From an uncultured virus (IMG/VR IMGVR_UViG_3300008113_000027) (lineage: Duplodnaviria > Heunggongvirae > Uroviricota > Caudoviricetes), in IMG/VR virus record IMGVR_UViG_3300008113_000027: a DNA stretch of 64,000 nucleotides; one strand, given 5' to 3'. The first letter of the stretch is position 1. Each line of letters begins with the position of its first letter. The notes below the pieces were generated by a model. The model did not search any database, was not told the DNA's origin, and saw nothing but the letters and a program-made list of their open reading frames with translations. The translations under genes were made by a program, and so were the position numbers. Positions 1 through 64,000 of this stretch are shown one piece after another.

Positions 1-512
1 TGATTAGCTGCTATTGATGATGTAAACACTATACCAACTGTTTGAGCTGAAGTAGCATCTGCTGTATTATTTGCTCTTTTAACAGTCATTCTATCTCCTG
101 TACCACCAAAAGCATAAACAGGCATACCTTTAGTTAATGTTACACTATCTGCATTAGTTACATAAGAAAATAGACTATTTGATGTAGTACCTATGCATTG
201 AAATCCATCAGTAGTAGAATTAAACACACAAAGCATTTCAGCACCATCCCAAATATCTCCACCTAATAATACACCATCATTATTTCTGTAAAGTGTTTTA
301 GCACCAAGACCATTTATATTTAAAGTAGATGTTCCTGTGTTTCCATTAGTAAATCTAATAAGATAAGCATCTGCATCAGCATAAGCTGTTACTCCTGTAA
401 TTGTAGCAACATAAGTATCAGTACCAGTTGCAGTAGCATGAGTAATTCCTCCAGAAGATGCTACTTCGTAATAATCAAGTTTACCTGTAATAGGATTTAA
501 TTTATATGACAT
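1..512 (-). CDS. Partial tail fibre/structural protein (runs off window start)
   Basis: Not in ORF track. ATG at 512 reads MSYKLNPITGKLDYYEVASSGGITHATATGTDTY...GTSTLNINGLGAKTL..., open to position 1; the TLNINGLGAK segment resembles phage tail fibre N-terminal regions. Confidence 0.6.
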   Translation of the reverse strand, partial: MSYKLNPITGKLDYYEVASSGGITHATATGTDTYVATITGVTAYADADAYLIRFTNGNTGTSTLNINGLGAKTLYRNNDGVLLGGDIWDGAEMLCVFNSTTDGFQCIGTTSNSLFSYVTNADSVTLTKGMPVYAFGGTGDRMTVKRANNTADATSAQTVGIVFTSSIAAN

Positions 513-513
513 A

Positions 514-780
514 TTAAGTAGTAGTTATAGATGTACAATTGTTTCCAACATAAGTAAATGTTTGAGTAAATATAAGAGTAGCACCTTCATAATACTCAGC
601 AACAGTTACATTATTATTAGTATCATAAGTGTATTGAATTGAATTACCTACAACAGTAGTCCAATTAGCTTTAACTAATGTTTTACTAATAACTTGTAAT
701 TCTGTAAGGTTAGCTTCATTACTTTCACATGCACATTGTAATGCTCTATTTATTTGTTTGATGTCATCCCTGGTTCCCAT
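514..780 (-). CDS. Small hypothetical structural protein (likely start MGTRDD at 780)
   Basis: ORF 514..882; ATG at 780 overlaps the end of the upstream gene as is usual in this operon; beta-rich C-terminus. Confidence 0.5.
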   Translation of the reverse strand: MGTRDDIKQINRALQCACESNEANLTELQVISKTLVKANWTTVVGNSIQYTYDTNNNVTVAEYYEGATLIFTQTFTYVGNNCTSITTT

Positions 781-997
781 CTGTATTTTTATTTTTGAGT
801 TTTTCAATAGTTCTTGAAATAGTGTAAACACCCATATCAGCAAACATTGCAAATAATATAGCTTCAGTAATAAAACCTTCATTACAAGGTTTAGAACTAT
901 ATAGACAAGTTATAAATGCAATAGTAATTAGTATTGACCAAAGAATAGTTCTTACAGGTCTTTGGTAATTCTTTATCAAAATTAATATATTTTCCAT
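764..997 (-). CDS. Small membrane protein, possible holin
   Basis: 77 aa, two hydrophobic segments, basic C-terminal tail. Confidence 0.4.
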   Translation of the reverse strand: MENILILIKNYQRPVRTILWSILITIAFITCLYSSKPCNEGFITEAILFAMFADMGVYTISRTIEKLKNKNTDGNQG

Positions 998-1011
998 AAT
1001 TATTTTAATTT

Positions 1012-2649
1012 TTAATAATCATCGCAATCAATTAATGTTAAAATTATTCCTGAACTTGAACCTGACCCTGCATCACAAGATACATCAGCAGTTAATTCTC
1101 CTGAAAAACAAAGAGTACATACAACATCTTCAGTAACTACAGTAAGTCTTACTTTAATAATTGCATCTATATCTTTAAATGCCCCAGATGAACAAGTAGA
1201 AGATATTATTGCTGTATGAGATGGACTTAGTCCTATAGAATTACTTGTATTATAAACTACAGGTGAACTTGTAGTTAGATGTGTAAGAGTACCTGTACAA
1301 GGATTACAAGGAGAACCTGACATTCCAAAAGGATAATGATTAAATAACCCAGGTGATGTATTTTCTAACTTATATTCAAATGTTGCAATGTTAGAATAGT
1401 TTAATCCAAATGAACCTAAGTTAGTTAATTGAAAATTAATATTATACCAAGCTTGTAATTTAAGTGATAATCCTACAAGTGTATTACTAATGCCTGATAC
1501 AAACATTGAAGTAAAAATATTTATTTCACCAAAATCTACACAATCAAATCCAGTTCCACCTCCTGGCTCAGGTAGTGGACAATCTATATTTATATCAAAA
1601 AGATGAGTACAACCATTAGCATCTGTAATAGTGCCTGTTATATTATCTCCATTCATTACTGTTGAACCTGGACCCCATACACCTCCACCAAGATATTGAA
1701 ATGGTCCTGTTGGACTACCATTAATAGAACCTACTACTGTATATGGTGCATTACCACCTGATGGAGTTAATGTAAGTGTAGCTTCACCTGTATTAAAACC
1801 AAACTCATCAGTAAGGCAAGTAACCACATAATTATCTTGTATTGTAATAAGTTCACAATCAAATGGACAAGCTATAGTTCCTCTTTGTACTAATGAAACA
1901 ACTCCTAAGCTATCAATTACATAAAATGAAAATGTACTACCATTAGGTAAATTAGTACAAAGTGTTCCTCCACTAGTAGCAATAGTACCATTTGGTACAC
2001 CAACTACTGTATAAGGAGGATTAGCTCCTGATGCAGTAACACATACTGTTCCTGTATTATCTTCTTCACACACCCAATTTGACTCAACTAATAATGAATT
2101 AAAATAACAAGTACCATTATCTATTGTAGCAGTAGAGTCATAATTAACAGCTTCAGGGTCAGTACATCCACCTTTATAGTTAATTTTATCATCCCAACTT
2201 CCTGTGCATTTATCAATATCAGTAACAATAAGTTCTACATTACCTCCTACTGAACCACTAAATAATAATATTGGTTCTAATGTTAATACATTACTTACAT
2301 TAGATACTAATTGAAAAGCACTTGTATCATAAGTCCAGTTATAAGAAACAGGTAATACAGCATTTGTTACACTAGCTGTAAATACAAAGTTATTATTTAC
2401 TATAGTAACAACTACATTAACTACAATATTACATGTAATTACATTTGATGCTTCACTACTTGTACAAGGAAGATTAGAACCCTTTAAACAAGACAAATCA
2501 ATAGGTGTACAATCTAACCTATTAATATAAGACTTAATAAAGTTTTCATTAGATGTATCATCAGTACAGAGTAAACCAAATTTTCTTCGATTTACTCTAT
2601 CATACATCTCTTTAACTATATTGCAATTCCATTTCATATTAGCAGCCAC
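1012..2649 (-). CDS. Cys-rich virion structural/fibre protein with SprB-like repeats
   Basis: 545 aa; GCTDPEAVNYDSTATIDNGTC, SGANPPYT, SGGNAPYT and TITDANGC motifs; lies in the structural operon. Confidence 0.55.
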   Translation of the reverse strand: MAANMKWNCNIVKEMYDRVNRRKFGLLCTDDTSNENFIKSYINRLDCTPIDLSCLKGSNLPCTSSEASNVITCNIVVNVVVTIVNNNFVFTASVTNAVLPVSYNWTYDTSAFQLVSNVSNVLTLEPILLFSGSVGGNVELIVTDIDKCTGSWDDKINYKGGCTDPEAVNYDSTATIDNGTCYFNSLLVESNWVCEEDNTGTVCVTASGANPPYTVVGVPNGTIATSGGTLCTNLPNGSTFSFYVIDSLGVVSLVQRGTIACPFDCELITIQDNYVVTCLTDEFGFNTGEATLTLTPSGGNAPYTVVGSINGSPTGPFQYLGGGVWGPGSTVMNGDNITGTITDANGCTHLFDINIDCPLPEPGGGTGFDCVDFGEINIFTSMFVSGISNTLVGLSLKLQAWYNINFQLTNLGSFGLNYSNIATFEYKLENTSPGLFNHYPFGMSGSPCNPCTGTLTHLTTSSPVVYNTSNSIGLSPSHTAIISSTCSSGAFKDIDAIIKVRLTVVTEDVVCTLCFSGELTADVSCDAGSGSSSGIILTLIDCDDY

Positions 2650-3505
2650 AGGTTACACAAGTTTGATTAGTACCTAATTCAGAACAAAGCTTATTAAATA
2701 TTGCACACAACTCATCACAATTACATCCACAATTTGAACCTTCAGTTAGTGTATAATGAAGCAAGAAAATATTTGTTGCTCTTTTATTACACTCTAATAG
2801 TTCTTCTAATTGAGTTGATACTTTACATTTAGTTTGACAATCAAAAAAGAAACAATTAGATTCAGTAATTATATTATTTGACTTGTTTACAAATGTAAAA
2901 CTAAATGAATAAATCCCATCAACAAATTCAGTCATATTAAAAAATAATGGAGATATGTACATTACATTAGAATTAAAGAACATACCCTCAATTGGAAAAT
3001 ATCCAAAGTAAATATCTTGTTGATTTCCTACAACATAAGTTACCATATTAACTGGTGTAATGTTTTCAGGAAGGTCAGTAATAGTATAAACACAAGTATT
3101 TGTTATAGCATCATAAGTATAACCTTGAGTTACTGAACCACCAAAGTTAGTAACAAACCAAGCATCAATAATAGGAAATAATAATGTAATATCTCCTGTG
3201 CTACACATATAGTCAGCAACTTCTGCACTACCAATAGGTAATGTAAATTGCTGATGAGTAAAAATGTTTTCAAATACAATACTATCTATGATTGTTGTTG
3301 GAGCAACAGGAAATTGTAAAGTAAAAACATTTGAGCCAATTTCAAGTCCTGTTATAGTTTCAGTTATTTCTTCATCTCCACAACAGTTTAATTTACCTGT
3401 TATAGTAAAAGAAGTATAGTCAGTAGGATTTAAAATAAAGTCTGATATAGTATCAGACTTTATTTCTATGAACTGGCAATCTTGTGTTTTAGATAAATAA
3501 ACCAT
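2639..3505 (-). CDS. Putative tail ring/hub structural protein
   Basis: 288 aa; DGIYSF motif and Cys-rich C-terminus (CGCNC...CVTCGC); position in crAss-like structural block. Confidence 0.45.
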   Translation of the reverse strand: MVYLSKTQDCQFIEIKSDTISDFILNPTDYTSFTITGKLNCCGDEEITETITGLEIGSNVFTLQFPVAPTTIIDSIVFENIFTHQQFTLPIGSAEVADYMCSTGDITLLFPIIDAWFVTNFGGSVTQGYTYDAITNTCVYTITDLPENITPVNMVTYVVGNQQDIYFGYFPIEGMFFNSNVMYISPLFFNMTEFVDGIYSFSFTFVNKSNNIITESNCFFFDCQTKCKVSTQLEELLECNKRATNIFLLHYTLTEGSNCGCNCDELCAIFNKLCSELGTNQTCVTCGC

Positions 3506-3885
3506 TATAGTTGTGTATATTTAATATAAAGACTGAGTGTGTCACCAATAGCATGAGTAGTAGTCCAATCTACAATTATATTACCTGCATTTACAGATAC
3601 AGAAGCATCACAATTAGCAAGAGTTGTTGTGCCACCATTAAGTAAAAACTGAACTCCACCTACAGTTGCAATAACATCTGCACCTAATAAAGTTCCTACT
3701 GTTTGAGTAATAGTATAAGGACTTGTAGCTGTTAAACTAAAAGTATAGTATGCTTCATACACAGGTTTACCATTATAAGTTTGATTTGTTTTAATGATAG
3801 GCTTTGCACTTGATGGAACATCACTAACTCCACAGCAATGAATTAATGATTTAATTTTACTTTCTAAATATTTAGGAATTCCCAT
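3505..3885 (-). CDS. Small structural protein (putative head fibre)
   Basis: 126 aa beta-rich; N-terminus similar to 4157..4993. Confidence 0.4.
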   Translation of the reverse strand: MGIPKYLESKIKSLIHCCGVSDVPSSAKPIIKTNQTYNGKPVYEAYYTFSLTATSPYTITQTVGTLLGADVIATVGGVQFLLNGGTTTLANCDASVSVNAGNIIVDWTTTHAIGDTLSLYIKYTQL

Positions 3886-3908
3886 TGTAATAAAATTTTA
3901 ATTGTTAA

Positions 3909-4145
3909 TTATAATTGAGTTAATACTTGGTCTATTGCTACTATTTCTGCTGTAATCTTTGCAGCTATAGCAACTTGTTGCTCTTGACGTTGACTTTTTA
4001 GTTTAGTAAAAAATGCAAGAGCATCTTCGTTCTTCATCTTTTTTACTTTGATGTCCTTTTCTCCTTTAAAGTTCCATTGAGTAGAGTCTTCAATCTGAAT
4101 GGTAACTTCAGTTTCTGTTTTTTCTAAAATAGTATAAGTAATCAT
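3909..4145 (-). CDS. Hypothetical protein
   Basis: 78 aa ORF tightly packed in operon. Confidence 0.5.
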   Translation of the reverse strand: MITYTILEKTETEVTIQIEDSTQWNFKGEKDIKVKKMKNEDALAFFTKLKSQRQEQQVAIAAKITAEIVAIDQVLTQL

Positions 4146-4156
4146 GATAATGTGTT

Positions 4157-4993
4157 TTATGGTACTATGTTGATAACTGAACCAATTATAAATAAATCTC
4201 CAGGCAATAATCCATCTGTTGTAGCATCTAATAATGTTGCATAAGATTTTAAACCAGACATTCTAAATCTTATAGGTTGTACAGTATCTGTAGGATTAGC
4301 TATAATTTGAAAAAATCCATCTATTGCTTGTGTAGCATTATATGCTGACACATTTGTTCTTAACACTCCTAATTTTTCATATATTTCAATTTGACCTGTT
4401 GCACCTATACTTGCACCAGTATTAACAAATAATGTAGCTTGATTTTCTGATATTGTTAAATCACTATAATTACCTGTTACATTATTACTATTGCCAAAAT
4501 ATGTACCACCTGAATCTAATGATAAATAAGAACTAATTACAGAATCATCAGTTTGTAATTGAATACCATTATAAAATACTTCTAAAGTAGATGATTGAAA
4601 AGCATTATTATCAAATGCTTCCATTCTAATTCCACCTCCAAAATGATATGTACCTGACCCATAATTATTAATAGAATCAAATATTGATTTTATATGAGTT
4701 GGAACTAATGATGAACCATCACCTGCGAAAAATGGAACATCTAAATTAAAAAAGAAATCTTCATAATAAGTACCAGTTGAAGTATCTTTATAATATGTTC
4801 CAGTACCTTCTAATGTAGCAGGACCAAATTGATAAAAATCTGTACTAAAATCTTCAAATTGAGTACCATATTTATAACCATATACATCAACAAACTCTAC
4901 TGCTTGCCCATTAGTTACTTCACTTAATAAATCATTTTTATGAGCATAGATAAGCTTAACTATTTCTTGCTCTAAGTATTTAGGTAATGCCAT
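4157..4993 (-). CDS. Putative fibre/decoration protein
   Basis: 278 aa beta-rich; C-terminal GLLPGDLF motif; downstream of capsid genes. Confidence 0.45.
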   Translation of the reverse strand: MALPKYLEQEIVKLIYAHKNDLLSEVTNGQAVEFVDVYGYKYGTQFEDFSTDFYQFGPATLEGTGTYYKDTSTGTYYEDFFFNLDVPFFAGDGSSLVPTHIKSIFDSINNYGSGTYHFGGGIRMEAFDNNAFQSSTLEVFYNGIQLQTDDSVISSYLSLDSGGTYFGNSNNVTGNYSDLTISENQATLFVNTGASIGATGQIEIYEKLGVLRTNVSAYNATQAIDGFFQIIANPTDTVQPIRFRMSGLKSYATLLDATTDGLLPGDLFIIGSVINIVP

Positions 4994-5005
4994 GATTTAT
5001 AAATT

Positions 5006-5032
5006 TAAAAAGGGGAGAGTTAATCTCCCCTT
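5006..5032 (-). terminator. Intrinsic terminator
   Basis: AAGGGGAGA/TCTCCCCTT stem followed by T-run on minus strand. Confidence 0.75.
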
Positions 5033-5044
5033 ATATTATGATAA

Positions 5045-6280
5045 TTAACCTAAACCATCTAATGCAACATTGTCAATGTCAGATGTGAAAAGAACTGTTT
5101 CACAATCACATTGTCCAAGGTCAAGAGCAAGAGAATCAAAGTTATCTACTAACCAAGCATCAAGAACTGTAATGATACCATCTAATAATTTATTAGTTGC
5201 AGTACATGGAGCAGCAATAATAGTATTAATGTAGTTCTTGTATTCATCCCAGCCACCTACACTTTCATTTCTGTACATAAGGTTAAGTTGATTGTAAATA
5301 CCTGAATTGGTAGACATTCTTTCAAAGTTACCAATTGGAATACCTGCAAGTTCACCTACTCTGTAAGGACCAGGTTTACCATTGTAACCACCTGCTTCAT
5401 ATTCCAACCATCCAATATCTTTACCTTGACCTTCACCAAATGATGGTTCTTGGAAAGTAGTTGTAGTTGCATTACAGTTCAAACCTTGAAGAGTAGATAC
5501 TATCATTTTGAATTGTACATTCTTATAGTATCTTGCAGGAATTTGACAGTAAGTGTAAACTTTAGATGGAACAGAAATCAAACGAATACCAAGACACAAA
5601 CCAGCATTTGCAGTTACTGCAGTCCAAGCAGCTACATCAGCAGCAGCAGTACCATCAATGTAATCAGTAAGGTCAGCAATTACAATTGCATCTACACCAG
5701 GACCATCAGTAGTATAGTCAATGATTTCAGCTTTGATAATGCCATCTGTATCAGCATTTACTGCATTGAAAAGAAGTAGAGCAAGTTCATTGCAATCACC
5801 ACTTGGGCAATCACAACCAGGACCACAACATCCAGTTCTAACTGCAAATGTTTTTGCAAATTGATTAAAACCAAACATTTGGTAAGCTTGAGAGTTACCT
5901 CTAAACTCAACTTTAAATGCATAGTCATCTTCACATTTGATACCTGAAAAATCAGTAACATCAACAATGTGTGGTTGTTCAGGAGTATAACACTTAAGTG
6001 TATAAGCAGTTACACCTTTTCTTTGGATATGTGTACCTGCTGAAGTAACTACGTTATCAGCAACACCATCTCCATTAGAATCTACTGCCATAGCAATGTA
6101 GATTTCTCTTTGATTGACTACACTAGTAGCATCTACTGAGATATTAGTATCATAAGAAAATATCCCTACTGTACCAATACCACCAGCAATCAAATCATTA
6201 AAGTTTTTACCAGCTGCCAAGATAGTATCATTTCCATCAGGTGCTACCAAAACTTGAAATACAGGATTATTTGCACTCAT
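5045..6280 (-). CDS. crAss-like auxiliary capsid/structural protein
   Basis: 411 aa, in the cluster just downstream of the MCP, followed by a terminator; composition typical of an abundant virion protein. Confidence 0.55.
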   Translation of the reverse strand: MSANNPVFQVLVAPDGNDTILAAGKNFNDLIAGGIGTVGIFSYDTNISVDATSVVNQREIYIAMAVDSNGDGVADNVVTSAGTHIQRKGVTAYTLKCYTPEQPHIVDVTDFSGIKCEDDYAFKVEFRGNSQAYQMFGFNQFAKTFAVRTGCCGPGCDCPSGDCNELALLLFNAVNADTDGIIKAEIIDYTTDGPGVDAIVIADLTDYIDGTAAADVAAWTAVTANAGLCLGIRLISVPSKVYTYCQIPARYYKNVQFKMIVSTLQGLNCNATTTTFQEPSFGEGQGKDIGWLEYEAGGYNGKPGPYRVGELAGIPIGNFERMSTNSGIYNQLNLMYRNESVGGWDEYKNYINTIIAAPCTATNKLLDGIITVLDAWLVDNFDSLALDLGQCDCETVLFTSDIDNVALDGLG

Positions 6281-6293
6281 TTTAATTTAAAAT

Positions 6294-7019
6294 TTAATTG
6301 TTCAAAAGATTAATTTTGTCTTGTTTAATTTGATAATCAGGAATTTGTAATTGTCCTGTTGCAATCAACACAGCTAAATCCACAATTTCTCTATGAGTAT
6401 GTTCTGGTAACTCACAATTTGTAAACCCTGTAAGGACTGTACCATCAGGTAAATTGTAAGTTCCCCCTACATAGTCTTGAGCATTCTGAATGTAGACAGG
6501 TTTTTTGATGTAATTAAACTCACATATAGATTCAACAATAAAGGTTCCATCAGTAAATACTCTAAGTCCATTTTTAAAAAATCTAATACTCACTTCTCTC
6601 CACTCAAATGAACTAGAATCAAAAGGAGATTCTTCATGTAAGTCATCATGTTGTTTTATAAACAACCTTGCTCTTTGATTCTCACAAATCCCCTTAGAAA
6701 TACAGGCATAGCCTGAAATAAAAAACATATAGTCAACAGGCAATGTTGCTTGATATGAATTGTCTTGTGTATTAAAATTTGAAATAGTCAAAGGAGTAAG
6801 ACTATCCACAACAATAGTTCTGATATCATCTATGCTCCTTTGATTTACTTCAAAGCCATATCCATTCTTAACACGAGGTTGAGCAATCTTCTTAATAAAT
6901 ACTTCCTGTGCTTCATTAAGAAGCCAGTCAATTTCAGGAACTCTAAGGTTTCTAAATTGCTGAGAATCTATTTTATTAAGTTTGACTTTTAAGTCATAGT
7001 GCATTGCTCTAATATCCAT
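6294..7019 (-). CDS. crAss-like head-tail connector (ring) protein
   Basis: EIDWLLNEAQ, LPVDYMF, YIKKP and CELPEHTHREIVDLAV motifs typical of crAss-like ring proteins. Confidence 0.7.
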   Translation of the reverse strand: MDIRAMHYDLKVKLNKIDSQQFRNLRVPEIDWLLNEAQEVFIKKIAQPRVKNGYGFEVNQRSIDDIRTIVVDSLTPLTISNFNTQDNSYQATLPVDYMFFISGYACISKGICENQRARLFIKQHDDLHEESPFDSSSFEWREVSIRFFKNGLRVFTDGTFIVESICEFNYIKKPVYIQNAQDYVGGTYNLPDGTVLTGFTNCELPEHTHREIVDLAVLIATGQLQIPDYQIKQDKINLLNN

Positions 7020-7026
7020 TATTCAC

Positions 7027-7830
7027 TTAGTTTAACTTTTCAAGAATCCTTGCTTTGATTTCTTGGTTTTGTGGATTGAGGAAGTACTCTGTTACATCAT
7101 CAACATTATGACCAAGAATATCTGACATATAATAAATTCCTGAACCTTCTTTAGTAAGTATATTTTTATAAAGTGCTTCTACAATCATACCTTTAACATA
7201 CACAAAGTTTTTATCTGCTTTAGAGTATTTCAAGAAGTCATTAATAAACTCTCCTTCAATAATTTCACCAAGCTTAACATCAATGTATTCATTAGATTGT
7301 TTTCTTACTGAAATGTCAAGAATGATTTGAATAAGAGCTACTTTCTGTTCCTTAGTAAGTTTGTCAGCAATTTTATATGCTTCTTTCTTTTTATTTAGCT
7401 TATGTGCTTCCATTTCAATATGTTCTGATTCATCATATAGAATATGTGTAGCATTAGGCCATAGTCCTTCTTGATATTCTTTTTCTGAATTAGCTACATA
7501 AGGAGATACTTTATAATTCTTTACCTTAATGTAATCCAATGGTTTAGTTATATCAAGAATAAGTGTTTTATTAGGAAAACGAAGTTGAGCAACTTTAGTA
7601 CTCCAATAAGGATGTGGTTGGTTAGGATTAAAAACATCATCTAAATTAACACCCATCATTGAACCATACTTAGTCATTTCTTCTTCTGTTAGTCCTGTAT
7701 CATACTTTCCTGTTTTAGGATTATATAGAATCTGTGAACTGTGTTCTTGTGCAAAAGAATCTTTGCCTGTTTTACCATGCCATTTTTTAAAATCAATAGG
7801 TCTTAACTCTACAAAATTTGGATTTCTCAT
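7027..7830 (-). CDS. Conserved crAss-like protein immediately downstream of MCP
   Basis: 267 aa; TGL..EE and LDITKPLDYI motifs; conserved gene position. Confidence 0.55.
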   Translation of the reverse strand: MRNPNFVELRPIDFKKWHGKTGKDSFAQEHSSQILYNPKTGKYDTGLTEEEMTKYGSMMGVNLDDVFNPNQPHPYWSTKVAQLRFPNKTLILDITKPLDYIKVKNYKVSPYVANSEKEYQEGLWPNATHILYDESEHIEMEAHKLNKKKEAYKIADKLTKEQKVALIQIILDISVRKQSNEYIDVKLGEIIEGEFINDFLKYSKADKNFVYVKGMIVEALYKNILTKEGSGIYYMSDILGHNVDDVTEYFLNPQNQEIKARILEKLN

Positions 7831-7864
7831 AATTTACTTTTTAAATATTTCAATTTAATAATTA

Positions 7865-7894
7865 AAATAAAGAGAGGAGTTTCCTCCTCTCTTT
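7865..7894 (-). terminator. Intrinsic terminator after MCP
   Basis: 11-bp stem AAAGAGAGGAG/CTCCTCTCTTT, GAAA loop on minus strand. Confidence 0.8.
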
Positions 7895-7905
7895 AAGAGG
7901 ATATA

Positions 7906-9360
7906 TTAAGAACGAGAAAGGATAAGTTCACCACAACGAGATACATCCTCAATGTGAATACCACATTGGTCTTTAACATGCATTTCATAGTAGTCACCTG
8001 AGTGAGAAGCAAGTTTGTTGTTAACTGGACCATAAGGTGTAACAAGACCTGCTGTGTAAACTAGTGACATACCACCTTTTTTCTTAATTCTTTTGATGTT
8101 AGATTCATTCTTTTCACCAGAGAAATCAAGAAAAGTAAAACGCATAGATTCAGTTGGATAACCTGTAACTGGGTCAATCTCAAAGTTAATCTCTCTATCA
8201 TCATACAATGGATTGTGGATTAGTTCAAGTTCAGCACCATTTGCCATACGATATTTGACAAACTGATAACCTGCAGCAAGACCATTTTCATTGTATTCAG
8301 AAGCAGTCTTATTAAGGAACAATTGGTCAACAACTTGGATGAAACCTTTTTTCTCCATCCAATCTTGGATAGCACGATGGAAAATAATCATACCATATTC
8401 ACCTGTGTATGCTTTGATTTTACGTTGTCCACCAGGTTTAACACGAGAGTAGAAAATGTCCATCAAGTACTCTTCAATTAGAGTAGCAGTTAGGTGAGTA
8501 TAACGATGAATGTGAGAATCTTCAAGTTGTTCTTGAATACCAGGACCTGAATAGATTGGTCTACCATTAGCACCAAGAACTGAATCAGTACTGCGAGAAT
8601 ACCAATAACCTCTTTCAATTTCTTTGTACCATTGTTGCCAATATTCTACCTCAGCATATTTAATCCAAGTATCATGCATTTTACCATTAGGGTCTGGAAC
8701 CTTAACAGCAAGTACTTGATTATGTGCATCACCTGTTACTTGATATTTCTTTCTAAAACGAGAAAGTCTATTTTTCAAAGTAATAGGAAGTGAGTACTGA
8801 GTTGAACCACTTTGTTCACCTGCTTCCTCATATTGAGAGAACAATTTTGCCCATTGAGTACCAGGAGTAAGATAAGTTACAGGAAGAAAATCAGCAGGAT
8901 TATCAGACATAATACGAACTGTGTAAACCCAACCTTTACCATGTCTTTGTGGTTCTTCTTGTACTCTCACTTGATACTTCTTATTAGTAGTACCAGGATG
9001 AAGAACATCACCAGGAACAAACCAATTTTCATCAAGTTTAAGTTTGAAGTTTTGTTTGAATTTACCAGGAGTAGTATTAGTAGCAGGTTCTACATTTTCA
9101 ACCACAACAAGTGGTCTAGTATTACCTGTTCTTAGACCCCATTCCCATTCATTAGAAGTAATCTCTTCTTCTTTACCTGTCATAGACAAGATGTAAGTCA
9201 TAGGATTATCTGAATAACGTGTAGCTGAAAATAGCTTAGTCATAACAGATTCAAATACATGTGGCTTTGCAATAAGAGCTGCACCCAAGTGATTGAGGTC
9301 AGTCATATTAGCATGCCATGGCATTTGTTTAGTAACTAACTTATTATTTAATTGTGCCAT
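7906..9360 (-). CDS. Major capsid protein (crAss-like, HK97 fold)
   Basis: 484 aa; TerL-portal-scaffold-MCP gene order; GPGIQEQL, YTGEYG and HNPLYDD motifs. Confidence 0.9.
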   Translation of the reverse strand: MAQLNNKLVTKQMPWHANMTDLNHLGAALIAKPHVFESVMTKLFSATRYSDNPMTYILSMTGKEEEITSNEWEWGLRTGNTRPLVVVENVEPATNTTPGKFKQNFKLKLDENWFVPGDVLHPGTTNKKYQVRVQEEPQRHGKGWVYTVRIMSDNPADFLPVTYLTPGTQWAKLFSQYEEAGEQSGSTQYSLPITLKNRLSRFRKKYQVTGDAHNQVLAVKVPDPNGKMHDTWIKYAEVEYWQQWYKEIERGYWYSRSTDSVLGANGRPIYSGPGIQEQLEDSHIHRYTHLTATLIEEYLMDIFYSRVKPGGQRKIKAYTGEYGMIIFHRAIQDWMEKKGFIQVVDQLFLNKTASEYNENGLAAGYQFVKYRMANGAELELIHNPLYDDREINFEIDPVTGYPTESMRFTFLDFSGEKNESNIKRIKKKGGMSLVYTAGLVTPYGPVNNKLASHSGDYYEMHVKDQCGIHIEDVSRCGELILSRS

Positions 9361-9386
9361 TTTTTAAAAATAATTTTGTTTAATAA

Positions 9387-10490
9387 TTAAAAGTAATCTA
9401 TCAACCCTTTATTGCGAGAACCTTTATTGCTAACAGGAGTAATTTTTGAATTAGAAAGTTTTGATTTTGTTTCTCTAACTAATTCTGTTTTTGCTTTTTC
9501 TTTTAAGTCACTTAAGTCAAAATCATTAGATAGTAACTTAGCTAGTAAAACAGTTTTTTCTTTATCTTTAAAAGCTTGTTGTAAGTCATTTTGAAACTGT
9601 GTAAGAAATTGATTTTCACCTATCTTAACTGCTGCTCTAGTCATATAACTATGTAAATCCTTTTTATCTTTTGGTGTTAATGACCAATCTTTTATTTGAG
9701 CATTTTCATCTATTAAACTTTTCAAATCCCTTACATATTGCTTTCTTTGTTCTTCTTGATGTTTTTGCATCTCTTGTTGTCTTCTTACAGCTTCTTCTTT
9801 TCTTTCTTCTAATTGTTCTTCAATACCTTCATAATGTTTGTGAGCATATTTAGATATTTTACCAGTTTCTTTTAACCATTCAATTTTATCTTCAATATCA
9901 TCGTCATCTAAATCTTCATAATTTTTATAATAATGTTTTAAAAACTTTTCTTCACTTTTTTCATCTCCTCTAATTGGAGTAGGAATAGATGTATATTCAT
10001 TATATAGTTTAAAAAATTGAGCAGTATCTCCACCTTCTCTTTTAAATCTTAAAAATGCTTTTGCATCATTATCAAGTTCATCCATAAAAGCTTTAATGGT
10101 TTCATCCATTCTTGCTTCTATTTCTTCTTCTTGAATTTGAATAAACGTTTCTTCATCAATATCACTTTCATCTTCAACTTCAATTGAGATAACTCCTTTT
10201 TGTTTAAGATTTTTATACAAGCTTGAATATGATAATGATTGTTTTTCTGAACTTTCATTTTCATCATCTTCATCAAAAAAGTTATCTACTTCTTTTTCAG
10301 GTTCTGATTCTTTTTTAGAATCTAAGTTAGTTACAGAAGAATCATCTTCTCCACCAACTTCTTTAAGAGAAGATTTAACTATTGGTTCTTCTTTAGGTTC
10401 ATTTGACATTCCAAAAAAGTCTTCTGAATTATCCCAACTAAAATCCATTAGACCTGCTTCATTTTCCTTTTCTTTTACTTCATTACTCAT
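9387..10490 (-). CDS. Putative scaffolding protein
   Basis: Highly acidic, coiled-coil, between portal and MCP. Confidence 0.7.
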   Translation of the reverse strand: MSNEVKEKENEAGLMDFSWDNSEDFFGMSNEPKEEPIVKSSLKEVGGEDDSSVTNLDSKKESEPEKEVDNFFDEDDENESSEKQSLSYSSLYKNLKQKGVISIEVEDESDIDEETFIQIQEEEIEARMDETIKAFMDELDNDAKAFLRFKREGGDTAQFFKLYNEYTSIPTPIRGDEKSEEKFLKHYYKNYEDLDDDDIEDKIEWLKETGKISKYAHKHYEGIEEQLEERKEEAVRRQQEMQKHQEEQRKQYVRDLKSLIDENAQIKDWSLTPKDKKDLHSYMTRAAVKIGENQFLTQFQNDLQQAFKDKEKTVLLAKLLSNDFDLSDLKEKAKTELVRETKSKLSNSKITPVSNKGSRNKGLIDYF

Positions 10491-10497
10491 AACGATA

Positions 10498-10505
10498 CAA
10501 ATTTA
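10498..10505 (-). promoter_or_regulatory. Bacteroidota-type -7 promoter box (TAAATTTG)
   Basis: Matches TAnnTTTG just upstream of the scaffold/MCP genes. Confidence 0.5.
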
Positions 10506-10557
10506 AGATTTAAAATTAAGTTTTGTTAAGTTTTAATCTGAAGTTTTTAAAAACTTC

Positions 10558-12996
10558 TTAATTGCTTTTTTTGTTAATCTTTTTCTTTTCTATTTCTAAT
10601 TTTTCTTTATCTATTTTTTTTTGATGCTCAAACTCTTGTTCATTCAAATCTTGTTTTCTCATTTTAACTTGAGCTTCCATTCCTTTTCTTGCTACTTCCA
10701 TTACATCAGGTTCTCCATCTTTATCTAAATCTTTATCCATTGAGAATCCCATAGACATAATAGTTTGTTTCTGTATTTCTCTTTCTGTTTTCATCTTTTC
10801 AAGCATTATTTCAGTTTCTCTTTCAAAAGCCATCTTTTCTTTTTCTGCTTGTAAAGCTTGTTGTTGCATTTCTTGTTGTTTTTCTAATTGCTGCATTTGT
10901 TGTTGTTGCAATTCTTCTCTTTTCTTAGATTCTGATGATTCAAGCATTTCTTCAGCTTCTTGTATTCCTTCTGCTCTAATTACTTTAATAACATCAGACA
11001 AATCAATTTTTTGAGCTTGCATTGCTGCATGGGCAAGTTGTGCAACAAGTTCTTTAGCTTCATGTGCTTTAGATGAATTTGAAACAAAGATACCATAAGT
11101 AGAGTTATCAAGTATATCTGAATCAATATTAATTAATTTTCTTGAAAAATCATCTAGTATGTAATATAACTTTTGATTTTCTTTTTCACTATATGCTATT
11201 TTAGCAACTTCAATTAATCTTTGAAGTACATTCTTTTTAACATAATTATGAAGTTCAAATACAGGTTCTAATATATGAGAACTTTGTACCATAGTTTGTT
11301 TAGTATTTGTAACAGCAGAGTTTGGTCCAATTTGTCCTTCAGCTTCTGGTGGAATACCAATAGACACTCCAGCTCTTCTTTCAATATATTCAGCAAGTTG
11401 AATATACTTTTGAATATCAGAAGCTAATGACATATCTATTTCTTTAACAGCATTAGGTATAGAGTAGTCACCTTTATTGCCTTCTTCATTAGGATTCATA
11501 AATCCTATTTTAGAACTCTCTAAAAAATATAACCACTTTTCAGTATCTATACCTGCACTTTCAGGAATCATACCAATGTTCATCATAAGTATTTTACCTT
11601 TATCTGATGCCATTAACAATTCAATCCTATACATAATGATGTCATAGTAATACTGATATGCTTTTATCCTATCTACAAAAGAAGTAGGTAATGAATTAGT
11701 AGCATCCATAATAGCACCTATGTATGGAAGTTTACAATAATAAAGATTATTTAAATCTTTAAATTGTCCAGGTACAGGTCTTAGATTTACATAAATATCT
11801 TTACCTATTTTATATCCTTCATATACTTCAGGAATCCATTCCCATTTACAAGATATATCACCATGCTCTCTATTTAGTACATATCCTTCATCAACTATTC
11901 TTTCTTGTACTTCTCCATTAGGGTCTGTAAATGTAAGAAACCCTATCTTTCTAAGTGCTTTCCAAGTAGCATGTACTACTCTTACAGTCCAACCCTCATC
12001 TTCTTTATTTACATTAAAAGTAAATGATGAGTCAGTAACATGATTAGCACTTTGAGTATAAAGAGAATATACTTTATCAATTTCTGCATTAGTAAGTTCA
12101 TCTCCAAAGTAAGCTACAACTTGAGCAGGAGAAAGTCTATATACACATACTGCCCATTCTCCTTCTTCAATAAATTCCTGGTCAGGTGATTTATCATAAT
12201 CAAAATATAAAGGATTTATTACAGACATTGCAGGTTCACCATTAAGAATACCTACCCAAAATATTTCTTTAGCAGATATACATAAGTGTTTAAATCCTTG
12301 ATTAAATTTAGTAGCTACATTTTCTTTTTGTACTAAGTATTCTAATAGTTGATGTGCTAATGCTTCTGCTGGGTCTTGGTGCTCCCTTTGCATATACCTA
12401 TGTATTTCTTCAGGAGTCATTGTTTTTAACTCTTGTTCTATCTGTTGTTGTATTTGTTGTATTTGTTCAGGAGTAGGTTGTTGTCCTTGTAACTCTGCCA
12501 TTTTCTTTTGTTCCAATCCCATTCTGATTGGTTTCATTATCTCAGATATAACATACTCCTGTATCATTTTAAATTCTTCTTGTTCTCTTCTTGTAGTAGC
12601 TTCTTCATTAACTGCCATTACTTTCCAAGAAAAAGGTCTTTTCATTTCCATACCTAAGAGTACTTTTATCTTAGGAGATATAATATCTCTATTAACAAAG
12701 TTAGCAGGTAACTCTCCACTCTGTGCACCAAATGGTCTAATTACATATTCAAAATCTCTAATGTTAATAATGTTATTAAACAAGTCATAATTAACTTTCA
12801 TTCTTTTATAATCAGATACACCATTAGTATCAAATGTATCAAAACCATATCCATTAAAACCTACTTGTGAAAATGACCTCTTATCTAAGAAGTCTAAATT
12901 TGCTTTATACCAATGTTTATTATCAGCATTTTTTTGTGCTCTTGTTATCCTATGTTTAGGCATACCAACACTTGCTGCTGTTTCTGTAGTTATCAT
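10558..12996 (-). CDS. Portal protein
   Basis: 812 aa following TerL; W..EVYEG.KIG motif, Q-rich coiled-coil C-terminus; crAss-like size and position. Confidence 0.88.
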   Translation of the reverse strand: MITTETAASVGMPKHRITRAQKNADNKHWYKANLDFLDKRSFSQVGFNGYGFDTFDTNGVSDYKRMKVNYDLFNNIINIRDFEYVIRPFGAQSGELPANFVNRDIISPKIKVLLGMEMKRPFSWKVMAVNEEATTRREQEEFKMIQEYVISEIMKPIRMGLEQKKMAELQGQQPTPEQIQQIQQQIEQELKTMTPEEIHRYMQREHQDPAEALAHQLLEYLVQKENVATKFNQGFKHLCISAKEIFWVGILNGEPAMSVINPLYFDYDKSPDQEFIEEGEWAVCVYRLSPAQVVAYFGDELTNAEIDKVYSLYTQSANHVTDSSFTFNVNKEDEGWTVRVVHATWKALRKIGFLTFTDPNGEVQERIVDEGYVLNREHGDISCKWEWIPEVYEGYKIGKDIYVNLRPVPGQFKDLNNLYYCKLPYIGAIMDATNSLPTSFVDRIKAYQYYYDIIMYRIELLMASDKGKILMMNIGMIPESAGIDTEKWLYFLESSKIGFMNPNEEGNKGDYSIPNAVKEIDMSLASDIQKYIQLAEYIERRAGVSIGIPPEAEGQIGPNSAVTNTKQTMVQSSHILEPVFELHNYVKKNVLQRLIEVAKIAYSEKENQKLYYILDDFSRKLINIDSDILDNSTYGIFVSNSSKAHEAKELVAQLAHAAMQAQKIDLSDVIKVIRAEGIQEAEEMLESSESKKREELQQQQMQQLEKQQEMQQQALQAEKEKMAFERETEIMLEKMKTEREIQKQTIMSMGFSMDKDLDKDGEPDVMEVARKGMEAQVKMRKQDLNEQEFEHQKKIDKEKLEIEKKKINKKSN

Positions 12997-15083
12997 ATTA
13001 GTTGATGTGAGTTAGAATTTTTAAACCATGATTTGTAACTATTTAATAAATACTTTGCTGATTTGTTCTCCTCATTCTGTTCATATTTTTTTTCACCTTC
13101 TTCTTCTAATTGAAACATTATCATCATAAATGCCATTACTCGGTCAAAATTTCCTTTCTTATTATAAAGTATAAGTTCTTCTAAAAGACCTGGGTCTTCA
13201 ATAGTATCTAAGTTTAATATAATATTCCCATTCTCATCTACATCTCTTTCTTGTAATAACCATTGCTTTATATACTTAGCTCCTGCATCTTTTAATTCAG
13301 GATTCATGTGAATACCAAATACCCTTGCTACTTTAGAATTCTTTATAGTCTTAGATATAACAGCATCCGGTTGTGCAGCTAATAGATGTAACTTTCTCTT
13401 CTTTTCAAAATATCCTTTAACATCTCTAATCATATTCTCATGCATTATCTCTGCATTATAAAGTTCAGCTAATAACTCTACTACTCTATGAGTATCATCT
13501 ACTGTTTTCATCCTACCTACATAAGATGCAACTATCTTATGTCTTGAAAATGAAAACTCATTATTACTCTTATAAACATATACAGCACCTAATGATACAC
13601 CTGAAGTTTGGTCTTGTTGATAAGGGTCATATCCTATCTTATAAAGACCTTTAGGTGGATTAGCTACTGGATATTCATAAACTACAGGTGCTCCACTTAA
13701 ATCAAGAATCTTTGGTTTATAATGCCATACAGGTTCTAACTCATTTTTTAAATCAGGTATTGCTTTTACTTTACCTTCTTCATTTCTTATAAGAGATACT
13801 GGTTGTCCTTTCTTATGATATATCTGTTCTCTCTCTACAATGTTTAATCTATTTCTAAGTTCAGTAATTGGAAAGTCATTAGTAGATACAGTAAGAAAAG
13901 CTTCACTAGGTTTAAGAGGATATTCTTGTACTCTTCTTTGAATAACTCCTGTACCATTAGATGAGTTCTTTAATATCTTTTCTCTTTCTTCTATCTCATA
14001 ATTAATAGCTTCTTGCTTTAATGAGTTACCTTGTTTATCATAAAAACCATCCATGTTCCAAAATACAGGGTGAAAGAATCCACATTTTGTATTCTCTGCA
14101 TTATCATCCCATACATTAGTAAATGGCATTAAGTTATAAGTTGCTGGGTCATAAAACATTTCAGCAAAATCTACTGTGCCACTTTCCATATCACCACCTG
14201 TACCAAATATAAGTATCTGTCCTGTTATAAATTTACCTGCTTTAAGTGTAGGTTCAGTAGCCATATAAGAATCCTTGAGGTTAGGAAACTTACCTGCTTC
14301 TTCTAACAGCACATACTTAGCATCCTTACCCCTGGCAGCATCTGGATTATCTTTAAAAGTTACTGCTATAACTTGTGACTGATAACCTTTCTCAATAGCT
14401 ACACCATTTAACACTTCCTTATATGATGCCTTTCTATGTTCTTGTTTATCAATGTAATCTCTATTCTTTCTCCACCCAGTATGCTCATTAAGGAAGTTAA
14501 GATAGTCAGTAACCATACCCATAGTTCCTTCAGGATATAAGTACTTCTTTTCAAAAGCACCAATAAGACATAAAGAGTTCCTAACAGTATTATATACATT
14601 AGCTACTTTAGCAGCATTCTTAAATGAGTAACCCTTACGTCTTGATTTACCTACTATAATATGTCTACCACCATCTAAGAATTCATCCTCTACTCTTACT
14701 TCTAATTGAAGATTGTCAAATGTTTCTCTATTCAGTCCATTATAAGCTATTTCAGTTGCCCAATAGTAATTATAATCACCATCCCAAAAGTCAGGAAATC
14801 CTGCTAACTTTTTTGCTTTTCTACCTGATGCTCCTTTCTCAACTCTCATGATAGGGCAAAAGTTTAAGTAAAAATAATGGTCACCTGTTATCTTAACTCC
14901 AGCTACTTCATATCCTTCAACTGTTCTTCTAAACTGTTCTTCCCAATATATTTGCCATGAAGGAGAACCCCAAGGGTCAGGACAATAATATCCATACTTT
15001 TCAAAGTGTCTAGCTTCTTCTCTAAACACTTCTGTATTTACCCAAATACCATCAGGATTTCTTATAGACTGGAGTTTACTCAT
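12993..15083 (-). CDS. terL: Terminase large subunit
   Basis: Walker A-like GKSRRKGYS, Walker B LLEEAG, motif III GTGG, nuclease GYDPY and NFDRVMA. Confidence 0.93.
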   Translation of the reverse strand: MSKLQSIRNPDGIWVNTEVFREEARHFEKYGYYCPDPWGSPSWQIYWEEQFRRTVEGYEVAGVKITGDHYFYLNFCPIMRVEKGASGRKAKKLAGFPDFWDGDYNYYWATEIAYNGLNRETFDNLQLEVRVEDEFLDGGRHIIVGKSRRKGYSFKNAAKVANVYNTVRNSLCLIGAFEKKYLYPEGTMGMVTDYLNFLNEHTGWRKNRDYIDKQEHRKASYKEVLNGVAIEKGYQSQVIAVTFKDNPDAARGKDAKYVLLEEAGKFPNLKDSYMATEPTLKAGKFITGQILIFGTGGDMESGTVDFAEMFYDPATYNLMPFTNVWDDNAENTKCGFFHPVFWNMDGFYDKQGNSLKQEAINYEIEEREKILKNSSNGTGVIQRRVQEYPLKPSEAFLTVSTNDFPITELRNRLNIVEREQIYHKKGQPVSLIRNEEGKVKAIPDLKNELEPVWHYKPKILDLSGAPVVYEYPVANPPKGLYKIGYDPYQQDQTSGVSLGAVYVYKSNNEFSFSRHKIVASYVGRMKTVDDTHRVVELLAELYNAEIMHENMIRDVKGYFEKKRKLHLLAAQPDAVISKTIKNSKVARVFGIHMNPELKDAGAKYIKQWLLQERDVDENGNIILNLDTIEDPGLLEELILYNKKGNFDRVMAFMMIMFQLEEEGEKKYEQNEENKSAKYLLNSYKSWFKNSNSHQLI

Positions 15084-15553
15084 TATTGTCCAGGTGCAGT
15101 AGTTACAAACTTTAATCTATAAATAGTATGTGCTATAAGTTGAAGAATCTCATCTAATTGATTTTGAATCCATCCTTCTTCATACATATTTCTTTCCTTA
15201 GTAACTTGAGTATAAAGATTCTGCATATATGACAAAGGATTAGACATAGCACTAGCAGAAAAAGAAAGAGTAAGTTGACCATGCACTCCCATTACTGTTT
15301 CAGCAAGAGTATCTAACTTCTCATCTAATCCACTATAAAAAATAGAAAGAGCTTCATGTGGAGCTAATGCTCTGCTTCTTTGTTCAATATGAGTAATGTG
15401 AGCATCTTCTTTAGCTTTAAAAAGCATAGATATAAATCCACTACAATCTTTAGACATAGTCATACCCATATCCATAGGTTTAGAATATTCAGAAGGTGTA
15501 GATTTCATTGATGGTCTAATATCATCAAATGCTTCTAAAAATTTGTTTTTCAT
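15083..15553 (-). CDS. Ferritin/Dps-like four-helix bundle protein
   Basis: H..H, HEAL..FY..L....D.LAE..MG and NQLDEI...Y.L pattern. Confidence 0.6.
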   Translation of the reverse strand: MKNKFLEAFDDIRPSMKSTPSEYSKPMDMGMTMSKDCSGFISMLFKAKEDAHITHIEQRSRALAPHEALSIFYSGLDEKLDTLAETVMGVHGQLTLSFSASAMSNPLSYMQNLYTQVTKERNMYEEGWIQNQLDEILQLIAHTIYRLKFVTTAPGQ

Positions 15554-15568
15554 AGTTTAAGATTTAAA

Positions 15569-16123
15569 TTATTTTTCAAATGGATTAATTTCTTTACCTG
15601 CCTTTGTTTTAGAACTTTCATACAACTCCTGTTCAACTCTATCCTTTAAGTCAGTCATTGATTTAAGTACTTCATTAGCAGATTTTAATGCAGCAATAAC
15701 TTCTCCAATTTTATATACAGGTATTCCTTTATCTGTTCTTTCATTAAAATCAACATTCTCAAAAAAGTTAATAGTTTCTTCTATACCACTTTTAACAGCA
15801 TTATAATACCTCATAGATGGAGAAGCATTCATTAACCATTCTTCATACAACCTTGTAGCTTCTTCTACTAATTCATCAGGTATCCATTCTTCATCTTTCC
15901 ATAACCCCTGTACTATCTTAGTTTTCTTTACATCAACATGATACCCAGCATAAGGATTTGTTTTCTTTGGAGAAACTGAGAAACAAATATAAGAAAATTC
16001 TCTGATAGCTGTTTCTTTATGTTTAGATTTATCTCTATCCCATATCTCACTAAATGGGTATATGAGTAATAACTCTTTAACAGGAGTCACATGAGAGTTA
16101 TGCATTTCAAATATTTCTACCAT
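15569..16123 (-). CDS. Conserved protein near TerL, possible terminase small subunit
   Basis: 184 aa helical protein two genes upstream of TerL. Confidence 0.35.
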   Translation of the reverse strand: MVEIFEMHNSHVTPVKELLLIYPFSEIWDRDKSKHKETAIREFSYICFSVSPKKTNPYAGYHVDVKKTKIVQGLWKDEEWIPDELVEEATRLYEEWLMNASPSMRYYNAVKSGIEETINFFENVDFNERTDKGIPVYKIGEVIAALKSANEVLKSMTDLKDRVEQELYESSKTKAGKEINPFEK

Positions 16124-16127
16124 AATA

Positions 16128-16340
16128 TTACTTTATAATTAACCTCTCTGTTAATGCTAAAAACTCTTTTTCCATATTTATAAATCTTGCATCAACTTCC
16201 ATAAGTGCAGATATATTTTCTTCATAAGGTTCCATATCCTTATTAAACCTATCAAACACTTTTAAAAACTGGTTACCTAATGTAATAACCTCTTGTGCTC
16301 TTGTGAGTAAATACTCTTCTGTAATTTCTTCTGGTTGCAT
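16128..16340 (-). CDS. Hypothetical protein
   Basis: 70 aa ORF in operon. Confidence 0.45.
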   Translation of the reverse strand: MQPEEITEEYLLTRAQEVITLGNQFLKVFDRFNKDMEPYEENISALMEVDARFINMEKEFLALTERLIIK

Positions 16341-16345
16341 GTTGT

Positions 16346-17197
16346 TTATATTAAATTTGAAAGTTCCATTGCTCTAACTAGTCTTGTAAGTCCTATACCT
16401 CCACCTACTCTTGGGATAAATTTGTGGGTAAGAAAAATGTTTAGTTCATCTATTACTCTTGAATAACCAAAAAGGTCAAAAAGCTTTTCTGCATATTTAC
16501 CATTTTCAATAGTAAAGAAAACAGTTCTCATTTGGTCTACATCACAAGACCTTTCTGCTGACCCAATTGTTTCTTGACCATGCAGAATAACATCAATCTT
16601 ATTTGCCTTTCTATCTTCACCACGTTTCATATTCCAAAAAGGATTTGTGTGTTCAGGAAATTGAGTAAGAAGAAATACATTAGAAATGTCTTCACTAATC
16701 TTAGCTTCTGTTTTAGAATCAATTTCTTTTACTCCATAAGCATTAGCTGTCAATTCATAATCTCCTTCTTGAATGTTTTGGAAACCAAGATATGTAAGTA
16801 ACTCTATTTCAAGTTTTTTTAAGTCTTCTATAGTTCCATGAGTTTCAAATTCAAACATAGGGAATATTTTATGATGTCTACCTGGTTCTGGATTTTTTTC
16901 ATTTCTATATGATGTAGTTACACAAACAAATCCTGTTTCTTCAGGATGTAGAAGTAAGTAATCTTCCAAAGTCATTTGTCCTGTTTGTGGAAGAGGCCAA
17001 TCTTTAGCATCAAAAGAAAACTTAGCTATTGAATGTGGATTCTCACAAGCAGAGAGTATTGCTAGTCTATTCTGAGGATGAACTTCATGGAATCCTTTGT
17101 GATTGATAAAGAAGTTTCTAAGAAGTGTAGTTACTTTTGTGTACTTCTTATAATCAATTTGTGGATAAAGTGGGTCTGTTAAAAAATTGTTTGTCAT
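16346..17197 (-). CDS. Class IIb aminoacyl-tRNA synthetase-like catalytic core (AsnRS/AspRS-like, no anticodon-binding domain)
   Basis: LPQTGQ, motif 2 SYRNE..PGRHH..FPMFEFE, ETIGSAER, motif 3 GGGIGLTRL; only 283 aa. Confidence 0.85.
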   Translation of the reverse strand: MTNNFLTDPLYPQIDYKKYTKVTTLLRNFFINHKGFHEVHPQNRLAILSACENPHSIAKFSFDAKDWPLPQTGQMTLEDYLLLHPEETGFVCVTTSYRNEKNPEPGRHHKIFPMFEFETHGTIEDLKKLEIELLTYLGFQNIQEGDYELTANAYGVKEIDSKTEAKISEDISNVFLLTQFPEHTNPFWNMKRGEDRKANKIDVILHGQETIGSAERSCDVDQMRTVFFTIENGKYAEKLFDLFGYSRVIDELNIFLTHKFIPRVGGGIGLTRLVRAMELSNLI

Positions 17198-17225
17198 TTT
17201 GTTATGTATATAAGTGAGTGAATGG

Positions 17226-17516
17226 TTATTTACTTATTAGTCCTTTAATTGTAAGAGTAGTTTTTGTATTATCATCAAAAGTTACAGTAGCAGTCTTATT
17301 AAAATCAAGTGTAGTTACACCATGTTTCTTTAAATGATTAGGTATATCTGTACTTTCATAAGTAAGAGTTATAATGTTTCCATCATTTTTAAAAGTAGTG
17401 CAACCACAAGAAGCTTTTATTTCTATAATCTTCTTGTCACCTAAGTATTCAAAACTTGCTGTTAATTCTTTCTTTGGTTTTACAGTACCAAAATCATGAG
17501 TTGTTTTATTCCACAT
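17226..17516 (-). CDS. DUF1573-like Ig-fold protein
   Basis: HDFG.V and ASCGCT motifs, K.ATV...L.I.G end. Confidence 0.7.
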   Translation of the reverse strand: MWNKTTHDFGTVKPKKELTASFEYLGDKKIIEIKASCGCTTFKNDGNIITLTYESTDIPNHLKKHGVTTLDFNKTATVTFDDNTKTTLTIKGLISK

Positions 17517-17518
17517 AA

Positions 17519-17845
17519 TTATTTCATTACTTGAGTTTTATAATCATTCCATTGTTTCTTTGTCATCATAGGATAATAACACTTACCCTCACATTGCTTA
17601 TTAGCAAAAGTTAATGCTGGTATAGAGCATTCACAAATCTTACATTGTCCACTAGAATAACACACTCTATCCATCATTTCTAATCTCCATTCAAATTGCT
17701 CTTGTATATGCTTCCTTATTAAGAACCTACATTTTGAGTAATACAGATATTCCCTTGTATGTCCTTGAAAGAAATACCAAATATCAATTAGACTTCTTTC
17801 TCCTTTGATAATACTCTTTAAAGAGCGTAGGATTTTTTTCAACAT
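17519..17845 (-). CDS. Cys-rich (putative Zn-binding) protein
   Basis: C...GQCKICEC...C..KC. Confidence 0.55.
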   Translation of the reverse strand: MLKKILRSLKSIIKGERSLIDIWYFFQGHTREYLYYSKCRFLIRKHIQEQFEWRLEMMDRVCYSSGQCKICECSIPALTFANKQCEGKCYYPMMTKKQWNDYKTQVMK

Positions 17846-18140
17846 AATTCTTTAGTGCTTTTAATTTAAGAAAATATTTACTATTCTCAGTAACCCAACT
17901 TTGTGTTCTTACTATCTTATCTAATTTAGCAATTTCTTGTTTTACAGGAGCAGCAAATATTTGAAAACTACCAAATCCTTTTAACCTTATATCAGGCAAA
18001 TCATCATCTGCCATCCTATTTCTAAAATAATAAAAAGTATCATTAATAATCTTATAGCATTCTGCTTCTGTAAGTTGAGGATATTGTTCTTTTATTAGAT
18101 TATAATACCTATTAATATATACATACTTATAATCTGTCAT
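17784..18140 (-). CDS. IHF/HU-like DNA-binding protein
   Basis: IRLKGFGSF motif characteristic of HU/IHF. Confidence 0.7.
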   Translation of the reverse strand: MTDYKYVYINRYYNLIKEQYPQLTEAECYKIINDTFYYFRNRMADDDLPDIRLKGFGSFQIFAAPVKQEIAKLDKIVRTQSWVTENSKYFLKLKALKNYVEKNPTLFKEYYQRRKKSN

Positions 18141-18483
18141 TAACTTCTTTATTTATAATTTGCAAATAGTATTCTTGCTTATCTTCATTAGGAATAAGAA
18201 GAGCAGGTATCTCATTAGAAGTAGATATAAATCCTTTTTGTTTTAAAGCCTTTATATAATTAGACAAACCCCCATCAGATAAGGAAAGTTCTTGTTTAAC
18301 CAATTTCTTAGCAGTAGGTCCAAACCTATCTTTACCTATATCTCCTTTTAAAGACATAAAAAGAGCAAGTACTTCAACTTCTTTGGGTGTTAATTTGATA
18401 GGTAAGAGTGAATTAACTATGTTTAAATGTACCTTATAATAGTCATTTCCAAGTAGTTCTAACTTTTTACTAAGTGCTTTCAT
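18127..18483 (-). CDS. Winged-helix DNA-binding protein
   Basis: LTPKEVEVL...LSLSDGGLSNYIKALKQKGFI HTH pattern. Confidence 0.6.
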   Translation of the reverse strand: MKALSKKLELLGNDYYKVHLNIVNSLLPIKLTPKEVEVLALFMSLKGDIGKDRFGPTAKKLVKQELSLSDGGLSNYIKALKQKGFISTSNEIPALLIPNEDKQEYYLQIINKEVNDRL

Positions 18484-18507
18484 TTTTACTTTAAGTTTTC
18501 TTTAGAA

Positions 18508-18515
18508 CAAAGATA
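18508..18515 (-). promoter_or_regulatory. Bacteroidota-type -7 promoter box (TATCTTTG) for the minus-strand structural operon
   Basis: TAnnTTTG about 25 nt upstream of the first ATG of the operon. Confidence 0.55.
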
Positions 18516-18683
18516 TAAAATTACAATCTGATTTAATTTTTTTCTGAAAAAATTTTTTTAAAATAAAAATCTTGGAAAAATAGTGAGTGTGTGATTCCCC
18601 TCTGCAACCACCCCCACCACTTGCGTTTCCACTTCAACTCCCCTCCCTTTTCTCCTGCGTTTTTTTCTTCGCTCCCAATTTAT

Positions 18684-18720
18684 TTTTCCCATTCACTCAA
18701 CCCTCCACCAATGTTGGACA
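18684..18720 (+). promoter_or_regulatory. Repeated motif copy 1 (TTCACTC-N17-GGACA), candidate phage RNAP promoter
   Basis: Gapless match of the core to copies at 19655 and 21449. Confidence 0.6.
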
Positions 18721-18757
18721 GAGATTTTTCTGTCTTCACCTTTTAATACCTAAGTGT

Positions 18758-19093
18758 ATGTCACAGTCTAATGGTAAAGTTTTGTTCTTGTCTGTTCAAG
18801 AGTTCTGTTCAAAGTTTAATATTGAAAGCTTTGAGTTAAAACTAAACTCTAAATCGGGCAAGATTTCTTGTCTTCTCAATGAGAATACTCCTGAGCAGGA
18901 GTTTCTCCCAATATCTCCTGAGTTACAGGATAATCATCAACTTATCTTGGACAATCAGGATAAACTCCGCATGATTGTTCCAATAAGTTTGGTTGGTAAA
19001 CGTGAGATAGCTGATTGGCAATCAGCATGTTTGTTGTTGCCCAAACCAGGCACAGGAGAGTCACCGCTCTCTACATTCCTAAAGTTCGTTTAG
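18758..19093 (+). CDS. Hypothetical early protein (likely start MSQSNGK)
   Basis: ATG at 18758 follows motif copy 1; the upstream in-frame extension is low-complexity. Confidence 0.55.
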   Translation: MSQSNGKVLFLSVQEFCSKFNIESFELKLNSKSGKISCLLNENTPEQEFLPISPELQDNHQLILDNQDKLRMIVPISLVGKREIADWQSACLLLPKPGTGESPLSTFLKFV

Positions 19094-19203
19094 GAATCTC
19101 TCTAAGTATAGCGTAATCTGTTTAGTCCTTATGGTGTAGGTTAACCATCAGATTACGTTATACTTTTCTCTTAAACATTATTTAACTTCTAAATCTATAA
19201 ATC

Positions 19204-19398
19204 ATGGCTTCTTTAATCAAAGCTTTAATAATAGCATTACTCATAATGCTAAATGTTATTCTTATCATCTGCTATATGGAAATAGCAGATGAAGTAACCG
19301 AGTTTCAAGCTATTAGCTTGGGATTAATATGTTGCATTACAACTACTGGTTGTATTGGTGCAACTGCAGGTATATCTATGATAAATACAGAGAGTTAA
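19204..19398 (+). CDS. Small two-TM membrane protein
   Basis: 64 aa hydrophobic, A-rich leader, followed by terminator. Confidence 0.55.
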   Translation: MASLIKALIIALLIMLNVILIICYMEIADEVTEFQAISLGLICCITTTGCIGATAGISMINTES

Positions 19399-19415
19399 TC
19401 TCTCTGTATTTTTTT
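19384..19415 (+). terminator. Intrinsic terminator
   Basis: AATACAGAGAG/CTCTCTGTATT stem plus T-run. Confidence 0.75.
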
Positions 19416-19439
19416 ATTAACTTTTAAAACTAACTAACA

Positions 19440-19526
19440 ATGATAGCATTATTATTCATAGGATTTATGATGTTCTTATTTCTTACAATAGAACTAAATC
19501 ACAGAGAACAAACTCCTAACAATTAA
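19440..19526 (+). CDS. 28-aa membrane micropeptide (MIALLFIGFMMFLFLTIELNHREQTPNN)
   Basis: Translated by hand; A-rich leader like neighbouring genes. Confidence 0.4.
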   Translation: MIALLFIGFMMFLFLTIELNHREQTPNN

Positions 19527-19536
19527 ACTTATAACT

Positions 19537-19617
19537 ATGTCAGCTGATTTATGTGCAGTTATAAGTGCTATATTATTTACAGTAATAATCATAGTGCTTA
19601 ACTATAAAAGAGATTAA
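19537..19617 (+). CDS. 26-aa membrane micropeptide (MSADLCAVISAILFTVIIIVLNYKRD)
   Basis: Translated by hand; followed by hairpin AAAGAGAT/ATCTCTTT and T-run. Confidence 0.4.
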   Translation: MSADLCAVISAILFTVIIIVLNYKRD

Positions 19618-19654
19618 CATCTCTTTTATTTTTTATTATACTTTTTACTCTTCC

Positions 19655-19690
19655 TTTTCCATTCACTCTTCCCCCTACATATTTGGGACA
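19655..19690 (+). promoter_or_regulatory. Repeated motif copy 2
   Basis: TTCACTC TTCCCCCTACATATTTG GGACA. Confidence 0.6.
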
Positions 19691-19890
19691 CTAACAAAGT
19701 CTTAGTTATATACACATGGTTACTGGTGTATAATAATGAAAAACGTGTAACTCATAAGCATAAGTGAAACAAACAATGCATTAAACTAATAATGGATATC
19801 ATACTATAGCAGACATTAAGTCTGAAGTAAATAATGTATAGCTCTGACATTATTAGTTTTTTTATTTTTTAACTTTTAAATACATATAAT

Positions 19891-20100
19891 ATGTATATAA
19901 TAATTAATAAAACTAAAGGAATTGTTCATTATCATCAAGGAAATTTTCCTAATATTGATGAATCAATTCTTGATACTGATGATATTATAATAGTTAGTAC
20001 TTACAGTAATACTGTTAAAGTACCTGTATTATTACCTGATAACATCAGTTACAACATACCTGGACAAAGGTATGATTGGATAGAATTAAAAAACTCATAA
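19891..20100 (+). CDS. Hypothetical protein
   Basis: 69 aa ORF with typical leader. Confidence 0.5.
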   Translation: MYIIINKTKGIVHYHQGNFPNIDESILDTDDIIIVSTYSNTVKVPVLLPDNISYNIPGQRYDWIELKNS

Positions 20101-20465
20101 CAATCCCAAGTTGTTGAGGGCACCAGTTTCTTTGATAGAAGATGCATATTCTCTTACCCAGATTATATAATGGGAAAACACTCTTATAGTCATAAGATAG
20201 AGTATCAAAGTTTTAGGTGTAAAACACGTCAATTAGAATAAATAGTTACAGCTATTGTATTCTCTCAAGATTAACCAGTCTTGCAGTATTTATTCTGTAA
20301 TCAGTAAACTATATAACTGTAAATACTATAGTGAATCTGATAAAGCTTGGTAAGCTACACAGTATATTGTGGTTGAATTAACTCAATAAGCCAACTTATA
20401 TGGTGAACAGTATAACAAGAACTCTGGACAAACTCTTGTAATCCTATTGATATACCAATAGGTAA
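20094..20465 (+). ncRNA. Candidate structured non-coding RNA
   Basis: About 370 nt without a long ORF; several nested complementary segments. Confidence 0.35.
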
Positions 20466-20504
20466 TTTTTATTTATACATTATTAACAATTTAAATCTAA
20501 TAAC

Positions 20505-20897
20505 ATGAAAACTTTTATTTTAGCATTTACCTTTATTATTGCATTTACATCTTGTAGTAAATCTCAATCTACTACAAATACAGATTCTCTTACAATATCA
20601 AAATCTTGTCTTGCAGAACTTATTTCTTCTACAGATGAAGTAGAATGTTTTGCATTTTATTTTGATACAAAACCTGAGGTTGTTAAAGCCAACTTAAATC
20701 ACTTCAGAATACAATATTGTTCAGAACTTAGAGATGCTGGATGGAATCCACAATCTCCATTTGACCTTATAAACTTTAGAGTTCCATTTGACCAAAATGG
20801 TAATCTTATAACTTGGGAACAATTTAAAAAATTACACAGTATAGATAATGATACTCCTGAGAAAAGAACTTATCATTATGAAATAGAAGAAGACTAA
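20505..20897 (+). CDS. Putative lipoprotein
   Basis: Signal peptide with lipobox AFTSC. Confidence 0.55.
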   Translation: MKTFILAFTFIIAFTSCSKSQSTTNTDSLTISKSCLAELISSTDEVECFAFYFDTKPEVVKANLNHFRIQYCSELRDAGWNPQSPFDLINFRVPFDQNGNLITWEQFKKLHSIDNDTPEKRTYHYEIEED

Positions 20898-20921
20898 AAA
20901 AGGTGGAGAAATCCACCTTTT
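20898..20921 (+). terminator. Intrinsic terminator
   Basis: AAAAGGTGGA-GAAA-TCCACCTTTT. Confidence 0.75.
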
Positions 20922-21139
20922 ACTTTTAATAGTATTACTATTACAAAAGTCAAAAACTTTACAAGGTTTTTCTCTCTTTCCCCCAGACCCCCTTTCTCTC
21001 TTTTCCAAAGAGAATACTTATCTCCTGTTCGTGTAATTTATCACAGTTATTTTTATATTTATATGAAAATAACACTTGAAAATTTACATTAGTTCCTATT
21101 TAAATATCTTTTTTATATTTTAACAAAACATTAACAGTT

Positions 21140-21400
21140 ATGGAATACAAAGTATATCTTTCATCAAATGCATTAATCACATTTGTCAAATTTCTAATTG
21201 ATGACCATATAACATGGTTTTGGACAACTAAACATTTTGGTAGTTTTAGAGAAGATGATAAAGTTACTTATTACTATACAATATCATTTTGTTCAGATGA
21301 AGAACATGATGTTATTGAGTTATTTAAAGATTCAGGATTACATGCTGAAAATATGTATGTAAGTATTGAAGCACCAATTACTAATGATGTTATTTTTTAA
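21140..21400 (+). CDS. Hypothetical protein
   Basis: 86 aa ORF followed by terminator. Confidence 0.5.
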   Translation: MEYKVYLSSNALITFVKFLIDDHITWFWTTKHFGSFREDDKVTYYYTISFCSDEEHDVIELFKDSGLHAENMYVSIEAPITNDVIF

Positions 21401-21402
21401 TC

Positions 21403-21437
21403 ATAGATTGCCTTTTAACTAAGGCAATCTATTTTTT
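21403..21437 (+). terminator. Intrinsic terminator
   Basis: ATAGATTGCCTT/AAGGCAATCTAT stem plus T-run. Confidence 0.75.
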
Positions 21438-21448
21438 AATATTTTCTA

Positions 21449-21485
21449 TTTTCCCCTTCACTCCTCCCCCCACTCATATTGGACA
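21449..21485 (+). promoter_or_regulatory. Repeated motif copy 3
   Basis: TTCACTC CTCCCCCCACTCATATT GGACA, immediately after a terminator. Confidence 0.6.
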
Positions 21486-21614
21486 ATCATAGGATTAAAA
21501 GGTTTTTATTCAAATCCTATTGTAGCAATACAATAGGATTATTGTAACTCTTATTATTTAATTATTTATATTTATTATCTAACTATTTTTATCACATTTT
21601 AAATTTTTATTATT

Positions 21615-22223
21615 ATGAGCAACGCAACAAGAAAAACAGTACAAAGAGGAAAAGTAACTTTCTCAAGATTATTTGCTTCTGATTATCAGAAGTCTGGTTC
21701 TAAAACTTTAGAGGTAAAACAATTGATTACCACAACTATGTTTTATCCTACTAAAAAATTCAATTCTGACCTTCAAGATGCACTTTTCACAGAAAGTGAT
21801 TTTGGTGTAGAAGAGAATGGATATGAAACTACAGAAACTCGTGTAGCATGGATTCCAGTTCCTGCTAATTATAACGAGAATCAAGTAAAACAAATTGTAG
21901 CTAATCTTCCTAATGAAGCATGTATCTACAAAATGTTGAGTAATCATCCTATTCTTACAGATAATCAAAAACAAGCTGTAAGTCAAGGATTAAAATCACT
22001 TGATGATTTTGCTGACGCACAAGCTATCAGATATCCAAATAATTCTGAATTTGCTGGAGAGCTTATTTTAGATGCAGATGGAAAAATTCAATACAAAAGA
22101 ACATTCTTTTCAAAAACAGCTCAAGAAGATATTGATGAGCGTGGAAATGGAAAAGAATATGCTTCTGATGCATTATTAGAAGAAGTTGAAGGAGCTTCTG
22201 TTTACAATAATCAGAAAGTATAA
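21615..22223 (+). CDS. Hypothetical protein (possibly ssDNA-binding)
   Basis: 202 aa, acidic C-terminal part, upstream of DNA polymerase. Confidence 0.45.
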   Translation: MSNATRKTVQRGKVTFSRLFASDYQKSGSKTLEVKQLITTTMFYPTKKFNSDLQDALFTESDFGVEENGYETTETRVAWIPVPANYNENQVKQIVANLPNEACIYKMLSNHPILTDNQKQAVSQGLKSLDDFADAQAIRYPNNSEFAGELILDADGKIQYKRTFFSKTAQEDIDERGNGKEYASDALLEEVEGASVYNNQKV

Positions 22224-22228
22224 TTATT

Positions 22229-22325
22229 AAAGAAAGTCTATTTTACAATTATTATCTACAATCACTATTTATTCTATTTTAGAGTATTTATATTGCAGAT
22301 AATTTTTGTAAAATAGGCTTTCTTT
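22229..22325. repeat. Long imperfect inverted repeat (about 34-bp arms)
   Basis: AAAGAAAGTCTATTTTACAATTATTATCTACAAT vs ATTGCAGATAATTTTTGTAAAATAGGCTTTCTTT. Confidence 0.8.
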
Positions 22326-22361
22326 TTTTATTATTTTACCATTTAATATTTCAAAACTAAT

Positions 22362-24326
22362 ATGCAAGATTACATTTATGACATTGAAATTTATACTAAC
22401 ATATTTTTGGTATGTGTAAAGAATATTAGTACTAAAGAAAAATATAGTTTTGAGATTAGTCCAAGAAAACAACAAACAAAAGAACTTGTAGAATTTCTTA
22501 ATCAACCTATTAGACTAATAGGTTTTAATAATCAAAACTATGATAATCTTCTTATTCAAAAATTCTTAGAAAACTTACATTTGAAAGGTAAAGATTTAGT
22601 TAGTCTGCTTAAATCTCAATCAGATAAAATCATTACTAATGAAAAGTATTCTAAATTTTGTAAGAAGCTTACTAAAGTACCAACAATAGACTTATTCCTA
22701 CTACATCATTTTGATAATGATGCAAGAAGATGTTCACTTAAAGAACTTGAGTTTGTATTCAATATGGATAACATTCAAGAATTACCATTTGATTATACAA
22801 AACCTGTACCTATAGACCAGCTTGATACTCTTATAAATTATTGTTGGAATGACATTGAAGCTACTGAAAGGTTATATAATTATTCTTTAGAAGATATTAA
22901 GCTTAGAGAAGAGTTGAGTAAAAAGTACAACATTGATATGTTATCTTATAACTCACCAAAAATTGGTGAAAAGAGTTTTGCACTTGCATTAATAGTTAAA
23001 AATCCTAGTTTTGAGCAAAAGCTTAACCTTCAAAGTCCAAGAACTAAGATTAAACTACAAGATATTATATTTCCTTATGTATCATTTGAGTTTGAAGGAT
23101 TTAAAAGACTACTACAATACTTTAAATCCAAAGTCATTACAGATACTTACAAAACTTTTAGTGAAATACCATTTAAAGAACTTTCTATTATAGAAGGATT
23201 CTACAATGTACATAAAACTAAAGGTGTTCAAGCTAATTTGAACATAGTATATCAAGGATTTGAATTTGTATTTGGTACTGGTGGCATTCATGGTTGTATT
23301 GAAGCAGGAATATATGAATCAGACCAAGAATATGACATATTAGATATTGATGTATCTTCATATTATCCTAATTTAGGTATTCAAAACAAACTATATCCTG
23401 AGCATTTAGGTGTAGAGTTTTGTGATGTTTATGAAGAAAGATATGATGAAAGAGGTCAATATCCTAAAGGAAATGTTTGGAATAGTTCTATTAAATTTGA
23501 GTTAAATGGTGTGTATGGTAAAAGTAATTCTAAATTCTCACCATTTTATGACCCTAAATACACTATGACAATTACTGTAAATGGTCAATTGCTTATAGCT
23601 ATGTTAGCAGAACAACTTATGAATCATTCTCAGCTACTACAAGTTAATACAGATGGTGTTACTATTAAAGTACTTAAATCTAATCTTCCAATAATCCATC
23701 AGATTATAAAAAATTGGGAAAGACTTACTAAGCTTACTCTTGAAACTGCTAACTATTCTAAAATGGTTATTAAAGATGTATCTAATTATCTTGCTATTTA
23801 TACTAATGGTAAAGTAAAGAGAAAGGGTGCAGCATTTAAAACTAAAGCAGAACTTGCATTACATGAAAATCATTCAGGTCTTATTATAAATGAAGCTGTA
23901 TCTGCCTATTTTATAAATGGTACAGACCCAATTCAATTTATGATGCAAGATTTAGAACAAAATGGTCTTACACATTTCTTTATGAGAGCTAAAGTACAAC
24001 GTGACCATAAACTTGTAGCAAGAGCAGAAGAGCAAGATATAGCTCTTCAAAGAATTACAAGATATGTAGTTACTAATACAGGAGTATCTCTTATCAAGAT
24101 AATGCCACCACTTCCTAAGAATCCTGAAAAATGGAGAGAAACAGAAATTGAAGCAGGATGGAAATGTACACCATGTAATAACTTATCACTTATAAACACT
24201 AAAGAAATCATACAAAATCTTAATTTAGAATATTATCTCACACAAATTAACAAAATTATTTATGCAATCAATAAGAAACAGAATACAGAAGGAAGCAACA
24301 CAAGCAATAATTCAGAACAAGTTTAA
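22362..24326 (+). CDS. DNA polymerase family B
   Basis: Exo I YDIE, Exo II FNNQNYD, Exo III YCWND; motif A DVSSYYPN, B K..LNGVYGK, C NTDG. Confidence 0.92.
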   Translation: MQDYIYDIEIYTNIFLVCVKNISTKEKYSFEISPRKQQTKELVEFLNQPIRLIGFNNQNYDNLLIQKFLENLHLKGKDLVSLLKSQSDKIITNEKYSKFCKKLTKVPTIDLFLLHHFDNDARRCSLKELEFVFNMDNIQELPFDYTKPVPIDQLDTLINYCWNDIEATERLYNYSLEDIKLREELSKKYNIDMLSYNSPKIGEKSFALALIVKNPSFEQKLNLQSPRTKIKLQDIIFPYVSFEFEGFKRLLQYFKSKVITDTYKTFSEIPFKELSIIEGFYNVHKTKGVQANLNIVYQGFEFVFGTGGIHGCIEAGIYESDQEYDILDIDVSSYYPNLGIQNKLYPEHLGVEFCDVYEERYDERGQYPKGNVWNSSIKFELNGVYGKSNSKFSPFYDPKYTMTITVNGQLLIAMLAEQLMNHSQLLQVNTDGVTIKVLKSNLPIIHQIIKNWERLTKLTLETANYSKMVIKDVSNYLAIYTNGKVKRKGAAFKTKAELALHENHSGLIINEAVSAYFINGTDPIQFMMQDLEQNGLTHFFMRAKVQRDHKLVARAEEQDIALQRITRYVVTNTGVSLIKIMPPLPKNPEKWRETEIEAGWKCTPCNNLSLINTKEIIQNLNLEYYLTQINKIIYAINKKQNTEGSNTSNNSEQV

Positions 24327-25368
24327 TGGTATTATATATGTTTCTCCAAGAGTTGGTAAATCTAAGATAGTAGTTGATGCAATTAAAAAATTAAAATTTA
24401 AAAAGATTTTAATTACTGCACCATATAATACTATATTAGATTCCTGGACTACAGAATTTGAAAAATGGGATGTTAGTACAATCAATATCACCCTTATTAA
24501 TCAAAGAAGTCTATCTAAAGTAAATATAGAAGAGTATCATTATATTATATGTGATGAAGTACATACACTTAGTGAAGCACAAACAGAGATATTAAAAGAT
24601 GCATCTCATATATTAGGTTTAACTGGTTCTTTATCTAGAGATTCTATGAAATATCTTAATCAAGAACTAAATTTAAAACCTATTTATACTTTTTCAGTAG
24701 AAGAAGCAATTGAAGCTGGTATTGTAGCTGATTATATGATTTATCTTATTCCTGTTACATTGGATAACAAAGATAAATATATAGAAGCAGGTACAGCTAA
24801 ACAAAAGTTTATGACAACTGAGTATGCAAATTACCAATATCTTACTTCCCAATTTGATAAGTTTAAAAGAATGGCTTGGAATAACAAGAAGTTTGATGCT
24901 GTTAAAATGCAATTTGCATCTAAAAGAGCTTCTATGCTTTACAATGCTAAATCTAAAATAGCAGCAGCAAAGAAAGTTATAGAAAAACATGAAAGATGCC
25001 TCATTTTTACTGCAAGAACAGAGGTAGCAGATTCATTTGCTAAATCTTATCATTCTAAATCAACAGAAGATACTTTAGAGCAATTCAAAAATGGTGAGAT
25101 TGACAAACTTGCTGTATGTGAAATGACTAATATGGGTATCACAATCCCTAATCTTAAAGTAGGTGTATTTCATCAAATGAAATCTTCAGAAGAATCTGCC
25201 ATTCAAAAAGTAATGAGAATGTGTAATTTAGAAGGAGATGATGTAGCTGAAATTTATATCACTTATTTTGCTAATACTGTTGATGAAGAATGGATTAAGA
25301 AAGCTATACAAGGCTTAAATCCTGAAAAAATTCAAATTTTAGGGTCAGAAAATTTGATTAAGTCATAA
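24262..25368 (+). CDS. SF2 DExH helicase
   Basis: SPRVGKS Walker A, DEVH, LGLTG, Q..MR. Confidence 0.85.
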   Translation: MQSIRNRIQKEATQAIIQNKFNGIIYVSPRVGKSKIVVDAIKKLKFKKILITAPYNTILDSWTTEFEKWDVSTINITLINQRSLSKVNIEEYHYIICDEVHTLSEAQTEILKDASHILGLTGSLSRDSMKYLNQELNLKPIYTFSVEEAIEAGIVADYMIYLIPVTLDNKDKYIEAGTAKQKFMTTEYANYQYLTSQFDKFKRMAWNNKKFDAVKMQFASKRASMLYNAKSKIAAAKKVIEKHERCLIFTARTEVADSFAKSYHSKSTEDTLEQFKNGEIDKLAVCEMTNMGITIPNLKVGVFHQMKSSEESAIQKVMRMCNLEGDDVAEIYITYFANTVDEEWIKKAIQGLNPEKIQILGSENLIKS

Positions 25369-25413
25369 CAATTTAGTATTTTCAATCCCTTTTTCACTTA
25401 AAAATTTAGTATA

Positions 25414-25956
25414 ATGGAAATCAATCAGGAAATTGTAAAGTTCCTAAAGGAACATAGTATTGACTGCTCTTATGGACTATTATATTTATTGGGTGTGTAT
25501 CATAATCTTGATGGTGTATCTGAAATAATCCCTGAACCTATAATTAGAGCAATAAATGCTTTAGGTATAGTTGAAAGAAATTACAAAGACAACACTATTG
25601 AATGGCATATCCCATTATATGATGGACAAAATGTAGATTCAGTATGGGAGTGGGTTAATGAGTACAGAGAATTATTTGCATCAAAGAATAAAGAAAGGTC
25701 TGGTTCTAAAAAGACTTGTGTTCTTAGAATGAAATTATTTTTTCAGCAAAATCCTCATATTAGAAAACAAGATGTATTAGAAGCTACTCGTAATTATCTT
25801 AGAACAGTAGAACCTAAGTTTGTAAAAACTGCTGAGAGATTTATTTATGATGGTCAGGGTAATTACAAAACATCATTGCTTTCTACATGGGTTGAAAGAT
25901 TAATTGAAACAAAAAATCAAACAAAGAATGACCCTAATATTAAAATGATGAAATAA
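25414..25956 (+). CDS. Hypothetical replication-associated protein
   Basis: 180 aa, stop/start overlap with the DnaB-like gene. Confidence 0.5.
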   Translation: MEINQEIVKFLKEHSIDCSYGLLYLLGVYHNLDGVSEIIPEPIIRAINALGIVERNYKDNTIEWHIPLYDGQNVDSVWEWVNEYRELFASKNKERSGSKKTCVLRMKLFFQQNPHIRKQDVLEATRNYLRTVEPKFVKTAERFIYDGQGNYKTSLLSTWVERLIETKNQTKNDPNIKMMK

Positions 25957-27050
25957 TGAATTTTCAACAAGCATTACAGCAAGGTCAAGAAGGAGAAAAT
26001 AAAGGATTACCAACAGGATTAACACCATTAGATAGAGCAATAGATGGAATTCAAAAGAAAGCTATCTATGGTGTTGCTGCTGGTCCAAAAGTTGGCAAGA
26101 GTACCTTAGTAGATTTTGCATTTGTTATTCATCCTATTTTACATTGTCTTCAACACAATATTCCAATTCATCTCATTTACTTTTCTTATGAGATTGATAG
26201 AGTAAAGAAAGAATTTGATTTTGCATCATTCTTTTTCTATCATGATTATAAAATAAATTCTGTTACTCACAATGGAATAGAATATCCTTTATCAAGTAGA
26301 TACTTATTAGGTAAACTACAAGATAATGAGGGTAATATTATTCCATTAAATCCTGAACATTTAGAAATACTTCAGGATATATATAAAAGAAGAATTATTC
26401 CATTATTTGGTGAATATTCAGATAAAGGTGTAAAAGTAAAAGATGGTGTCATTGATTTTATTGAGGATAGAGATAATCCAACTGGTATGAGAAATACCAT
26501 ATTAGATTATGCTAAAAAGAATGGTGAATTTACATTTCTCCCTTATGAAACCACAGAACAAGGTAAGAAAGTTACTAAACAAAGACTAATAGGATATATT
26601 CCTAAGGATAAAACAAAAAGAACTATTATTATTACTGACCATATTCGTAAACTTAAAAGAGAAAGAGGTTACAGTATGAAAGAAAATATGGATAAATGGA
26701 TAGAATATACAGTAGAACTCAGAAACTTCTGTCATTTTACATTTGTCCATATAGTTCACCTTAACAGGTCTATATCTAATATAGAAAGACTTAAATTCAA
26801 TGGTGAATACATATATCCAACAGGTGAAGATGTAAAAGATTCAGGTAATCTATCAGAAGAATGTGATTATCTACTAACTCTTTTTAATCCTACTGATGAG
26901 AAATATGGTCTTGATGTTCATTTTGGTAATGTCCTTAGTGATTATCCAAATTACAGGTCTATACACCTTGTAGAATCTCGTGACACAGAATGTCCAATGC
27001 ATTTGGCAGTACAAATGTATGGTAATATTAAACATTTTAAACCAATTTAA
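25956..27050 (+). CDS. Replicative DnaB-like (SF4) helicase
   Basis: TGL..LD, AAGPKVGKST, FSYE, TDH, HLNR, KDSG.L.E.CD. Confidence 0.88.
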   Translation: MNFQQALQQGQEGENKGLPTGLTPLDRAIDGIQKKAIYGVAAGPKVGKSTLVDFAFVIHPILHCLQHNIPIHLIYFSYEIDRVKKEFDFASFFFYHDYKINSVTHNGIEYPLSSRYLLGKLQDNEGNIIPLNPEHLEILQDIYKRRIIPLFGEYSDKGVKVKDGVIDFIEDRDNPTGMRNTILDYAKKNGEFTFLPYETTEQGKKVTKQRLIGYIPKDKTKRTIIITDHIRKLKRERGYSMKENMDKWIEYTVELRNFCHFTFVHIVHLNRSISNIERLKFNGEYIYPTGEDVKDSGNLSEECDYLLTLFNPTDEKYGLDVHFGNVLSDYPNYRSIHLVESRDTECPMHLAVQMYGNIKHFKPI

Positions 27051-27052
27051 TT

Positions 27053-27304
27053 ATGAAGCCACAACCAGGTTATTACAGAAATCTTTTATCTGACAAAAAT
27101 GTCAGAATTGCTTTTACTCATACACCAATGTATGGAGTGACAAGAATTGATAATACAAAAGTGTTAGAAGAATTAAAACAATCATCTGATGAGTATGCTC
27201 AATACTACATCAATGGATTACAAAATGGTGAAATGGTTACTATAGTTGAAAACTCACATAGTGATAAATATTTTGCACCAGGAGAACTTTATTTCAAATC
27301 TTAA
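27053..27304 (+). CDS. Hypothetical protein
   Basis: 83 aa ORF in operon. Confidence 0.5.
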   Translation: MKPQPGYYRNLLSDKNVRIAFTHTPMYGVTRIDNTKVLEELKQSSDEYAQYYINGLQNGEMVTIVENSHSDKYFAPGELYFKS

Positions 27305-27314
27305 AACAATAACA

Positions 27315-28019
27315 ATGGCAAAAATTATGATTATTTCCGAATCAGGTTTCGGAAAAAGTACTTCTATCTGTCCAAGTGAGGAACTTGGGATTAAGGGTTT
27401 AGACCCTAAAACAACTTTTGTAGTAAATGTAAGTGCTAAAGATTTACCTGCAAGAGGATGGAAGAAATTTTACAAACACATTCAAGGTAAAGATTTATCT
27501 AGTGGTAATTATGTCGAAACTAACAATGGTTTAGACATAGCTGGTCTTATCTCTATTTTAAATGAGAAAAAACCTGAAATTACTACTTTAGTAATTGATG
27601 ATTTTCAATACATTATGTCAGATTATTACATGGATAAAGCTAAAACAGCAGGTTTTGATAAATTTCAGGATATTGGTTATTTTACAGGTCAAATCTTTAA
27701 AGCTATTCAAAAGTTTAAAGGTCATGTAATAGTACTTACTCATCCAGAAGAAGTTCAAGGTACTTATGGTACTACTTACAAAGCTAAGACTGCTGGTAAA
27801 ATGATTGACCAATATATTACTATGGAGGGTAAATTTGACATAGTTTTATATGGTTCTCAAGACTTTGATAATAAAACTAAAAAAGCAACAAAACAATTTG
27901 TAACTAATTTTGATGGTAGATATCCTGCTAAATCACCTGTAGGTATGTTTCCACTTCATATTTCTAATGATTTAGGATTAGTTACTGAACTTATTAACAA
28001 TTATTATGAAGGAGAATAA
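27315..28019 (+). CDS. AAA/P-loop ATPase (Sak4/AAA_24-like)
   Basis: SESGFGKST, VIDDFQY, EGKFDIVL; start re-called to ATG 27315. Confidence 0.8.
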   Translation: MAKIMIISESGFGKSTSICPSEELGIKGLDPKTTFVVNVSAKDLPARGWKKFYKHIQGKDLSSGNYVETNNGLDIAGLISILNEKKPEITTLVIDDFQYIMSDYYMDKAKTAGFDKFQDIGYFTGQIFKAIQKFKGHVIVLTHPEEVQGTYGTTYKAKTAGKMIDQYITMEGKFDIVLYGSQDFDNKTKKATKQFVTNFDGRYPAKSPVGMFPLHISNDLGLVTELINNYYEGE

Positions 28020-28141
28020 GAAAAAAAGAGCAAGAATCATTTATGATTCTAAACTTAAAGCAGAAAGAGTATTAGTTTATACTCAAACACCAAATTCACA
28101 AACAATTTCAAATCAATTTTTTAACAATTAAATTTTTTATC

Positions 28142-28411
28142 ATGCAACTGAAAATTTCAGAAATCCTCAATGACTTGACTAATGGTCAAACAAGACAACA
28201 GATTAAAGAAAAGTACAATCTTAGTACTGCTCAACTTAAATCTGTATTTTCTCATCCACAACTTAAAGGTAGAAAGACTAAGAAAGTTGAACAACCTATT
28301 GACTTGTTAGATGATGTTACTCCTGTAAACAATCCTACACCTACAAATCAAGTAGTTGTTAATACTTCAACAGAAGAAGTAGAAACATATACCCCATTTG
28401 TAGAAGAATAA
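28142..28411 (+). CDS. Small putative HTH protein
   Basis: GQTRQQIKEKYNLSTAQLKSVF helix-turn-helix-like segment. Confidence 0.45.
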   Translation: MQLKISEILNDLTNGQTRQQIKEKYNLSTAQLKSVFSHPQLKGRKTKKVEQPIDLLDDVTPVNNPTPTNQVVVNTSTEEVETYTPFVEE

Positions 28412-28433
28412 GAGGAGAAATCCTCTTATTTTT
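28407..28433 (+). terminator. Intrinsic terminator
   Basis: AATAAGAGGA-GAAA-TCCTCTTATT plus T-run. Confidence 0.75.
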
Positions 28434-28468
28434 GTTGAAAACATTATTTCATTTATAAATTTATAAAA

Positions 28469-29239
28469 ATGTACGGTTATACTAATGATGAGAAATCATC
28501 AAGTGCAGTAAAATTTGGTCTTAATCAAGGAGTATTTATGACCAAATTTGAATTTAATCCTAATGGTGGTAAAGATGGTGCTGCTCAAGACTGTTTGGAT
28601 ATTACTTTTGAGTTTCCTGGAGGTGCTGTTAAAAATTACAGACAATTTCCTGTTACTCAAGCAGTAGATAAGGATGGTAATAAAATTACTAATCCTAAAT
28701 CTAAAGAGATGATTGCAGCATTCAATGAGTTTAATGCAAAGATTACTCAGATTATGAAGTGTTATGTAACTGAAGATGAGCTAAAACAAGCACTTGCAGG
28801 AGCTACTTCATTTAAGAGTTTCTGTGATATTCTTGTAAAAACTCTTCCTGCTAACTTTGCTGAATTACCTATTGATGTATTTACACAATATCAATGGCAA
28901 CCAAAGAGTGATGGAGATTCTAAATATGTAGAGATTCCAAAGAATGTAAAACAGGGTAAAGTATTTGCTGCTAATGAAGCAGGTAATTTTAAAGCTGTTC
29001 ACATTTCTAAAGATGATGGAATTGCTACTTGTGACAATGTAGAATATCCTCTTACAGTAGCAGGTAAAAATGTTACATTTACTATCAATGATAATTCTTA
29101 TACAGTAGATGCTGCTAAAGGTCTTATCTATGTTGATGGTGCTAAAGTACATAGTATTTCAAGAACATCTTGGTTTATGAATTCTAATTGGGCAAAAACT
29201 ACAAATGAGGATGCTCCAATTCAATCTTCTTGGGATTAA
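28469..29239 (+). CDS. Putative single-stranded DNA-binding protein
   Basis: Beta-rich, between ATPase and primase; inference from position. Confidence 0.4.
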   Translation: MYGYTNDEKSSSAVKFGLNQGVFMTKFEFNPNGGKDGAAQDCLDITFEFPGGAVKNYRQFPVTQAVDKDGNKITNPKSKEMIAAFNEFNAKITQIMKCYVTEDELKQALAGATSFKSFCDILVKTLPANFAELPIDVFTQYQWQPKSDGDSKYVEIPKNVKQGKVFAANEAGNFKAVHISKDDGIATCDNVEYPLTVAGKNVTFTINDNSYTVDAAKGLIYVDGAKVHSISRTSWFMNSNWAKTTNEDAPIQSSWD

Positions 29240-29261
29240 TTCACTCCAAATTTCTTAATCT

Positions 29262-30221
29262 ATGTATGGCTATCATGAAACACTAACAAAAGAAGAGATT
29301 TTCTTGAAAGTTAATCAAGAAGAAATCTTCAAGCATGTATTTGGAAATTTTCAGACTGGAGAATATATACAATCTCCGTTTAGAAATGATGATAGTCCAG
29401 GATGTTGGATTCAATGGCATAATGGAAAGTTATACTTTACTGATTTTGCATCATCTACAAGAACTGTAAATCTTGATATGATTGGTGTAATTCAGCTAAA
29501 GTATAATCTTTCCTTTAAAGAAGCCATAGATTTTATTGCAAATTTTAGATGCAGTAATGAGCCTGAATATCCAAAATACAATAAGGTATTTAGCAATACT
29601 AATTCAACCCTAATTGAGTTTTGTCCTAAACCATTTGATGATTATCATAAAACATATTGGTCACAATATGAGATAACTTCATCACAATTAATCCAGGATA
29701 ATATTTTTGCAACTAAATGGTATAAAATAAAAGATTCTATTTTTTATCCATTTCCAGCAGAAACAACTTATGCTATAAGTTATCCTATGGATGAAGTTAA
29801 AATATGCAGACCTAAAGTCAAAGCAAATAAATGGTTTACTAATACAACTAAGAATACTATTGGTGGTACTAAATCACTACCTTTTTTAGATAAGAATCTC
29901 ATAATATCCAAATCTTATAAAGATTGGAGAGTTCTAACTAATTTAGGTTTTAATGTAATCTATTTTCAAAATGAAGGTATGTTTCCCGATATGGAAAATC
30001 TTGATATATACATCAGGATGTTTGATAATGTATATGTCCTGTTTGATAATGATAAAACAGGAATTGAGGCATCTAAAAAACTTACCGATTATATTAACTC
30101 TGAGTATTCTGACAAATCTCAATCTTTACTTTTACCCACAACTCAAAAAGACCCTGCTGATGCTATAAAAGCAGGGAATAAAGAACAATTAATTAACTAT
30201 TTAAACTTTTTAAATTATTAA
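29262..30221 (+). CDS. DNA primase (TOPRIM)
   Basis: SPFRNDDSPG, KSYKD, FDNDKTG, KDPAD. Confidence 0.85.
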   Translation: MYGYHETLTKEEIFLKVNQEEIFKHVFGNFQTGEYIQSPFRNDDSPGCWIQWHNGKLYFTDFASSTRTVNLDMIGVIQLKYNLSFKEAIDFIANFRCSNEPEYPKYNKVFSNTNSTLIEFCPKPFDDYHKTYWSQYEITSSQLIQDNIFATKWYKIKDSIFYPFPAETTYAISYPMDEVKICRPKVKANKWFTNTTKNTIGGTKSLPFLDKNLIISKSYKDWRVLTNLGFNVIYFQNEGMFPDMENLDIYIRMFDNVYVLFDNDKTGIEASKKLTDYINSEYSDKSQSLLLPTTQKDPADAIKAGNKEQLINYLNFLNY

Positions 30222-30224
30222 AAA

Positions 30225-30857
30225 ATGAGAAAAATTAAAATTTATTCAACTGCAACAGGTATTGCAGTAGTAGAATCTAGTGCAACTAACTGGGGTCAGC
30301 TTAAAAATGAATTGGCTGACAAAGGTTATTCAGTATCTAACATGACAGCAGTTGAAAACAAAAACAATTCTAACTTAGAGTTAGATGAAGCTAATCTTCC
30401 TGATGGTGAATTTGTATTGATGTTAGCTCCTAAGAAAACTAAGAGTGGTGGATTATCTTATAGTGAGATAAGACTAAAGATTAAACAAGCATTTGAAGAT
30501 GATAAAGAAGCTGCTAATGAGCATTTTAATGTAGGTAAAAACTACACTAACAAATCTAAAGATGAGTTAGAATCTCTTTTGTCATCTTGGGAAAACAGAT
30601 ATGAAGAGGAAGATTATGATGACGATGATTATGACAATGAAGATGAAGAAGATGAATCTCACCTTTTAGAATCTGCTATAAATACATTACGTTTTAGTAA
30701 TCTGTATAAAGCAAGAAAAGATGATTTTGAACTTGCATTTGACCTCATCAATGGTCATGTATCTGCTGCTACTATTTGTAATTCTATAAATACAAAATCA
30801 GATTTACTTACAGATGAAGAAGATGCATGGATTAAAAGCATGAAAAATAGGATTTAA
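30225..30857 (+). CDS. Ubiquitin-like (beta-grasp) protein, GG at 75-76, with acidic C-terminal extension
   Basis: strand-strand-helix (TNWGQLKNEL)...LP.GEFVLMLAPKKTKSGG; adjacent to E2/JAB/E1 genes. Confidence 0.65.
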   Translation: MRKIKIYSTATGIAVVESSATNWGQLKNELADKGYSVSNMTAVENKNNSNLELDEANLPDGEFVLMLAPKKTKSGGLSYSEIRLKIKQAFEDDKEAANEHFNVGKNYTNKSKDELESLLSSWENRYEEEDYDDDDYDNEDEEDESHLLESAINTLRFSNLYKARKDDFELAFDLINGHVSAATICNSINTKSDLLTDEEDAWIKSMKNRI

Positions 30858-30871
30858 ATTATTTTCTAACT

Positions 30872-30902
30872 AAAGAGCCTGACTAACAATCAGGCTCTTT
30901 TT
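30872..30902 (+). terminator. Intrinsic terminator/attenuator after Ubl gene
   Basis: AAAGAGCCTGA/TCAGGCTCTTT plus T-run. Confidence 0.75.
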
Positions 30903-30915
30903 AATTTATATCTAT

Positions 30916-32121
30916 ATGTTAGGAATAGCATCATTGTTTTATAATAAACGTAATGTAGATTTAGATAGAATCAATAAATTATTGTATTACAAAACATTAA
31001 ATAAGAATTTATCAAACATATTTTGGTTTTACAACATCATCAAAGATGGATTAGACAAACAAGGATATGATTATGATATATATTTATCTTATGACTATGA
31101 TTCACGTATTCTAAAAGATGAATTTGCAGTATTAAATTATAAATTTAATATTAAGATTCCATTTAATTATTTTGAATATGATGAGCCAAATAGTGAGTTA
31201 TTTCATTACTTTCCTACATTAACTGTTGTAATACATTATCCTGAGTTGAAAGTTACTAATAAACTTAACAAGTCTATTCATATAACAGATATGTATGTAA
31301 AGTTTAGAATTAATCAAAAAGGTGATATGAATAAAAGAGGATTAGAAGGTAGAAGAGGTAGTTTTACAGAATTGCAACTTGAAAAAAATTACAGTCATTC
31401 TCATTTACCTTCTTCTGCTACAACTGGTTTTACTAATTTTTGTCTAGGTTCAGGTACTGATATTACTATGTCAATGATGATGTTATATGAGCAAGTATTG
31501 AATAAGAATAAAGAAGAAGTACCAAATGTATTTAACTTATTTCTTCTTAATCTTAAAGCATATTTGCAGTATGAGTCATTAGAGGGTGGACCATATATCA
31601 GAATGTCAACTCTTACAGATAGTGCAGCAACTAAATCATCAGTATTTGAATTGATTAACTTGGCTAAATACATTGCTAGACATATTGATAATAATGGTAC
31701 TCATTATTTTTTCTATTCATTAATAGATGAGTTAGTTAAAGAGAATGCTGTATTTCTTATTAATGAGCAGTTAGTATTTAAAGATGATTATTTTGAAAAG
31801 ATTTTAGTTGGATTACTTACTAAAAATCAATTTTCTTTTTCAAATTATCCATTTAGTTTCACTATTTATTGTAATGGGGAATTAGTAAATAAACTTGGCT
31901 CAGCAGATTTAATGTATAGAATCAAAGATAAGTATGTTTTATTTAAAAAGACTAAAAGACCTGTAACAATAACTAATGCATCACTAACTGATAGCTTTGA
32001 AGTTAAAGTTACTAAACCAGCACTTTGTTATATTTATAACAAGTTGAATGACAATCATTATTATTCTAAAATTCTAAATTATTTAATAAATGAAAAATAT
32101 CAAAAAGCTGAAACTGTATGA
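30916..32121 (+). CDS. Putative prokaryotic E2-like conjugating enzyme
   Basis: YSHSHLP...FTNFCLGSG, resembling the HPN...IC(L) E2 active site; gene context. Confidence 0.6.
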   Translation: MLGIASLFYNKRNVDLDRINKLLYYKTLNKNLSNIFWFYNIIKDGLDKQGYDYDIYLSYDYDSRILKDEFAVLNYKFNIKIPFNYFEYDEPNSELFHYFPTLTVVIHYPELKVTNKLNKSIHITDMYVKFRINQKGDMNKRGLEGRRGSFTELQLEKNYSHSHLPSSATTGFTNFCLGSGTDITMSMMMLYEQVLNKNKEEVPNVFNLFLLNLKAYLQYESLEGGPYIRMSTLTDSAATKSSVFELINLAKYIARHIDNNGTHYFFYSLIDELVKENAVFLINEQLVFKDDYFEKILVGLLTKNQFSFSNYPFSFTIYCNGELVNKLGSADLMYRIKDKYVLFKKTKRPVTITNASLTDSFEVKVTKPALCYIYNKLNDNHYYSKILNYLINEKYQKAETV

Positions 32122-33175
32122 TTTTGAATATACAATTCCTGTAAAACTATCTCATCTTGTTTGGGAAAAGATACAGTATTTATGTTCTCATATTAATACA
32201 GTAGAATGGAGTGGTTGTACATTTTATTCTATTGAAGGTGACCTTACAAAACCTGAAACTGTCTATATTAAAGTGGAAGATATGATTCCATTAGATAAAG
32301 GTAGTACAGGATTTACTGAGTATTCTTTTGACCAAAGAGTATTATCTTACTTAATGGAAAAAGACTATTTTCATTTAAAGATAGGACATCTTCATAGTCA
32401 TCACAACATGAAAACATTTTTTTCAGGTACAGACACAGATGAAGTAGTAGAAAACTCAGAACACATTAAGCCTTATCTTAGTATTATTGTAAACAATAGA
32501 CATGAATTCTCTGCAAAGATTGCATTTAGGATTAAAACAGTTACACCTACAACATTTGAGTTTCAAAACATTGATAATTCTATAACTACATTATCATCAG
32601 TAGAAGAAGATGAGTATGTAGGTAATTATAATTGTAAAATAGTTTTACCTGAAACTACTTGGAATGTAGATGAAACATTTTTAAATCAGTTTACAGCTAT
32701 TAACAAGCCTAAACCTGCTCCAAAGATTGATTTTTATAAACCTAAAGTAGGAAATGTTAAACCTAATTCTAAATACACTCAAACAGAGTTATTTGATGAA
32801 GCTAGTTGGTGGCAAGAGAATAATTCTATTCCTTCTGAAGGAGTTACTCCTCCTTGGTGGAATGCATCAGAACCATTGTTTTGTAAAATTCTAAGATTAG
32901 GTATGGATGTTCCAAATGATAATTTAGAACAAGCATTGGAAGATTTAGAAAATTCAGTAACTCAATCTAAAGATTTTAATTTAAGTAATTATGCTGCTTC
33001 TATAAAATCTAATTTTAAGAAATGGGTATATGAGTTTTATGAAAGACCATTTATTCTTAAATCTGAATTAGATGATACTTGGCAAGACTTTGTTGAAGAG
33101 TTAATGTTTAGTGCTGATGAATTTGTTGTGTTAAGTGAATTAATAGAATTATTAACAGAAGAAAACACATTGTAA
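32090..33175 (+). CDS. JAB/MPN+ metallo-isopeptidase
   Basis: EWSG and GHLHSHHNMKTFFSGTD = E...HxH-x7-S-x2-D. Confidence 0.88.
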   Translation: MKNIKKLKLYDFEYTIPVKLSHLVWEKIQYLCSHINTVEWSGCTFYSIEGDLTKPETVYIKVEDMIPLDKGSTGFTEYSFDQRVLSYLMEKDYFHLKIGHLHSHHNMKTFFSGTDTDEVVENSEHIKPYLSIIVNNRHEFSAKIAFRIKTVTPTTFEFQNIDNSITTLSSVEEDEYVGNYNCKIVLPETTWNVDETFLNQFTAINKPKPAPKIDFYKPKVGNVKPNSKYTQTELFDEASWWQENNSIPSEGVTPPWWNASEPLFCKILRLGMDVPNDNLEQALEDLENSVTQSKDFNLSNYAASIKSNFKKWVYEFYERPFILKSELDDTWQDFVEELMFSADEFVVLSELIELLTEENTL

Positions 33176-33176
33176 T

Positions 33177-33935
33177 ATGAGTAAAGACAGATTTAAAGAT
33201 GCATTGTGGTATAACAAGCCAGTAAGAATATTAGTATTTGGTGCAGGTGGTATAGGTTCTTGGACTTCATTCTTTTTAACAAGAGCAGGTTTTAATGTAT
33301 TGAGTGTAGATTATGACTTAGTAGAAGAACATAATCTTGGTGGACAAATGTTTTTACATCAGGATATAGGTGAATCTAAAGTCATTGCATTACATAATAC
33401 TATTGCTCTATTTAATGATAATGATTATTCATTTACATATAAAAATGAGAAACTTGTTCAAAGTACTAATTTAGATACTTTAATTAGTAGAATGGGAGGT
33501 TATGCAACTAGAGAATCTCCAGTTATAATAATTTCTGCATTTGACAATATGGAAGCTAGAAAATTATTATTTGAAAAGTTTCTTGCTTATTGTAATTCAG
33601 AATATTCTTCTGTAACTCCAGATAAAATTTGGTTTGTAGATGGTAGATTATTGATGGAGCAAATGAGAATTTATTGTATTCCTGGTAATAATCAACATTT
33701 ACAAATGGATTACATTGATAATCATTTATTTGCAGATTCAGATGTAGAAGATTTAATGTGTACAATGAAACAAGTATCTCATGGTGCAGCTATGATTGCT
33801 ACTCATATAACTGGTTTTGTTACAAATATCATCTCTAATGTTACAGAGTGGGATGATAATGTATTCAAGATTCCTTATATATGGGATTACATTATACCAT
33901 TCAATAAACTAACTGAAAACTATGAAGCACGATGA
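33177..33935 (+). CDS. E1-like ThiF/MoeB adenylating enzyme
   Basis: GAGGIGS, DYDLVEEHNLGGQ, KV, FDNMEAR, DGR, candidate catalytic Cys in LMCTMKQ. Confidence 0.9.
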   Translation: MSKDRFKDALWYNKPVRILVFGAGGIGSWTSFFLTRAGFNVLSVDYDLVEEHNLGGQMFLHQDIGESKVIALHNTIALFNDNDYSFTYKNEKLVQSTNLDTLISRMGGYATRESPVIIISAFDNMEARKLLFEKFLAYCNSEYSSVTPDKIWFVDGRLLMEQMRIYCIPGNNQHLQMDYIDNHLFADSDVEDLMCTMKQVSHGAAMIATHITGFVTNIISNVTEWDDNVFKIPYIWDYIIPFNKLTENYEAR

Positions 33936-34410
33936 TTTCAATGTTATATTTCCAAAATATGATGTTTATGTACCTGGTAGTACAATTTATGTAGATAAGT
34001 TTTTTAGTAGTGCAAATAACATTAATAACAATAGTAGTAGAAATGTATATATAACGAAAGTCAATAAAACATCTAGTGATAAAACATTGACAGCATTTTT
34101 TACAGGTACTTCTAAATTAGCTTATTTACCAAAAGAAGAGTTGTTTGTTACCAGAGGTCTTATACTTGATTCTTTAACATTAAATGTAGTAGCTCAAGTA
34201 GTTAACAAACATAAAAAGCAATATTTTATCAAGATAAAAGATTACCATTATTATAGAAACTCTTGTTTAGCATTGTATATTGATAAGAAATATACAGCTG
34301 ATAAAAAGTATTCTAAAGTTATGAATTATCTTTTATCTTTGAGTAAATATATTGACACTCACATTGTATCACAGGATAAATTACAACTAGTTATCAATGA
34401 ATCAAAATAG
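33922..34410 (+). CDS. Hypothetical protein overlapping the E1 gene end
   Basis: 162 aa; 14-nt overlap with ThiF gene. Confidence 0.5.
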   Translation: MKHDDFNVIFPKYDVYVPGSTIYVDKFFSSANNINNNSSRNVYITKVNKTSSDKTLTAFFTGTSKLAYLPKEELFVTRGLILDSLTLNVVAQVVNKHKKQYFIKIKDYHYYRNSCLALYIDKKYTADKKYSKVMNYLLSLSKYIDTHIVSQDKLQLVINESK

Positions 34411-34478
34411 AAACAAAGGGCATAATGTAAATTAGGATATTTAATATAAAATAGTTATATTTGTAAAAAATAATAATT

Positions 34479-35078
34479 ATGGCTAGAATTCCTAAAAACA
34501 TTAAAGTTCAAACTTTTATTTATACATTAGAGGACCCTGATACTAATGAAATAAAATATATTGGTAAAACTGTTAAACCATTAAAAACTAGATTAACAAA
34601 TCATATCTATTCTTGTAAAAGAGAAACAAACCATAGAACAAATTGGATAAAATCTATCATTAAAAAAGGTAAAAAACCTATAATAAAAATGATAGATTTT
34701 TGTTCTTGGGAAAAAAGTCAAGAATTAGAAACTTATTGGATTAATAAATTTAAAAATGAAGGAGCTAATCTTGTAAATTTAACTAATGGAGGAGAAGGTA
34801 ATTTAGGATTAAAACTTAGTAAAGAACGAAGAGATAAACTTACATTAGCTGTTTCTAAAAAAATTTACCAGTATACTTTAGATGGAATATTTGTAAAAGA
34901 ATTTAAAAATGCTGTTGAAGCTGCTAAAGAATTAAACTTAAAACATTGTTCTAAAATAAATGCTACTGCAAGAGGAGAAAGAAAAAAAGCAGCAGGATTT
35001 TTATGGTCTTATGTAAAAGTTGATTTTTTAGAAAAATACAAAAGTAAATATGAAAAATCAAGAGAAAAAAGTAATTAG
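34479..35078 (+). mobile_element. Free-standing GIY-YIG homing endonuclease with NUMOD1-like DNA-binding domain
   Basis: FIYTL.DP...IKYIGKT, R..NH, E.YWI, LVN; C-terminal IYQYTLDG.FVKEF...EAAKEL...AAGFLW; own TATATTTG promoter box near 34456. Confidence 0.85.
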
Positions 35079-35466
35079 TGGGTCTACAAATAGAAAAAAA
35101 GGACACTCAGCTGAAAGGTTTTATGCCCAAAAGTTTAGAGAAGTCTTTCCACAATGTCAAACAAGTAGATATGCATCAAGAATGTTAGATGATGGTGGAG
35201 TAGATTTAGCAAATATTCCTTTACTTGTACAAATTAAAGCAGGAGTACATAAAGGAATAAAATACCAGGATGTATTGAAAAATATTGAAGATAAATTACC
35301 TCATCTCACAAAAGAATTTCCTAAAGCACTTATACATCATAAGCAAGTAGGAAAAGGTAAAAAAAGAGATGAGTATTCATCTTTAGTAATTCTTACATTT
35401 GATGATTTTTTTAACCTAATAAAACAAGTATATGATAATCAGGAGCACAATTCAGGAAATAAATGA
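35050..35466 (+). CDS. Holliday junction resolvase-like PD-(D/E)xK nuclease
   Basis: NRKKGHSAER, GVDL, VQIK. Confidence 0.7.
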   Translation: MKNQEKKVISGSTNRKKGHSAERFYAQKFREVFPQCQTSRYASRMLDDGGVDLANIPLLVQIKAGVHKGIKYQDVLKNIEDKLPHLTKEFPKALIHHKQVGKGKKRDEYSSLVILTFDDFFNLIKQVYDNQEHNSGNK

Positions 35467-36511
35467 CTATATTAGTTCATCTGCAATTAATCAATCCAAA
35501 CTTAAACTTTTAATGGTTGGAGCAGATGCATTTAAAGAAGTCAAAGAACCAGACCTTTTCTTTGAAGAAAAAGAACATTTTGTAATTGGTAAAGCAGTAG
35601 ATGATTTTATTACTATGGGTGAAGAATACTTTAATCAAAGTTATTACATTAGTAGTAATTCTAAACCATCTGCATTAATAATGTCTATTGTACAACAAGT
35701 ATTTCAATCTCGTAACAATGATGATTGGTTTGAACAAGATTTAGAACCAGCTATTGATGCACATAGTTATCAACCAAATTGGAAACTAGAAACAAGAGTT
35801 AGAAAAGTTTCTGAAGAAGGTGAGCAATATTGGTCTGAACTTGTACAAAGTGAAGGTAAACAAGTACTTAGTGTAGAACAAGATATGAAAGTAAAGCAAA
35901 TTATCAATCAACTGTTGACTCATAAGTACACTAAAGAACTGTTTGAAGATGAAGAAGGAGTAGAAACTTATTATCAATTACCTATTTATTTTGAAGTTGA
36001 AGGTGTAAGTTGTAAAGCTCTTCTTGATATGGTTAAAGTAAACCATAATACAGAAGAAATTTATGCTTATGACATTAAAACTATTGGTGACTATACTAAA
36101 AACTTTGATAAACAATGTCTTAAAAGAAGATATGATATTCAAGCATCTTGGTATATGGAAGCATTAATTCAATGGATGGATAATAATTTTCCTAATTACA
36201 CTTTAACTCCTATTTCTTTTATTGTTGCTTCTACAACTAAAGATTGTTCTCCCCTTGAGTTTGTAACTGATGTTAATTTTATAAATGTAGGTAAATTTGG
36301 TATGAACTTTCTTCATGAATATGAAATTACTTATAGAGATAAAACTCCTGAAGAAGAATTAGAATCTATTGTAAAAGAAAGCAGAGTAAAAGGTTGGTTA
36401 GATTTACTTGAAGATTATAAATGGTATGAAGAAAATGGCTGGGATGAAGATAAAGAAGTAACTCAAGCTAATGGTGTATTTTTTATTGGGTCTGATTTTA
36501 CTAAGTTTTAA
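35432..36511 (+). CDS. PD-(D/E)xK exonuclease (RecE/Cas4-like)
   Basis: NQSKLK, GKAVD, CKALLD, YDIKT, YDIQASWY. Confidence 0.8.
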   Translation: MIIRSTIQEINDYISSSAINQSKLKLLMVGADAFKEVKEPDLFFEEKEHFVIGKAVDDFITMGEEYFNQSYYISSNSKPSALIMSIVQQVFQSRNNDDWFEQDLEPAIDAHSYQPNWKLETRVRKVSEEGEQYWSELVQSEGKQVLSVEQDMKVKQIINQLLTHKYTKELFEDEEGVETYYQLPIYFEVEGVSCKALLDMVKVNHNTEEIYAYDIKTIGDYTKNFDKQCLKRRYDIQASWYMEALIQWMDNNFPNYTLTPISFIVASTTKDCSPLEFVTDVNFINVGKFGMNFLHEYEITYRDKTPEEELESIVKESRVKGWLDLLEDYKWYEENGWDEDKEVTQANGVFFIGSDFTKF

Positions 36512-36512
36512 T

Positions 36513-37070
36513 ATGGAAAGGATTAAAGTTCAAGTAGGTACTATTGTAATGAATAAAACTGCTAAGTTTATAAAACCAGCACTTAGGTTATATGGTGATG
36601 AGTTTATTAAAAAACTAAGTAGTATTTATAAATTAGCTTATGGTATTGGGGATATGTTTGTCAATAAAGATTATGAACAACATATATTTATATTGATTGA
36701 CACTAAAAAATGTATTAATCATTGGGTTAATACATTAGATTGGATTAGAGAACAAAATTATTATGAAGATGATTATGCATTTGATGATTTAGTTACAGGT
36801 AGATTACACATGTTAGTGTTAAAATTACCTGATGGTATAGATTTAGAATTATTTATGAAAGGTAAATATTCACAAATGTATACAAATCAAGAGATTATTA
36901 ATTTATTAGATGATGATACAAAAGCAATAGTAATTAAAGATTCTAATTATAGAGTAAAATTTTACAACAAACTAATAGAGCATTTTAAAATAACTTTTTC
37001 TATAAATGATTTAAATCCTGACATTGAACTTGAATTACCACCAACAATAGATGAACAACAAATTTTCTAA
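36513..37070 (+). CDS. Hypothetical conserved phage protein
   Basis: ORF; start re-called to ATG 36513. Confidence 0.55.
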   Translation: MERIKVQVGTIVMNKTAKFIKPALRLYGDEFIKKLSSIYKLAYGIGDMFVNKDYEQHIFILIDTKKCINHWVNTLDWIREQNYYEDDYAFDDLVTGRLHMLVLKLPDGIDLELFMKGKYSQMYTNQEIINLLDDDTKAIVIKDSNYRVKFYNKLIEHFKITFSINDLNPDIELELPPTIDEQQIF

Positions 37071-37074
37071 TTAT

Positions 37075-37098
37075 AGGGGAAGGAAACTTCCCCTTTTT
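37075..37098 (+). terminator. Intrinsic terminator
   Basis: AGGGGAAG-GAAA-CTTCCCCT plus T-run. Confidence 0.8.
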
Positions 37099-37112
37099 AA
37101 TTTATACTAACT

Positions 37113-37397
37113 ATGAGCAAAGATGGAGATATAATGAAATTAGTTAAAATCACTTCTAAAAATGTATATTTATTATTTGAAGATAGCATTGACATAACTG
37201 ATGATGGTATGATTGGAGGATTGCTTTTAGCAACTACTGACTCTAAAGCATTACCAGATTTTGTAAGTGTTGCATTACTTAAAAAAGATAATATTGACAC
37301 ATTTATTATTGAAGATGAAGAAAATACAATTTGGGATGTAAAAGTTTCAAAAGATGGAGAAGAAATTTATATTCACTTAGCTAATCAATTACTATGA
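37113..37397 (+). CDS. Hypothetical protein
   Basis: 94 aa ORF. Confidence 0.5.
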   Translation: MSKDGDIMKLVKITSKNVYLLFEDSIDITDDGMIGGLLLATTDSKALPDFVSVALLKKDNIDTFIIEDEENTIWDVKVSKDGEEIYIHLANQLL

Positions 37398-37729
37398 CTG
37401 TAAAAATATGGGATGTTTACGAATTTACTTGTTCTAATTGCTGCCACACAAATAAAGAACTAATAGATATAGTCTATGAAGATGAAATAGAATCAAGACC
37501 AAACGTAATTTTTTTGTTAGCAGAATTAAGTTTAGCTCAAGTTACAAATACTGACCACCAATGTATTACTGTTTATAAAAGAATATTAACTGCATTTAAA
37601 GAATTAGTCACTAATGCAGATGCTTATCAAGAATTTAAATCTGAAATTGAGAATGTAAAAACTTTTCTTTGGGGCATTAAATTAGCAATAGAAGATTGCC
37701 CTGAAGGAAAAATTTGTTTCACAGAATAA
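37394..37729 (+). CDS. Hypothetical protein
   Basis: 111 aa, ATGA overlap with previous gene. Confidence 0.5.
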   Translation: MTVKIWDVYEFTCSNCCHTNKELIDIVYEDEIESRPNVIFLLAELSLAQVTNTDHQCITVYKRILTAFKELVTNADAYQEFKSEIENVKTFLWGIKLAIEDCPEGKICFTE

Positions 37730-37739
37730 CACACTAATT

Positions 37740-38372
37740 ATGAAAAATTTATTATTTTTACTGATGATACTATTCATCAGTTGTTCAGAACAAAAGTATA
37801 TTGATGAACCTACACAAATAGAAACTTGGAATGGGTCAGACACTCTTAAAATTATGATGGATAGTGCTGATGACCCTAATCCAAAAATACACAAACACAA
37901 GTTTAACAAAGTAACATTTACTCATCCAACTATCAGTAATGCATCAGAAAGACAGTACATATTAAAGTACTACAAAACTGCACAACAAGAACATAAACAA
38001 TTTGGTATTCCAGCATCTATAAAATTAGCACAAGGTTTATTAGAATCAGCATCAGGTACATCTATATTATCTAAGAAAACAAATAATCATTTTGGTATTA
38101 AGTGGACATCTAATCATAAAGGTGGTTATGTAGTTGCTAAAGATGATAGACCTGATGATAGATTTAGAAAGTATAAATCAGTATGGTATTCTTATCGTGA
38201 CCATTCTAATTTTTTAATGATGGACAGATATAAACCATGTAGAGATTGTGGTAATAATTATAAATGCTGGGCAAAACAATTAAAGAAGTGTGGTTATGCA
38301 ACAGCACCACATTATGCAGAAGCACTTATAGCTATTATTGATAGAAATAAACTTTACAAGTATGACAACTAA
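37740..38372 (+). CDS. GH73 glucosaminidase (FlgJ-like peptidoglycan hydrolase) with lipoprotein signal
   Basis: IPASIKLAQGLLES, NNHFGIK, FRKY, GYATAPHY; lipobox FISC. Confidence 0.88.
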   Translation: MKNLLFLLMILFISCSEQKYIDEPTQIETWNGSDTLKIMMDSADDPNPKIHKHKFNKVTFTHPTISNASERQYILKYYKTAQQEHKQFGIPASIKLAQGLLESASGTSILSKKTNNHFGIKWTSNHKGGYVVAKDDRPDDRFRKYKSVWYSYRDHSNFLMMDRYKPCRDCGNNYKCWAKQLKKCGYATAPHYAEALIAIIDRNKLYKYDN

Positions 38373-38661
38373 AGTAAAATGTATTAATGATAATTTTTCT
38401 AAAGTTATAGATGAACTTACAAGAGAAGCAAATGGACTTCCTCTAAATTTCCCTGTTAAGGGAGAACTTTATACAATTAGAGAAACATTTGACAATGATG
38501 GGTTAGTAACATCTTATTTACTTCAAGAAATACATAATCCTACATTTTACATTCCTGTTATAAAACAAAGAAGAGAGTTATCATTTGCTGAATGGAGATT
38601 TGAGCAAGTATTAGATGACATCTCAATTGAAGTTACAGAAGAAGTTCATGCCCTGCACTAA
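38362..38661 (+). CDS. Hypothetical protein
   Basis: KVKCIND...PVKGELYTIR...F..WRF; start re-called to 38362. Confidence 0.55.
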   Translation: MTTKVKCINDNFSKVIDELTREANGLPLNFPVKGELYTIRETFDNDGLVTSYLLQEIHNPTFYIPVIKQRRELSFAEWRFEQVLDDISIEVTEEVHALH

Positions 38662-38727
38662 CAGCATCAGGTCAAGGTCAGTTAATTAAATGTTAGTGCA
38701 GTTTTTATCACACAAAAAATCAAAATT

Positions 38728-38916
38728 ATGAGAGAACATTATTATAGACAACTTGAAAGAGTAAAAGGACTTATTGAGTTTATTGATTTTACATTGTTAA
38801 AAACAGAACTAAATATGTCATTTGAAACTATCCAATATTTTAAGCAAAAAAGAGAAGAATATATTACTGTAAAAGAATATTGTTTAAATAAGATAGAAGA
38901 ACACGAAGAAGATTAA
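38728..38916 (+). CDS. Hypothetical protein
   Basis: 62 aa ORF. Confidence 0.45.
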   Translation: MREHYYRQLERVKGLIEFIDFTLLKTELNMSFETIQYFKQKREEYITVKEYCLNKIEEHEED

Positions 38917-38917
38917 A

Positions 38918-39118
38918 ATGACAATATTTGAACCACAAAATAGAGTAGAAGTGATTACACCTAAAGGTAAAGGGTTTATATGGTTAGTAACAGAATATGG
39001 TACTGAAACATCTAAACTCTTTACTGTTATACAAGATAATGGTGAAATATGGGAATGGCAAAACAAAGATGTAAAAGTATTAAATAATATTTCATTTAAT
39101 AGACTATGCACAACATAA
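38918..39118 (+). CDS. Hypothetical protein
   Basis: 66 aa; V.TPKGKG motif. Confidence 0.5.
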   Translation: MTIFEPQNRVEVITPKGKGFIWLVTEYGTETSKLFTVIQDNGEIWEWQNKDVKVLNNISFNRLCTT

Positions 39119-39609
39119 TTAAAACACCCAATTATCTACTAATTGTAGATGATTCAAAAATTGAGTTAGGAAGCTGGCACACTTGTATTTATCCTGAATA
39201 TCCATTAGAAGCAAGATTTACAGATGAATCTACTAAGTATGATATTTGTAAGGGTTGCAAAAACATAATTGCACATTTACCACTCAACAATGCACCTACA
39301 CTTGAAGGTGTAGATTTATTACCACCAATTGAACCAATAGGTTTTGATGAATATCAATACACAGAGGAGGATTTGAGGAAAGCTATGAAATACGCTTCTG
39401 AAATTACCAATAATAAAATGAAGTATATGGAAGATTATATTCAATCCCTCCAACAACCAAAATATCCTATTGGATTTGAGTGTGAAAAATCTTTGTGTTT
39501 TCCATCGCATTGTTTTAGAGATTGTGATATGAGGTGTAAATACCCAAGACCAAAAACAACCACCAACTCACAAGGTCTTACTCAATGGGTAGGTGAGTAT
39601 ATTTATTAA
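39106..39609 (+). CDS. Hypothetical protein
   Basis: 167 aa; IIAHLPLNNAP.LEGVDLLPP, YTEEDL. Confidence 0.55.
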   Translation: MHNIIKTPNYLLIVDDSKIELGSWHTCIYPEYPLEARFTDESTKYDICKGCKNIIAHLPLNNAPTLEGVDLLPPIEPIGFDEYQYTEEDLRKAMKYASEITNNKMKYMEDYIQSLQQPKYPIGFECEKSLCFPSHCFRDCDMRCKYPRPKTTTNSQGLTQWVGEYIY

Positions 39610-39624
39610 TTTTAAAAAACTAAT

Positions 39625-40488
39625 ATGATAACTCAAACAATTAGAAAAGCATTAGATATAAAACCATCTGGAAGGAGTAGTGATTACATTACTCCTTCTT
39701 TTATTCATGGTTGTTTATTTAAATGTGGTTATTGTTATATGAGGAGGAATAAACCTGAAGGTATATCAATAGCTACAAATACTGATGAAATATTACAGAC
39801 TATATATAATCATGCTCAAACATTAGGTGTTAAAATACCTAATCAAACTCATGAAAATCTATGGACTTATGATATTTCTTGTAATGAAGATTTTGCACTA
39901 CATGCTAAATACCATGATTGGGAAAAGATATTTGATTTCTTTACTCAATCTGATTTACCTATAATGGGTACATTTGCAACTAAATATGTAAATGATAAAT
40001 TGTTAGATTACAATCCTGATAAAAAGATTAGGATTAGATTCTCACTTATGCCACAAAGTTTATCTGATATATTAGAACCAAACACTTCATTAATTTCAGA
40101 AAGAATAGATGCTATAAATGATTTCTACTATGCAGGTTATGATGTTCATATTAATTTTAGTCCTATTATAATTATTCCTGGAGCTAAATCTTTATATGAA
40201 GATTTGTTCAAAAAGATTGATTACTATGTGGATGATAAAATTAAAAATGATATACTTGCAGAATGTATTATGCTAACTCATAATAAAGGTATGCATGAAT
40301 ATAATTTAGAACATAATCCTGAAGTAGAAGAATTGTTATGGAATCCTGAAGTACAAGAAGATAAAACATCATCTTATGGTTCTAAGAACATTAGATATAA
40401 ATGGCAGTTAAAGAATAGGTATATATCTGATTTTGTAAAACTACATGATGAGATAATTCCCTGGAATAAAATTCGTTACATTTTTTAA
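39625..40488 (+). CDS. Spore photoproduct lyase-like radical SAM protein
   Basis: GCLFKCGYCYM (CxxxCxxC), DISCNED, FATKY, RIRFSLMP, NFSPII. Confidence 0.8.
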   Translation: MITQTIRKALDIKPSGRSSDYITPSFIHGCLFKCGYCYMRRNKPEGISIATNTDEILQTIYNHAQTLGVKIPNQTHENLWTYDISCNEDFALHAKYHDWEKIFDFFTQSDLPIMGTFATKYVNDKLLDYNPDKKIRIRFSLMPQSLSDILEPNTSLISERIDAINDFYYAGYDVHINFSPIIIIPGAKSLYEDLFKKIDYYVDDKIKNDILAECIMLTHNKGMHEYNLEHNPEVEELLWNPEVQEDKTSSYGSKNIRYKWQLKNRYISDFVKLHDEIIPWNKIRYIF

Positions 40489-40498
40489 ATAGAATAAT

Positions 40499-40714
40499 AT
40501 GACAGCAGTAGTATTTTTGGTAACAAAATTAAATAATAAAGTTGATTACATACCAATTGAAATGTGGGATGAAGTAAGAGAAATAATACAACAAGCCTTA
40601 GAAATAGAAAAGCAACAGATAAAAGATGCATTCCAGTATAAGTTCCTTCATCCTTATGTGGAGAACGAACCCGAACAATACTACAATGAAACCTATAAAA
40701 AAGATAACGTATGA
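40499..40714 (+). CDS. Small hypothetical protein (paralog of 40961..41194)
   Basis: MTAV..L...EKQQI...EQYYNETYKK. Confidence 0.55.
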   Translation: MTAVVFLVTKLNNKVDYIPIEMWDEVREIIQQALEIEKQQIKDAFQYKFLHPYVENEPEQYYNETYKKDNV

Positions 40715-40959
40715 CAAACGAAACACTTGAAGAAGCCGCAAAAAAATATAGTAATATTCCTATAAATACAGTAATAGATACTGAAGAAAGGTATTTTAAT
40801 AGCAATGTAAGAGATTATGATGCTTTTATAGAAGGTGCTGAATGGCAAGCTAAAAAGATGTATAGTGAGGAAGAAGTTATTGCAATAGTAGAAAAAAGCA
40901 GAGAAACAGGTTTGACTGCTGAATATTTACTTTTAACTGAACAATTTAAAAAGAAATGA
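40711..40959 (+). CDS. Small hypothetical protein
   Basis: ETLEEAA...FIEGAEWQ..MYSEEEV. Confidence 0.55.
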   Translation: MTNETLEEAAKKYSNIPINTVIDTEERYFNSNVRDYDAFIEGAEWQAKKMYSEEEVIAIVEKSRETGLTAEYLLLTEQFKKK

Positions 40960-40960
40960 T

Positions 40961-41194
40961 ATGACAGCAGTAGAATGGTTGATTGAAAAAATTGAAACTG
41001 GCAAGATTGAAATAGTATATTCAGACAAAATACATTCAATTAGATGCTTATCTGAGTTTGTCAAAGCAGCCATTGAAATGGAAAAGCAGCAGATAATAAA
41101 AGCAGCAAATTTACCAATAGAAAAAAGATGGTTTGATGCTACATTATATAAAAGCTGTGGAGAACAATATTATAATGAAACCTATAAAAAATAA
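40961..41194 (+). CDS. Small hypothetical protein (paralog of 40499..40714)
   Basis: MTAVEWL...EKQQI...EQYYNETYKK. Confidence 0.55.
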   Translation: MTAVEWLIEKIETGKIEIVYSDKIHSIRCLSEFVKAAIEMEKQQIIKAANLPIEKRWFDATLYKSCGEQYYNETYKK

Positions 41195-41282
41195 AACATC
41201 ACCTGTAAAGAAAATGATGGCAAAAGGGTTCAGATAAAGGTAACGGGCTCCTACCTACCCTGAACAAGATGTTTTATTTAAT

Positions 41283-41388
41283 AGTCCTGTGGCGGAATTG
41301 GTAGACGCTATACTAGATTGAAAGTAAAGATGTTTAATATAAAAGACTATATAAACACTTTATACAGGTTCGAATCCTGTCAGGACTA
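41283..41388 (+). tRNA. tRNA-like RNA (Leu/Ser-type D arm; aberrant anticodon arm, very long variable arm)
   Basis: Acceptor AGTCCTG/CAGGACT, TGGCGGAATTGGTAGACGC, T arm ACAGG-TTCGAAT-CCTGT; no encoded CCA. Confidence 0.65.
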
Positions 41389-41414
41389 TTTTTTAACTTT
41401 AAAACAAACACAAT

Positions 41415-42353
41415 ATGATACAAGCAAAGATAATAGCAGATTCTATTAATCCTCAAGGAGATAGACTAACTACATTTATAGTTACATTTCCAAGAATAAT
41501 CCTCTCTGAGTTTAATACTCACAGAATGTTCTCAAGAAATTCTGCATCAAGTAGAGCAATACCATTTGAGAAAATGGTTAAATCTGTAGAAGAAAATCCT
41601 TTTATACCTATTGCATGGCAAAAACAACACAAGGGAATGCAAGGTACTGAATACTGGACAGAAGAAAATATAATTAAGTATCTTGAAGATTCTTGGATAG
41701 AAAGTATGCATAAAGCATTACAAAGTGCTAAACTTTTAACTTCTAAAGGAGTAACCAAACAACTTTGTAATAGATTACTTGAACCATTTATGTGGCATAC
41801 AGTAATTATTACATCAGGAAAAGAAGGATTAGAAAACTTTTTTAACTTAAGAAATCATGAAGCTGCTGAAATTCATATTCAAGAATTAGCAAAAAGAATG
41901 TTAGAAGTTTATAATGAATCTAAACCTAAACAATTACAAACTGGTGAATGGCATATTCCTTTTAGTGATAATATTGATGAAAACAATTTAAAAGAAGTAC
42001 TTAAAAAGATGAGTATTCAAAATGAATTAGGTGAATCAATTATTGGAGCTGGTTCAAGAGCTATTAGAAAAATAGCAACAGCAAGATGTGCAAGAATATC
42101 ATACACAGTAGTAGGTGAAGAAAATAAAGAACCTAATTATGAAAATGACATTAAGTTACATGATAGACTAGCAGAGAGTGGTCATTGGAGTCCATTTGAA
42201 CATTGTGCTAAAGCTATGAGTGATACAGAGTATAGTAATTTTGTAAAAGGTGATACATCAAAAGCTAAACAAGGAAGTGATATTTATGGTTGGTGTAATA
42301 ATTTTAAAGGATTTATTCAATACAGATATTTAATAGAAAATGGACAAAGTTGA
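41415..42353 (+). CDS. thyX: Flavin-dependent thymidylate synthase
   Basis: EFNTHRMFSRNSASSRAIP, NRLLEP, HWSPFEH. Confidence 0.85.
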   Translation: MIQAKIIADSINPQGDRLTTFIVTFPRIILSEFNTHRMFSRNSASSRAIPFEKMVKSVEENPFIPIAWQKQHKGMQGTEYWTEENIIKYLEDSWIESMHKALQSAKLLTSKGVTKQLCNRLLEPFMWHTVIITSGKEGLENFFNLRNHEAAEIHIQELAKRMLEVYNESKPKQLQTGEWHIPFSDNIDENNLKEVLKKMSIQNELGESIIGAGSRAIRKIATARCARISYTVVGEENKEPNYENDIKLHDRLAESGHWSPFEHCAKAMSDTEYSNFVKGDTSKAKQGSDIYGWCNNFKGFIQYRYLIENGQS

Positions 42354-42561
42354 TTTATTATTCGAAATTAAGAAACTTAAAAAAATAATTGAACTTAAAG
42401 ACTCAGAAATTAGAGAACTTAAAAGTAAAATTAAAAGACAAGCTGCAATAGAAGAAAAGTTGCTTGAAGAATTTGAAAAAACATCTCATCAGTTAGCTAA
42501 ATGGATGCCATTTGATTATCCTGATGAGATTATTATTAAATCTAAATGTAATACAGTATGA
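42340..42561 (+). CDS. Small coiled-coil protein
   Basis: 73 aa ORF. Confidence 0.45.
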   Translation: MDKVDLLFEIKKLKKIIELKDSEIRELKSKIKRQAAIEEKLLEEFEKTSHQLAKWMPFDYPDEIIIKSKCNTV

Positions 42562-43094
42562 GATGGTTAGTTTTTGTTTTATGTTTATTTATCATTACAA
42601 ATTGTAGTTCAAAATTACCAACAATAAAAGAGCCACAAAAAGTATGTGTAGATTATGAACCAATAGATACATTTGTAAATTGGTCTATTAATGCAAAACC
42701 ACAATCTGAATGGACAGATGTAGATTGGTTAGCAAAAATGATGATGTCAGAAATTAATGATAGCTTAGATATTGAAGGATTATATCTTGTAGCAATTACA
42801 GCAGTTAATCACACTAAGATGTTTGATAGGTCATTAATTGAAGCATTAACTTATCCAAATATTTTTTGTGCAGTAAATAATAATTCATGTTATTACTGGA
42901 GAGCTGAACCTACAACAGTTCATAAAAGATTAGCAATCATAGCATTATCTCAAGAAGTACCTAAAGAGTTATCTAATTTATTTGCATTTTGTGCTTATGA
43001 CCAAATAAGTAATAGTGCAAAAAGTTGGTTTTCACAATTTAAAGTTTATAAAAAAATCAAGACAGTTAGCTTTTATATGAATGAAAAAGTGTAA
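42558..43094 (+). CDS. SleB/Hydrolase_2-like cell wall hydrolase with lipoprotein-like signal
   Basis: DVDWLAKMMMSE...G.YLVA...VN pattern; IITNC. Confidence 0.5.
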   Translation: MRWLVFVLCLFIITNCSSKLPTIKEPQKVCVDYEPIDTFVNWSINAKPQSEWTDVDWLAKMMMSEINDSLDIEGLYLVAITAVNHTKMFDRSLIEALTYPNIFCAVNNNSCYYWRAEPTTVHKRLAIIALSQEVPKELSNLFAFCAYDQISNSAKSWFSQFKVYKKIKTVSFYMNEKV

Positions 43095-43121
43095 TTTTGT
43101 TTTTTACTAAATTATAATGAA

Positions 43122-43622
43122 ATGGAAATCAAAGTAACAAAGAAACATGAAAATGTAGTATTACCAGAATATGCTACAGAAGGTGCAGCAGGATTTGACT
43201 TAATAGCTGATTCATTTTTGCAACTATACAATAAACATCTCCCTATATCATTTGATGAAAAACTTAAATACTCTATTCAAAAAGGATATTTAGTTTTAAG
43301 ACCTAATGAAAGATTGTTAGTAGGAACAGGATTGTTTATGCAAATACCTCAAGGATATGAACTTCAGATTAGAGATAGAAGTGGCCTTTCATTAAAAAAA
43401 GGTTTAAAAGTATTTAATGCTCCTGGAACTATTGATTCTGATTACAGAGGAGAAATTGGAGTTATACTTGCTAATCTATCTGATGGTCTTGTTAAAGTAC
43501 AACTTGGAGAAAGAATTGCTCAAGGAGTAATCTCTAAAGTAGAGCAAATTAAATTTACACTAGCAGAACAACTAACTGAAACTAAAAGAGATTCAGGTGG
43601 TTTTGGTAGTACAGGATATTAA
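43122..43622 (+). CDS. dut: Trimeric dUTPase
   Basis: AGFDL, RSGL, GTIDSDYRGEI, RIAQ, R..GGFGSTG. Confidence 0.95.
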   Translation: MEIKVTKKHENVVLPEYATEGAAGFDLIADSFLQLYNKHLPISFDEKLKYSIQKGYLVLRPNERLLVGTGLFMQIPQGYELQIRDRSGLSLKKGLKVFNAPGTIDSDYRGEIGVILANLSDGLVKVQLGERIAQGVISKVEQIKFTLAEQLTETKRDSGGFGSTGY

Positions 43623-43650
43623 GTTAGTTTCTTTTTTTTGTGTGGCTCAT

Positions 43651-43677
43651 GGGGGTGTAGAAATACACCCCTTTTTT
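43651..43677 (+). terminator. Intrinsic terminator
   Basis: GGGGTGTA-GAAA-TACACCCC plus T-run. Confidence 0.8.
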
Positions 43678-43689
43678 AAATCTAAAATT

Positions 43690-44406
43690 ATGAACATTAA
43701 AATTCCAATTTGGGCATTAGCTCTTATTGCAGCTCTATTTTTAATAGTGACTTGTAATAGTGAGCAAAAAGTAAATTTTACTAAAAAACAATGGAAACTA
43801 TACAAGACATTATTAGAAGATAGTCTTGTACAATTCAAAGATAAGAATGGAACATTGTCAAGTAAGGTTAGAGTAATGGAAGTTATTAGTGCAAATCAAA
43901 TACTAGAACTTAACAGCAATAAACAAACTGTTATAAGGCTCCAGGATGAATTAAAACAGTATAAGGGTGGAGTAACAAATTCTACGGCATTCACAGGCCA
44001 AACGAAATTTGATACAATTATAAAAACCGAAATAAAATATGTTTATGATACTCTGTTTCAAGATGGTGATACTATACTAATACCTCTTCAAAAATATGCT
44101 GTGCATCATAATGATAGGTGGATAGGTGTAAATTTTGATTCAGATAGTTCTAACACCAAAATCAGTATTCAAGTAGAAAATGAGTACTCAGTTAGTCTTG
44201 TAAAAAATAAGAAAAAATATGAAGCTATAGTAAAAAATTATAATCCATATTCTTCTATTTCAGAAATTAGTGCAGTATCTTTACAAGGATTACCAAGAAC
44301 TAAAAGATTTGGAATAGGATTACAAATTGGTTATGGTATAAATTCCTCTTTTAAAATACAACCATACTTAGGCGTAGGTATGTCATACAATGTTGTTCGG
44401 TTTTAG
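43690..44406 (+). CDS. Membrane-anchored envelope protein, possibly spanin-like
   Basis: N-terminal TM, coiled segment, C-terminal amphipathic beta hairpin ending GVGMSYNVVRF; start re-called to 43690. Confidence 0.45.
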   Translation: MNIKIPIWALALIAALFLIVTCNSEQKVNFTKKQWKLYKTLLEDSLVQFKDKNGTLSSKVRVMEVISANQILELNSNKQTVIRLQDELKQYKGGVTNSTAFTGQTKFDTIIKTEIKYVYDTLFQDGDTILIPLQKYAVHHNDRWIGVNFDSDSSNTKISIQVENEYSVSLVKNKKKYEAIVKNYNPYSSISEISAVSLQGLPRTKRFGIGLQIGYGINSSFKIQPYLGVGMSYNVVRF

Positions 44407-44441
44407 TTTTCATTAGTTAGTTATTTTGGTTTTTAAAAGTG

Positions 44442-44473
44442 AAAAGGTTTCCGTAAATGGAAACCTTTTTTTT
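44442..44473. terminator. Bidirectional terminator between convergent blocks
   Basis: AAAAGGTTTCC/GGAAACCTTTT flanked by A and T runs. Confidence 0.8.
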
Positions 44474-44481
44474 TATTATTA

Positions 44482-47400
44482 TCATTCTCTACTGTCTGGA
44501 TTTTTAATATCTTTAAGTAAAGGAAATCTTTTATTTAAAATTTTATTAATTTGTTTATCAGGCACTCCTTGTTCTTCAAGTTCTGCTCTTAATACAGCTC
44601 TTTTACCCTCTAATATTTTATTAGCTTTTTTAGTATCATCAAAATACCAATCATCATAATGAGTTTTTTCAAATTGCATTTCCATTTGTTTTGAAAATCC
44701 AAAATAAGAATCTCTAACAATAGAAGGTAATGCAATTTTATAAAATGCATTTGCTGTTTTAGAATCTCCTGCATTAATACCTCTTGTAATAATATCATTA
44801 CCTTCTACCCATTCTTGAGTTGCACCTACAAATTTAGTAACATCATTAAAAAATCTAATAATTGGTTGCTCACTTACTAAATTAGTCCATATTTCAGGAG
44901 TAGCATACATATTAGAAGATGCTAATACTTGTAATGTTCTATTTACAATTAAGTTATGAGCAATTCTTTCTGGTGAATCTTCTTCATCGTCATCATCCCA
45001 AAACATACTTTTAGCAATAAGTGATAATGCAATCCAAGTAAGTTGTAATGACATCTCAGTTACCAATGCTCTCATGTTTTTCATATCTCTTTCAGTAAAT
45101 TTACCTTCACCAAGTTTACCTTGTTTTATAAGTTTTTCATAACCTACAAATTCATTCATTACTTGTTTACCTGTAAATGTACTACCTATAAAATTTACAG
45201 GCATACCTATCATTTTTCTTGCTATTGCTTTTCCAAGAAATGCATATTCACCTAAAGTGCTTAAATTACTTCTTACTCCTGTCCTTTTACCTATAAGATG
45301 ACCTGTTGCAAAACCTACAGCAGCTCCTAATAATGGACCACCAAATCCCCAACCTACTATACCACCCATTATACTTAATGATGCTTTAGTATGTGACCTG
45401 TATCTACCTTTATAACCTTTAACTCCTAACTCTACATCATCTCTTTCACTAGCAAATCTTGTATAAAGTTGAGAACCAACCCAAGTTTTAAACATCATTA
45501 ATGCTTTACCCATAGTACTTGATTTAGCCATCATACCTCTAAGGTTATCATAACCTAAACCATGTGCCATTCCAATAGCTTGAGATGTTTTAGTTTTAAA
45601 TGAAGTAAAAGCTTCTCCTTGTCCTAATTCCCAAGTTTTAATATTTTCTTCAGTTCTAAATTCAGGTAATAATTTACCATTTATATCCATTGCATCCCAA
45701 GGATTAGATTTTTGTCCATTTTTACCTATAATTTCAGTATCAAACATAACTGAAAGCATTAGTGGAGTTTGATTAAGATACTCTGTTCTTTTATTAATCT
45801 CCATTGGAGTAAACTTATCTAAAACATCTAATGAAGTTTTAACAGATGCTTTTTGTAATTCATTAGTAGAATCTTGAAGTATATTATATCTGTCAACTAA
45901 TACTCTTAGTTTTCTTGAACCTTGAGTACTCCTATTAGTATTACCTGTTACGCTTTTAAATAAAGAACCTTTAACAATATTTAATGCTCTATAATAATGA
46001 TGAGGTTCAAAGTGGTCACCATTAGCAGCAATAATCATATTAGCTATTTGACCCTCCATGTAGTTAGTAATACCTGAAGATAAGTTATAACCTAATCCTA
46101 AATATCTAATGTAATTAAATAAGTTTTCAAATGCTGCACTTGCAGATACTTGTTTACCTAAATTAGCTTTTATTTTTAATAACTTATTTATTTCATTTTC
46201 ATCTTTTGAATCATTAATCATTTCATTGAGTTTTTTATTTAACTCTTTGTCTTTTTGAGATAATATTCTTCCTGATATAAGATTACCTATTTTATCTTTT
46301 AATGTTTTAGAGTCAACATTTTCAGAATCAATTACACCAAATGCTTTTGCATCTCTATTACCAAGTATAACTCTATTAAACCAATCTTCCATTTGAGTAT
46401 TAGCTCTTGTTCTTAATCCTTCTGTTTGTCCTTGTTGAGAAAAAATATTAGTTACTCCTATACCTTGTTTATTAGTTTTTGGTTTTTGTATTTGGGTATA
46501 ATGATTCTTCATCATTTCCATATAAGGTAATAACTCTTGTCTTGCAGTATACTCAGCAGCCATCATATTATAGTATCTGATTAATTTAGGTAAATCAGTA
46601 GAACTATCTTGAATTATATCTGCCATTACTGAATTTTCTAATATTTTACCAACAGGTATTCTTTCACCATATTTAGCAATTAATGCTTCATAAGTAGGAG
46701 CAATGTTAGTTTTTTCACTAATTAAATTAAGAAGACTTGATGGTAATTTATATACATCAATAGTACCATTTCTTCTTATTTTTAACTTACCCATACCTGG
46801 TAAGTTATTAGCTTTAATTAATTCCATTGTCAATAAATCATTTATCCTGGATTTATTATTGTTTAAAAATTCAGCATTTACTGTTGGCTCTGTTTTACCT
46901 GTAATAACATCTTCATTTTCAAATGATATAGAACTTTGAGGATTTATACCAAATCCACCCCTTACTCTATCATAGAAATCTACTAAAGCATTCCATAGTT
47001 TTTTATACAATGAAATATTAGGGTCAGATAATATTTCTCTAAATGTTTTTTGTACAGTAGGTAATGAATTTGAAAAGAGTTGTTCTTGTACTTCAGTAGG
47101 AAATGAATTTAAAATAGTAGTCATTTGTTCTTGTACTATTTGATAGTATTCATAAAGGTCTTTATTTTTTTCAATTTGTTCAAATTGTTTATCATAATAA
47201 CCAGTAGATTCTCCTTTACCAACAGTTACATATCTACCTGACTTATCTTGAGATACTGATTCTGCTTTATATCTTCTTGGAACACTAATGTTGTATTCCA
47301 TACTTGAATTTACAAATTTATTTCCTATTTGTACATCACCATAATAAAAGTAATCGGCACCTGTAAATGGACTTTTTGCAGCTTCATTAAACATAATATC

Positions 47401-50400
47401 TGCTTGTACATTTTCACTTAACTGTTCAAAAGTATCTACTCCATTTTCTTCTAATGCCATTTGTCTATTGGCTTCTTTCCATACAAAATATTTTTTAATC
47501 TGTTTAATTTGTTTAGCTACTTCTTCTTTGTATGCTTGTTCACTACCTAAGTTTTCAATAAGTTCTTTTCTATGGTTATCATCTACTTCATCAAAATATT
47601 CATCAGCTAAATCAGGAAATGCTTCTCTAACTTCTCTAAGTCTTCTTATATCAAACACTAATACATTTTCTCTATACCATTGTTGTCTTTCTTGATAAGC
47701 TTGCTTAAGTAGTTTATTTTTTGCTTGTTCATCTAAACCAGATGTTCTAATAAGTCTTAATTGTTCTTTAAAATCAGCTTGTATAGTTGCTCTTGTATCA
47801 AAAAAGTCTTGATTATATCTGTTTACAAGTCTTCCTGTATTTCTACCCATTGATTTTTGAAAGAATATATCAAAAGATGGATTAGTAAAATTAAGGGCAC
47901 TTAAAACTGCACCCATACTCCTTAATGCTTTTTCAGCTTTAACAAGAGCTTTATTATGTTTTTCTTCAAATTGTTTAGCTTTACTTATTTTTTCAGCAAA
48001 TATTCTTTGTGTTATATCCATCATAACTTGTGGAATAACATTATTAGCTGATATAGTTTTACTTGGGTCCATAATCATCATATCTACCCAACTAATATCT
48101 CCTATTGGTGCAGTAAGATGTTTGTAAGAAAGGTCTTCTGAATATAGTTGTTTAATAGTAGGATGACTATTAATTATATTCTCTAATGCTTTCTTTTGTT
48201 TTTGTTCTAATTGAGTTTCATAACCTGCAAATGCTTTAGATAAATTTTCAAAGAAGTCAATAGTTTGTTGAGGTAATTGCATTTTACCATCAGCATCAAA
48301 GATTTCTTCTTCAAAAAATATTGGATGACTTGTAATAGGGTCATTATCAAGAGTAACTTTTTTAGCATTAAAACTCATTGCTTTGTAAAAGTTAATAATT
48401 CTCTTGGCTTCATTAATATCATTTACATTTTCTGACTCAAGTAAAGTTTGTAATCTTTGTAAATCTTGTTGAGCTTGGAATTTTAATTTACCATAACTAT
48501 ATCCTGATTCAGTATCTATTATATCATTTTCTAATTGGTCTAATCTTTCTTGTAGTTGATTTTCTTTTCTTGCAAAAGATAATGCTTCTTCTTTTGATTC
48601 AGCATCTTTAATCATAGCTTGAAGATTAGCAATCCTATCTTTAAGTTTAGACCTTAATGATTTTTTGTAACTAAGTACTTTATCAAAATTAGTAATTACT
48701 TCATCATCTAATGCACTATCAGTTTCTATTCCAGCTTCTTCTTTAGTTTGCTTCTGCTGTTGATTTGCTGCATACTCTGCTGCTAAATCATCAAAGTTAA
48801 ATTCATCATCTACAAACTCATCAACATCTGATTCTTCTTTAGGGTCAAATGATTTATTAGAATCTACAAACTCTTTAAATCCTTTTATATCATCTTTACT
48901 TCCTAATATATGAATTTGTTCAGGTTCAAATACTGTTGCAAATACTAATTCTTCTTTATTTGCTAACTCTTTCCAATCATCTAATGCTTTTTGATAACTA
49001 TTTTCTATATCTTCCAATTCTTCTTTAGAAAAATCACTAGGGTCAATATCTGGAAATTGTGGTTTAATAGCATCCATATCAGCTCCAGGTTCTTTTAAAT
49101 AAGTAATAAACCCATCAGAATCTTTTACTTGTCTATAACCAGAAGCATCTATAGCACTCATAAAAATTCCATGACTATATTTCATTGGAGTTTTTAAATT
49201 TAAAATACTTGCAATTTTAAATCCTTCTTTAGTATAATAATTTGGGTCTTTACTAAAAAAAATACCATCATCTGCTCCTTTACTTAAAGATTGTTCAGAT
49301 GGTTTATTAAATTTATCTCCTATAAATTTTTTAAATGTTGTATGATAAACAATATCTTTTACTTGACTATCAGGAAAGATAGTATCTAAGTATTGAGAAT
49401 ATTGTTGAGGAGTTCCAATAGAAGATAATTCAGAATTATTATTAAATAGTTCTTTTACTCCTGGTTTTATTTCTTTTGGTTCAAATGATTTATCTTGAGA
49501 TGGAGCAAATAAAGGTTCAACAGGTTCATTTTCTAAAAACTGTTGATTATATTGTTCATACTCAAGATAATTCTTTTGTTCTTCTAATACATTAGTAGCT
49601 ATATCAAATGCTTGTTCATATAAACTTGTACCTTTTTTAAATCCTAAATATTTAAACAAATGGTCTAAAAACTCTTCAAGATAGTTTTTATATTTTTTTG
49701 TTTCAATAGCTGGTAACTTTTGTAATTCTTTTATAAATTTAGAATCAGTAAATATACCTACTAAAAACTCATCTATATTTTCTAACTCATAACTTTTTGG
49801 TAAATTTTTTTTAGCATGTTCATAAAGTTTAAATAAATCTTCATTAGTATCATTACGTTGTCTTAATTGAAAATAACTTATAGAATGCAATACTTCGTGA
49901 AGTATTAATTTTTCAATAGTAGGAAATGGAGAGTTAGTGTATAATAGTATATTATTATCTGTTGGAAAATATGTTCCTGCTGCTGTTGCTTCACTACCAT
50001 CACTAAGTTTAAATTTACGAGCATTATTTGTTAATACAATATCTACATCATTAGCTTTTACATAAGGTAATAATTTTTCAGCAAGTTTATTCAATGGGTG
50101 ATTACTTTTACTAATTTCAAGTAATACTTCAGATGATTTTCTTGTATTTGAATTTTTAAAGTAAGATGCTTTAGCTACTGTACCTACTGTTATACCAGTT
50201 GTTTCTGCTGCATTAAATAAATAATCTTCATCATATTCTAATCCTGCTCTTTTAGCATCCCTCATTTGAGTAAGTTTTGCTTCTTTTTCAATTTTTTTAG
50301 ATGTTTCTTTTTCTTCAATAGATTCTCTTATTGTTGAAATTTTATCTATTTCTTTAAATACTTTAGTATTAGGATATACTTTAGTTCCTTGTTTGTTTTC

Positions 50401-50589
50401 CAAAAATAATTTTTCATTCCAACCTTCAACATTACTAAAGTATTTATCTTTAGCTTGTTGTCTAAGTTCAGAATGTAAAGTTCTAAACTTACCTAAATCT
50501 TTTACATTAAGATATTTATCAATAACACCTTTAGTTTTAAGGTATGATTTAGCATTAGCCTCTGATGTTTTAAATGGTTTACAGCTCAT
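44482..50589 (-). CDS. Giant virion cargo (polyvalent) protein with zincin HExxH and ART-like domains
   Basis: 2035 aa; LHEVLH...EF; VYH..GIFFS..LNLKTP..DG..VFEPEQI; Gly-rich hydrophobic segments near the C-terminus. Confidence 0.75.
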   Translation of the reverse strand: MSCKPFKTSEANAKSYLKTKGVIDKYLNVKDLGKFRTLHSELRQQAKDKYFSNVEGWNEKLFLENKQGTKVYPNTKVFKEIDKISTIRESIEEKETSKKIEKEAKLTQMRDAKRAGLEYDEDYLFNAAETTGITVGTVAKASYFKNSNTRKSSEVLLEISKSNHPLNKLAEKLLPYVKANDVDIVLTNNARKFKLSDGSEATAAGTYFPTDNNILLYTNSPFPTIEKLILHEVLHSISYFQLRQRNDTNEDLFKLYEHAKKNLPKSYELENIDEFLVGIFTDSKFIKELQKLPAIETKKYKNYLEEFLDHLFKYLGFKKGTSLYEQAFDIATNVLEEQKNYLEYEQYNQQFLENEPVEPLFAPSQDKSFEPKEIKPGVKELFNNNSELSSIGTPQQYSQYLDTIFPDSQVKDIVYHTTFKKFIGDKFNKPSEQSLSKGADDGIFFSKDPNYYTKEGFKIASILNLKTPMKYSHGIFMSAIDASGYRQVKDSDGFITYLKEPGADMDAIKPQFPDIDPSDFSKEELEDIENSYQKALDDWKELANKEELVFATVFEPEQIHILGSKDDIKGFKEFVDSNKSFDPKEESDVDEFVDDEFNFDDLAAEYAANQQQKQTKEEAGIETDSALDDEVITNFDKVLSYKKSLRSKLKDRIANLQAMIKDAESKEEALSFARKENQLQERLDQLENDIIDTESGYSYGKLKFQAQQDLQRLQTLLESENVNDINEAKRIINFYKAMSFNAKKVTLDNDPITSHPIFFEEEIFDADGKMQLPQQTIDFFENLSKAFAGYETQLEQKQKKALENIINSHPTIKQLYSEDLSYKHLTAPIGDISWVDMMIMDPSKTISANNVIPQVMMDITQRIFAEKISKAKQFEEKHNKALVKAEKALRSMGAVLSALNFTNPSFDIFFQKSMGRNTGRLVNRYNQDFFDTRATIQADFKEQLRLIRTSGLDEQAKNKLLKQAYQERQQWYRENVLVFDIRRLREVREAFPDLADEYFDEVDDNHRKELIENLGSEQAYKEEVAKQIKQIKKYFVWKEANRQMALEENGVDTFEQLSENVQADIMFNEAAKSPFTGADYFYYGDVQIGNKFVNSSMEYNISVPRRYKAESVSQDKSGRYVTVGKGESTGYYDKQFEQIEKNKDLYEYYQIVQEQMTTILNSFPTEVQEQLFSNSLPTVQKTFREILSDPNISLYKKLWNALVDFYDRVRGGFGINPQSSISFENEDVITGKTEPTVNAEFLNNNKSRINDLLTMELIKANNLPGMGKLKIRRNGTIDVYKLPSSLLNLISEKTNIAPTYEALIAKYGERIPVGKILENSVMADIIQDSSTDLPKLIRYYNMMAAEYTARQELLPYMEMMKNHYTQIQKPKTNKQGIGVTNIFSQQGQTEGLRTRANTQMEDWFNRVILGNRDAKAFGVIDSENVDSKTLKDKIGNLISGRILSQKDKELNKKLNEMINDSKDENEINKLLKIKANLGKQVSASAAFENLFNYIRYLGLGYNLSSGITNYMEGQIANMIIAANGDHFEPHHYYRALNIVKGSLFKSVTGNTNRSTQGSRKLRVLVDRYNILQDSTNELQKASVKTSLDVLDKFTPMEINKRTEYLNQTPLMLSVMFDTEIIGKNGQKSNPWDAMDINGKLLPEFRTEENIKTWELGQGEAFTSFKTKTSQAIGMAHGLGYDNLRGMMAKSSTMGKALMMFKTWVGSQLYTRFASERDDVELGVKGYKGRYRSHTKASLSIMGGIVGWGFGGPLLGAAVGFATGHLIGKRTGVRSNLSTLGEYAFLGKAIARKMIGMPVNFIGSTFTGKQVMNEFVGYEKLIKQGKLGEGKFTERDMKNMRALVTEMSLQLTWIALSLIAKSMFWDDDDEEDSPERIAHNLIVNRTLQVLASSNMYATPEIWTNLVSEQPIIRFFNDVTKFVGATQEWVEGNDIITRGINAGDSKTANAFYKIALPSIVRDSYFGFSKQMEMQFEKTHYDDWYFDDTKKANKILEGKRAVLRAELEEQGVPDKQINKILNKRFPLLKDIKNPDSRE

Positions 50590-50608
50590 TGTTGTTATTT
50601 ATTTATAG

Positions 50609-53600
50609 TTAAATACCACATTCATTATTTTCTGAAGTCCAATCTTCTTTAGGTTCAAATGATTTACCTCTTGTGTCAAATTTAAGAAAAGATTCAAATT
50701 CTGCACCTTCATTTTCTTGTTTTAATACATTACTTGCATTCTTGTTAGATACAATTACAGCTTTATGTCTTGGTCTTGTAACTGCTACATATAAAGATTG
50801 GTTTTTAGTTTTAATAGAAGCATCTTGTACACCAAGAATATTGTCTTCCATTACATACACATTGTTATAAGTAGAACCTTGAGATTTATGTGAAGTAATG
50901 GCATAACCATAATCTGATTTTACATGTTGGTCTTCATTACCCCAATACACATCCCAAGAACTACCACCTACTTTAAATGCATTGTCTGCATTATTTTTTT
51001 GTAGTTCAGCATACTTTTGTTTTACTTTAGGAGAAAGTACTTGTATAGTAACCATTTCTCCACTTTCATTTTGAACTCTAAGAGAATAGCCTGGTAAAGA
51101 TACAACACTTGTTGAAAAGTCATTATTAAGTTTATTGAATTTTATATTTACAGGAGTAGAATTTAATACAACATATTGTTCTCCATTAAAAATATTAGCA
51201 CTAGCTACTAATGATTCTTCTTTAGTATCTTCATTAATAAGTATTTCTCCTTTATTAAATTCATTAGTATTTCCTTCACCCCAAAGAATTTGTCTTGCAA
51301 GATTATTCATACTATCTTTTTCAGCATTAGTGAAGCAAATAATCTTAGTGTTTTCTTTATCAGATTGTAAGTCTTTAGTAAGTTGAGGAACCATTGATGT
51401 TTTAGTTTCAAACAAAGTACCTTTATTTTTCTTTTCATCAAACTTATTTTTTCTATCTGTAATAACTCTTAATTCAGGAGTAGCACTTTCTACATTTGCT
51501 GCAATGACATCACTTAATGCTACAATAGGAGAATCTTCACCTTGACGCATTCTTTCTGTAAGTGTAGCAGTATATTCAGGTTTAGTGTTAGCAGTAAATG
51601 ATACTGAATCTTTATTTTGTAAACTAGCATTTTCTTCAATAGGTGGTAATTGTACATTATCACCCATAAAAATAACTTTTACATTTGGATTTCTAGAAAA
51701 ATTAATAATGTCTGACACCATACTTTGAGTAAGCATTGAACATTCATCAATGATAATTATATCAGCATTATAAAATGGTGAGTTTTCTTTTTTAAATTTA
51801 GGGTCTTTTTCAAATACTGATGGATTATTTCTTTTAGGTTTTAACCCTATTGCTGATGCTATAGTTTTTACTTGAACTCCATTACCCATAGATAGCTGAA
51901 GTATTCCTTTAGCTTTATGAGATATAGTAGCTGCTGCAACTGACTCTCCTTTAAGACCTTCTAATATTTTTTTGATAATAGTAGTTTTACCTGTACCACC
52001 TCTACCTTTAAGTACAAATACTTGTCTTCCTCTATCTTTAACAAAACTATTAAGTTTTTCTATTGCTTTAGTTTGTCCAACATTAGCATTTACTCCAGGA
52101 AACAATTGTACTTTTTCTCCTGCTTTTGATTCATTAATCATATTATCTGTTTCTGCAAGTTCATTTTCCATATCTGCTAATGTACTATCACTCATTCCAA
52201 TTTCTATTTGAGATGCTGTTGGTTCAGGTTCAACTTCTTTTTTTCCAATAGCTTCTAATAGCTCATCCATATCAGTAGCATTTGTTTCACTTAACAATGC
52301 TTCTACATAATCCTGATGTGCAGAAAAGAATTTTAATTGGTTATCAGTAACACTTGCTTCATTTAAAAACTTAACTATTTTAGGATAACCATTAAACTGT
52401 GAATAATCTATTTCATCTGGAAATGTTACTTGTTCTGGATTATCATTAAGTAATTGATTTTCACTATTAATAAGTGCAGCTAAATTAGTTTTAACTTTAC
52501 TATATACTTCTTGATTTAAATCTGTTTGAGTAGTAGGTGTAAACAAATCTAATATCTCTTTTTGAGTAACTCTTGAACCAGTATTTACATTTAAAACTTT
52601 ATTATCTATTTTTACATACTCTTGTTTATTAAATATTTTAGTTTCAAAGTTATTAGCTTTAGCATAAGCTGCTAATACTTTATTGATTTGAGTTTCATTA
52701 GTTTCTACTTTATCACCAGCTTTAGCATTGTGAATAACTTCACCTGTACTTGGATTATAAGTATAAGTAAATTGGTCTACTTTAGTAATAAATGATTTTT
52801 CAGATGTAGTACTAGGTTGAGTAGTTATATTATTAACAACTTCATTATTAGTTTGAGTAGTTGTAGTAGGTTTAGAAGATTGATTTATTGGTATTACAAA
52901 ATTTTTATCTTGTACTAATTTATTTCCTGTTATATATTGATATGCTTTATTAAAATATTCAAACAAATTACCTCCTATTTCATCTTTAATATTATAAATA
53001 TCTTCTGGTGTAACATTTCCTTGCTGTGCATTTATTTGTTCCCAAGCTTCTGCACCACTAACATTAGTGTTTATATAAGATTTATTACCACTATATATTT
53101 TTCTAATTTCATTTAATCTTTCTGTAAAAACACCTGTAGGTTTAGGCATCTGTATTTCTTGAATAGCAACAGATTGAGTAGTTGTAGTAGGTTGAGTTTG
53201 AGTAGGTTTACTATCTTCAATAAGTTGGAATATATTTTTAATAGCATCATCTGTAAGAGTACCTTCTTCTATACCAATAGCTTCTAATACTGATTTGATA
53301 AAGTTTCTTAACTTATCCATCAATGTAGTATTAGAAGAACCTATTTTAATTTCACTCATTGCCTGTTGGAATTCAGGTTGAGTCATAATCATTTCAATAA
53401 ATTCTTTAATATTTACAGTACCATAAAGTATTCTTTTTTCTTCTTTATCAAATCCTACTTTTTCACCTTGTTGAAGTCTTTCAAACTTTTCAAGCATTGA
53501 TTTATACTTAGCAGCATACTTACCTGTACTCAATGCAGTTTGTGCCCTTTTATATAATACAATAATTTCTCTTGCTGCTTTAGCTCCAGGTACACCATCT

Positions 53601-56600
53601 TTAGGTTCAAGTTGACCTTTTGAATCAGTATGATTAAGTATAAGTTGGTCAGTAACTGAATGTACAGTTTCTTTTAAAATAGTTCTTGCAAGCATTTCAT
53701 CAGATGCTTCTTTAGCATATTGTCTATCAATTTGAATTACACCATTTTGATAAGTACCATTACTTTCTAAACCATCAACTACTTTGATTACAGTATTAGG
53801 GTCAACCTTAGATATAAGTTGTTTAAGAATTGTAGTTATGTTAGCAGGAAGATTATTTGAATTAACTATATTTCTAAGAATAGTAATAAAATTATCTTGA
53901 CCTAATCCAAATCTTTCTTCATTTATAAGTTTAGAAACTGCATCATCATTTTTAGGTTCACTAACTGGTGGTGGAGCAATATCTCTTACTCTACCTTTAC
54001 TTATTTGTCTTTGTTGTTGATTAGGATTTATATCATAAGCAAATACTTTTTGTCCTTGATTACCTTTACTAACTGCTACTGCTAATGGCTTATATTCATT
54101 TCCCATTTTTATCCATAGGTAATCTTTACCTTTAACTCTATGTGCAATAAAGTTAGGAGCATTAGTTGAATTATAACCTGCATTAGTTATAGTTATATTT
54201 GAACTTAATACTTTATTAGCTTTACTTTCTTCCATTAATAGTTTAGGAAGTGAAGTAGGATTATTTCTTGCAAATTGAATTGCAAAATCACTTGGTGCAT
54301 TTTCTTTAAATCCAAATATATTTGTAGTGTCATAGTTTATATCATTAAGTGCTTCAGTAAATCCCATTTGTTCTAAATAACTTATAGGAATAAACTTAGC
54401 AAATTGAGTAGCTTCTTGTACACCACCTTCTAATAATGCATAGTTAATTAAATCTTGTGCAAGTTTTTTAGCACTATATATTTCTCCATTAAATGCAGGG
54501 AGTACAAGGTCAGTACCTAATAATTCTAATAATGCATTATTTAATCCATCTTCATCAAAGTTAGCACCAGCAGTATTCTCATATAAAATCATAGATGGTT
54601 TGCCAGTATAATCAATATCATAGGCAAATCTTTGTATGAGTTTATTACTTTTAAGTTGAGGAAATTTATTTGCTACATCAGATAAATATTTTGCCAAAGA
54701 TACTTTACCAGCTTTTTTATCATCATACATTAATCTATATCTTTCTTCAGTAGCTGTTCCTGATTTAATAAGATTTTTCTGAGTCATTACTGCATTAAAA
54801 TACTTCTTAATTTCTTTAAGTACCATGTGTTGCTTCTCAGCTTTTTTAGCTTCACTTGCTTCACTCTTACTTACTAATTCCATTACTTCAGTTATAGCTT
54901 TATTAATAGAATCTTTATTGTATGGAAAATGTTTTTCCCATAAGTTATTAGCAGTAACTAATGCATTTAAAGATACAGCACCAATTGATGTTGTAGGTTT
55001 AATCATTAACTGATTTGTAATAGGAATAAATCCTTCTTTTATTTTTTCATCATATTCTTTTTTAGTTAAATTGTCAGTCATTAAATAATCACCTATTAAT
55101 TGGTCAGCATTTCTAATAGAGTCATTACTTACTAATGCTGTTACAGTTTTAATCTTTTCTCCTATTTCAGGAATTGATTTACCTAATCCTTTAGAGTCTG
55201 TATTAATTGCACCCTGTACACTTCTTAATGCTAATCCATATTGTTTAAGCATTAAAAATCTATTTAATGCTATAATTTGTAAATGATTATTAGTTTTATC
55301 CTTTGTTGATTTTTTAACTAACTCATTATACATTTCAGATGTAGTGAGTTTACTACCATACTCACTATCAAACTCATAAGCATCTGGTGCATCTCCTAAT
55401 ATTTTTAATGTATTTGGTTCAAAATACTTTTCATAAAGTTTTTGTATTACTTCAGCTTCTGCATTTGGATTATAACCTTTTATGTTAGAAGTAGCTTTAC
55501 TCATTTCAACTACATAATCTTTAATGATTGGTTGAGATAAGAAAAGGAATGATATAGAATTACCATCTTCTCCTTTATCAAATCCTAACATACACAATAC
55601 TTTATCTACATCCATTGTATATGAGTTAAGATTTACTTTACCCATTACTTGTAACTTCTCATTATCTACTGCAATGTTTTGTCTTTCAGATAACACTTCT
55701 GCAATAGGTCTTTGAAGATTATTATAATCATTAAGTATTTGTTTTAATTCAGGATAGTTTTCTGTTTGTCCTTCAAATACTTGAAGTCCTGTTGCTTCAT
55801 CACTTTTAAGTAATTCAGTAAGATTATCTAATACAGTATCATTTCCATTTAAATCATTTAATCTTGCAATAAAATAATCTTTTTTAGATACAACTTTAGC
55901 ATTAGCTTCTCCTAATTTACCATTAGTGCTAATTGAACCAAATGACATTTTAAAAGGAAATCCATTGTTCATTAACTCTAATTGTTTACCATTAGCTTTA
56001 GCTTGTTCAAATAATGAATGAGAAGTAACATCTAATGAGTATGCACCTGTACCTATTTTACCACTTGCACCTAATGCCATTTTTTGTTTCTGATATTCAT
56101 CAGACAATGGGGTAAAATATTCATTAGTACTTGAATTAACATCATCAATCATTTTTGCTTGGTCTTCAGCATAATCTGTTGATAATATAGTATTAATTTT
56201 CTTTTGTACAGAAGGTCTACTATTACCAAATACAGCTAAGTGTATATTAACAAGCTTATTTTGAAGAAGTTTTTCTTTGATGTTTGATACCTTATCTCCT
56301 GCTTTAATAGGTCTAAATTTACCATCTTCATCTTGGGTATGCCATAATTGATAACTACTTAGTTTATCAACGTCAAAGTCTTGACCCATTTGTTTAGTAA
56401 AGTTCTTAGGGGTAATAATTAAATCACCATTTTGAGCTGGAAGAAATCCTGCAATAGTAACCTTAGAACCTGACATGTGACCTGATGTAGGAATCCTAAA
56501 TGTAATCATGTCTAACAATTGTTTGTCAAACATTTTTTCATTTAGTTGAAATCCTTTGTCAGTTTTAATTACATACTTATAATTTTTTCCATCTTTATCT

Positions 56601-59600
56601 AGTTCTAATAAATCAATTAACTTACCATCATTATCCCTAAACTTAGATGCAACTAATATTTGAGCTGATTTAAGATTATTTTTTTCATCATAATTAGCTG
56701 CTTGTAGTTCTCCATTGAATTCATTATTCAACCAAACTATTTGACTTTTGTCTATACCTGTAAAATCATTTTGAATTTTAAATCCTTCTTCAGAACCTGC
56801 AACATAAGCATTACCAGGTAATTTTACTTTAACAAGTCTGTTATTTACAACAGCATTAAATAGTGCTTCAATTCTATTTGAATTAGCACTCATCCATAAA
56901 GGAAGTTTAAACTTATAATCTACTATTGTTCCATCATTACCATAGACAAATTCTATTTCTAATCCATCTATATCTTGTTTAGACCAACCTCTATCTAATG
57001 CTTCTTCTCTTAAAAGTTTTTGAAGTTTAAGTGCAGTTTCTTTTACATCAATAGGTTGATTAGTTTTTTCATCAATACCTAATTCACTATATAGTTTTTG
57101 TTTCTTTAAATTGTAAAGTTCTATAAATGTTTCATTATATATCTCTTGAAGTTTTTTACCTGAGTAAGATGTACCATCCATTATAAATCCAGACTCATCC
57201 ATCATACCATTACCAAATAAAACTTTAGTAAGCTGAGAACCTAAAGTAGTTGTGTCCTCAGTTCTTTTACCTGATTTAAATGGTACATCTTGTTGTATCT
57301 TAAAATCTTTTCTATTTAAAACTAATGATGCACTTTCAAGTTCTTTTTGTGTTATGTTTTTAATTTTACCTGTACTATCAAACATTTTTAATGGAGCACT
57401 TAATGCTCCTACTTTATTTGCAGTTTGATATGATGCTCTTACAAATCCACCTTTTTGAAAATCCTGTAATGCTATTCTAAGTTTATCTAATTCAGTACCT
57501 GCTGTCATTTGAGGAATAAGAGGAAATGAAGATGATTTAATATACATCATTCTCATTACTCCTTGTTCTTTATCATATATTTGACCAGTATATACAGGCT
57601 TAATAGGTTGAAGCACTTTAGCAAAAATTTCTTTTTGAGCATCAGTCATTTTTTCAAAAGGAATATTTTCAGTAAATATTTTTTCAGCTTCTTTTAAATC
57701 TTCATCTGTAAGTGAAAGTACTTTATCAGAAGTTTTACCCATTTGTTTAAGTACATGTAAGTGTTCTTGCCATGTAGTATACTCTTGAGCATCAGTAGAT
57801 TCTATATCAAAATATCCTGCTGATTTAGGATATTGTTCCATAAACTTATCATACTGTATTTGTTTTTCATCTGGATTTTCAATACTCATTATTCTACTAT
57901 ACCCATCAGCATCAAACTCTTTACCATCTAATACTTTAGTAAGGAATCCAATGTTTTGAGAAACAGAAACTCTATCTGCTAAAAAGACTTGATGATAAGT
58001 TTCATTTTTAGATTCTGCTAATTTAGAACCAGGAGCTATCATAGCTGCTAACCTTTTACCTACATTGATAAAAGTTTCTTCTGATTGTTTAGTATAACTT
58101 TCTTTAGAGTCAGCTTTATAATATAAAGCAGGGTCACCAATGATAGTCATATAAGCATTAGCATTACCAATCATTTGATTGATAACATAATCAAATGCAA
58201 TTACATTTAATTTAGTATCATTTGTTAATTCATTCTTTTTGTCAGTATCTGTAACATAAGCAGTATCAAAAAATTTAAGTTTTAATTCACCACTTTCATC
58301 TATTGTGGCTAACTCATTATCTTTCCATACTTTCATTTTATTATTTACAAGTTCATTAAGATACTTGTTTATTTCAGGATATATTTGAAGTTTAAGTTCA
58401 TCATTAAGTTTATCTATAGTAAAGGTACTTGAGTTTAAAAGAGAGTTTAAACTACCTTCCCACATAGTGCCATCATTTAATTTATAACTAACTTTTAAAT
58501 CATTAAGCTTGGGTAAAAACATTAACATTTTTTTACCTTTATCATAACCTTTTATATTAGTAGTTTTAGGTGTTTTTGTTTTTTTATTTCCATTAGAATC
58601 AACAATTCTTTCTATTTCAGGTAATACTAATTGATTAAATAATAATCTTAATACTTCAGGTTTAGCTTCAAGTGTTTTTGTTTCTTCGTTATAAGTATAA
58701 TAAGATATATCATTTAACTTAAACATTGGTGCTTTTACAGTAACCATAGTTGACTTATCTGACATAGTTGGAAATAACATAGATGCTATTCTCATTGGAA
58801 ACTCTACATTATCAACCCTATGAGTTACTTTAGTACTACCTTGTTTCATGTCCATAAACATTGCTAACTTAACAAGTTCATGGTCAGCATCTGCTAAACT
58901 AGTAATACCATTATCTTTAAATATTTTTTTACCTGCTTCTTTTAAAGCATTTAAATCTAAGTGTGAAATACTAAATGCATTAGGTAATGCACTATTATCT
59001 AACCATTGTAACCATGCTGCGTGTTTAGAAAATGCAAGACTACCTAATTGTTCTCTAATATCTCCAGCATTAGTTTTTAAATCTACAAATCTATCAGTAA
59101 CATACTTGTATGCAGTATAACCATAAATAGATTTTTTACCTGACCTAAATGAACTTGTAGCTACATTTTCTACATATTTAGCTTGAAACCTAGCTAAACC
59201 ATTTTCAATTGCATTATCTCTAAATGGATGATTACCTTCAAGTTCAGTTGGTATAATCATACTGTCACTATTAACAACAGTTTTTAACCAGTTAGCAAGA
59301 ATACCAATGGGTTGATGAGCTTTATCTGTACTTGCAAAAAATTTATCAGGAGTAAGTTTTGTATTTTTATCTACATAGTATTGACCACTAAGTATTCTAT
59401 GTATTGCATTAGGATGCATATCAATACCAAATGATTCTAACCAAGTTAATACTGTGTCAACTGCTTCAGCTTGTTCATCAATACTCATGTTTGAGTATTC
59501 CATAATAGGAACATTCTTACCTTCTATTGGAATATTTTTAACTTTTAATGCTCTACTAATAGCAGGAGTTGTAGGTTTACCAAGTGTATATTTTAATTTA

Positions 59601-61123
59601 CCATTTATTTTTTCAACTCTTAATTCTTTAGTATCATAACTATCTTCAATCTTATTATTGACTGAATATTTTTTTACTTCTCCTTCTTTAAAATCATCAG
59701 GATTAAGACCTAATGTTTTAATTGTTTTTCCATCTTTTACTTCTAAATCTTTATCTTCACTTATTACTTTTTTTTGTAAATCTAAAAGACTTCTTGTAGC
59801 TGATGATTTTAAATCTTCAGGTGAATTATCAAACCAAGACTGGTGTTCTTCTAACAATCTTAATGCTTCATTTTTATTTGCAAAGTATTGTCCTGTTTCA
59901 GCATCAGCATCTACTAAGTCAGTACCTAAAAATTCATTTCTCCAATTAGATAAAGTTTTTCTTCTAAGTTCTGCTGAATTAGTATTCATTACTTTTGCAG
60001 TAAGATTACCATCTTTATCAAATGAGTATTGTACAAAATGCATTGTTAGTGCATGATTACCCATTACATGTAAGAACTGATTTTTAACTTGACCATTAGC
60101 TTTTTCTAACCTATTTACAAATTCATTCATCCAAGGTCTTACATCAGCATTCTCTCTTAAGTGAGCTACAGCTTCATCAAAAGTAAATGACTTATCAGCC
60201 ATCAATGCAATAACAGTATCAAACACAGTATCAAATTCTACAAATGCAGGAATACCCATTACAGTATTCATAGGATTACCATCCTTATCTGTAAGAGGAA
60301 TACCTCTCATCAACATTCTTAGTTCTTTTCTAACTGAATTCTTTGGATTTTTTTCTAAAGATGTTTGAGAATAATTTTCATCTCTTTCACTATTTGTTTC
60401 TTCAAAATCTGTAATACTATCTTCTGATGATTCTTCTTCCATATCTGCTATTTTAGAAGTATCATCTGCTTCTTCTACTTTTGTTTCAGTAGTACCATCT
60501 TCATTAGTTATAGTGTTAACTTTAATATTAGCAAATTTATATAGCTTCTGTAATCCTACATCAGCAATCATATCAAAATTATCTTTAACTAATTTTATTT
60601 TTTCTTTAGCTACTTGAATTTTCTTAAGATTAAGTTGAACTACTTTATCATCAGGTTTACCAATTAAATTTAATTTTTCTGCAAGTTTATCAAGAGTAGC
60701 TTCATAACCATCTAACATACTTTCAAGTTCTTCTTTCATAGAAGCCTTAAGAGTTCCTTCATTTGTTATTGATTCTGCATTTACATTAAAACTTTTTGCA
60801 GCAGTTTCAGATACATAATTAGCAAAGTAATTAAAATGATTATTATCTAATCCAGCAATTTTCATTAACTGTTTAGTAATTTCATTTCTACTTTCTTCAC
60901 TTATCTCTTTTGGTTCAAAAGATTTTTCATCTTCATCTAATTGAACATTATATTGATTTAAGAATCCAAGTAAAGCATCAGCTTGTTTCATTACAATATT
61001 ATAAGCTTCAATAGAATTTTGTTCTGTTTGAGCTGCCTTATAATTATTAAATGATGCTTCTACTAATCTTTTAAATTCCTGTTCAGAATATTCTTTACCA
61101 TTATAAGTGATAGTACAAATCAT
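50609..61123 (-). CDS. Virion DNA-dependent RNA polymerase (crAss-like) fused to SF1 (RecD/Dda-like) helicase
   Basis: FRIPT and GQDFDVDK (56366-56380), AVDNEK; C-terminal GRGGTGKT, DECSM, GDNVQLPP, HKSQGSTY, YVAVTR. Confidence 0.88.
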   Translation of the reverse strand: MICTITYNGKEYSEQEFKRLVEASFNNYKAAQTEQNSIEAYNIVMKQADALLGFLNQYNVQLDEDEKSFEPKEISEESRNEITKQLMKIAGLDNNHFNYFANYVSETAAKSFNVNAESITNEGTLKASMKEELESMLDGYEATLDKLAEKLNLIGKPDDKVVQLNLKKIQVAKEKIKLVKDNFDMIADVGLQKLYKFANIKVNTITNEDGTTETKVEEADDTSKIADMEEESSEDSITDFEETNSERDENYSQTSLEKNPKNSVRKELRMLMRGIPLTDKDGNPMNTVMGIPAFVEFDTVFDTVIALMADKSFTFDEAVAHLRENADVRPWMNEFVNRLEKANGQVKNQFLHVMGNHALTMHFVQYSFDKDGNLTAKVMNTNSAELRRKTLSNWRNEFLGTDLVDADAETGQYFANKNEALRLLEEHQSWFDNSPEDLKSSATRSLLDLQKKVISEDKDLEVKDGKTIKTLGLNPDDFKEGEVKKYSVNNKIEDSYDTKELRVEKINGKLKYTLGKPTTPAISRALKVKNIPIEGKNVPIMEYSNMSIDEQAEAVDTVLTWLESFGIDMHPNAIHRILSGQYYVDKNTKLTPDKFFASTDKAHQPIGILANWLKTVVNSDSMIIPTELEGNHPFRDNAIENGLARFQAKYVENVATSSFRSGKKSIYGYTAYKYVTDRFVDLKTNAGDIREQLGSLAFSKHAAWLQWLDNSALPNAFSISHLDLNALKEAGKKIFKDNGITSLADADHELVKLAMFMDMKQGSTKVTHRVDNVEFPMRIASMLFPTMSDKSTMVTVKAPMFKLNDISYYTYNEETKTLEAKPEVLRLLFNQLVLPEIERIVDSNGNKKTKTPKTTNIKGYDKGKKMLMFLPKLNDLKVSYKLNDGTMWEGSLNSLLNSSTFTIDKLNDELKLQIYPEINKYLNELVNNKMKVWKDNELATIDESGELKLKFFDTAYVTDTDKKNELTNDTKLNVIAFDYVINQMIGNANAYMTIIGDPALYYKADSKESYTKQSEETFINVGKRLAAMIAPGSKLAESKNETYHQVFLADRVSVSQNIGFLTKVLDGKEFDADGYSRIMSIENPDEKQIQYDKFMEQYPKSAGYFDIESTDAQEYTTWQEHLHVLKQMGKTSDKVLSLTDEDLKEAEKIFTENIPFEKMTDAQKEIFAKVLQPIKPVYTGQIYDKEQGVMRMMYIKSSSFPLIPQMTAGTELDKLRIALQDFQKGGFVRASYQTANKVGALSAPLKMFDSTGKIKNITQKELESASLVLNRKDFKIQQDVPFKSGKRTEDTTTLGSQLTKVLFGNGMMDESGFIMDGTSYSGKKLQEIYNETFIELYNLKKQKLYSELGIDEKTNQPIDVKETALKLQKLLREEALDRGWSKQDIDGLEIEFVYGNDGTIVDYKFKLPLWMSANSNRIEALFNAVVNNRLVKVKLPGNAYVAGSEEGFKIQNDFTGIDKSQIVWLNNEFNGELQAANYDEKNNLKSAQILVASKFRDNDGKLIDLLELDKDGKNYKYVIKTDKGFQLNEKMFDKQLLDMITFRIPTSGHMSGSKVTIAGFLPAQNGDLIITPKNFTKQMGQDFDVDKLSSYQLWHTQDEDGKFRPIKAGDKVSNIKEKLLQNKLVNIHLAVFGNSRPSVQKKINTILSTDYAEDQAKMIDDVNSSTNEYFTPLSDEYQKQKMALGASGKIGTGAYSLDVTSHSLFEQAKANGKQLELMNNGFPFKMSFGSISTNGKLGEANAKVVSKKDYFIARLNDLNGNDTVLDNLTELLKSDEATGLQVFEGQTENYPELKQILNDYNNLQRPIAEVLSERQNIAVDNEKLQVMGKVNLNSYTMDVDKVLCMLGFDKGEDGNSISFLFLSQPIIKDYVVEMSKATSNIKGYNPNAEAEVIQKLYEKYFEPNTLKILGDAPDAYEFDSEYGSKLTTSEMYNELVKKSTKDKTNNHLQIIALNRFLMLKQYGLALRSVQGAINTDSKGLGKSIPEIGEKIKTVTALVSNDSIRNADQLIGDYLMTDNLTKKEYDEKIKEGFIPITNQLMIKPTTSIGAVSLNALVTANNLWEKHFPYNKDSINKAITEVMELVSKSEASEAKKAEKQHMVLKEIKKYFNAVMTQKNLIKSGTATEERYRLMYDDKKAGKVSLAKYLSDVANKFPQLKSNKLIQRFAYDIDYTGKPSMILYENTAGANFDEDGLNNALLELLGTDLVLPAFNGEIYSAKKLAQDLINYALLEGGVQEATQFAKFIPISYLEQMGFTEALNDINYDTTNIFGFKENAPSDFAIQFARNNPTSLPKLLMEESKANKVLSSNITITNAGYNSTNAPNFIAHRVKGKDYLWIKMGNEYKPLAVAVSKGNQGQKVFAYDINPNQQQRQISKGRVRDIAPPPVSEPKNDDAVSKLINEERFGLGQDNFITILRNIVNSNNLPANITTILKQLISKVDPNTVIKVVDGLESNGTYQNGVIQIDRQYAKEASDEMLARTILKETVHSVTDQLILNHTDSKGQLEPKDGVPGAKAAREIIVLYKRAQTALSTGKYAAKYKSMLEKFERLQQGEKVGFDKEEKRILYGTVNIKEFIEMIMTQPEFQQAMSEIKIGSSNTTLMDKLRNFIKSVLEAIGIEEGTLTDDAIKNIFQLIEDSKPTQTQPTTTTQSVAIQEIQMPKPTGVFTERLNEIRKIYSGNKSYINTNVSGAEAWEQINAQQGNVTPEDIYNIKDEIGGNLFEYFNKAYQYITGNKLVQDKNFVIPINQSSKPTTTTQTNNEVVNNITTQPSTTSEKSFITKVDQFTYTYNPSTGEVIHNAKAGDKVETNETQINKVLAAYAKANNFETKIFNKQEYVKIDNKVLNVNTGSRVTQKEILDLFTPTTQTDLNQEVYSKVKTNLAALINSENQLLNDNPEQVTFPDEIDYSQFNGYPKIVKFLNEASVTDNQLKFFSAHQDYVEALLSETNATDMDELLEAIGKKEVEPEPTASQIEIGMSDSTLADMENELAETDNMINESKAGEKVQLFPGVNANVGQTKAIEKLNSFVKDRGRQVFVLKGRGGTGKTTIIKKILEGLKGESVAAATISHKAKGILQLSMGNGVQVKTIASAIGLKPKRNNPSVFEKDPKFKKENSPFYNADIIIIDECSMLTQSMVSDIINFSRNPNVKVIFMGDNVQLPPIEENASLQNKDSVSFTANTKPEYTATLTERMRQGEDSPIVALSDVIAANVESATPELRVITDRKNKFDEKKNKGTLFETKTSMVPQLTKDLQSDKENTKIICFTNAEKDSMNNLARQILWGEGNTNEFNKGEILINEDTKEESLVASANIFNGEQYVVLNSTPVNIKFNKLNNDFSTSVVSLPGYSLRVQNESGEMVTIQVLSPKVKQKYAELQKNNADNAFKVGGSSWDVYWGNEDQHVKSDYGYAITSHKSQGSTYNNVYVMEDNILGVQDASIKTKNQSLYVAVTRPRHKAVIVSNKNASNVLKQENEGAEFESFLKFDTRGKSFEPKEDWTSENNECGI

Positions 61124-61131
61124 GTTAATGT

Positions 61132-64000
61132 TTATTTACAATCTTTAGTAATTGTTTTATTATCTATAAGCTTTTGGATAGCTTCATCTACATTTGAAGA
61201 CTCTGCAAATATATTAAAAAATTCTTCAAATCCTTCTAAAGGTGTTTGTGTTTCTTCAGTTTTTTGCTCAAGTTTTTCTTTAAGATTATCATCTAATTGT
61301 TTAGCAAGTTCAGTAGACTCATTACTATTTTCAGATAATAATTTTTTAGCATCTGCTACTTTTTCTTCTAAAGTATTACCAATGAATTGAAATCCTTGAG
61401 CTTCAAGATTAGGTATTTCTTTTGCTAACTGTTCATCTGTAAATGTATTAGCAACAAGATTACTGAGTTGTTTATTCTCTTCTTTAGTTTCAGGTTTAGG
61501 ACTACTATAATTATTTGAATTTCTATTGGGTGACTCTACTGGTTTAAATTCAATGTTAGGTTGAAACCTTGTAATAAAATGAGGATTTTCAGCAGTACCA
61601 ATGTTTTCTAATACAACATCAGTTTCTGTATCTTTCATTGAGTGTTCAAAATAATTAAAAAAAGGAGAATCTATAATAGACCCATCTTCATCTACCAATC
61701 CCATTTTAAGTTCATTAGAATCTAATGAAGGATTTATAAGTTTGTTTTTTGTATTTAATCTTTGTTCAGATAAAAACTTTGCAAGTTTATCTTTATGTTT
61801 ATTAAAATCTTCTTGACTTTCAATTACAAATTCTTCCCCACCTTTAACCCCAAATAATATTTTTGCTTTATAATCACTTACATTAAAATTCTTTATTTCA
61901 ATATATGGTTTTCCATTTTCTACATTTTTAGGATTATTTAATCTTATAAATTTAGTTATAAAATTATCTATATTTTCATTATTAAATTGAGCTTTTAAAT
62001 TAGATTCTAATGTTCTCTTTGTTTCTTTATCTAAACCTAATGAGAGAGCATTCATTATTGACTCTACTAACTCTTCACTTAATGTAGGAAACTTAGTATT
62101 GTATATTTGATGACCTCCATCTTCTGACCAAGCTCTTACATCTAAAGTTGCTCCTAATTTTAATGCTTTTTGTATTCCATCTTCATTAGCATTTTTAATT
62201 TTAAATTTAATATAAAATTCTGCAATAGGCATTATAACACTTTTGCTTCCATTACTTACATATACATGACTTACTTGATTATTATTATCTACAATACCCT
62301 TAACAAGTACAGCATTTTTATCTATACTTCTAATTCTTTTAGTTTGGTTGTTAGGATATTTTTTAATCATCCCAGCAGTCTTACTTGTTATTTCAATTTT
62401 TGGAGTACCACCTTTCTTTTCAGTATCTATAAGATACTTTCTTAAAGCTCTAAGGTCAGCAATTTGTTTTGTTTTTTGTTCAGCATTTAAACTATTATCT
62501 GTACTTATTTTAGTTACATCGTGAATATAAGCAATAGGACTTCCATCAGGATGTTTAACAGTAAGAGGAGCAGCATCATAATATGCTTGAGAATTTAAAA
62601 AATTCATTCCTTCTTTTTCTACATTTCTTTTTACCCATTCTCCAAATTGAATAAGTTTAGGTTTACCATTTTCATCAAAAAGAACTTGTCCATTTTCATC
62701 TCTATCTTTAATAAGTATAGTGTTTAAATTGTTTACACCTAATTGTACAGATAATTGAGTACCAGGTTTAAACTTATCTCTTCTTAATAAGTCTTTAAAC
62801 TTATCAATATTATCAATATCTTCTTCTTCAAATGTTTCAATTAATGTTACTATTTCTCCTTCTTCAGTTGTTACCTTTGTAAATCTTGCTGAAAGATTAG
62901 TAGAGTTATAACCTAATCTAAATACTGCATCACCAAGAAGAGGTATAGGTACAAATACTGTATCACCAGATGCAGTTTCAACAGGTTTCTTACTTGTGTT
63001 ATTTTCTAAGTTTGATTTATTAACTTGTTCTTTAAATTCTTTTTCTACAAGTTGTTGTTCTTCAGCAAACTGCATTAATGAGTTTGCTATTTCTTTTCTA
63101 CTTTTAAATACTTTATCATATACTTCTTTGTAATTTTCAATAGGCATTCCATTTAATTCCCACCCAAGAGCTAATGTATCAAACAATATTTTTGCTTGCT
63201 CTTTACTTGAATTTACAATATAATCTCTGATAAACTTTTCAAAAGTAGGTTCAGAACCAAGTTCTTCTTCAAGTGCAATTATATAATCACCCACTTGTTC
63301 TTTAAGTTGATTCTTTGCTTCAGGACTAAGTCTATCACTTATTTCTTTAGGGTCAAAACTTTTAAGGTCATCTTCTACATAAGCATCACTATCTTCTTTA
63401 GGGTCATTACTTAATGGTATTGCAAACTTATATCTATTTGGAATTGACTTGTTTGGAATTACAACTAAATCAGTATTGTTTGAACCTTGTAGTCTTTTAA
63501 TTAATTCTAATTGTGCTTTAGCTTTTTCAGTTAATACTTCATCTACAACATTACCAAATTCATCTACAACTTCTTCAGTTTCAAGGTCAAAGTTTATTGA
63601 GTTCTGACCTGATGCATCTATTTGTTGTTTAATATCATTAGTAAAATTAATTAAGTCAGCATCAGTATTAGATTCAACAGCTTCTTCATTTAATTTATAC
63701 TGAGTTATTATTTCTTGAGCTACAGGTTTTTTAACTTTTAACAAACTTGCAATAAGATTCTCATTAGGTTTTTCTTTGTTAAGTTCTTTTTCTAATGTTG
63801 CTTTTTGTTGTTCATTAAGATTAGGATTATGTTTATCAATAAGAGTATCAAGTTTAGACTTAGTACCTACTAGAGGAATTTGAGGTTCAGGTTCTGACTC
63901 AATAATGTTATTTATATTTCCAGCAATTTGTGTTTTTTCATCAGTTACTGTACCTTCTTCATTTGCTGTTTCAGGAGTAACAACATCTGAAGTTTGGTCA
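61132..64000 (-). CDS. Giant virion cargo protein, C-terminal part (5' end beyond window)
   Basis: Frame of ORF 61132..63744 stays open to 64000 (checked by hand); directly upstream of vRNAP. Confidence 0.7.
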   Translation of the reverse strand, partial: DQTSDVVTPETANEEGTVTDEKTQIAGNINNIIESEPEPQIPLVGTKSKLDTLIDKHNPNLNEQQKATLEKELNKEKPNENLIASLLKVKKPVAQEIITQYKLNEEAVESNTDADLINFTNDIKQQIDASGQNSINFDLETEEVVDEFGNVVDEVLTEKAKAQLELIKRLQGSNNTDLVVIPNKSIPNRYKFAIPLSNDPKEDSDAYVEDDLKSFDPKEISDRLSPEAKNQLKEQVGDYIIALEEELGSEPTFEKFIRDYIVNSSKEQAKILFDTLALGWELNGMPIENYKEVYDKVFKSRKEIANSLMQFAEEQQLVEKEFKEQVNKSNLENNTSKKPVETASGDTVFVPIPLLGDAVFRLGYNSTNLSARFTKVTTEEGEIVTLIETFEEEDIDNIDKFKDLLRRDKFKPGTQLSVQLGVNNLNTILIKDRDENGQVLFDENGKPKLIQFGEWVKRNVEKEGMNFLNSQAYYDAAPLTVKHPDGSPIAYIHDVTKISTDNSLNAEQKTKQIADLRALRKYLIDTEKKGGTPKIEITSKTAGMIKKYPNNQTKRIRSIDKNAVLVKGIVDNNNQVSHVYVSNGSKSVIMPIAEFYIKFKIKNANEDGIQKALKLGATLDVRAWSEDGGHQIYNTKFPTLSEELVESIMNALSLGLDKETKRTLESNLKAQFNNENIDNFITKFIRLNNPKNVENGKPYIEIKNFNVSDYKAKILFGVKGGEEFVIESQEDFNKHKDKLAKFLSEQRLNTKNKLINPSLDSNELKMGLVDEDGSIIDSPFFNYFEHSMKDTETDVVLENIGTAENPHFITRFQPNIEFKPVESPNRNSNNYSSPKPETKEENKQLSNLVANTFTDEQLAKEIPNLEAQGFQFIGNTLEEKVADAKKLLSENSNESTELAKQLDDNLKEKLEQKTEETQTPLEGFEEFFNIFAESSNVDEAIQKLIDNKTITKDCK

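Follow-up and report, generated by a model that had tools for sequence, protein, structure and literature searches.

The locus described here raises the question of why a crAss-like phage should encode a ubiquitin-like protein (Ubl) that runs on beyond a conserved glycine, and of why a hairpin should stand between its gene and those of the enzymes expected to act on it. The window, i.e., the whole 64,000-nucleotide stretch of DNA analysed, lies within an 85.7-kb virus record in which genes for the major head protein, the portal and the terminase were found, and among annotated phages it is matched best by Flavobacterium phages of the Fpv3 type and by Steigviridae such as crAss001. On the + strand, the replication module is formed by an SSB-like gene (a label assigned from position and codon use), a gene for a DNA primase (positions 29262–30221; phrog_12622, E 5e-46), a 210-aa gene, a hairpin, and ORFs of 401, 361 and 252 aa, in this order. 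A preliminary description of the region proposed that the 210-aa ORF (30225–30857), which starts 3 nt downstream of the primase gene, codes for a pro-protein from which a JAB protease exposes a di-glycine and releases a second, acidic product, and that partial termination at the hairpin gives an excess of modifier over enzymes. The sequence elements of this proposal are all present, namely the ORF, Gly75 (codon 30447–30449) and Gly76 (codon 30450–30452) within the motif KKTKSGG, the helical segments, a tract with 15 acidic residues out of 19, and a hairpin with a T-run between the Ubl and E2 genes; the interpretation placed on them is, as a whole, partly supported.

The fold of the N-terminal domain was assessed from an AlphaFold2 model of the precursor (mean pLDDT 79), in which a beta-grasp occupies residues 1–74. 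With the Ubl model as the query, Foldseek ranked ubiquitins first, at a probability of 1.00 and with E values of 1.5e-3 and up (all above 0.001), and VIA gave a Z of 8.1 and an rmsd of 2.0–2.1 over 68–71 aligned residues, in rows that span residues 1–74. These model comparisons support a ubiquitin fold for the domain formed by residues 1–75 (30225–30449, + strand), which ends in K-T-K-S-G75 and is the predicted mature Ubl. Prok_Ub was not among the 25 families, of 106, listed for 148 members of the Ubl family, and the window protein itself had no match; SAP-domain matches in three of the 148 members were discarded, their best stretch falling on the Ubl helix and not on the second domain.

A profile search (E 0.001 or better) places 2102 clusters at 50% identity in the Ubl family. 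The 150 relatives aligned here are the top-scoring of the 2102, and counts among them are for this reason biased toward tailed forms. Gly75 is invariant in all of these best 150, with Lys at position 73 in 144 and Ser or Ala at position 74 in 149. Position 76 is variable (Ala in 60, Ser in 15, Gly in 13, Val and Leu in 12 each, and ten others, among the same best-scoring relatives), and Gly76 (30450–30452) is likely the first residue of the released product. As judged from this alignment, the conserved end of the Ubl is K-S/A-G, with a single glycine, and the di-glycine is a coincidence of the window lineage.

The tail that follows Gly75 is 135 residues long, and after Gly76 the model has helices at residues 79–92, 94–101 and 112–123, and then at 145–156, 165–175, 181–191 and 197–209. 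Both the alignment and the model point to a conserved three-helix domain at residues 79–122 (30459–30590), marked by F101, N106, Y107, T108, L115 and L118; among the best-scoring 150 of the 2102 clusters, F101 is conserved in 147, T108 in 148 and Y107 in 136, and the domain has a median net charge of +1. It had no match in PDB sequences, Pfam or the ESM Atlas, and looks helix-extension-helix-like by eye only. The acidic tract is a D/E-rich, low-complexity linker (residues 126–144; 30600–30656) with a pLDDT under 50 at residues 127–142, and the protein closes with a helical hairpin, a short linker and a C-terminal amphipathic helix (residues 145–210 and the stop codon; 30657–30857), which appear in the model and follow a weakly conserved pattern. 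Some relatives are without the helical domain, and in these a tail of 64–76 residues remains. Of four RNA runs, all contig-level, one contained 7% of the sequence words and none gave real cover; the sole pile-up, at 30601–30656, was dismissed as low-complexity acidic sequence of other organisms, at less than 90% identity, and is uninformative on expression. In the phage cr126_1 (MT774391; L111:5501-6427), the linker between the Ubl and the tail holds a C-terminal domain of ribosomal protein bL12 (PF00542, E 5e-12, residues 158–220), which is known from other work as a mobile domain that enters phage proteins (PMC6375957).

A cut after Gly76 that exposes a di-glycine and frees an acidic DNA mimic would suit the window copy, with its tail net charge of −19, and its close kin, which share Gly75-Gly76 and the tract with 15 acidic residues in 19; tails are, moreover, net negative in 98 of the best-scoring 150 relatives. 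However, few of these relatives have Gly76 (see above), and the equivalent linker, which ranges from 0 to 85 residues among the best 150 of 2102, is acidic in 10 and net positive in 87 of them; a tract with at least 16 acidic residues per 19 is present in two, and one with at least 12 in 12. A DNA mimic should present a conserved, structured acidic surface, whereas here the acidic tract is unstructured in the model and not conserved, and tail-less relatives retain the entire enzyme set. Such a course of events appears very improbable and, because the acidic tract is a linker peculiar to this lineage, the DNA mimic of the preliminary description has to be given up. Since the tail is modular, able to stand alone and missing from some relatives, we regard it instead as an accessory passenger of the Ubl; judging from its anatomy, it would be an accessory protein present in large amounts, produced 1:1 with the tag and most likely serving as an adaptor that binds DNA or the replisome.

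Relatives in which the Ubl and the passenger are not joined bear on where the precursor is cut. Among 12 short homologues, nine stop one residue past the glycine (this residue being I, K, N, I, N, C, Y, C and A, respectively), three stop 6–20 residues past it and none stops on it, the copy at locus L106 being the only one whose end was confirmed against DNA. The stop codon lies one residue past the glycine in L106 and three past it in L093, and both loci retain the hairpin and the E2-like, JAB and E1 genes. The one-residue extension of the tail-less relatives resembles the pattern of BilA, described as being cut by BilC between Gly97 and Ala98 (10.1101/2023.09.26.559546). The Ubl of cr106_1 ends two residues past the glycine and is followed by a NUMOD4-HNH gene and then by a 130-aa gene that has a start of its own. 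The product of the latter matched a profile of eight related tails over positions 24–137 of 138 at 43 bits (next best, 2) and was also found by BLASTP (E 1e-8), whereas hhalign of the family alignment against this single tail gene was not significant; the natural split gene comes from this one genome. An intron that re-joins the Ubl and tail genes of cr106_1 was considered and set aside, as an Rfam search of the locus gave no match, an undescribed intron being still possible. The junction between Ubl and tail is precisely where the NUMOD4-HNH endonuclease gene is located, and the tail gene precedes the hairpin (MT774378; L110:5501-6704). No displaced tail gene was found for tail-less phages in five and two records, mostly fragments and searched with no positive control, and a search for proteins of 30–75 aa gave one match.

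A predicted complex of JAB (residues 8–190) with the precursor (residues 1–124) scored 0.79, whereas none of three controls exceeded 0.00; the mark used for such scores was reached by 116 of 157 solved pairs and by two of 215 mismatched pairs. At least 84% of the contacts were common to the model runs, with a partner pLDDT of at least 84, and the interface brings JAB residues E39, H102, H104 and D115 to residues 68–77 of the Ubl, with no residue past 77. The model does not discriminate Gly75 from Gly76 in the window copy and, because JAB–Ubl complexes (BilC–BilA) have already been solved, it may pass by likeness to them. Sequence comparison supports a Ubl made with a blocked C-terminal glycine, and the predicted processing after Gly75 is well supported by the tail-less relatives, the split gene of cr106_1 and the JAB model together. 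Since the passenger, fused at an invariant glycine, is a separate gene in a relative, the neighbouring JAB likely cleaves the precursor. The pro-protein of the preliminary description therefore stands as regards the blocked glycine, the intact JAB residues and the predicted binding of JAB, but not as regards the di-glycine end (Gly76 in 13 of the best 150 of 2102); its second product is backed by the separate tail gene of cr106_1 but loses its acidic character (linker acidic in 10 of the same 150).

The first gene behind the hairpin (30916–32121, + strand, 401 aa) codes for a putative diverged E2/UBC-fold protein with an additional C-terminal half, in which S162-H163 and Cys176 are invariant (51/51). 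Foldseek, Pfam, PDB-sequence and Atlas searches gave no identification. In the model (pLDDT 80), VIA over residues 31–235 matched mostly UBC folds, at Z 5–6, including BubB (9eav, Z 5.9) and Cap2, while the top row was a non-E2 protein of the THO complex (Z 6.4). The putative E2 assignment is drawn from these middling Z scores. At one locus (L104:4296-4510), a group I intron that itself contains an ORF splits the E2-like gene inside the HSH motif, and a tandem pair of E2-like genes is present in a 142-kb phage whose Ubl extension is three residues (L093:4019-6092); by eye, the first gene of the pair does not have HSH at its usual spacing and lacks the ESLEG motif. The next gene (32090–33175, + strand, 361 aa) codes for a JAB/MPN metallopeptidase with an acidic helical C-terminal region; E39, H102, H104 and D115 are invariant in 44/44 homologues, the match with Prok-JAB (E 0.0067) falls under the cut-off, and crAss001 gp77 is annotated as a metalloprotease. 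In Fpv1, Fpv2, Fpv20, FpV21 and FPSV, unlike the Fpv3 layout, the JAB match is divided between two sites separated by about 1 kb, which suggests that the JAB gene of these phages is interrupted by an intron or intein. The third (33177–33935, + strand, 252 aa; ThiF PF00899, E 9e-16) codes for a single-domain adenylase of the E1/ThiF family, with nucleotide-binding residues and Cys195 invariant (34/34) and UBA5 as the closest solved relative (E 2e-13). In crAss001 and its kin (L002:8545-9702, L101, L103), the E1 has an acidic N-terminal extension of about 150 aa, which is missing in the window E1.

By analogy with the Bil and Bub systems, the phage JAB would cut the precursor after Gly75, the freed tag would be adenylated by E1 and handed on in a thioester relay from Cys195 of E1 to Cys176 of E2, and would finally be joined to target lysines by an isopeptide bond. 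The passenger would be freed 1:1 with the tag, as a small helical domain, a flexible linker, a helical hairpin and a terminal docking helix. By this comparison the cassette would work like Bil in its chemistry and like Type I Bub in the cutting of a fusion, yet it fails the features that define both of these systems and PRTRC. The likeness to Type II BilABCD lies in separate genes for the Ubl, E2, JAB and E1 (each an ORF of its own in the window, as in the listed loci), a cysteine-based E1 and, as predicted for the phage protein, E2, and one conserved glycine masked by non-conserved residues, which JAB removes in Bil and would remove in the phage (10.1101/2023.09.26.559546); the catalytic Glu and the HxH...D motif of JAB are also common to both. 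However, BilA is described with at most nine residues past the glycine, against the 135 with folded domains found here, so that only tail-less relatives of the window Ubl come within the Bil limit, and BilD is of IAD-AAD-CYS architecture, against a single 252-aa adenylation domain (10.1101/2023.09.26.559546). As to the Bil-type E2, Cys176 is invariant, but the UBC matches stay at just Z 5–6 and do not display a superposition of Cys176 on an E2 cysteine. Bil is, in addition, a bacterial anti-phage system, whereas the phage cassette is part of a replication operon (10.1101/2023.09.26.559546).

With Type I Bub (BubAB, BubCD and BubE), the cassette would share a Ubl fusion that JAB is described to cut right behind a conserved glycine, the release of a second folded protein and a minimal E1 of the homodimeric type (PMC11601596). 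In Bub, however, the released protein is the E2, JAB is fused to the E1 and oxyesters are formed through Tyr or Ser (PMC11601596); the phage precursor would release a non-enzymatic helical protein, its E2 and JAB are separate genes, and invariant Cys195 and Cys176 are present. The Bub-type DUF6527 had no Pfam match among 13 neighbouring sequences. PRTRC, or operon type 6d, resembles the cassette in its genes for a Ubl, JAB, an E1-like and an E2-like protein, in a fast-evolving helical protein and in its association with mobile DNA (PMC1779556). The NCBIfam models TIGR03735 and TIGR03736 scored far below their cut-offs (13.5 vs. 101.8 and 36.4 vs. 144.75, respectively); the type 6d E2 is described with a conserved His after the Cys, whereas in the phage protein HSH comes before it, and the type 6d helical protein is a separate gene, whereas the phage version is normally fused behind the Ubl (PMC1779556).

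The single ThiF-like domain of the E1 and the location of the cassette among DNA and nucleotide genes would also fit a processed Ubl that acts, like ThiS, MoaD or Urm1, as a carrier of sulfur or another group for nucleotide or DNA modification instead of as a protein tag, and JAB trimming of sulfur carriers has been proposed (PMC1779556). Against this, a UBC-fold protein with an invariant cysteine always lies between the Ubl and JAB genes, and sulfur-carrier pathways are described as having no E2-type UBC protein (10.1101/2023.09.26.559546); UBA5 is the closest solved relative of the E1, and neither a rhodanese nor a desulfurase was found among the genes scanned, which cover part of the genome. 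We regard a carrier role as improbable and protein tagging as the better account.

The cassette of Ubl, UBC-fold protein, JAB and E1 is crAss001 gp79–gp76. In crAss001 and in Fpv3 (ANB40457–40454) the orthologous genes come in identical order, with the hairpin behind the first, under annotations that are merely hypothetical, metalloprotease or thiamine-biosynthesis ThiF; the gp79 linker is rich in Lys and Glu, as opposed to acidic in the window protein. The gene order is common to Fpv3, crAss001 gp80–76, cr126_1 and DAC15, and in Fpv3 a uracil-DNA glycosylase gene precedes the Ubl gene. E1 and JAB are present in 74 records of cultured or complete phages, including the model gut phages crAss001 and DAC15. 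When 185,579 cellular genomes were searched with the JAB alignment, two weak matches were obtained, both on short contigs, so that as far as sequence searches go the cassette is nearly absent from cellular genomes. Behind the E1 gene, an ORF at 33922–34410 (+ strand) has homologues in the same place in close loci; it had no match in family searches and is a candidate for a fifth component or a target-selection factor.

This distribution invites the view that the pathway is directed at the host, tagging its defence proteins or acting as a decoy or de-conjugase against host systems of the Bil or CBASS type: the cassette is confined to phages apart from the weak matches just described, the known bacterial Ubl pathways are described as anti-phage (PMC11601596), and the tails and the C-terminal half of the E2 diverge fast among relatives. 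Yet gut and freshwater phages alike have the four genes in a constant order within the replication operon, and PADLOC gave no match for the Ubl, E2 or JAB. Counter-defence genes are patchy in distribution. We therefore consider a host-directed role unlikely. Because the cassette is fixed inside a replication operon, our best guess is that the tag is placed on proteins of the phage replication compartment, the weakest step of the mechanism proposed here.

The hairpin itself (30872–30900) has 11 pairs and a 7-nt loop and leads into a T-run of five that ends at 30902. Its energy is −15.8 kcal/mol (z −5.95; none of 200 shuffles equals it), and it comes first in the list of six terminator-like sites between 26000 and 38000 (shuffle mean 2.4). 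A stem at least as stable as −10 kcal/mol, followed by T-rich sequence, lies directly 3' of the Ubl gene in 56 of 60 distinct loci, a count that overstates independence because the loci are related; the hairpin of the preliminary description is conserved in position. The same filter gave 2/56 after E2 and 6/53 after JAB, where overlapping genes leave no space for a hairpin, 1/47 after E1, 0/60 before the Ubl and 2/60 in shuffled sequence. With a relaxed filter the hairpin is found in 59 of 60 loci, with 49 different stem cores. It keeps to the Ubl gene whether the primase gene (28/60) or another gene lies immediately 5', and in cr106_1 it sits after the separate tail gene. In cr106_1, cr126_1 and DAC15 it is the sole such hairpin within 12–13 genes; in the window module, eight of 38 ORFs have such hairpins behind them. 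The T-run counts at least five in 48 of 59 loci and at most four in 11, and the next ATG is 8–29 nt from the stem (median 16). With a stable stem, a U-run and a conserved position, the element has the marks of an intrinsic terminator, and it is likely a leaky terminator or a 3' processing site. TAnnTTTG is the Bacteroidota promoter consensus. The motif was found before the Ubl in 4/60 and before E2 in 4/59 loci, below background, and a peak near −2400 was rejected as a promoter, as it falls in coding DNA. Because the next ATG is so close and no promoter motif stands out, the enzyme genes are probably reached by read-through.

Codon usage suggests that the Ubl is highly expressed. Across loci, the fraction of C-ending Phe, Tyr, Asn and Ile codons is 0.30 in the Ubl and 0.28 in the SSB-like gene, against 0.20–0.23 in the E2, JAB, E1 and primase genes, and the Ubl score is above that of E2 in 41/46 loci, of JAB and of E1 in 33/46 and of the primase in 37/45. 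In the genome that contains the window, the scores are 0.32 for the major head protein, 0.24 for the Ubl (from few codons) and 0.12–0.15 for the enzymes. An excess of modifier over enzymes is only indirectly supported by these figures. Since the hairpin separates all upstream genes, the primase included, from the downstream ones, its presence alone cannot set the Ubl apart, and since the primase, also upstream, has low-expression codons, it is not the sole cause of an excess of Ubl. Its main function could then be RNA processing or 3' protection, or a damping of E2 translation, with mRNA stability and translation accounting for the excess of Ubl; the low expression suggested for the primase, the few promoter motifs before the Ubl, the short T-runs (five in the window) and the closeness of the next ATG would agree with it. 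We find this somewhat unlikely, as a stem with a T-run is the canonical shape of an intrinsic terminator, the run counts five or more in most loci and the site is the only one of its kind over a dozen or so genes in cr106_1, cr126_1 and DAC15. A leaky terminator would let only part of the transcripts into the enzyme genes.

On balance we think it likely that the locus makes a Ubl ending in Gly75 and a 135-residue passenger that JAB cuts apart, that E1 and E2 relay the Ubl to lysines, and that the hairpin limits the transcripts of the enzymes. That phages of the crAss001 and Fpv3 types own a complete pathway in which the precursor is split into a tag and an adaptor, the replication compartment is built or remodelled through conjugation of the tag and the stoichiometry is set by the terminator is a wider proposal, which we put forward tentatively. 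The characterised bacterial Ubl pathways compared here (CBASS Cap2, Bil and Bub) are host-owned, and here a phage carries the full kit among its replication genes. UBA52 and RPS27A are eukaryotic fusions of ubiquitin with ribosomal proteins. If the proposed reading is correct, one gene would give two products with an exact cut site, as in those fusions, and the standing annotation as thiamine biosynthesis would need correction. The same logic, by analogy only, applies to the ubiquitin-fold fusion fau-eS30, whose abundant C-terminal extension is described as freed by a deubiquitinase (PMC6375957); the passenger is without homology to ribosomal proteins, save for the bL12 domain in the linker of one phage. 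As two products and an exact cut are predicted, and tail-less and split-gene relatives offer natural controls, four purified proteins would suffice to put the claim to the test. The cassette is not described in the literature searched, which was mostly non-subscription: one study is silent on it in the main text, and in its supplement a single contig carries the labels 'ThiF family' and 'MPN, metalloprotease' (PMC7886860), while a 2026 preprint reports a gut-phage family resembling UBA5 (10.64898/2026.03.05.709809).

Several other genes of the window were recorded in passing. Upstream of the SSB-like gene lies a gene for an 89-aa protein (28142–28411; phrog_16221), with a 123-nt A/T-rich gap ahead of it and its own terminator-like hairpin just behind, and a GIY-YIG/NUMOD1 homing endonuclease gene (34479–35078) lies between the cassette and a resolvase-like gene. 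A 287-aa ORF (39625–40488) has a CxxxCxYC motif, is radical-SAM-like by eye and gave only a weak PHROG match; we take its product to be presumably like spore photoproduct lyase. On the − strand, a 3504-aa virion protein (50609–61123) carries a Dda-like helicase domain near its C-terminus.

Follow-up and report, generated by a model that had tools for sequence, protein, structure and literature searches.

The heptapeptide KSF[E/D]PKE, of which five copies are distributed over the three giant cargo proteins of this phage, is a real, selected seam code. Our preferred reading, to which we assign a probability of about 0.5, is that the five peptides are cut sites used after ejection and most likely read by the zincin-fold domain located behind the virion RNA polymerase (vRNAP), in which KExxH stands in place of HExxH. 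The post-ejection cut would release the polymerase-helicase, an ADP-ribosyltransferase (ART)-like enzyme and other modules. Judged from sequence, cleavage of the seams by any protease is put somewhat above even odds and the KExxH domain as the reader at little over half of that figure; we infer the disulfides described below, the cut, its timing and its reader alike. The general idea that crAss cargo is cleaved is already in print as speculation. The present analysis adds an exact five-copy map, a mobile enzyme bracketed by the motif and evidence against the accessory zincin as a general reader.

The phage record is 85,714 bases long, with overlapping ends, and the window analysed here is its first 64 kb (64,000 nucleotides). 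On sequence grounds the phage is an Fpv3-like crassvirus, with matches to the capsid, ring and muzzle families (PF23898, E 2e-156; PF25731; PF24228; PF25702). Its nearest cultured phages are Flavobacterium phages of the Fpv1-4 type (37.6% identity in the polymerase core). The giant cargo genes lie three in a row on the minus strand and encode products of 1875, 3504 (vRNAP) and 2035 aa, the upstream gene (G000 61132-66759) extending beyond the window end. The DFDVD signature of the vRNAP stands at aa 1582 and the match to PDB 6VR4 has an E value of 7e-18. Homology to phi14:2 gp66 and crAss001 virion mass spectrometry (PMC10172136, in part) make the three proteins likely virion cargo. The features are collected in Table 1.

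Table 1. Seam motifs, domains and cargo genes, in window coordinates
Feature	Position	Strand	Remarks
SNEPKE	10389-10406	-	aa 29 of a 367-aa acidic scaffold-like protein, between portal and capsid genes
B3, conserved C-terminal module of the 2035-aa protein	44485-48834	-	
KSFDPKE	48835-48855	-	aa 579 of the 2035-aa protein; precedes conserved module B3, which most relatives encode as a gene of its own
ART-PolyVal-like cassette	48856-49470	-	bracketed exactly by two motifs
KSFEPKE	49471-49491	-	aa 367 of the 2035-aa protein; between zincin and ART-like cassette
Accessory zincin of the 2035-aa protein	49492-50202	-	HEVLH at 49885-49899; patchy among relatives
KSFEPKE	50645-50665	-	aa 3487 of the vRNAP, 11 residues from the C-terminus; tail beyond has Cys3502 (50618-50620)
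Dda-like SF1 helicase, fused to the vRNAP	50714-52126	-	
Zincin-fold domain	53204-53968	-	vRNAP aa 2386-2640; KETVH (53660-53674) replaces HExxH; EFIEM at 53390-53404; candidate motif reader
Virion RNA polymerase body	54014-60904	-	DFDVD at 56366-56380; homologue of phi14:2 gp66 (PDB 6VR4)
KSFEPKE	60905-60925	-	aa 67 of the vRNAP; polymerase body begins directly after
vRNAP N-terminal 66 aa	60926-61123	-	Cys3 at 61115-61117; unmatched in relatives with fused genes
1875-aa cargo gene, 3' part in window	61132-64000	-	sole cysteine is residue 1874 (61138-61140)
KSFDPKE	63343-63363	-	aa 1133 of the 1875-aa protein; directly precedes conserved second module A2
SNDPKE, degenerate tandem copy	63394-63411	-	aa 1117 of the 1875-aa protein

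All five copies are exact and lie where the original prediction had placed them, as does the degenerate SNDPKE near the last copy; tandem seam copies before A2 are also present in L076, L084, L009, L043 and L005. The motif had been expected to be confined to cargo, and this was confirmed by a whole-genome scan of 81 ORFs of at least 80 aa (28,130 aa, shadow ORFs included): 5/5 exact copies fall in the three giant proteins and none in the 78 other ORFs, while composition predicts 0.0002 exact copies. Across 300 local shuffles, the most frequent 7-mer allowing one free position was seen twice in 299 cases and three times in one, against five times in the actual sequence. The cargo represents 26% of the ORF residues, and the confinement of 5/5 copies to it has a P of 0.0013 taken alone. 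The only matches with two mismatches, genome-wide, are SNDPKE and the scaffold-like SNEPKE, the latter absent from 3/3 orthologues and doubtful as a site. The scan found no copy in the major capsid protein. The 815-aa and 1757-aa presumed cargo proteins also lack it, which argues against a general loading tag; none lies between the polymerase, the zincin-fold domain and the helicase. When this proteome was scored with a profile of 24 sites from relatives, one of them shifted by a residue, the six cargo sites took ranks 1-4, 6 and 8; the scaffold-like SNEPKE came fifth and a primase site seventh. Mapping the segments onto relatives bore out the placement of the copies at module borders. The linkers had also been described as mostly acidic: this holds for four sites, with flanks of 23-35% D/E, and fails for aa 367, which is at background (15%). 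Asp-Pro self-cleavage was ruled out as the mechanism, since three of the five copies have E-P and relatives have Q-P, S-P or A-P.

Scans for relatives yielded 60 viral and 77 metagenome loci, in many of which a private peptide recurs at the same module borders, as anticipated for equivalent repeats. In close relatives the cargo genes are fused or split otherwise and the modules reordered with the border peptides retained; seam position thus stays constant while gene borders and module order change. The private versions include SYEPxEI, SxQPxEI, RESFSP, LAPVEL and NDMIxN. L084 carries S[YL][ED]PxE six times, before A2 (two), the polymerase, the ART cassette, the zincin and the last module. Its 5832-aa fused protein and the 6557-aa protein of L043 each have their own motif before A2, the polymerase, the ART cassette and B3. 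S[YNL][QS]PxE is found five times each in L009 and L043, DISAEPK twice in L078, LAPVEL twice in L010 and NDMIxN three times in Fpv3. E[ST]FSP occurs five times in the complete genome G003, where 5/5 genome-wide coding matches lie inside the cargo block (control matches, 0). In phi14:2, FTSPD at gp67:904 and gp66:101 forms an apparent seam pair, its position inferred rather than aligned; as the three phi14:2 proteins share 20 5-mers, the pair is suggestive only.

The seams were compared in 79 loci possessing both main seams, of which 33 were kept at <70% core identity. The similarity between the A2 seam and the polymerase seam is 21.3 within a genome, a value reached in 0 of 100,000 permutations, and 16.9 between genomes, and the within-genome pairs beat acidity-matched windows in 27 of the 33 lineages. 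The own partner seam ranked first in only 11 of them, so that many relatives are without a clear motif. The B3 seam behaves likewise (20.3 within versus 17.4 between; n=27; 0/50,000), and the seam at the C-terminus of the polymerase gene gives a weaker signal (18.0 versus 16.6; n=30; 25/50,000). When 59 relative loci and the own block were scanned for repeats regardless of position, a signal clearly above shuffles appeared, among the matches listed, only for this genome, L004 and L005/L006; the seam signal needs the seam positions. The accessory zincin genes at L005:18205-21306 and L009:19730-21511 have a second repeated peptide before the zincin and before the cassette (VKYSKF twice in L005, Y-S peptides in L009), which differs from the core seam motif and may be another code that came in with the cassette.

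The distribution of cysteines suggests how the cargo is held together. The 1875-aa protein has a single cysteine at its penultimate residue and the 2035-aa protein a single one as well, Cys3 (50581-50583, minus strand); the vRNAP has five, among them Cys3 and Cys3502. In a survey of gene junctions covering 87 dereplicated loci, cysteines stand on both sides in 63/69 junctions between the polymerase gene and the next gene. The junction on the upstream side of the polymerase gene has both cysteines in 3/5 cases when the upstream gene has an A2 match; when it has none, cysteines are missing in 62/71 and both present in 8, which look like further gene splits. Terminal cysteines at the splits of the cargo block are conserved across Crassvirales, and the rule also holds in crAss002, crAssphage ZA, phi14:2 and crAss001. 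Cysteines confined to the termini are found in phi14:2 (gp67 C1797; gp66 C3 and C2179; gp65 C3) and in crAss001 (gp47 C2339; gp50 C5 and C2404; gp49 C5), where gp47 is encoded on the opposite strand from gp50 and the terminal cysteines are still present. The three cargo proteins are likely joined head-to-tail by terminal disulfides in one chain of 7,414 residues, as far as their sequences indicate, and the N-terminal 66 aa of the vRNAP are likely a docking segment for the C-terminus of the upstream protein. In cyanopodophage A4, a gp27-gp26 disulfide (Cys1715-Cys5) is reported by cryo-EM (PMC12002296, in part); the ejection proteins are joined there, as proposed for this chain, from near a C-terminus to an N-terminus. 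A4 differs in that it is an unrelated phage with one link, and no seam motif or processing is described in the accessible part of that report. Two of the motifs lie just inside the predicted disulfide joints, so that a cut would free the polymerase even with the disulfides intact.

Could the motif arise without a processing function? It is quite unlikely that it is a DNA recombination socket or duplication scar of module shuffling with little function in the protein. In its favor, the ART cassette is bracketed as by a target-site duplication, here and in L084, tandem copies occur, and the same codons are used among the motif copies of 11 relatives in 199/265 cases against 159 expected (ratio 1.25, versus 1.05 for chance repeats). 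However, only G005 and L042 of these 11 are individually below p 0.05, and G005 is a sister of G004. In this genome the codons differ among copies, as originally noted, with codon identity at chance (mean of 3.0 nt differences versus 3.2 under free codon choice, P=0.40), serine codons switch between TCN and AGT, and the flanks of the five copies are unalike, in support of selection at the protein level. Without exception the copies are in frame and lie on the coding strand, in this genome and in the relatives examined. Copying may explain their origin, not their persistence: short stretches of DNA may be copied to give new motifs, which selection on the peptide then retains. A generic helix-start signal recurring for structural reasons is more improbable still. 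F-D-P-K-E-I resembles a helix-capping box that includes a hydrophobic staple. In three copies the next residue is Ile and a predicted helical module comes after, and aromatic-x-x-Pro is common across lineages. A generic signal would nevertheless match equally well between genomes, and the higher within-genome match largely refutes it as the sole cause; one copy, besides, has only an 11-residue tail after it.

HExxH occurs twice in the genome, once in the 2035-aa protein (HEVLH) and once in the 1757-aa protein. The original prediction saw in the motif either a maturation-protease cleavage site, a zincin being encoded in the same block, or a shared capsid-loading or ejection signal; under the first alternative the HEVLH zincin would cut the motifs in virion maturation. 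This zincin does have an intact HExxH in the same chain, adjoining a motif, and orthologues in the motif-bearing G004 (64%) and L084 (47%; the longer contig of a fragmentary relative). It is nevertheless an unlikely cutter, being matched in 1/5 relative records and in neither of the near-complete G003 and G005. G005, a close relative with a 92% identical capsid and overlapping record ends, keeps five motif copies nearly identical to those of G004, and HExxH is absent from every one of its cargo and structural ORFs; in G004 itself, the HEVLH-type zincin is flanked by Y-S peptides and not by the seam motif. The idea of this zincin as general cutter is consequently weakened, and attention moves from a dispensable accessory enzyme to the conserved KExxH/HExxH domain. 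Maturation timing became doubtful as well: the capsid has no copy, the scaffold-like copy is kept in 0/3 relatives, and the terminal cysteines suggest that the chain stays whole in the particle. The sole HExxH of G005 belongs to a small stand-alone gene missing from this genome; such a gene (178 aa; G005, G003, G006) was rejected as the missing protease since it is not shared, only a stop-interrupted 58-aa match being found here. That match, at 41269-41463 (+), corresponds to the start of the G005 ORF and is either a remnant or shared non-coding DNA. Prohead proteases such as T4 gp21 and phiKZ gp175 cut one short Glu-containing motif in many packaged proteins. The present case differs from these by its longer, lineage-private motif, the lack of a capsid copy, a likely post-ejection timing and the fact that no prohead or maturation protease family is matched in the genome. 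An intact cis-encoded protease is not found in every motif-bearing genome (G005 has no HExxH in its cargo), unless KExxH is active.

The domain behind the polymerase is the only protease-fold unit common to the motif-bearing close relatives. It is assigned a zincin fold on the basis of sequence profiles and a predicted model, its canonical HExxH zinc motif being replaced. The alignment-based model (pLDDT 87) is nearest, weakly, to minigluzincins (Foldseek probability 0.97, E 0.3) and the profile matches selecase/jannalysin (E about 1e-3), the phi14:2 structural protein S0A048 (at 1421 aa as long as gp65; E 4e-6), N4-like vRNAPs (E 5e-5), the N4 vRNAP domain (weak, E 0.05) and podovirus core proteins. 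Among 71 non-redundant copies, the first ligand position is His in 58, Lys in 10 and Glu in 3, which weakens the cleavage reading. The general-base Glu and the second His are present in 71/71 and the third-ligand Glu in 70/71, even in the 13 without the first His. Every Lys version has a new Glu 3 or 4 residues past the third ligand (8 and 2 cases), the +3 Glu occurring in 0/58 His versions; Lys and the added Glu on the third-ligand helix have the appearance of a salt bridge in place of the metal site, i.e. a pseudo-enzyme. In a quick tree, this genome forms a clade with five Lys relatives and one unscored member; L056 and the Glu pair each fall apart from it. An independent Lys lineage, L115, has ENLSP/EYLSP at three seams. 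Since seams are kept in Lys lineages, either cleavage persists with the variant site or the domain has a binding role alone. In a co-evolution test, motif similarity tracks the zincin domain no better, at significance, than other modules (partial r 0.07, p 0.08). Just after the domain, in the region of window positions 53044-53203, a 102-aa stretch shares 97% identity with aa 5459-5560 of the L043 polyprotein, although neighbouring modules are at 37-44%, which suggests, from sequence comparison, a recent exchange.

Peptides that are never cut and serve as binding tags, docking in the zinc-less groove of the zincin fold, in the portal or in a loading factor, and either ordering the chain for packaging and ejection or holding modules inhibited, offer a possible but less convincing explanation. 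The first His of the only shared protease-fold domain has been lost repeatedly, with compensating charge, in at least three separate branches, and its loss goes with no weakening of the motifs (mean motif score 25.6 for Lys, n=7, and 28.5 for Glu, n=2, against 19.5 for His, n=35; few independent events). The homologous region of N4 is needed for encapsidation without processing (PMC5512222, in part), and other podoviruses have this fold in their internal core proteins. Binding at a one-to-one ratio is, on the other hand, harder to reconcile with five or six sites for a single zincin-fold domain, a number that would fit turnover better, and the general base is invariant. A motif kept 11 residues from a terminus, next to the terminal cysteine, and on both flanks of a mobile enzyme likewise fits release rather than tagging. 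Under the preferred reading of post-ejection cleavage, the predicted pieces would be residues 1-1132 of the 1875-aa protein; its residues 1140-1875 tethered to vRNAP 1-66; vRNAP about 74-3486; the vRNAP tail tethered to residues 1-366 of the 2035-aa protein; the ART-like enzyme (374-578); and a module of residues 586-2035.

Related systems offer precedents on both sides. Three large virion proteins, a DFDxD polymerase and a zincin domain are likewise described for phi14:2 gp67/gp66/gp65 (10.1101/2020.03.07.982082, in part) and crAss001 gp47/gp50/gp49 (PMC10172136, in part); this phage differs by its KExxH zincin, its polymerase-fused helicase and its motif-bracketed ART-like cassette. The accessible parts of these two descriptions name no cut site or seam motif. 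The authors of the phi14:2 study supposed cleavage of fused crAss cargo and a possible activation of the polymerase by the zincin, giving no sites in the text available (10.1101/2020.03.07.982082). According to the same source, recombinant full-length gp66 shows activity on single-stranded DNA, and almost all of its residues are ordered; this already active and ordered state counts against the cleavage reading. In polyvalent proteins, the MPTase was proposed to free domains after injection by autoproteolysis (Iyer et al. 2017, PMC5512222, in part). They share with this phage unrelated enzymes strung in virion-delivered proteins, including an ART-PolyVal-like cassette here, and the accessible part of that article names no linker or recognition site. 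The N4 vRNAP is packaged unprocessed with its C-terminal domain retained (PMC5512222; PMC13434306, both in part), a counter-precedent for cleavage given its HExxH domain. This homologous domain (C1) is located just behind the virion polymerase, as here; N4 differs in having an unrelated T7-type polymerase and a C-terminal domain that autoinhibits (PMC13434306, in part). In the accessible part of a phi24B preprint, SSP linker motifs of a similar kind are proposed in a processed capsid protein that is unrelated to this cargo (10.64898/2026.04.10.717836). A search of main-text literature found neither seam motifs nor terminal disulfides described for the cargo of crassviruses.

A broader proposal, which we regard as tentative and rather doubtful, is that crassviruses inject a single disulfide-chained super-polyprotein (7,414 aa here) and that its lineage-private cut code is read by a His->Lys zincin, a new catalytic variant, the code doubling as a socket into which effectors such as ADP-ribosyltransferases are plugged and from which they are later released. 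The seam map provides exact candidate sites and fragment sizes, including phi14:2 FTSPD (gp66:101, gp67:904) and Fpv3 NDMIxN. It would also explain how injected enzymes are added or swapped without breaking the ejection chain. Activation of crassvirus vRNAP by proteolysis, a question left open in the phi14:2 structure paper, is now directly testable.

The 2035-aa protein, composed of the HEVLH zincin, the ART-like cassette and B3, has the layout of a polyvalent protein (MPTase and unrelated enzymes). The cassette itself has no Pfam match; Atlas feature matches of 0.91-0.92 to PF18760 clusters were obtained with a recognition score under the mark of the tool, and of the H-Y-D triad the His is present and Phe stands at the expected Tyr. 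It is found elsewhere in L043 and L084, again beside their own motif, and KSF[E/D]PKE joined to the start of the cassette occurs in no other viral contig except a copy of this phage. A shared cassette frame, opening with [IV]KPGVxELF and, in the cases checked, closing with GFKxF, was observed at 48856-49470 (-) and in L009, L104, L030, L059, L063, L091, L116 and L141; it holds differing passengers (ART-like, P-loop domain), and L104 has two such frames in tandem. The 1757-aa protein (G000 69218-74491; L001:9219-14492, minus strand) contains the second intact zincin, HEGTH, in an insert that varies among relatives, and has no seam motif.

Several other genes of the window were recorded. No tRNA gene was found within the 64 kb. 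A class II aminoacyl-tRNA-synthetase-like gene (PF00152; 16346-17197, minus strand) lies upstream of the terminase and is unmatched in G005. In the replication arm, a ThiF/E1-like gene (33177-33935) stands beside a weak JAB match (32090-33175) within 30916-34410 (+), a region 89-93% identical in G005 that looks, by its sequence, like a ubiquitin-like conjugation module. A spore-photoproduct-lyase-like radical SAM gene (39625-40488, plus strand) is 96.5% identical in G005.
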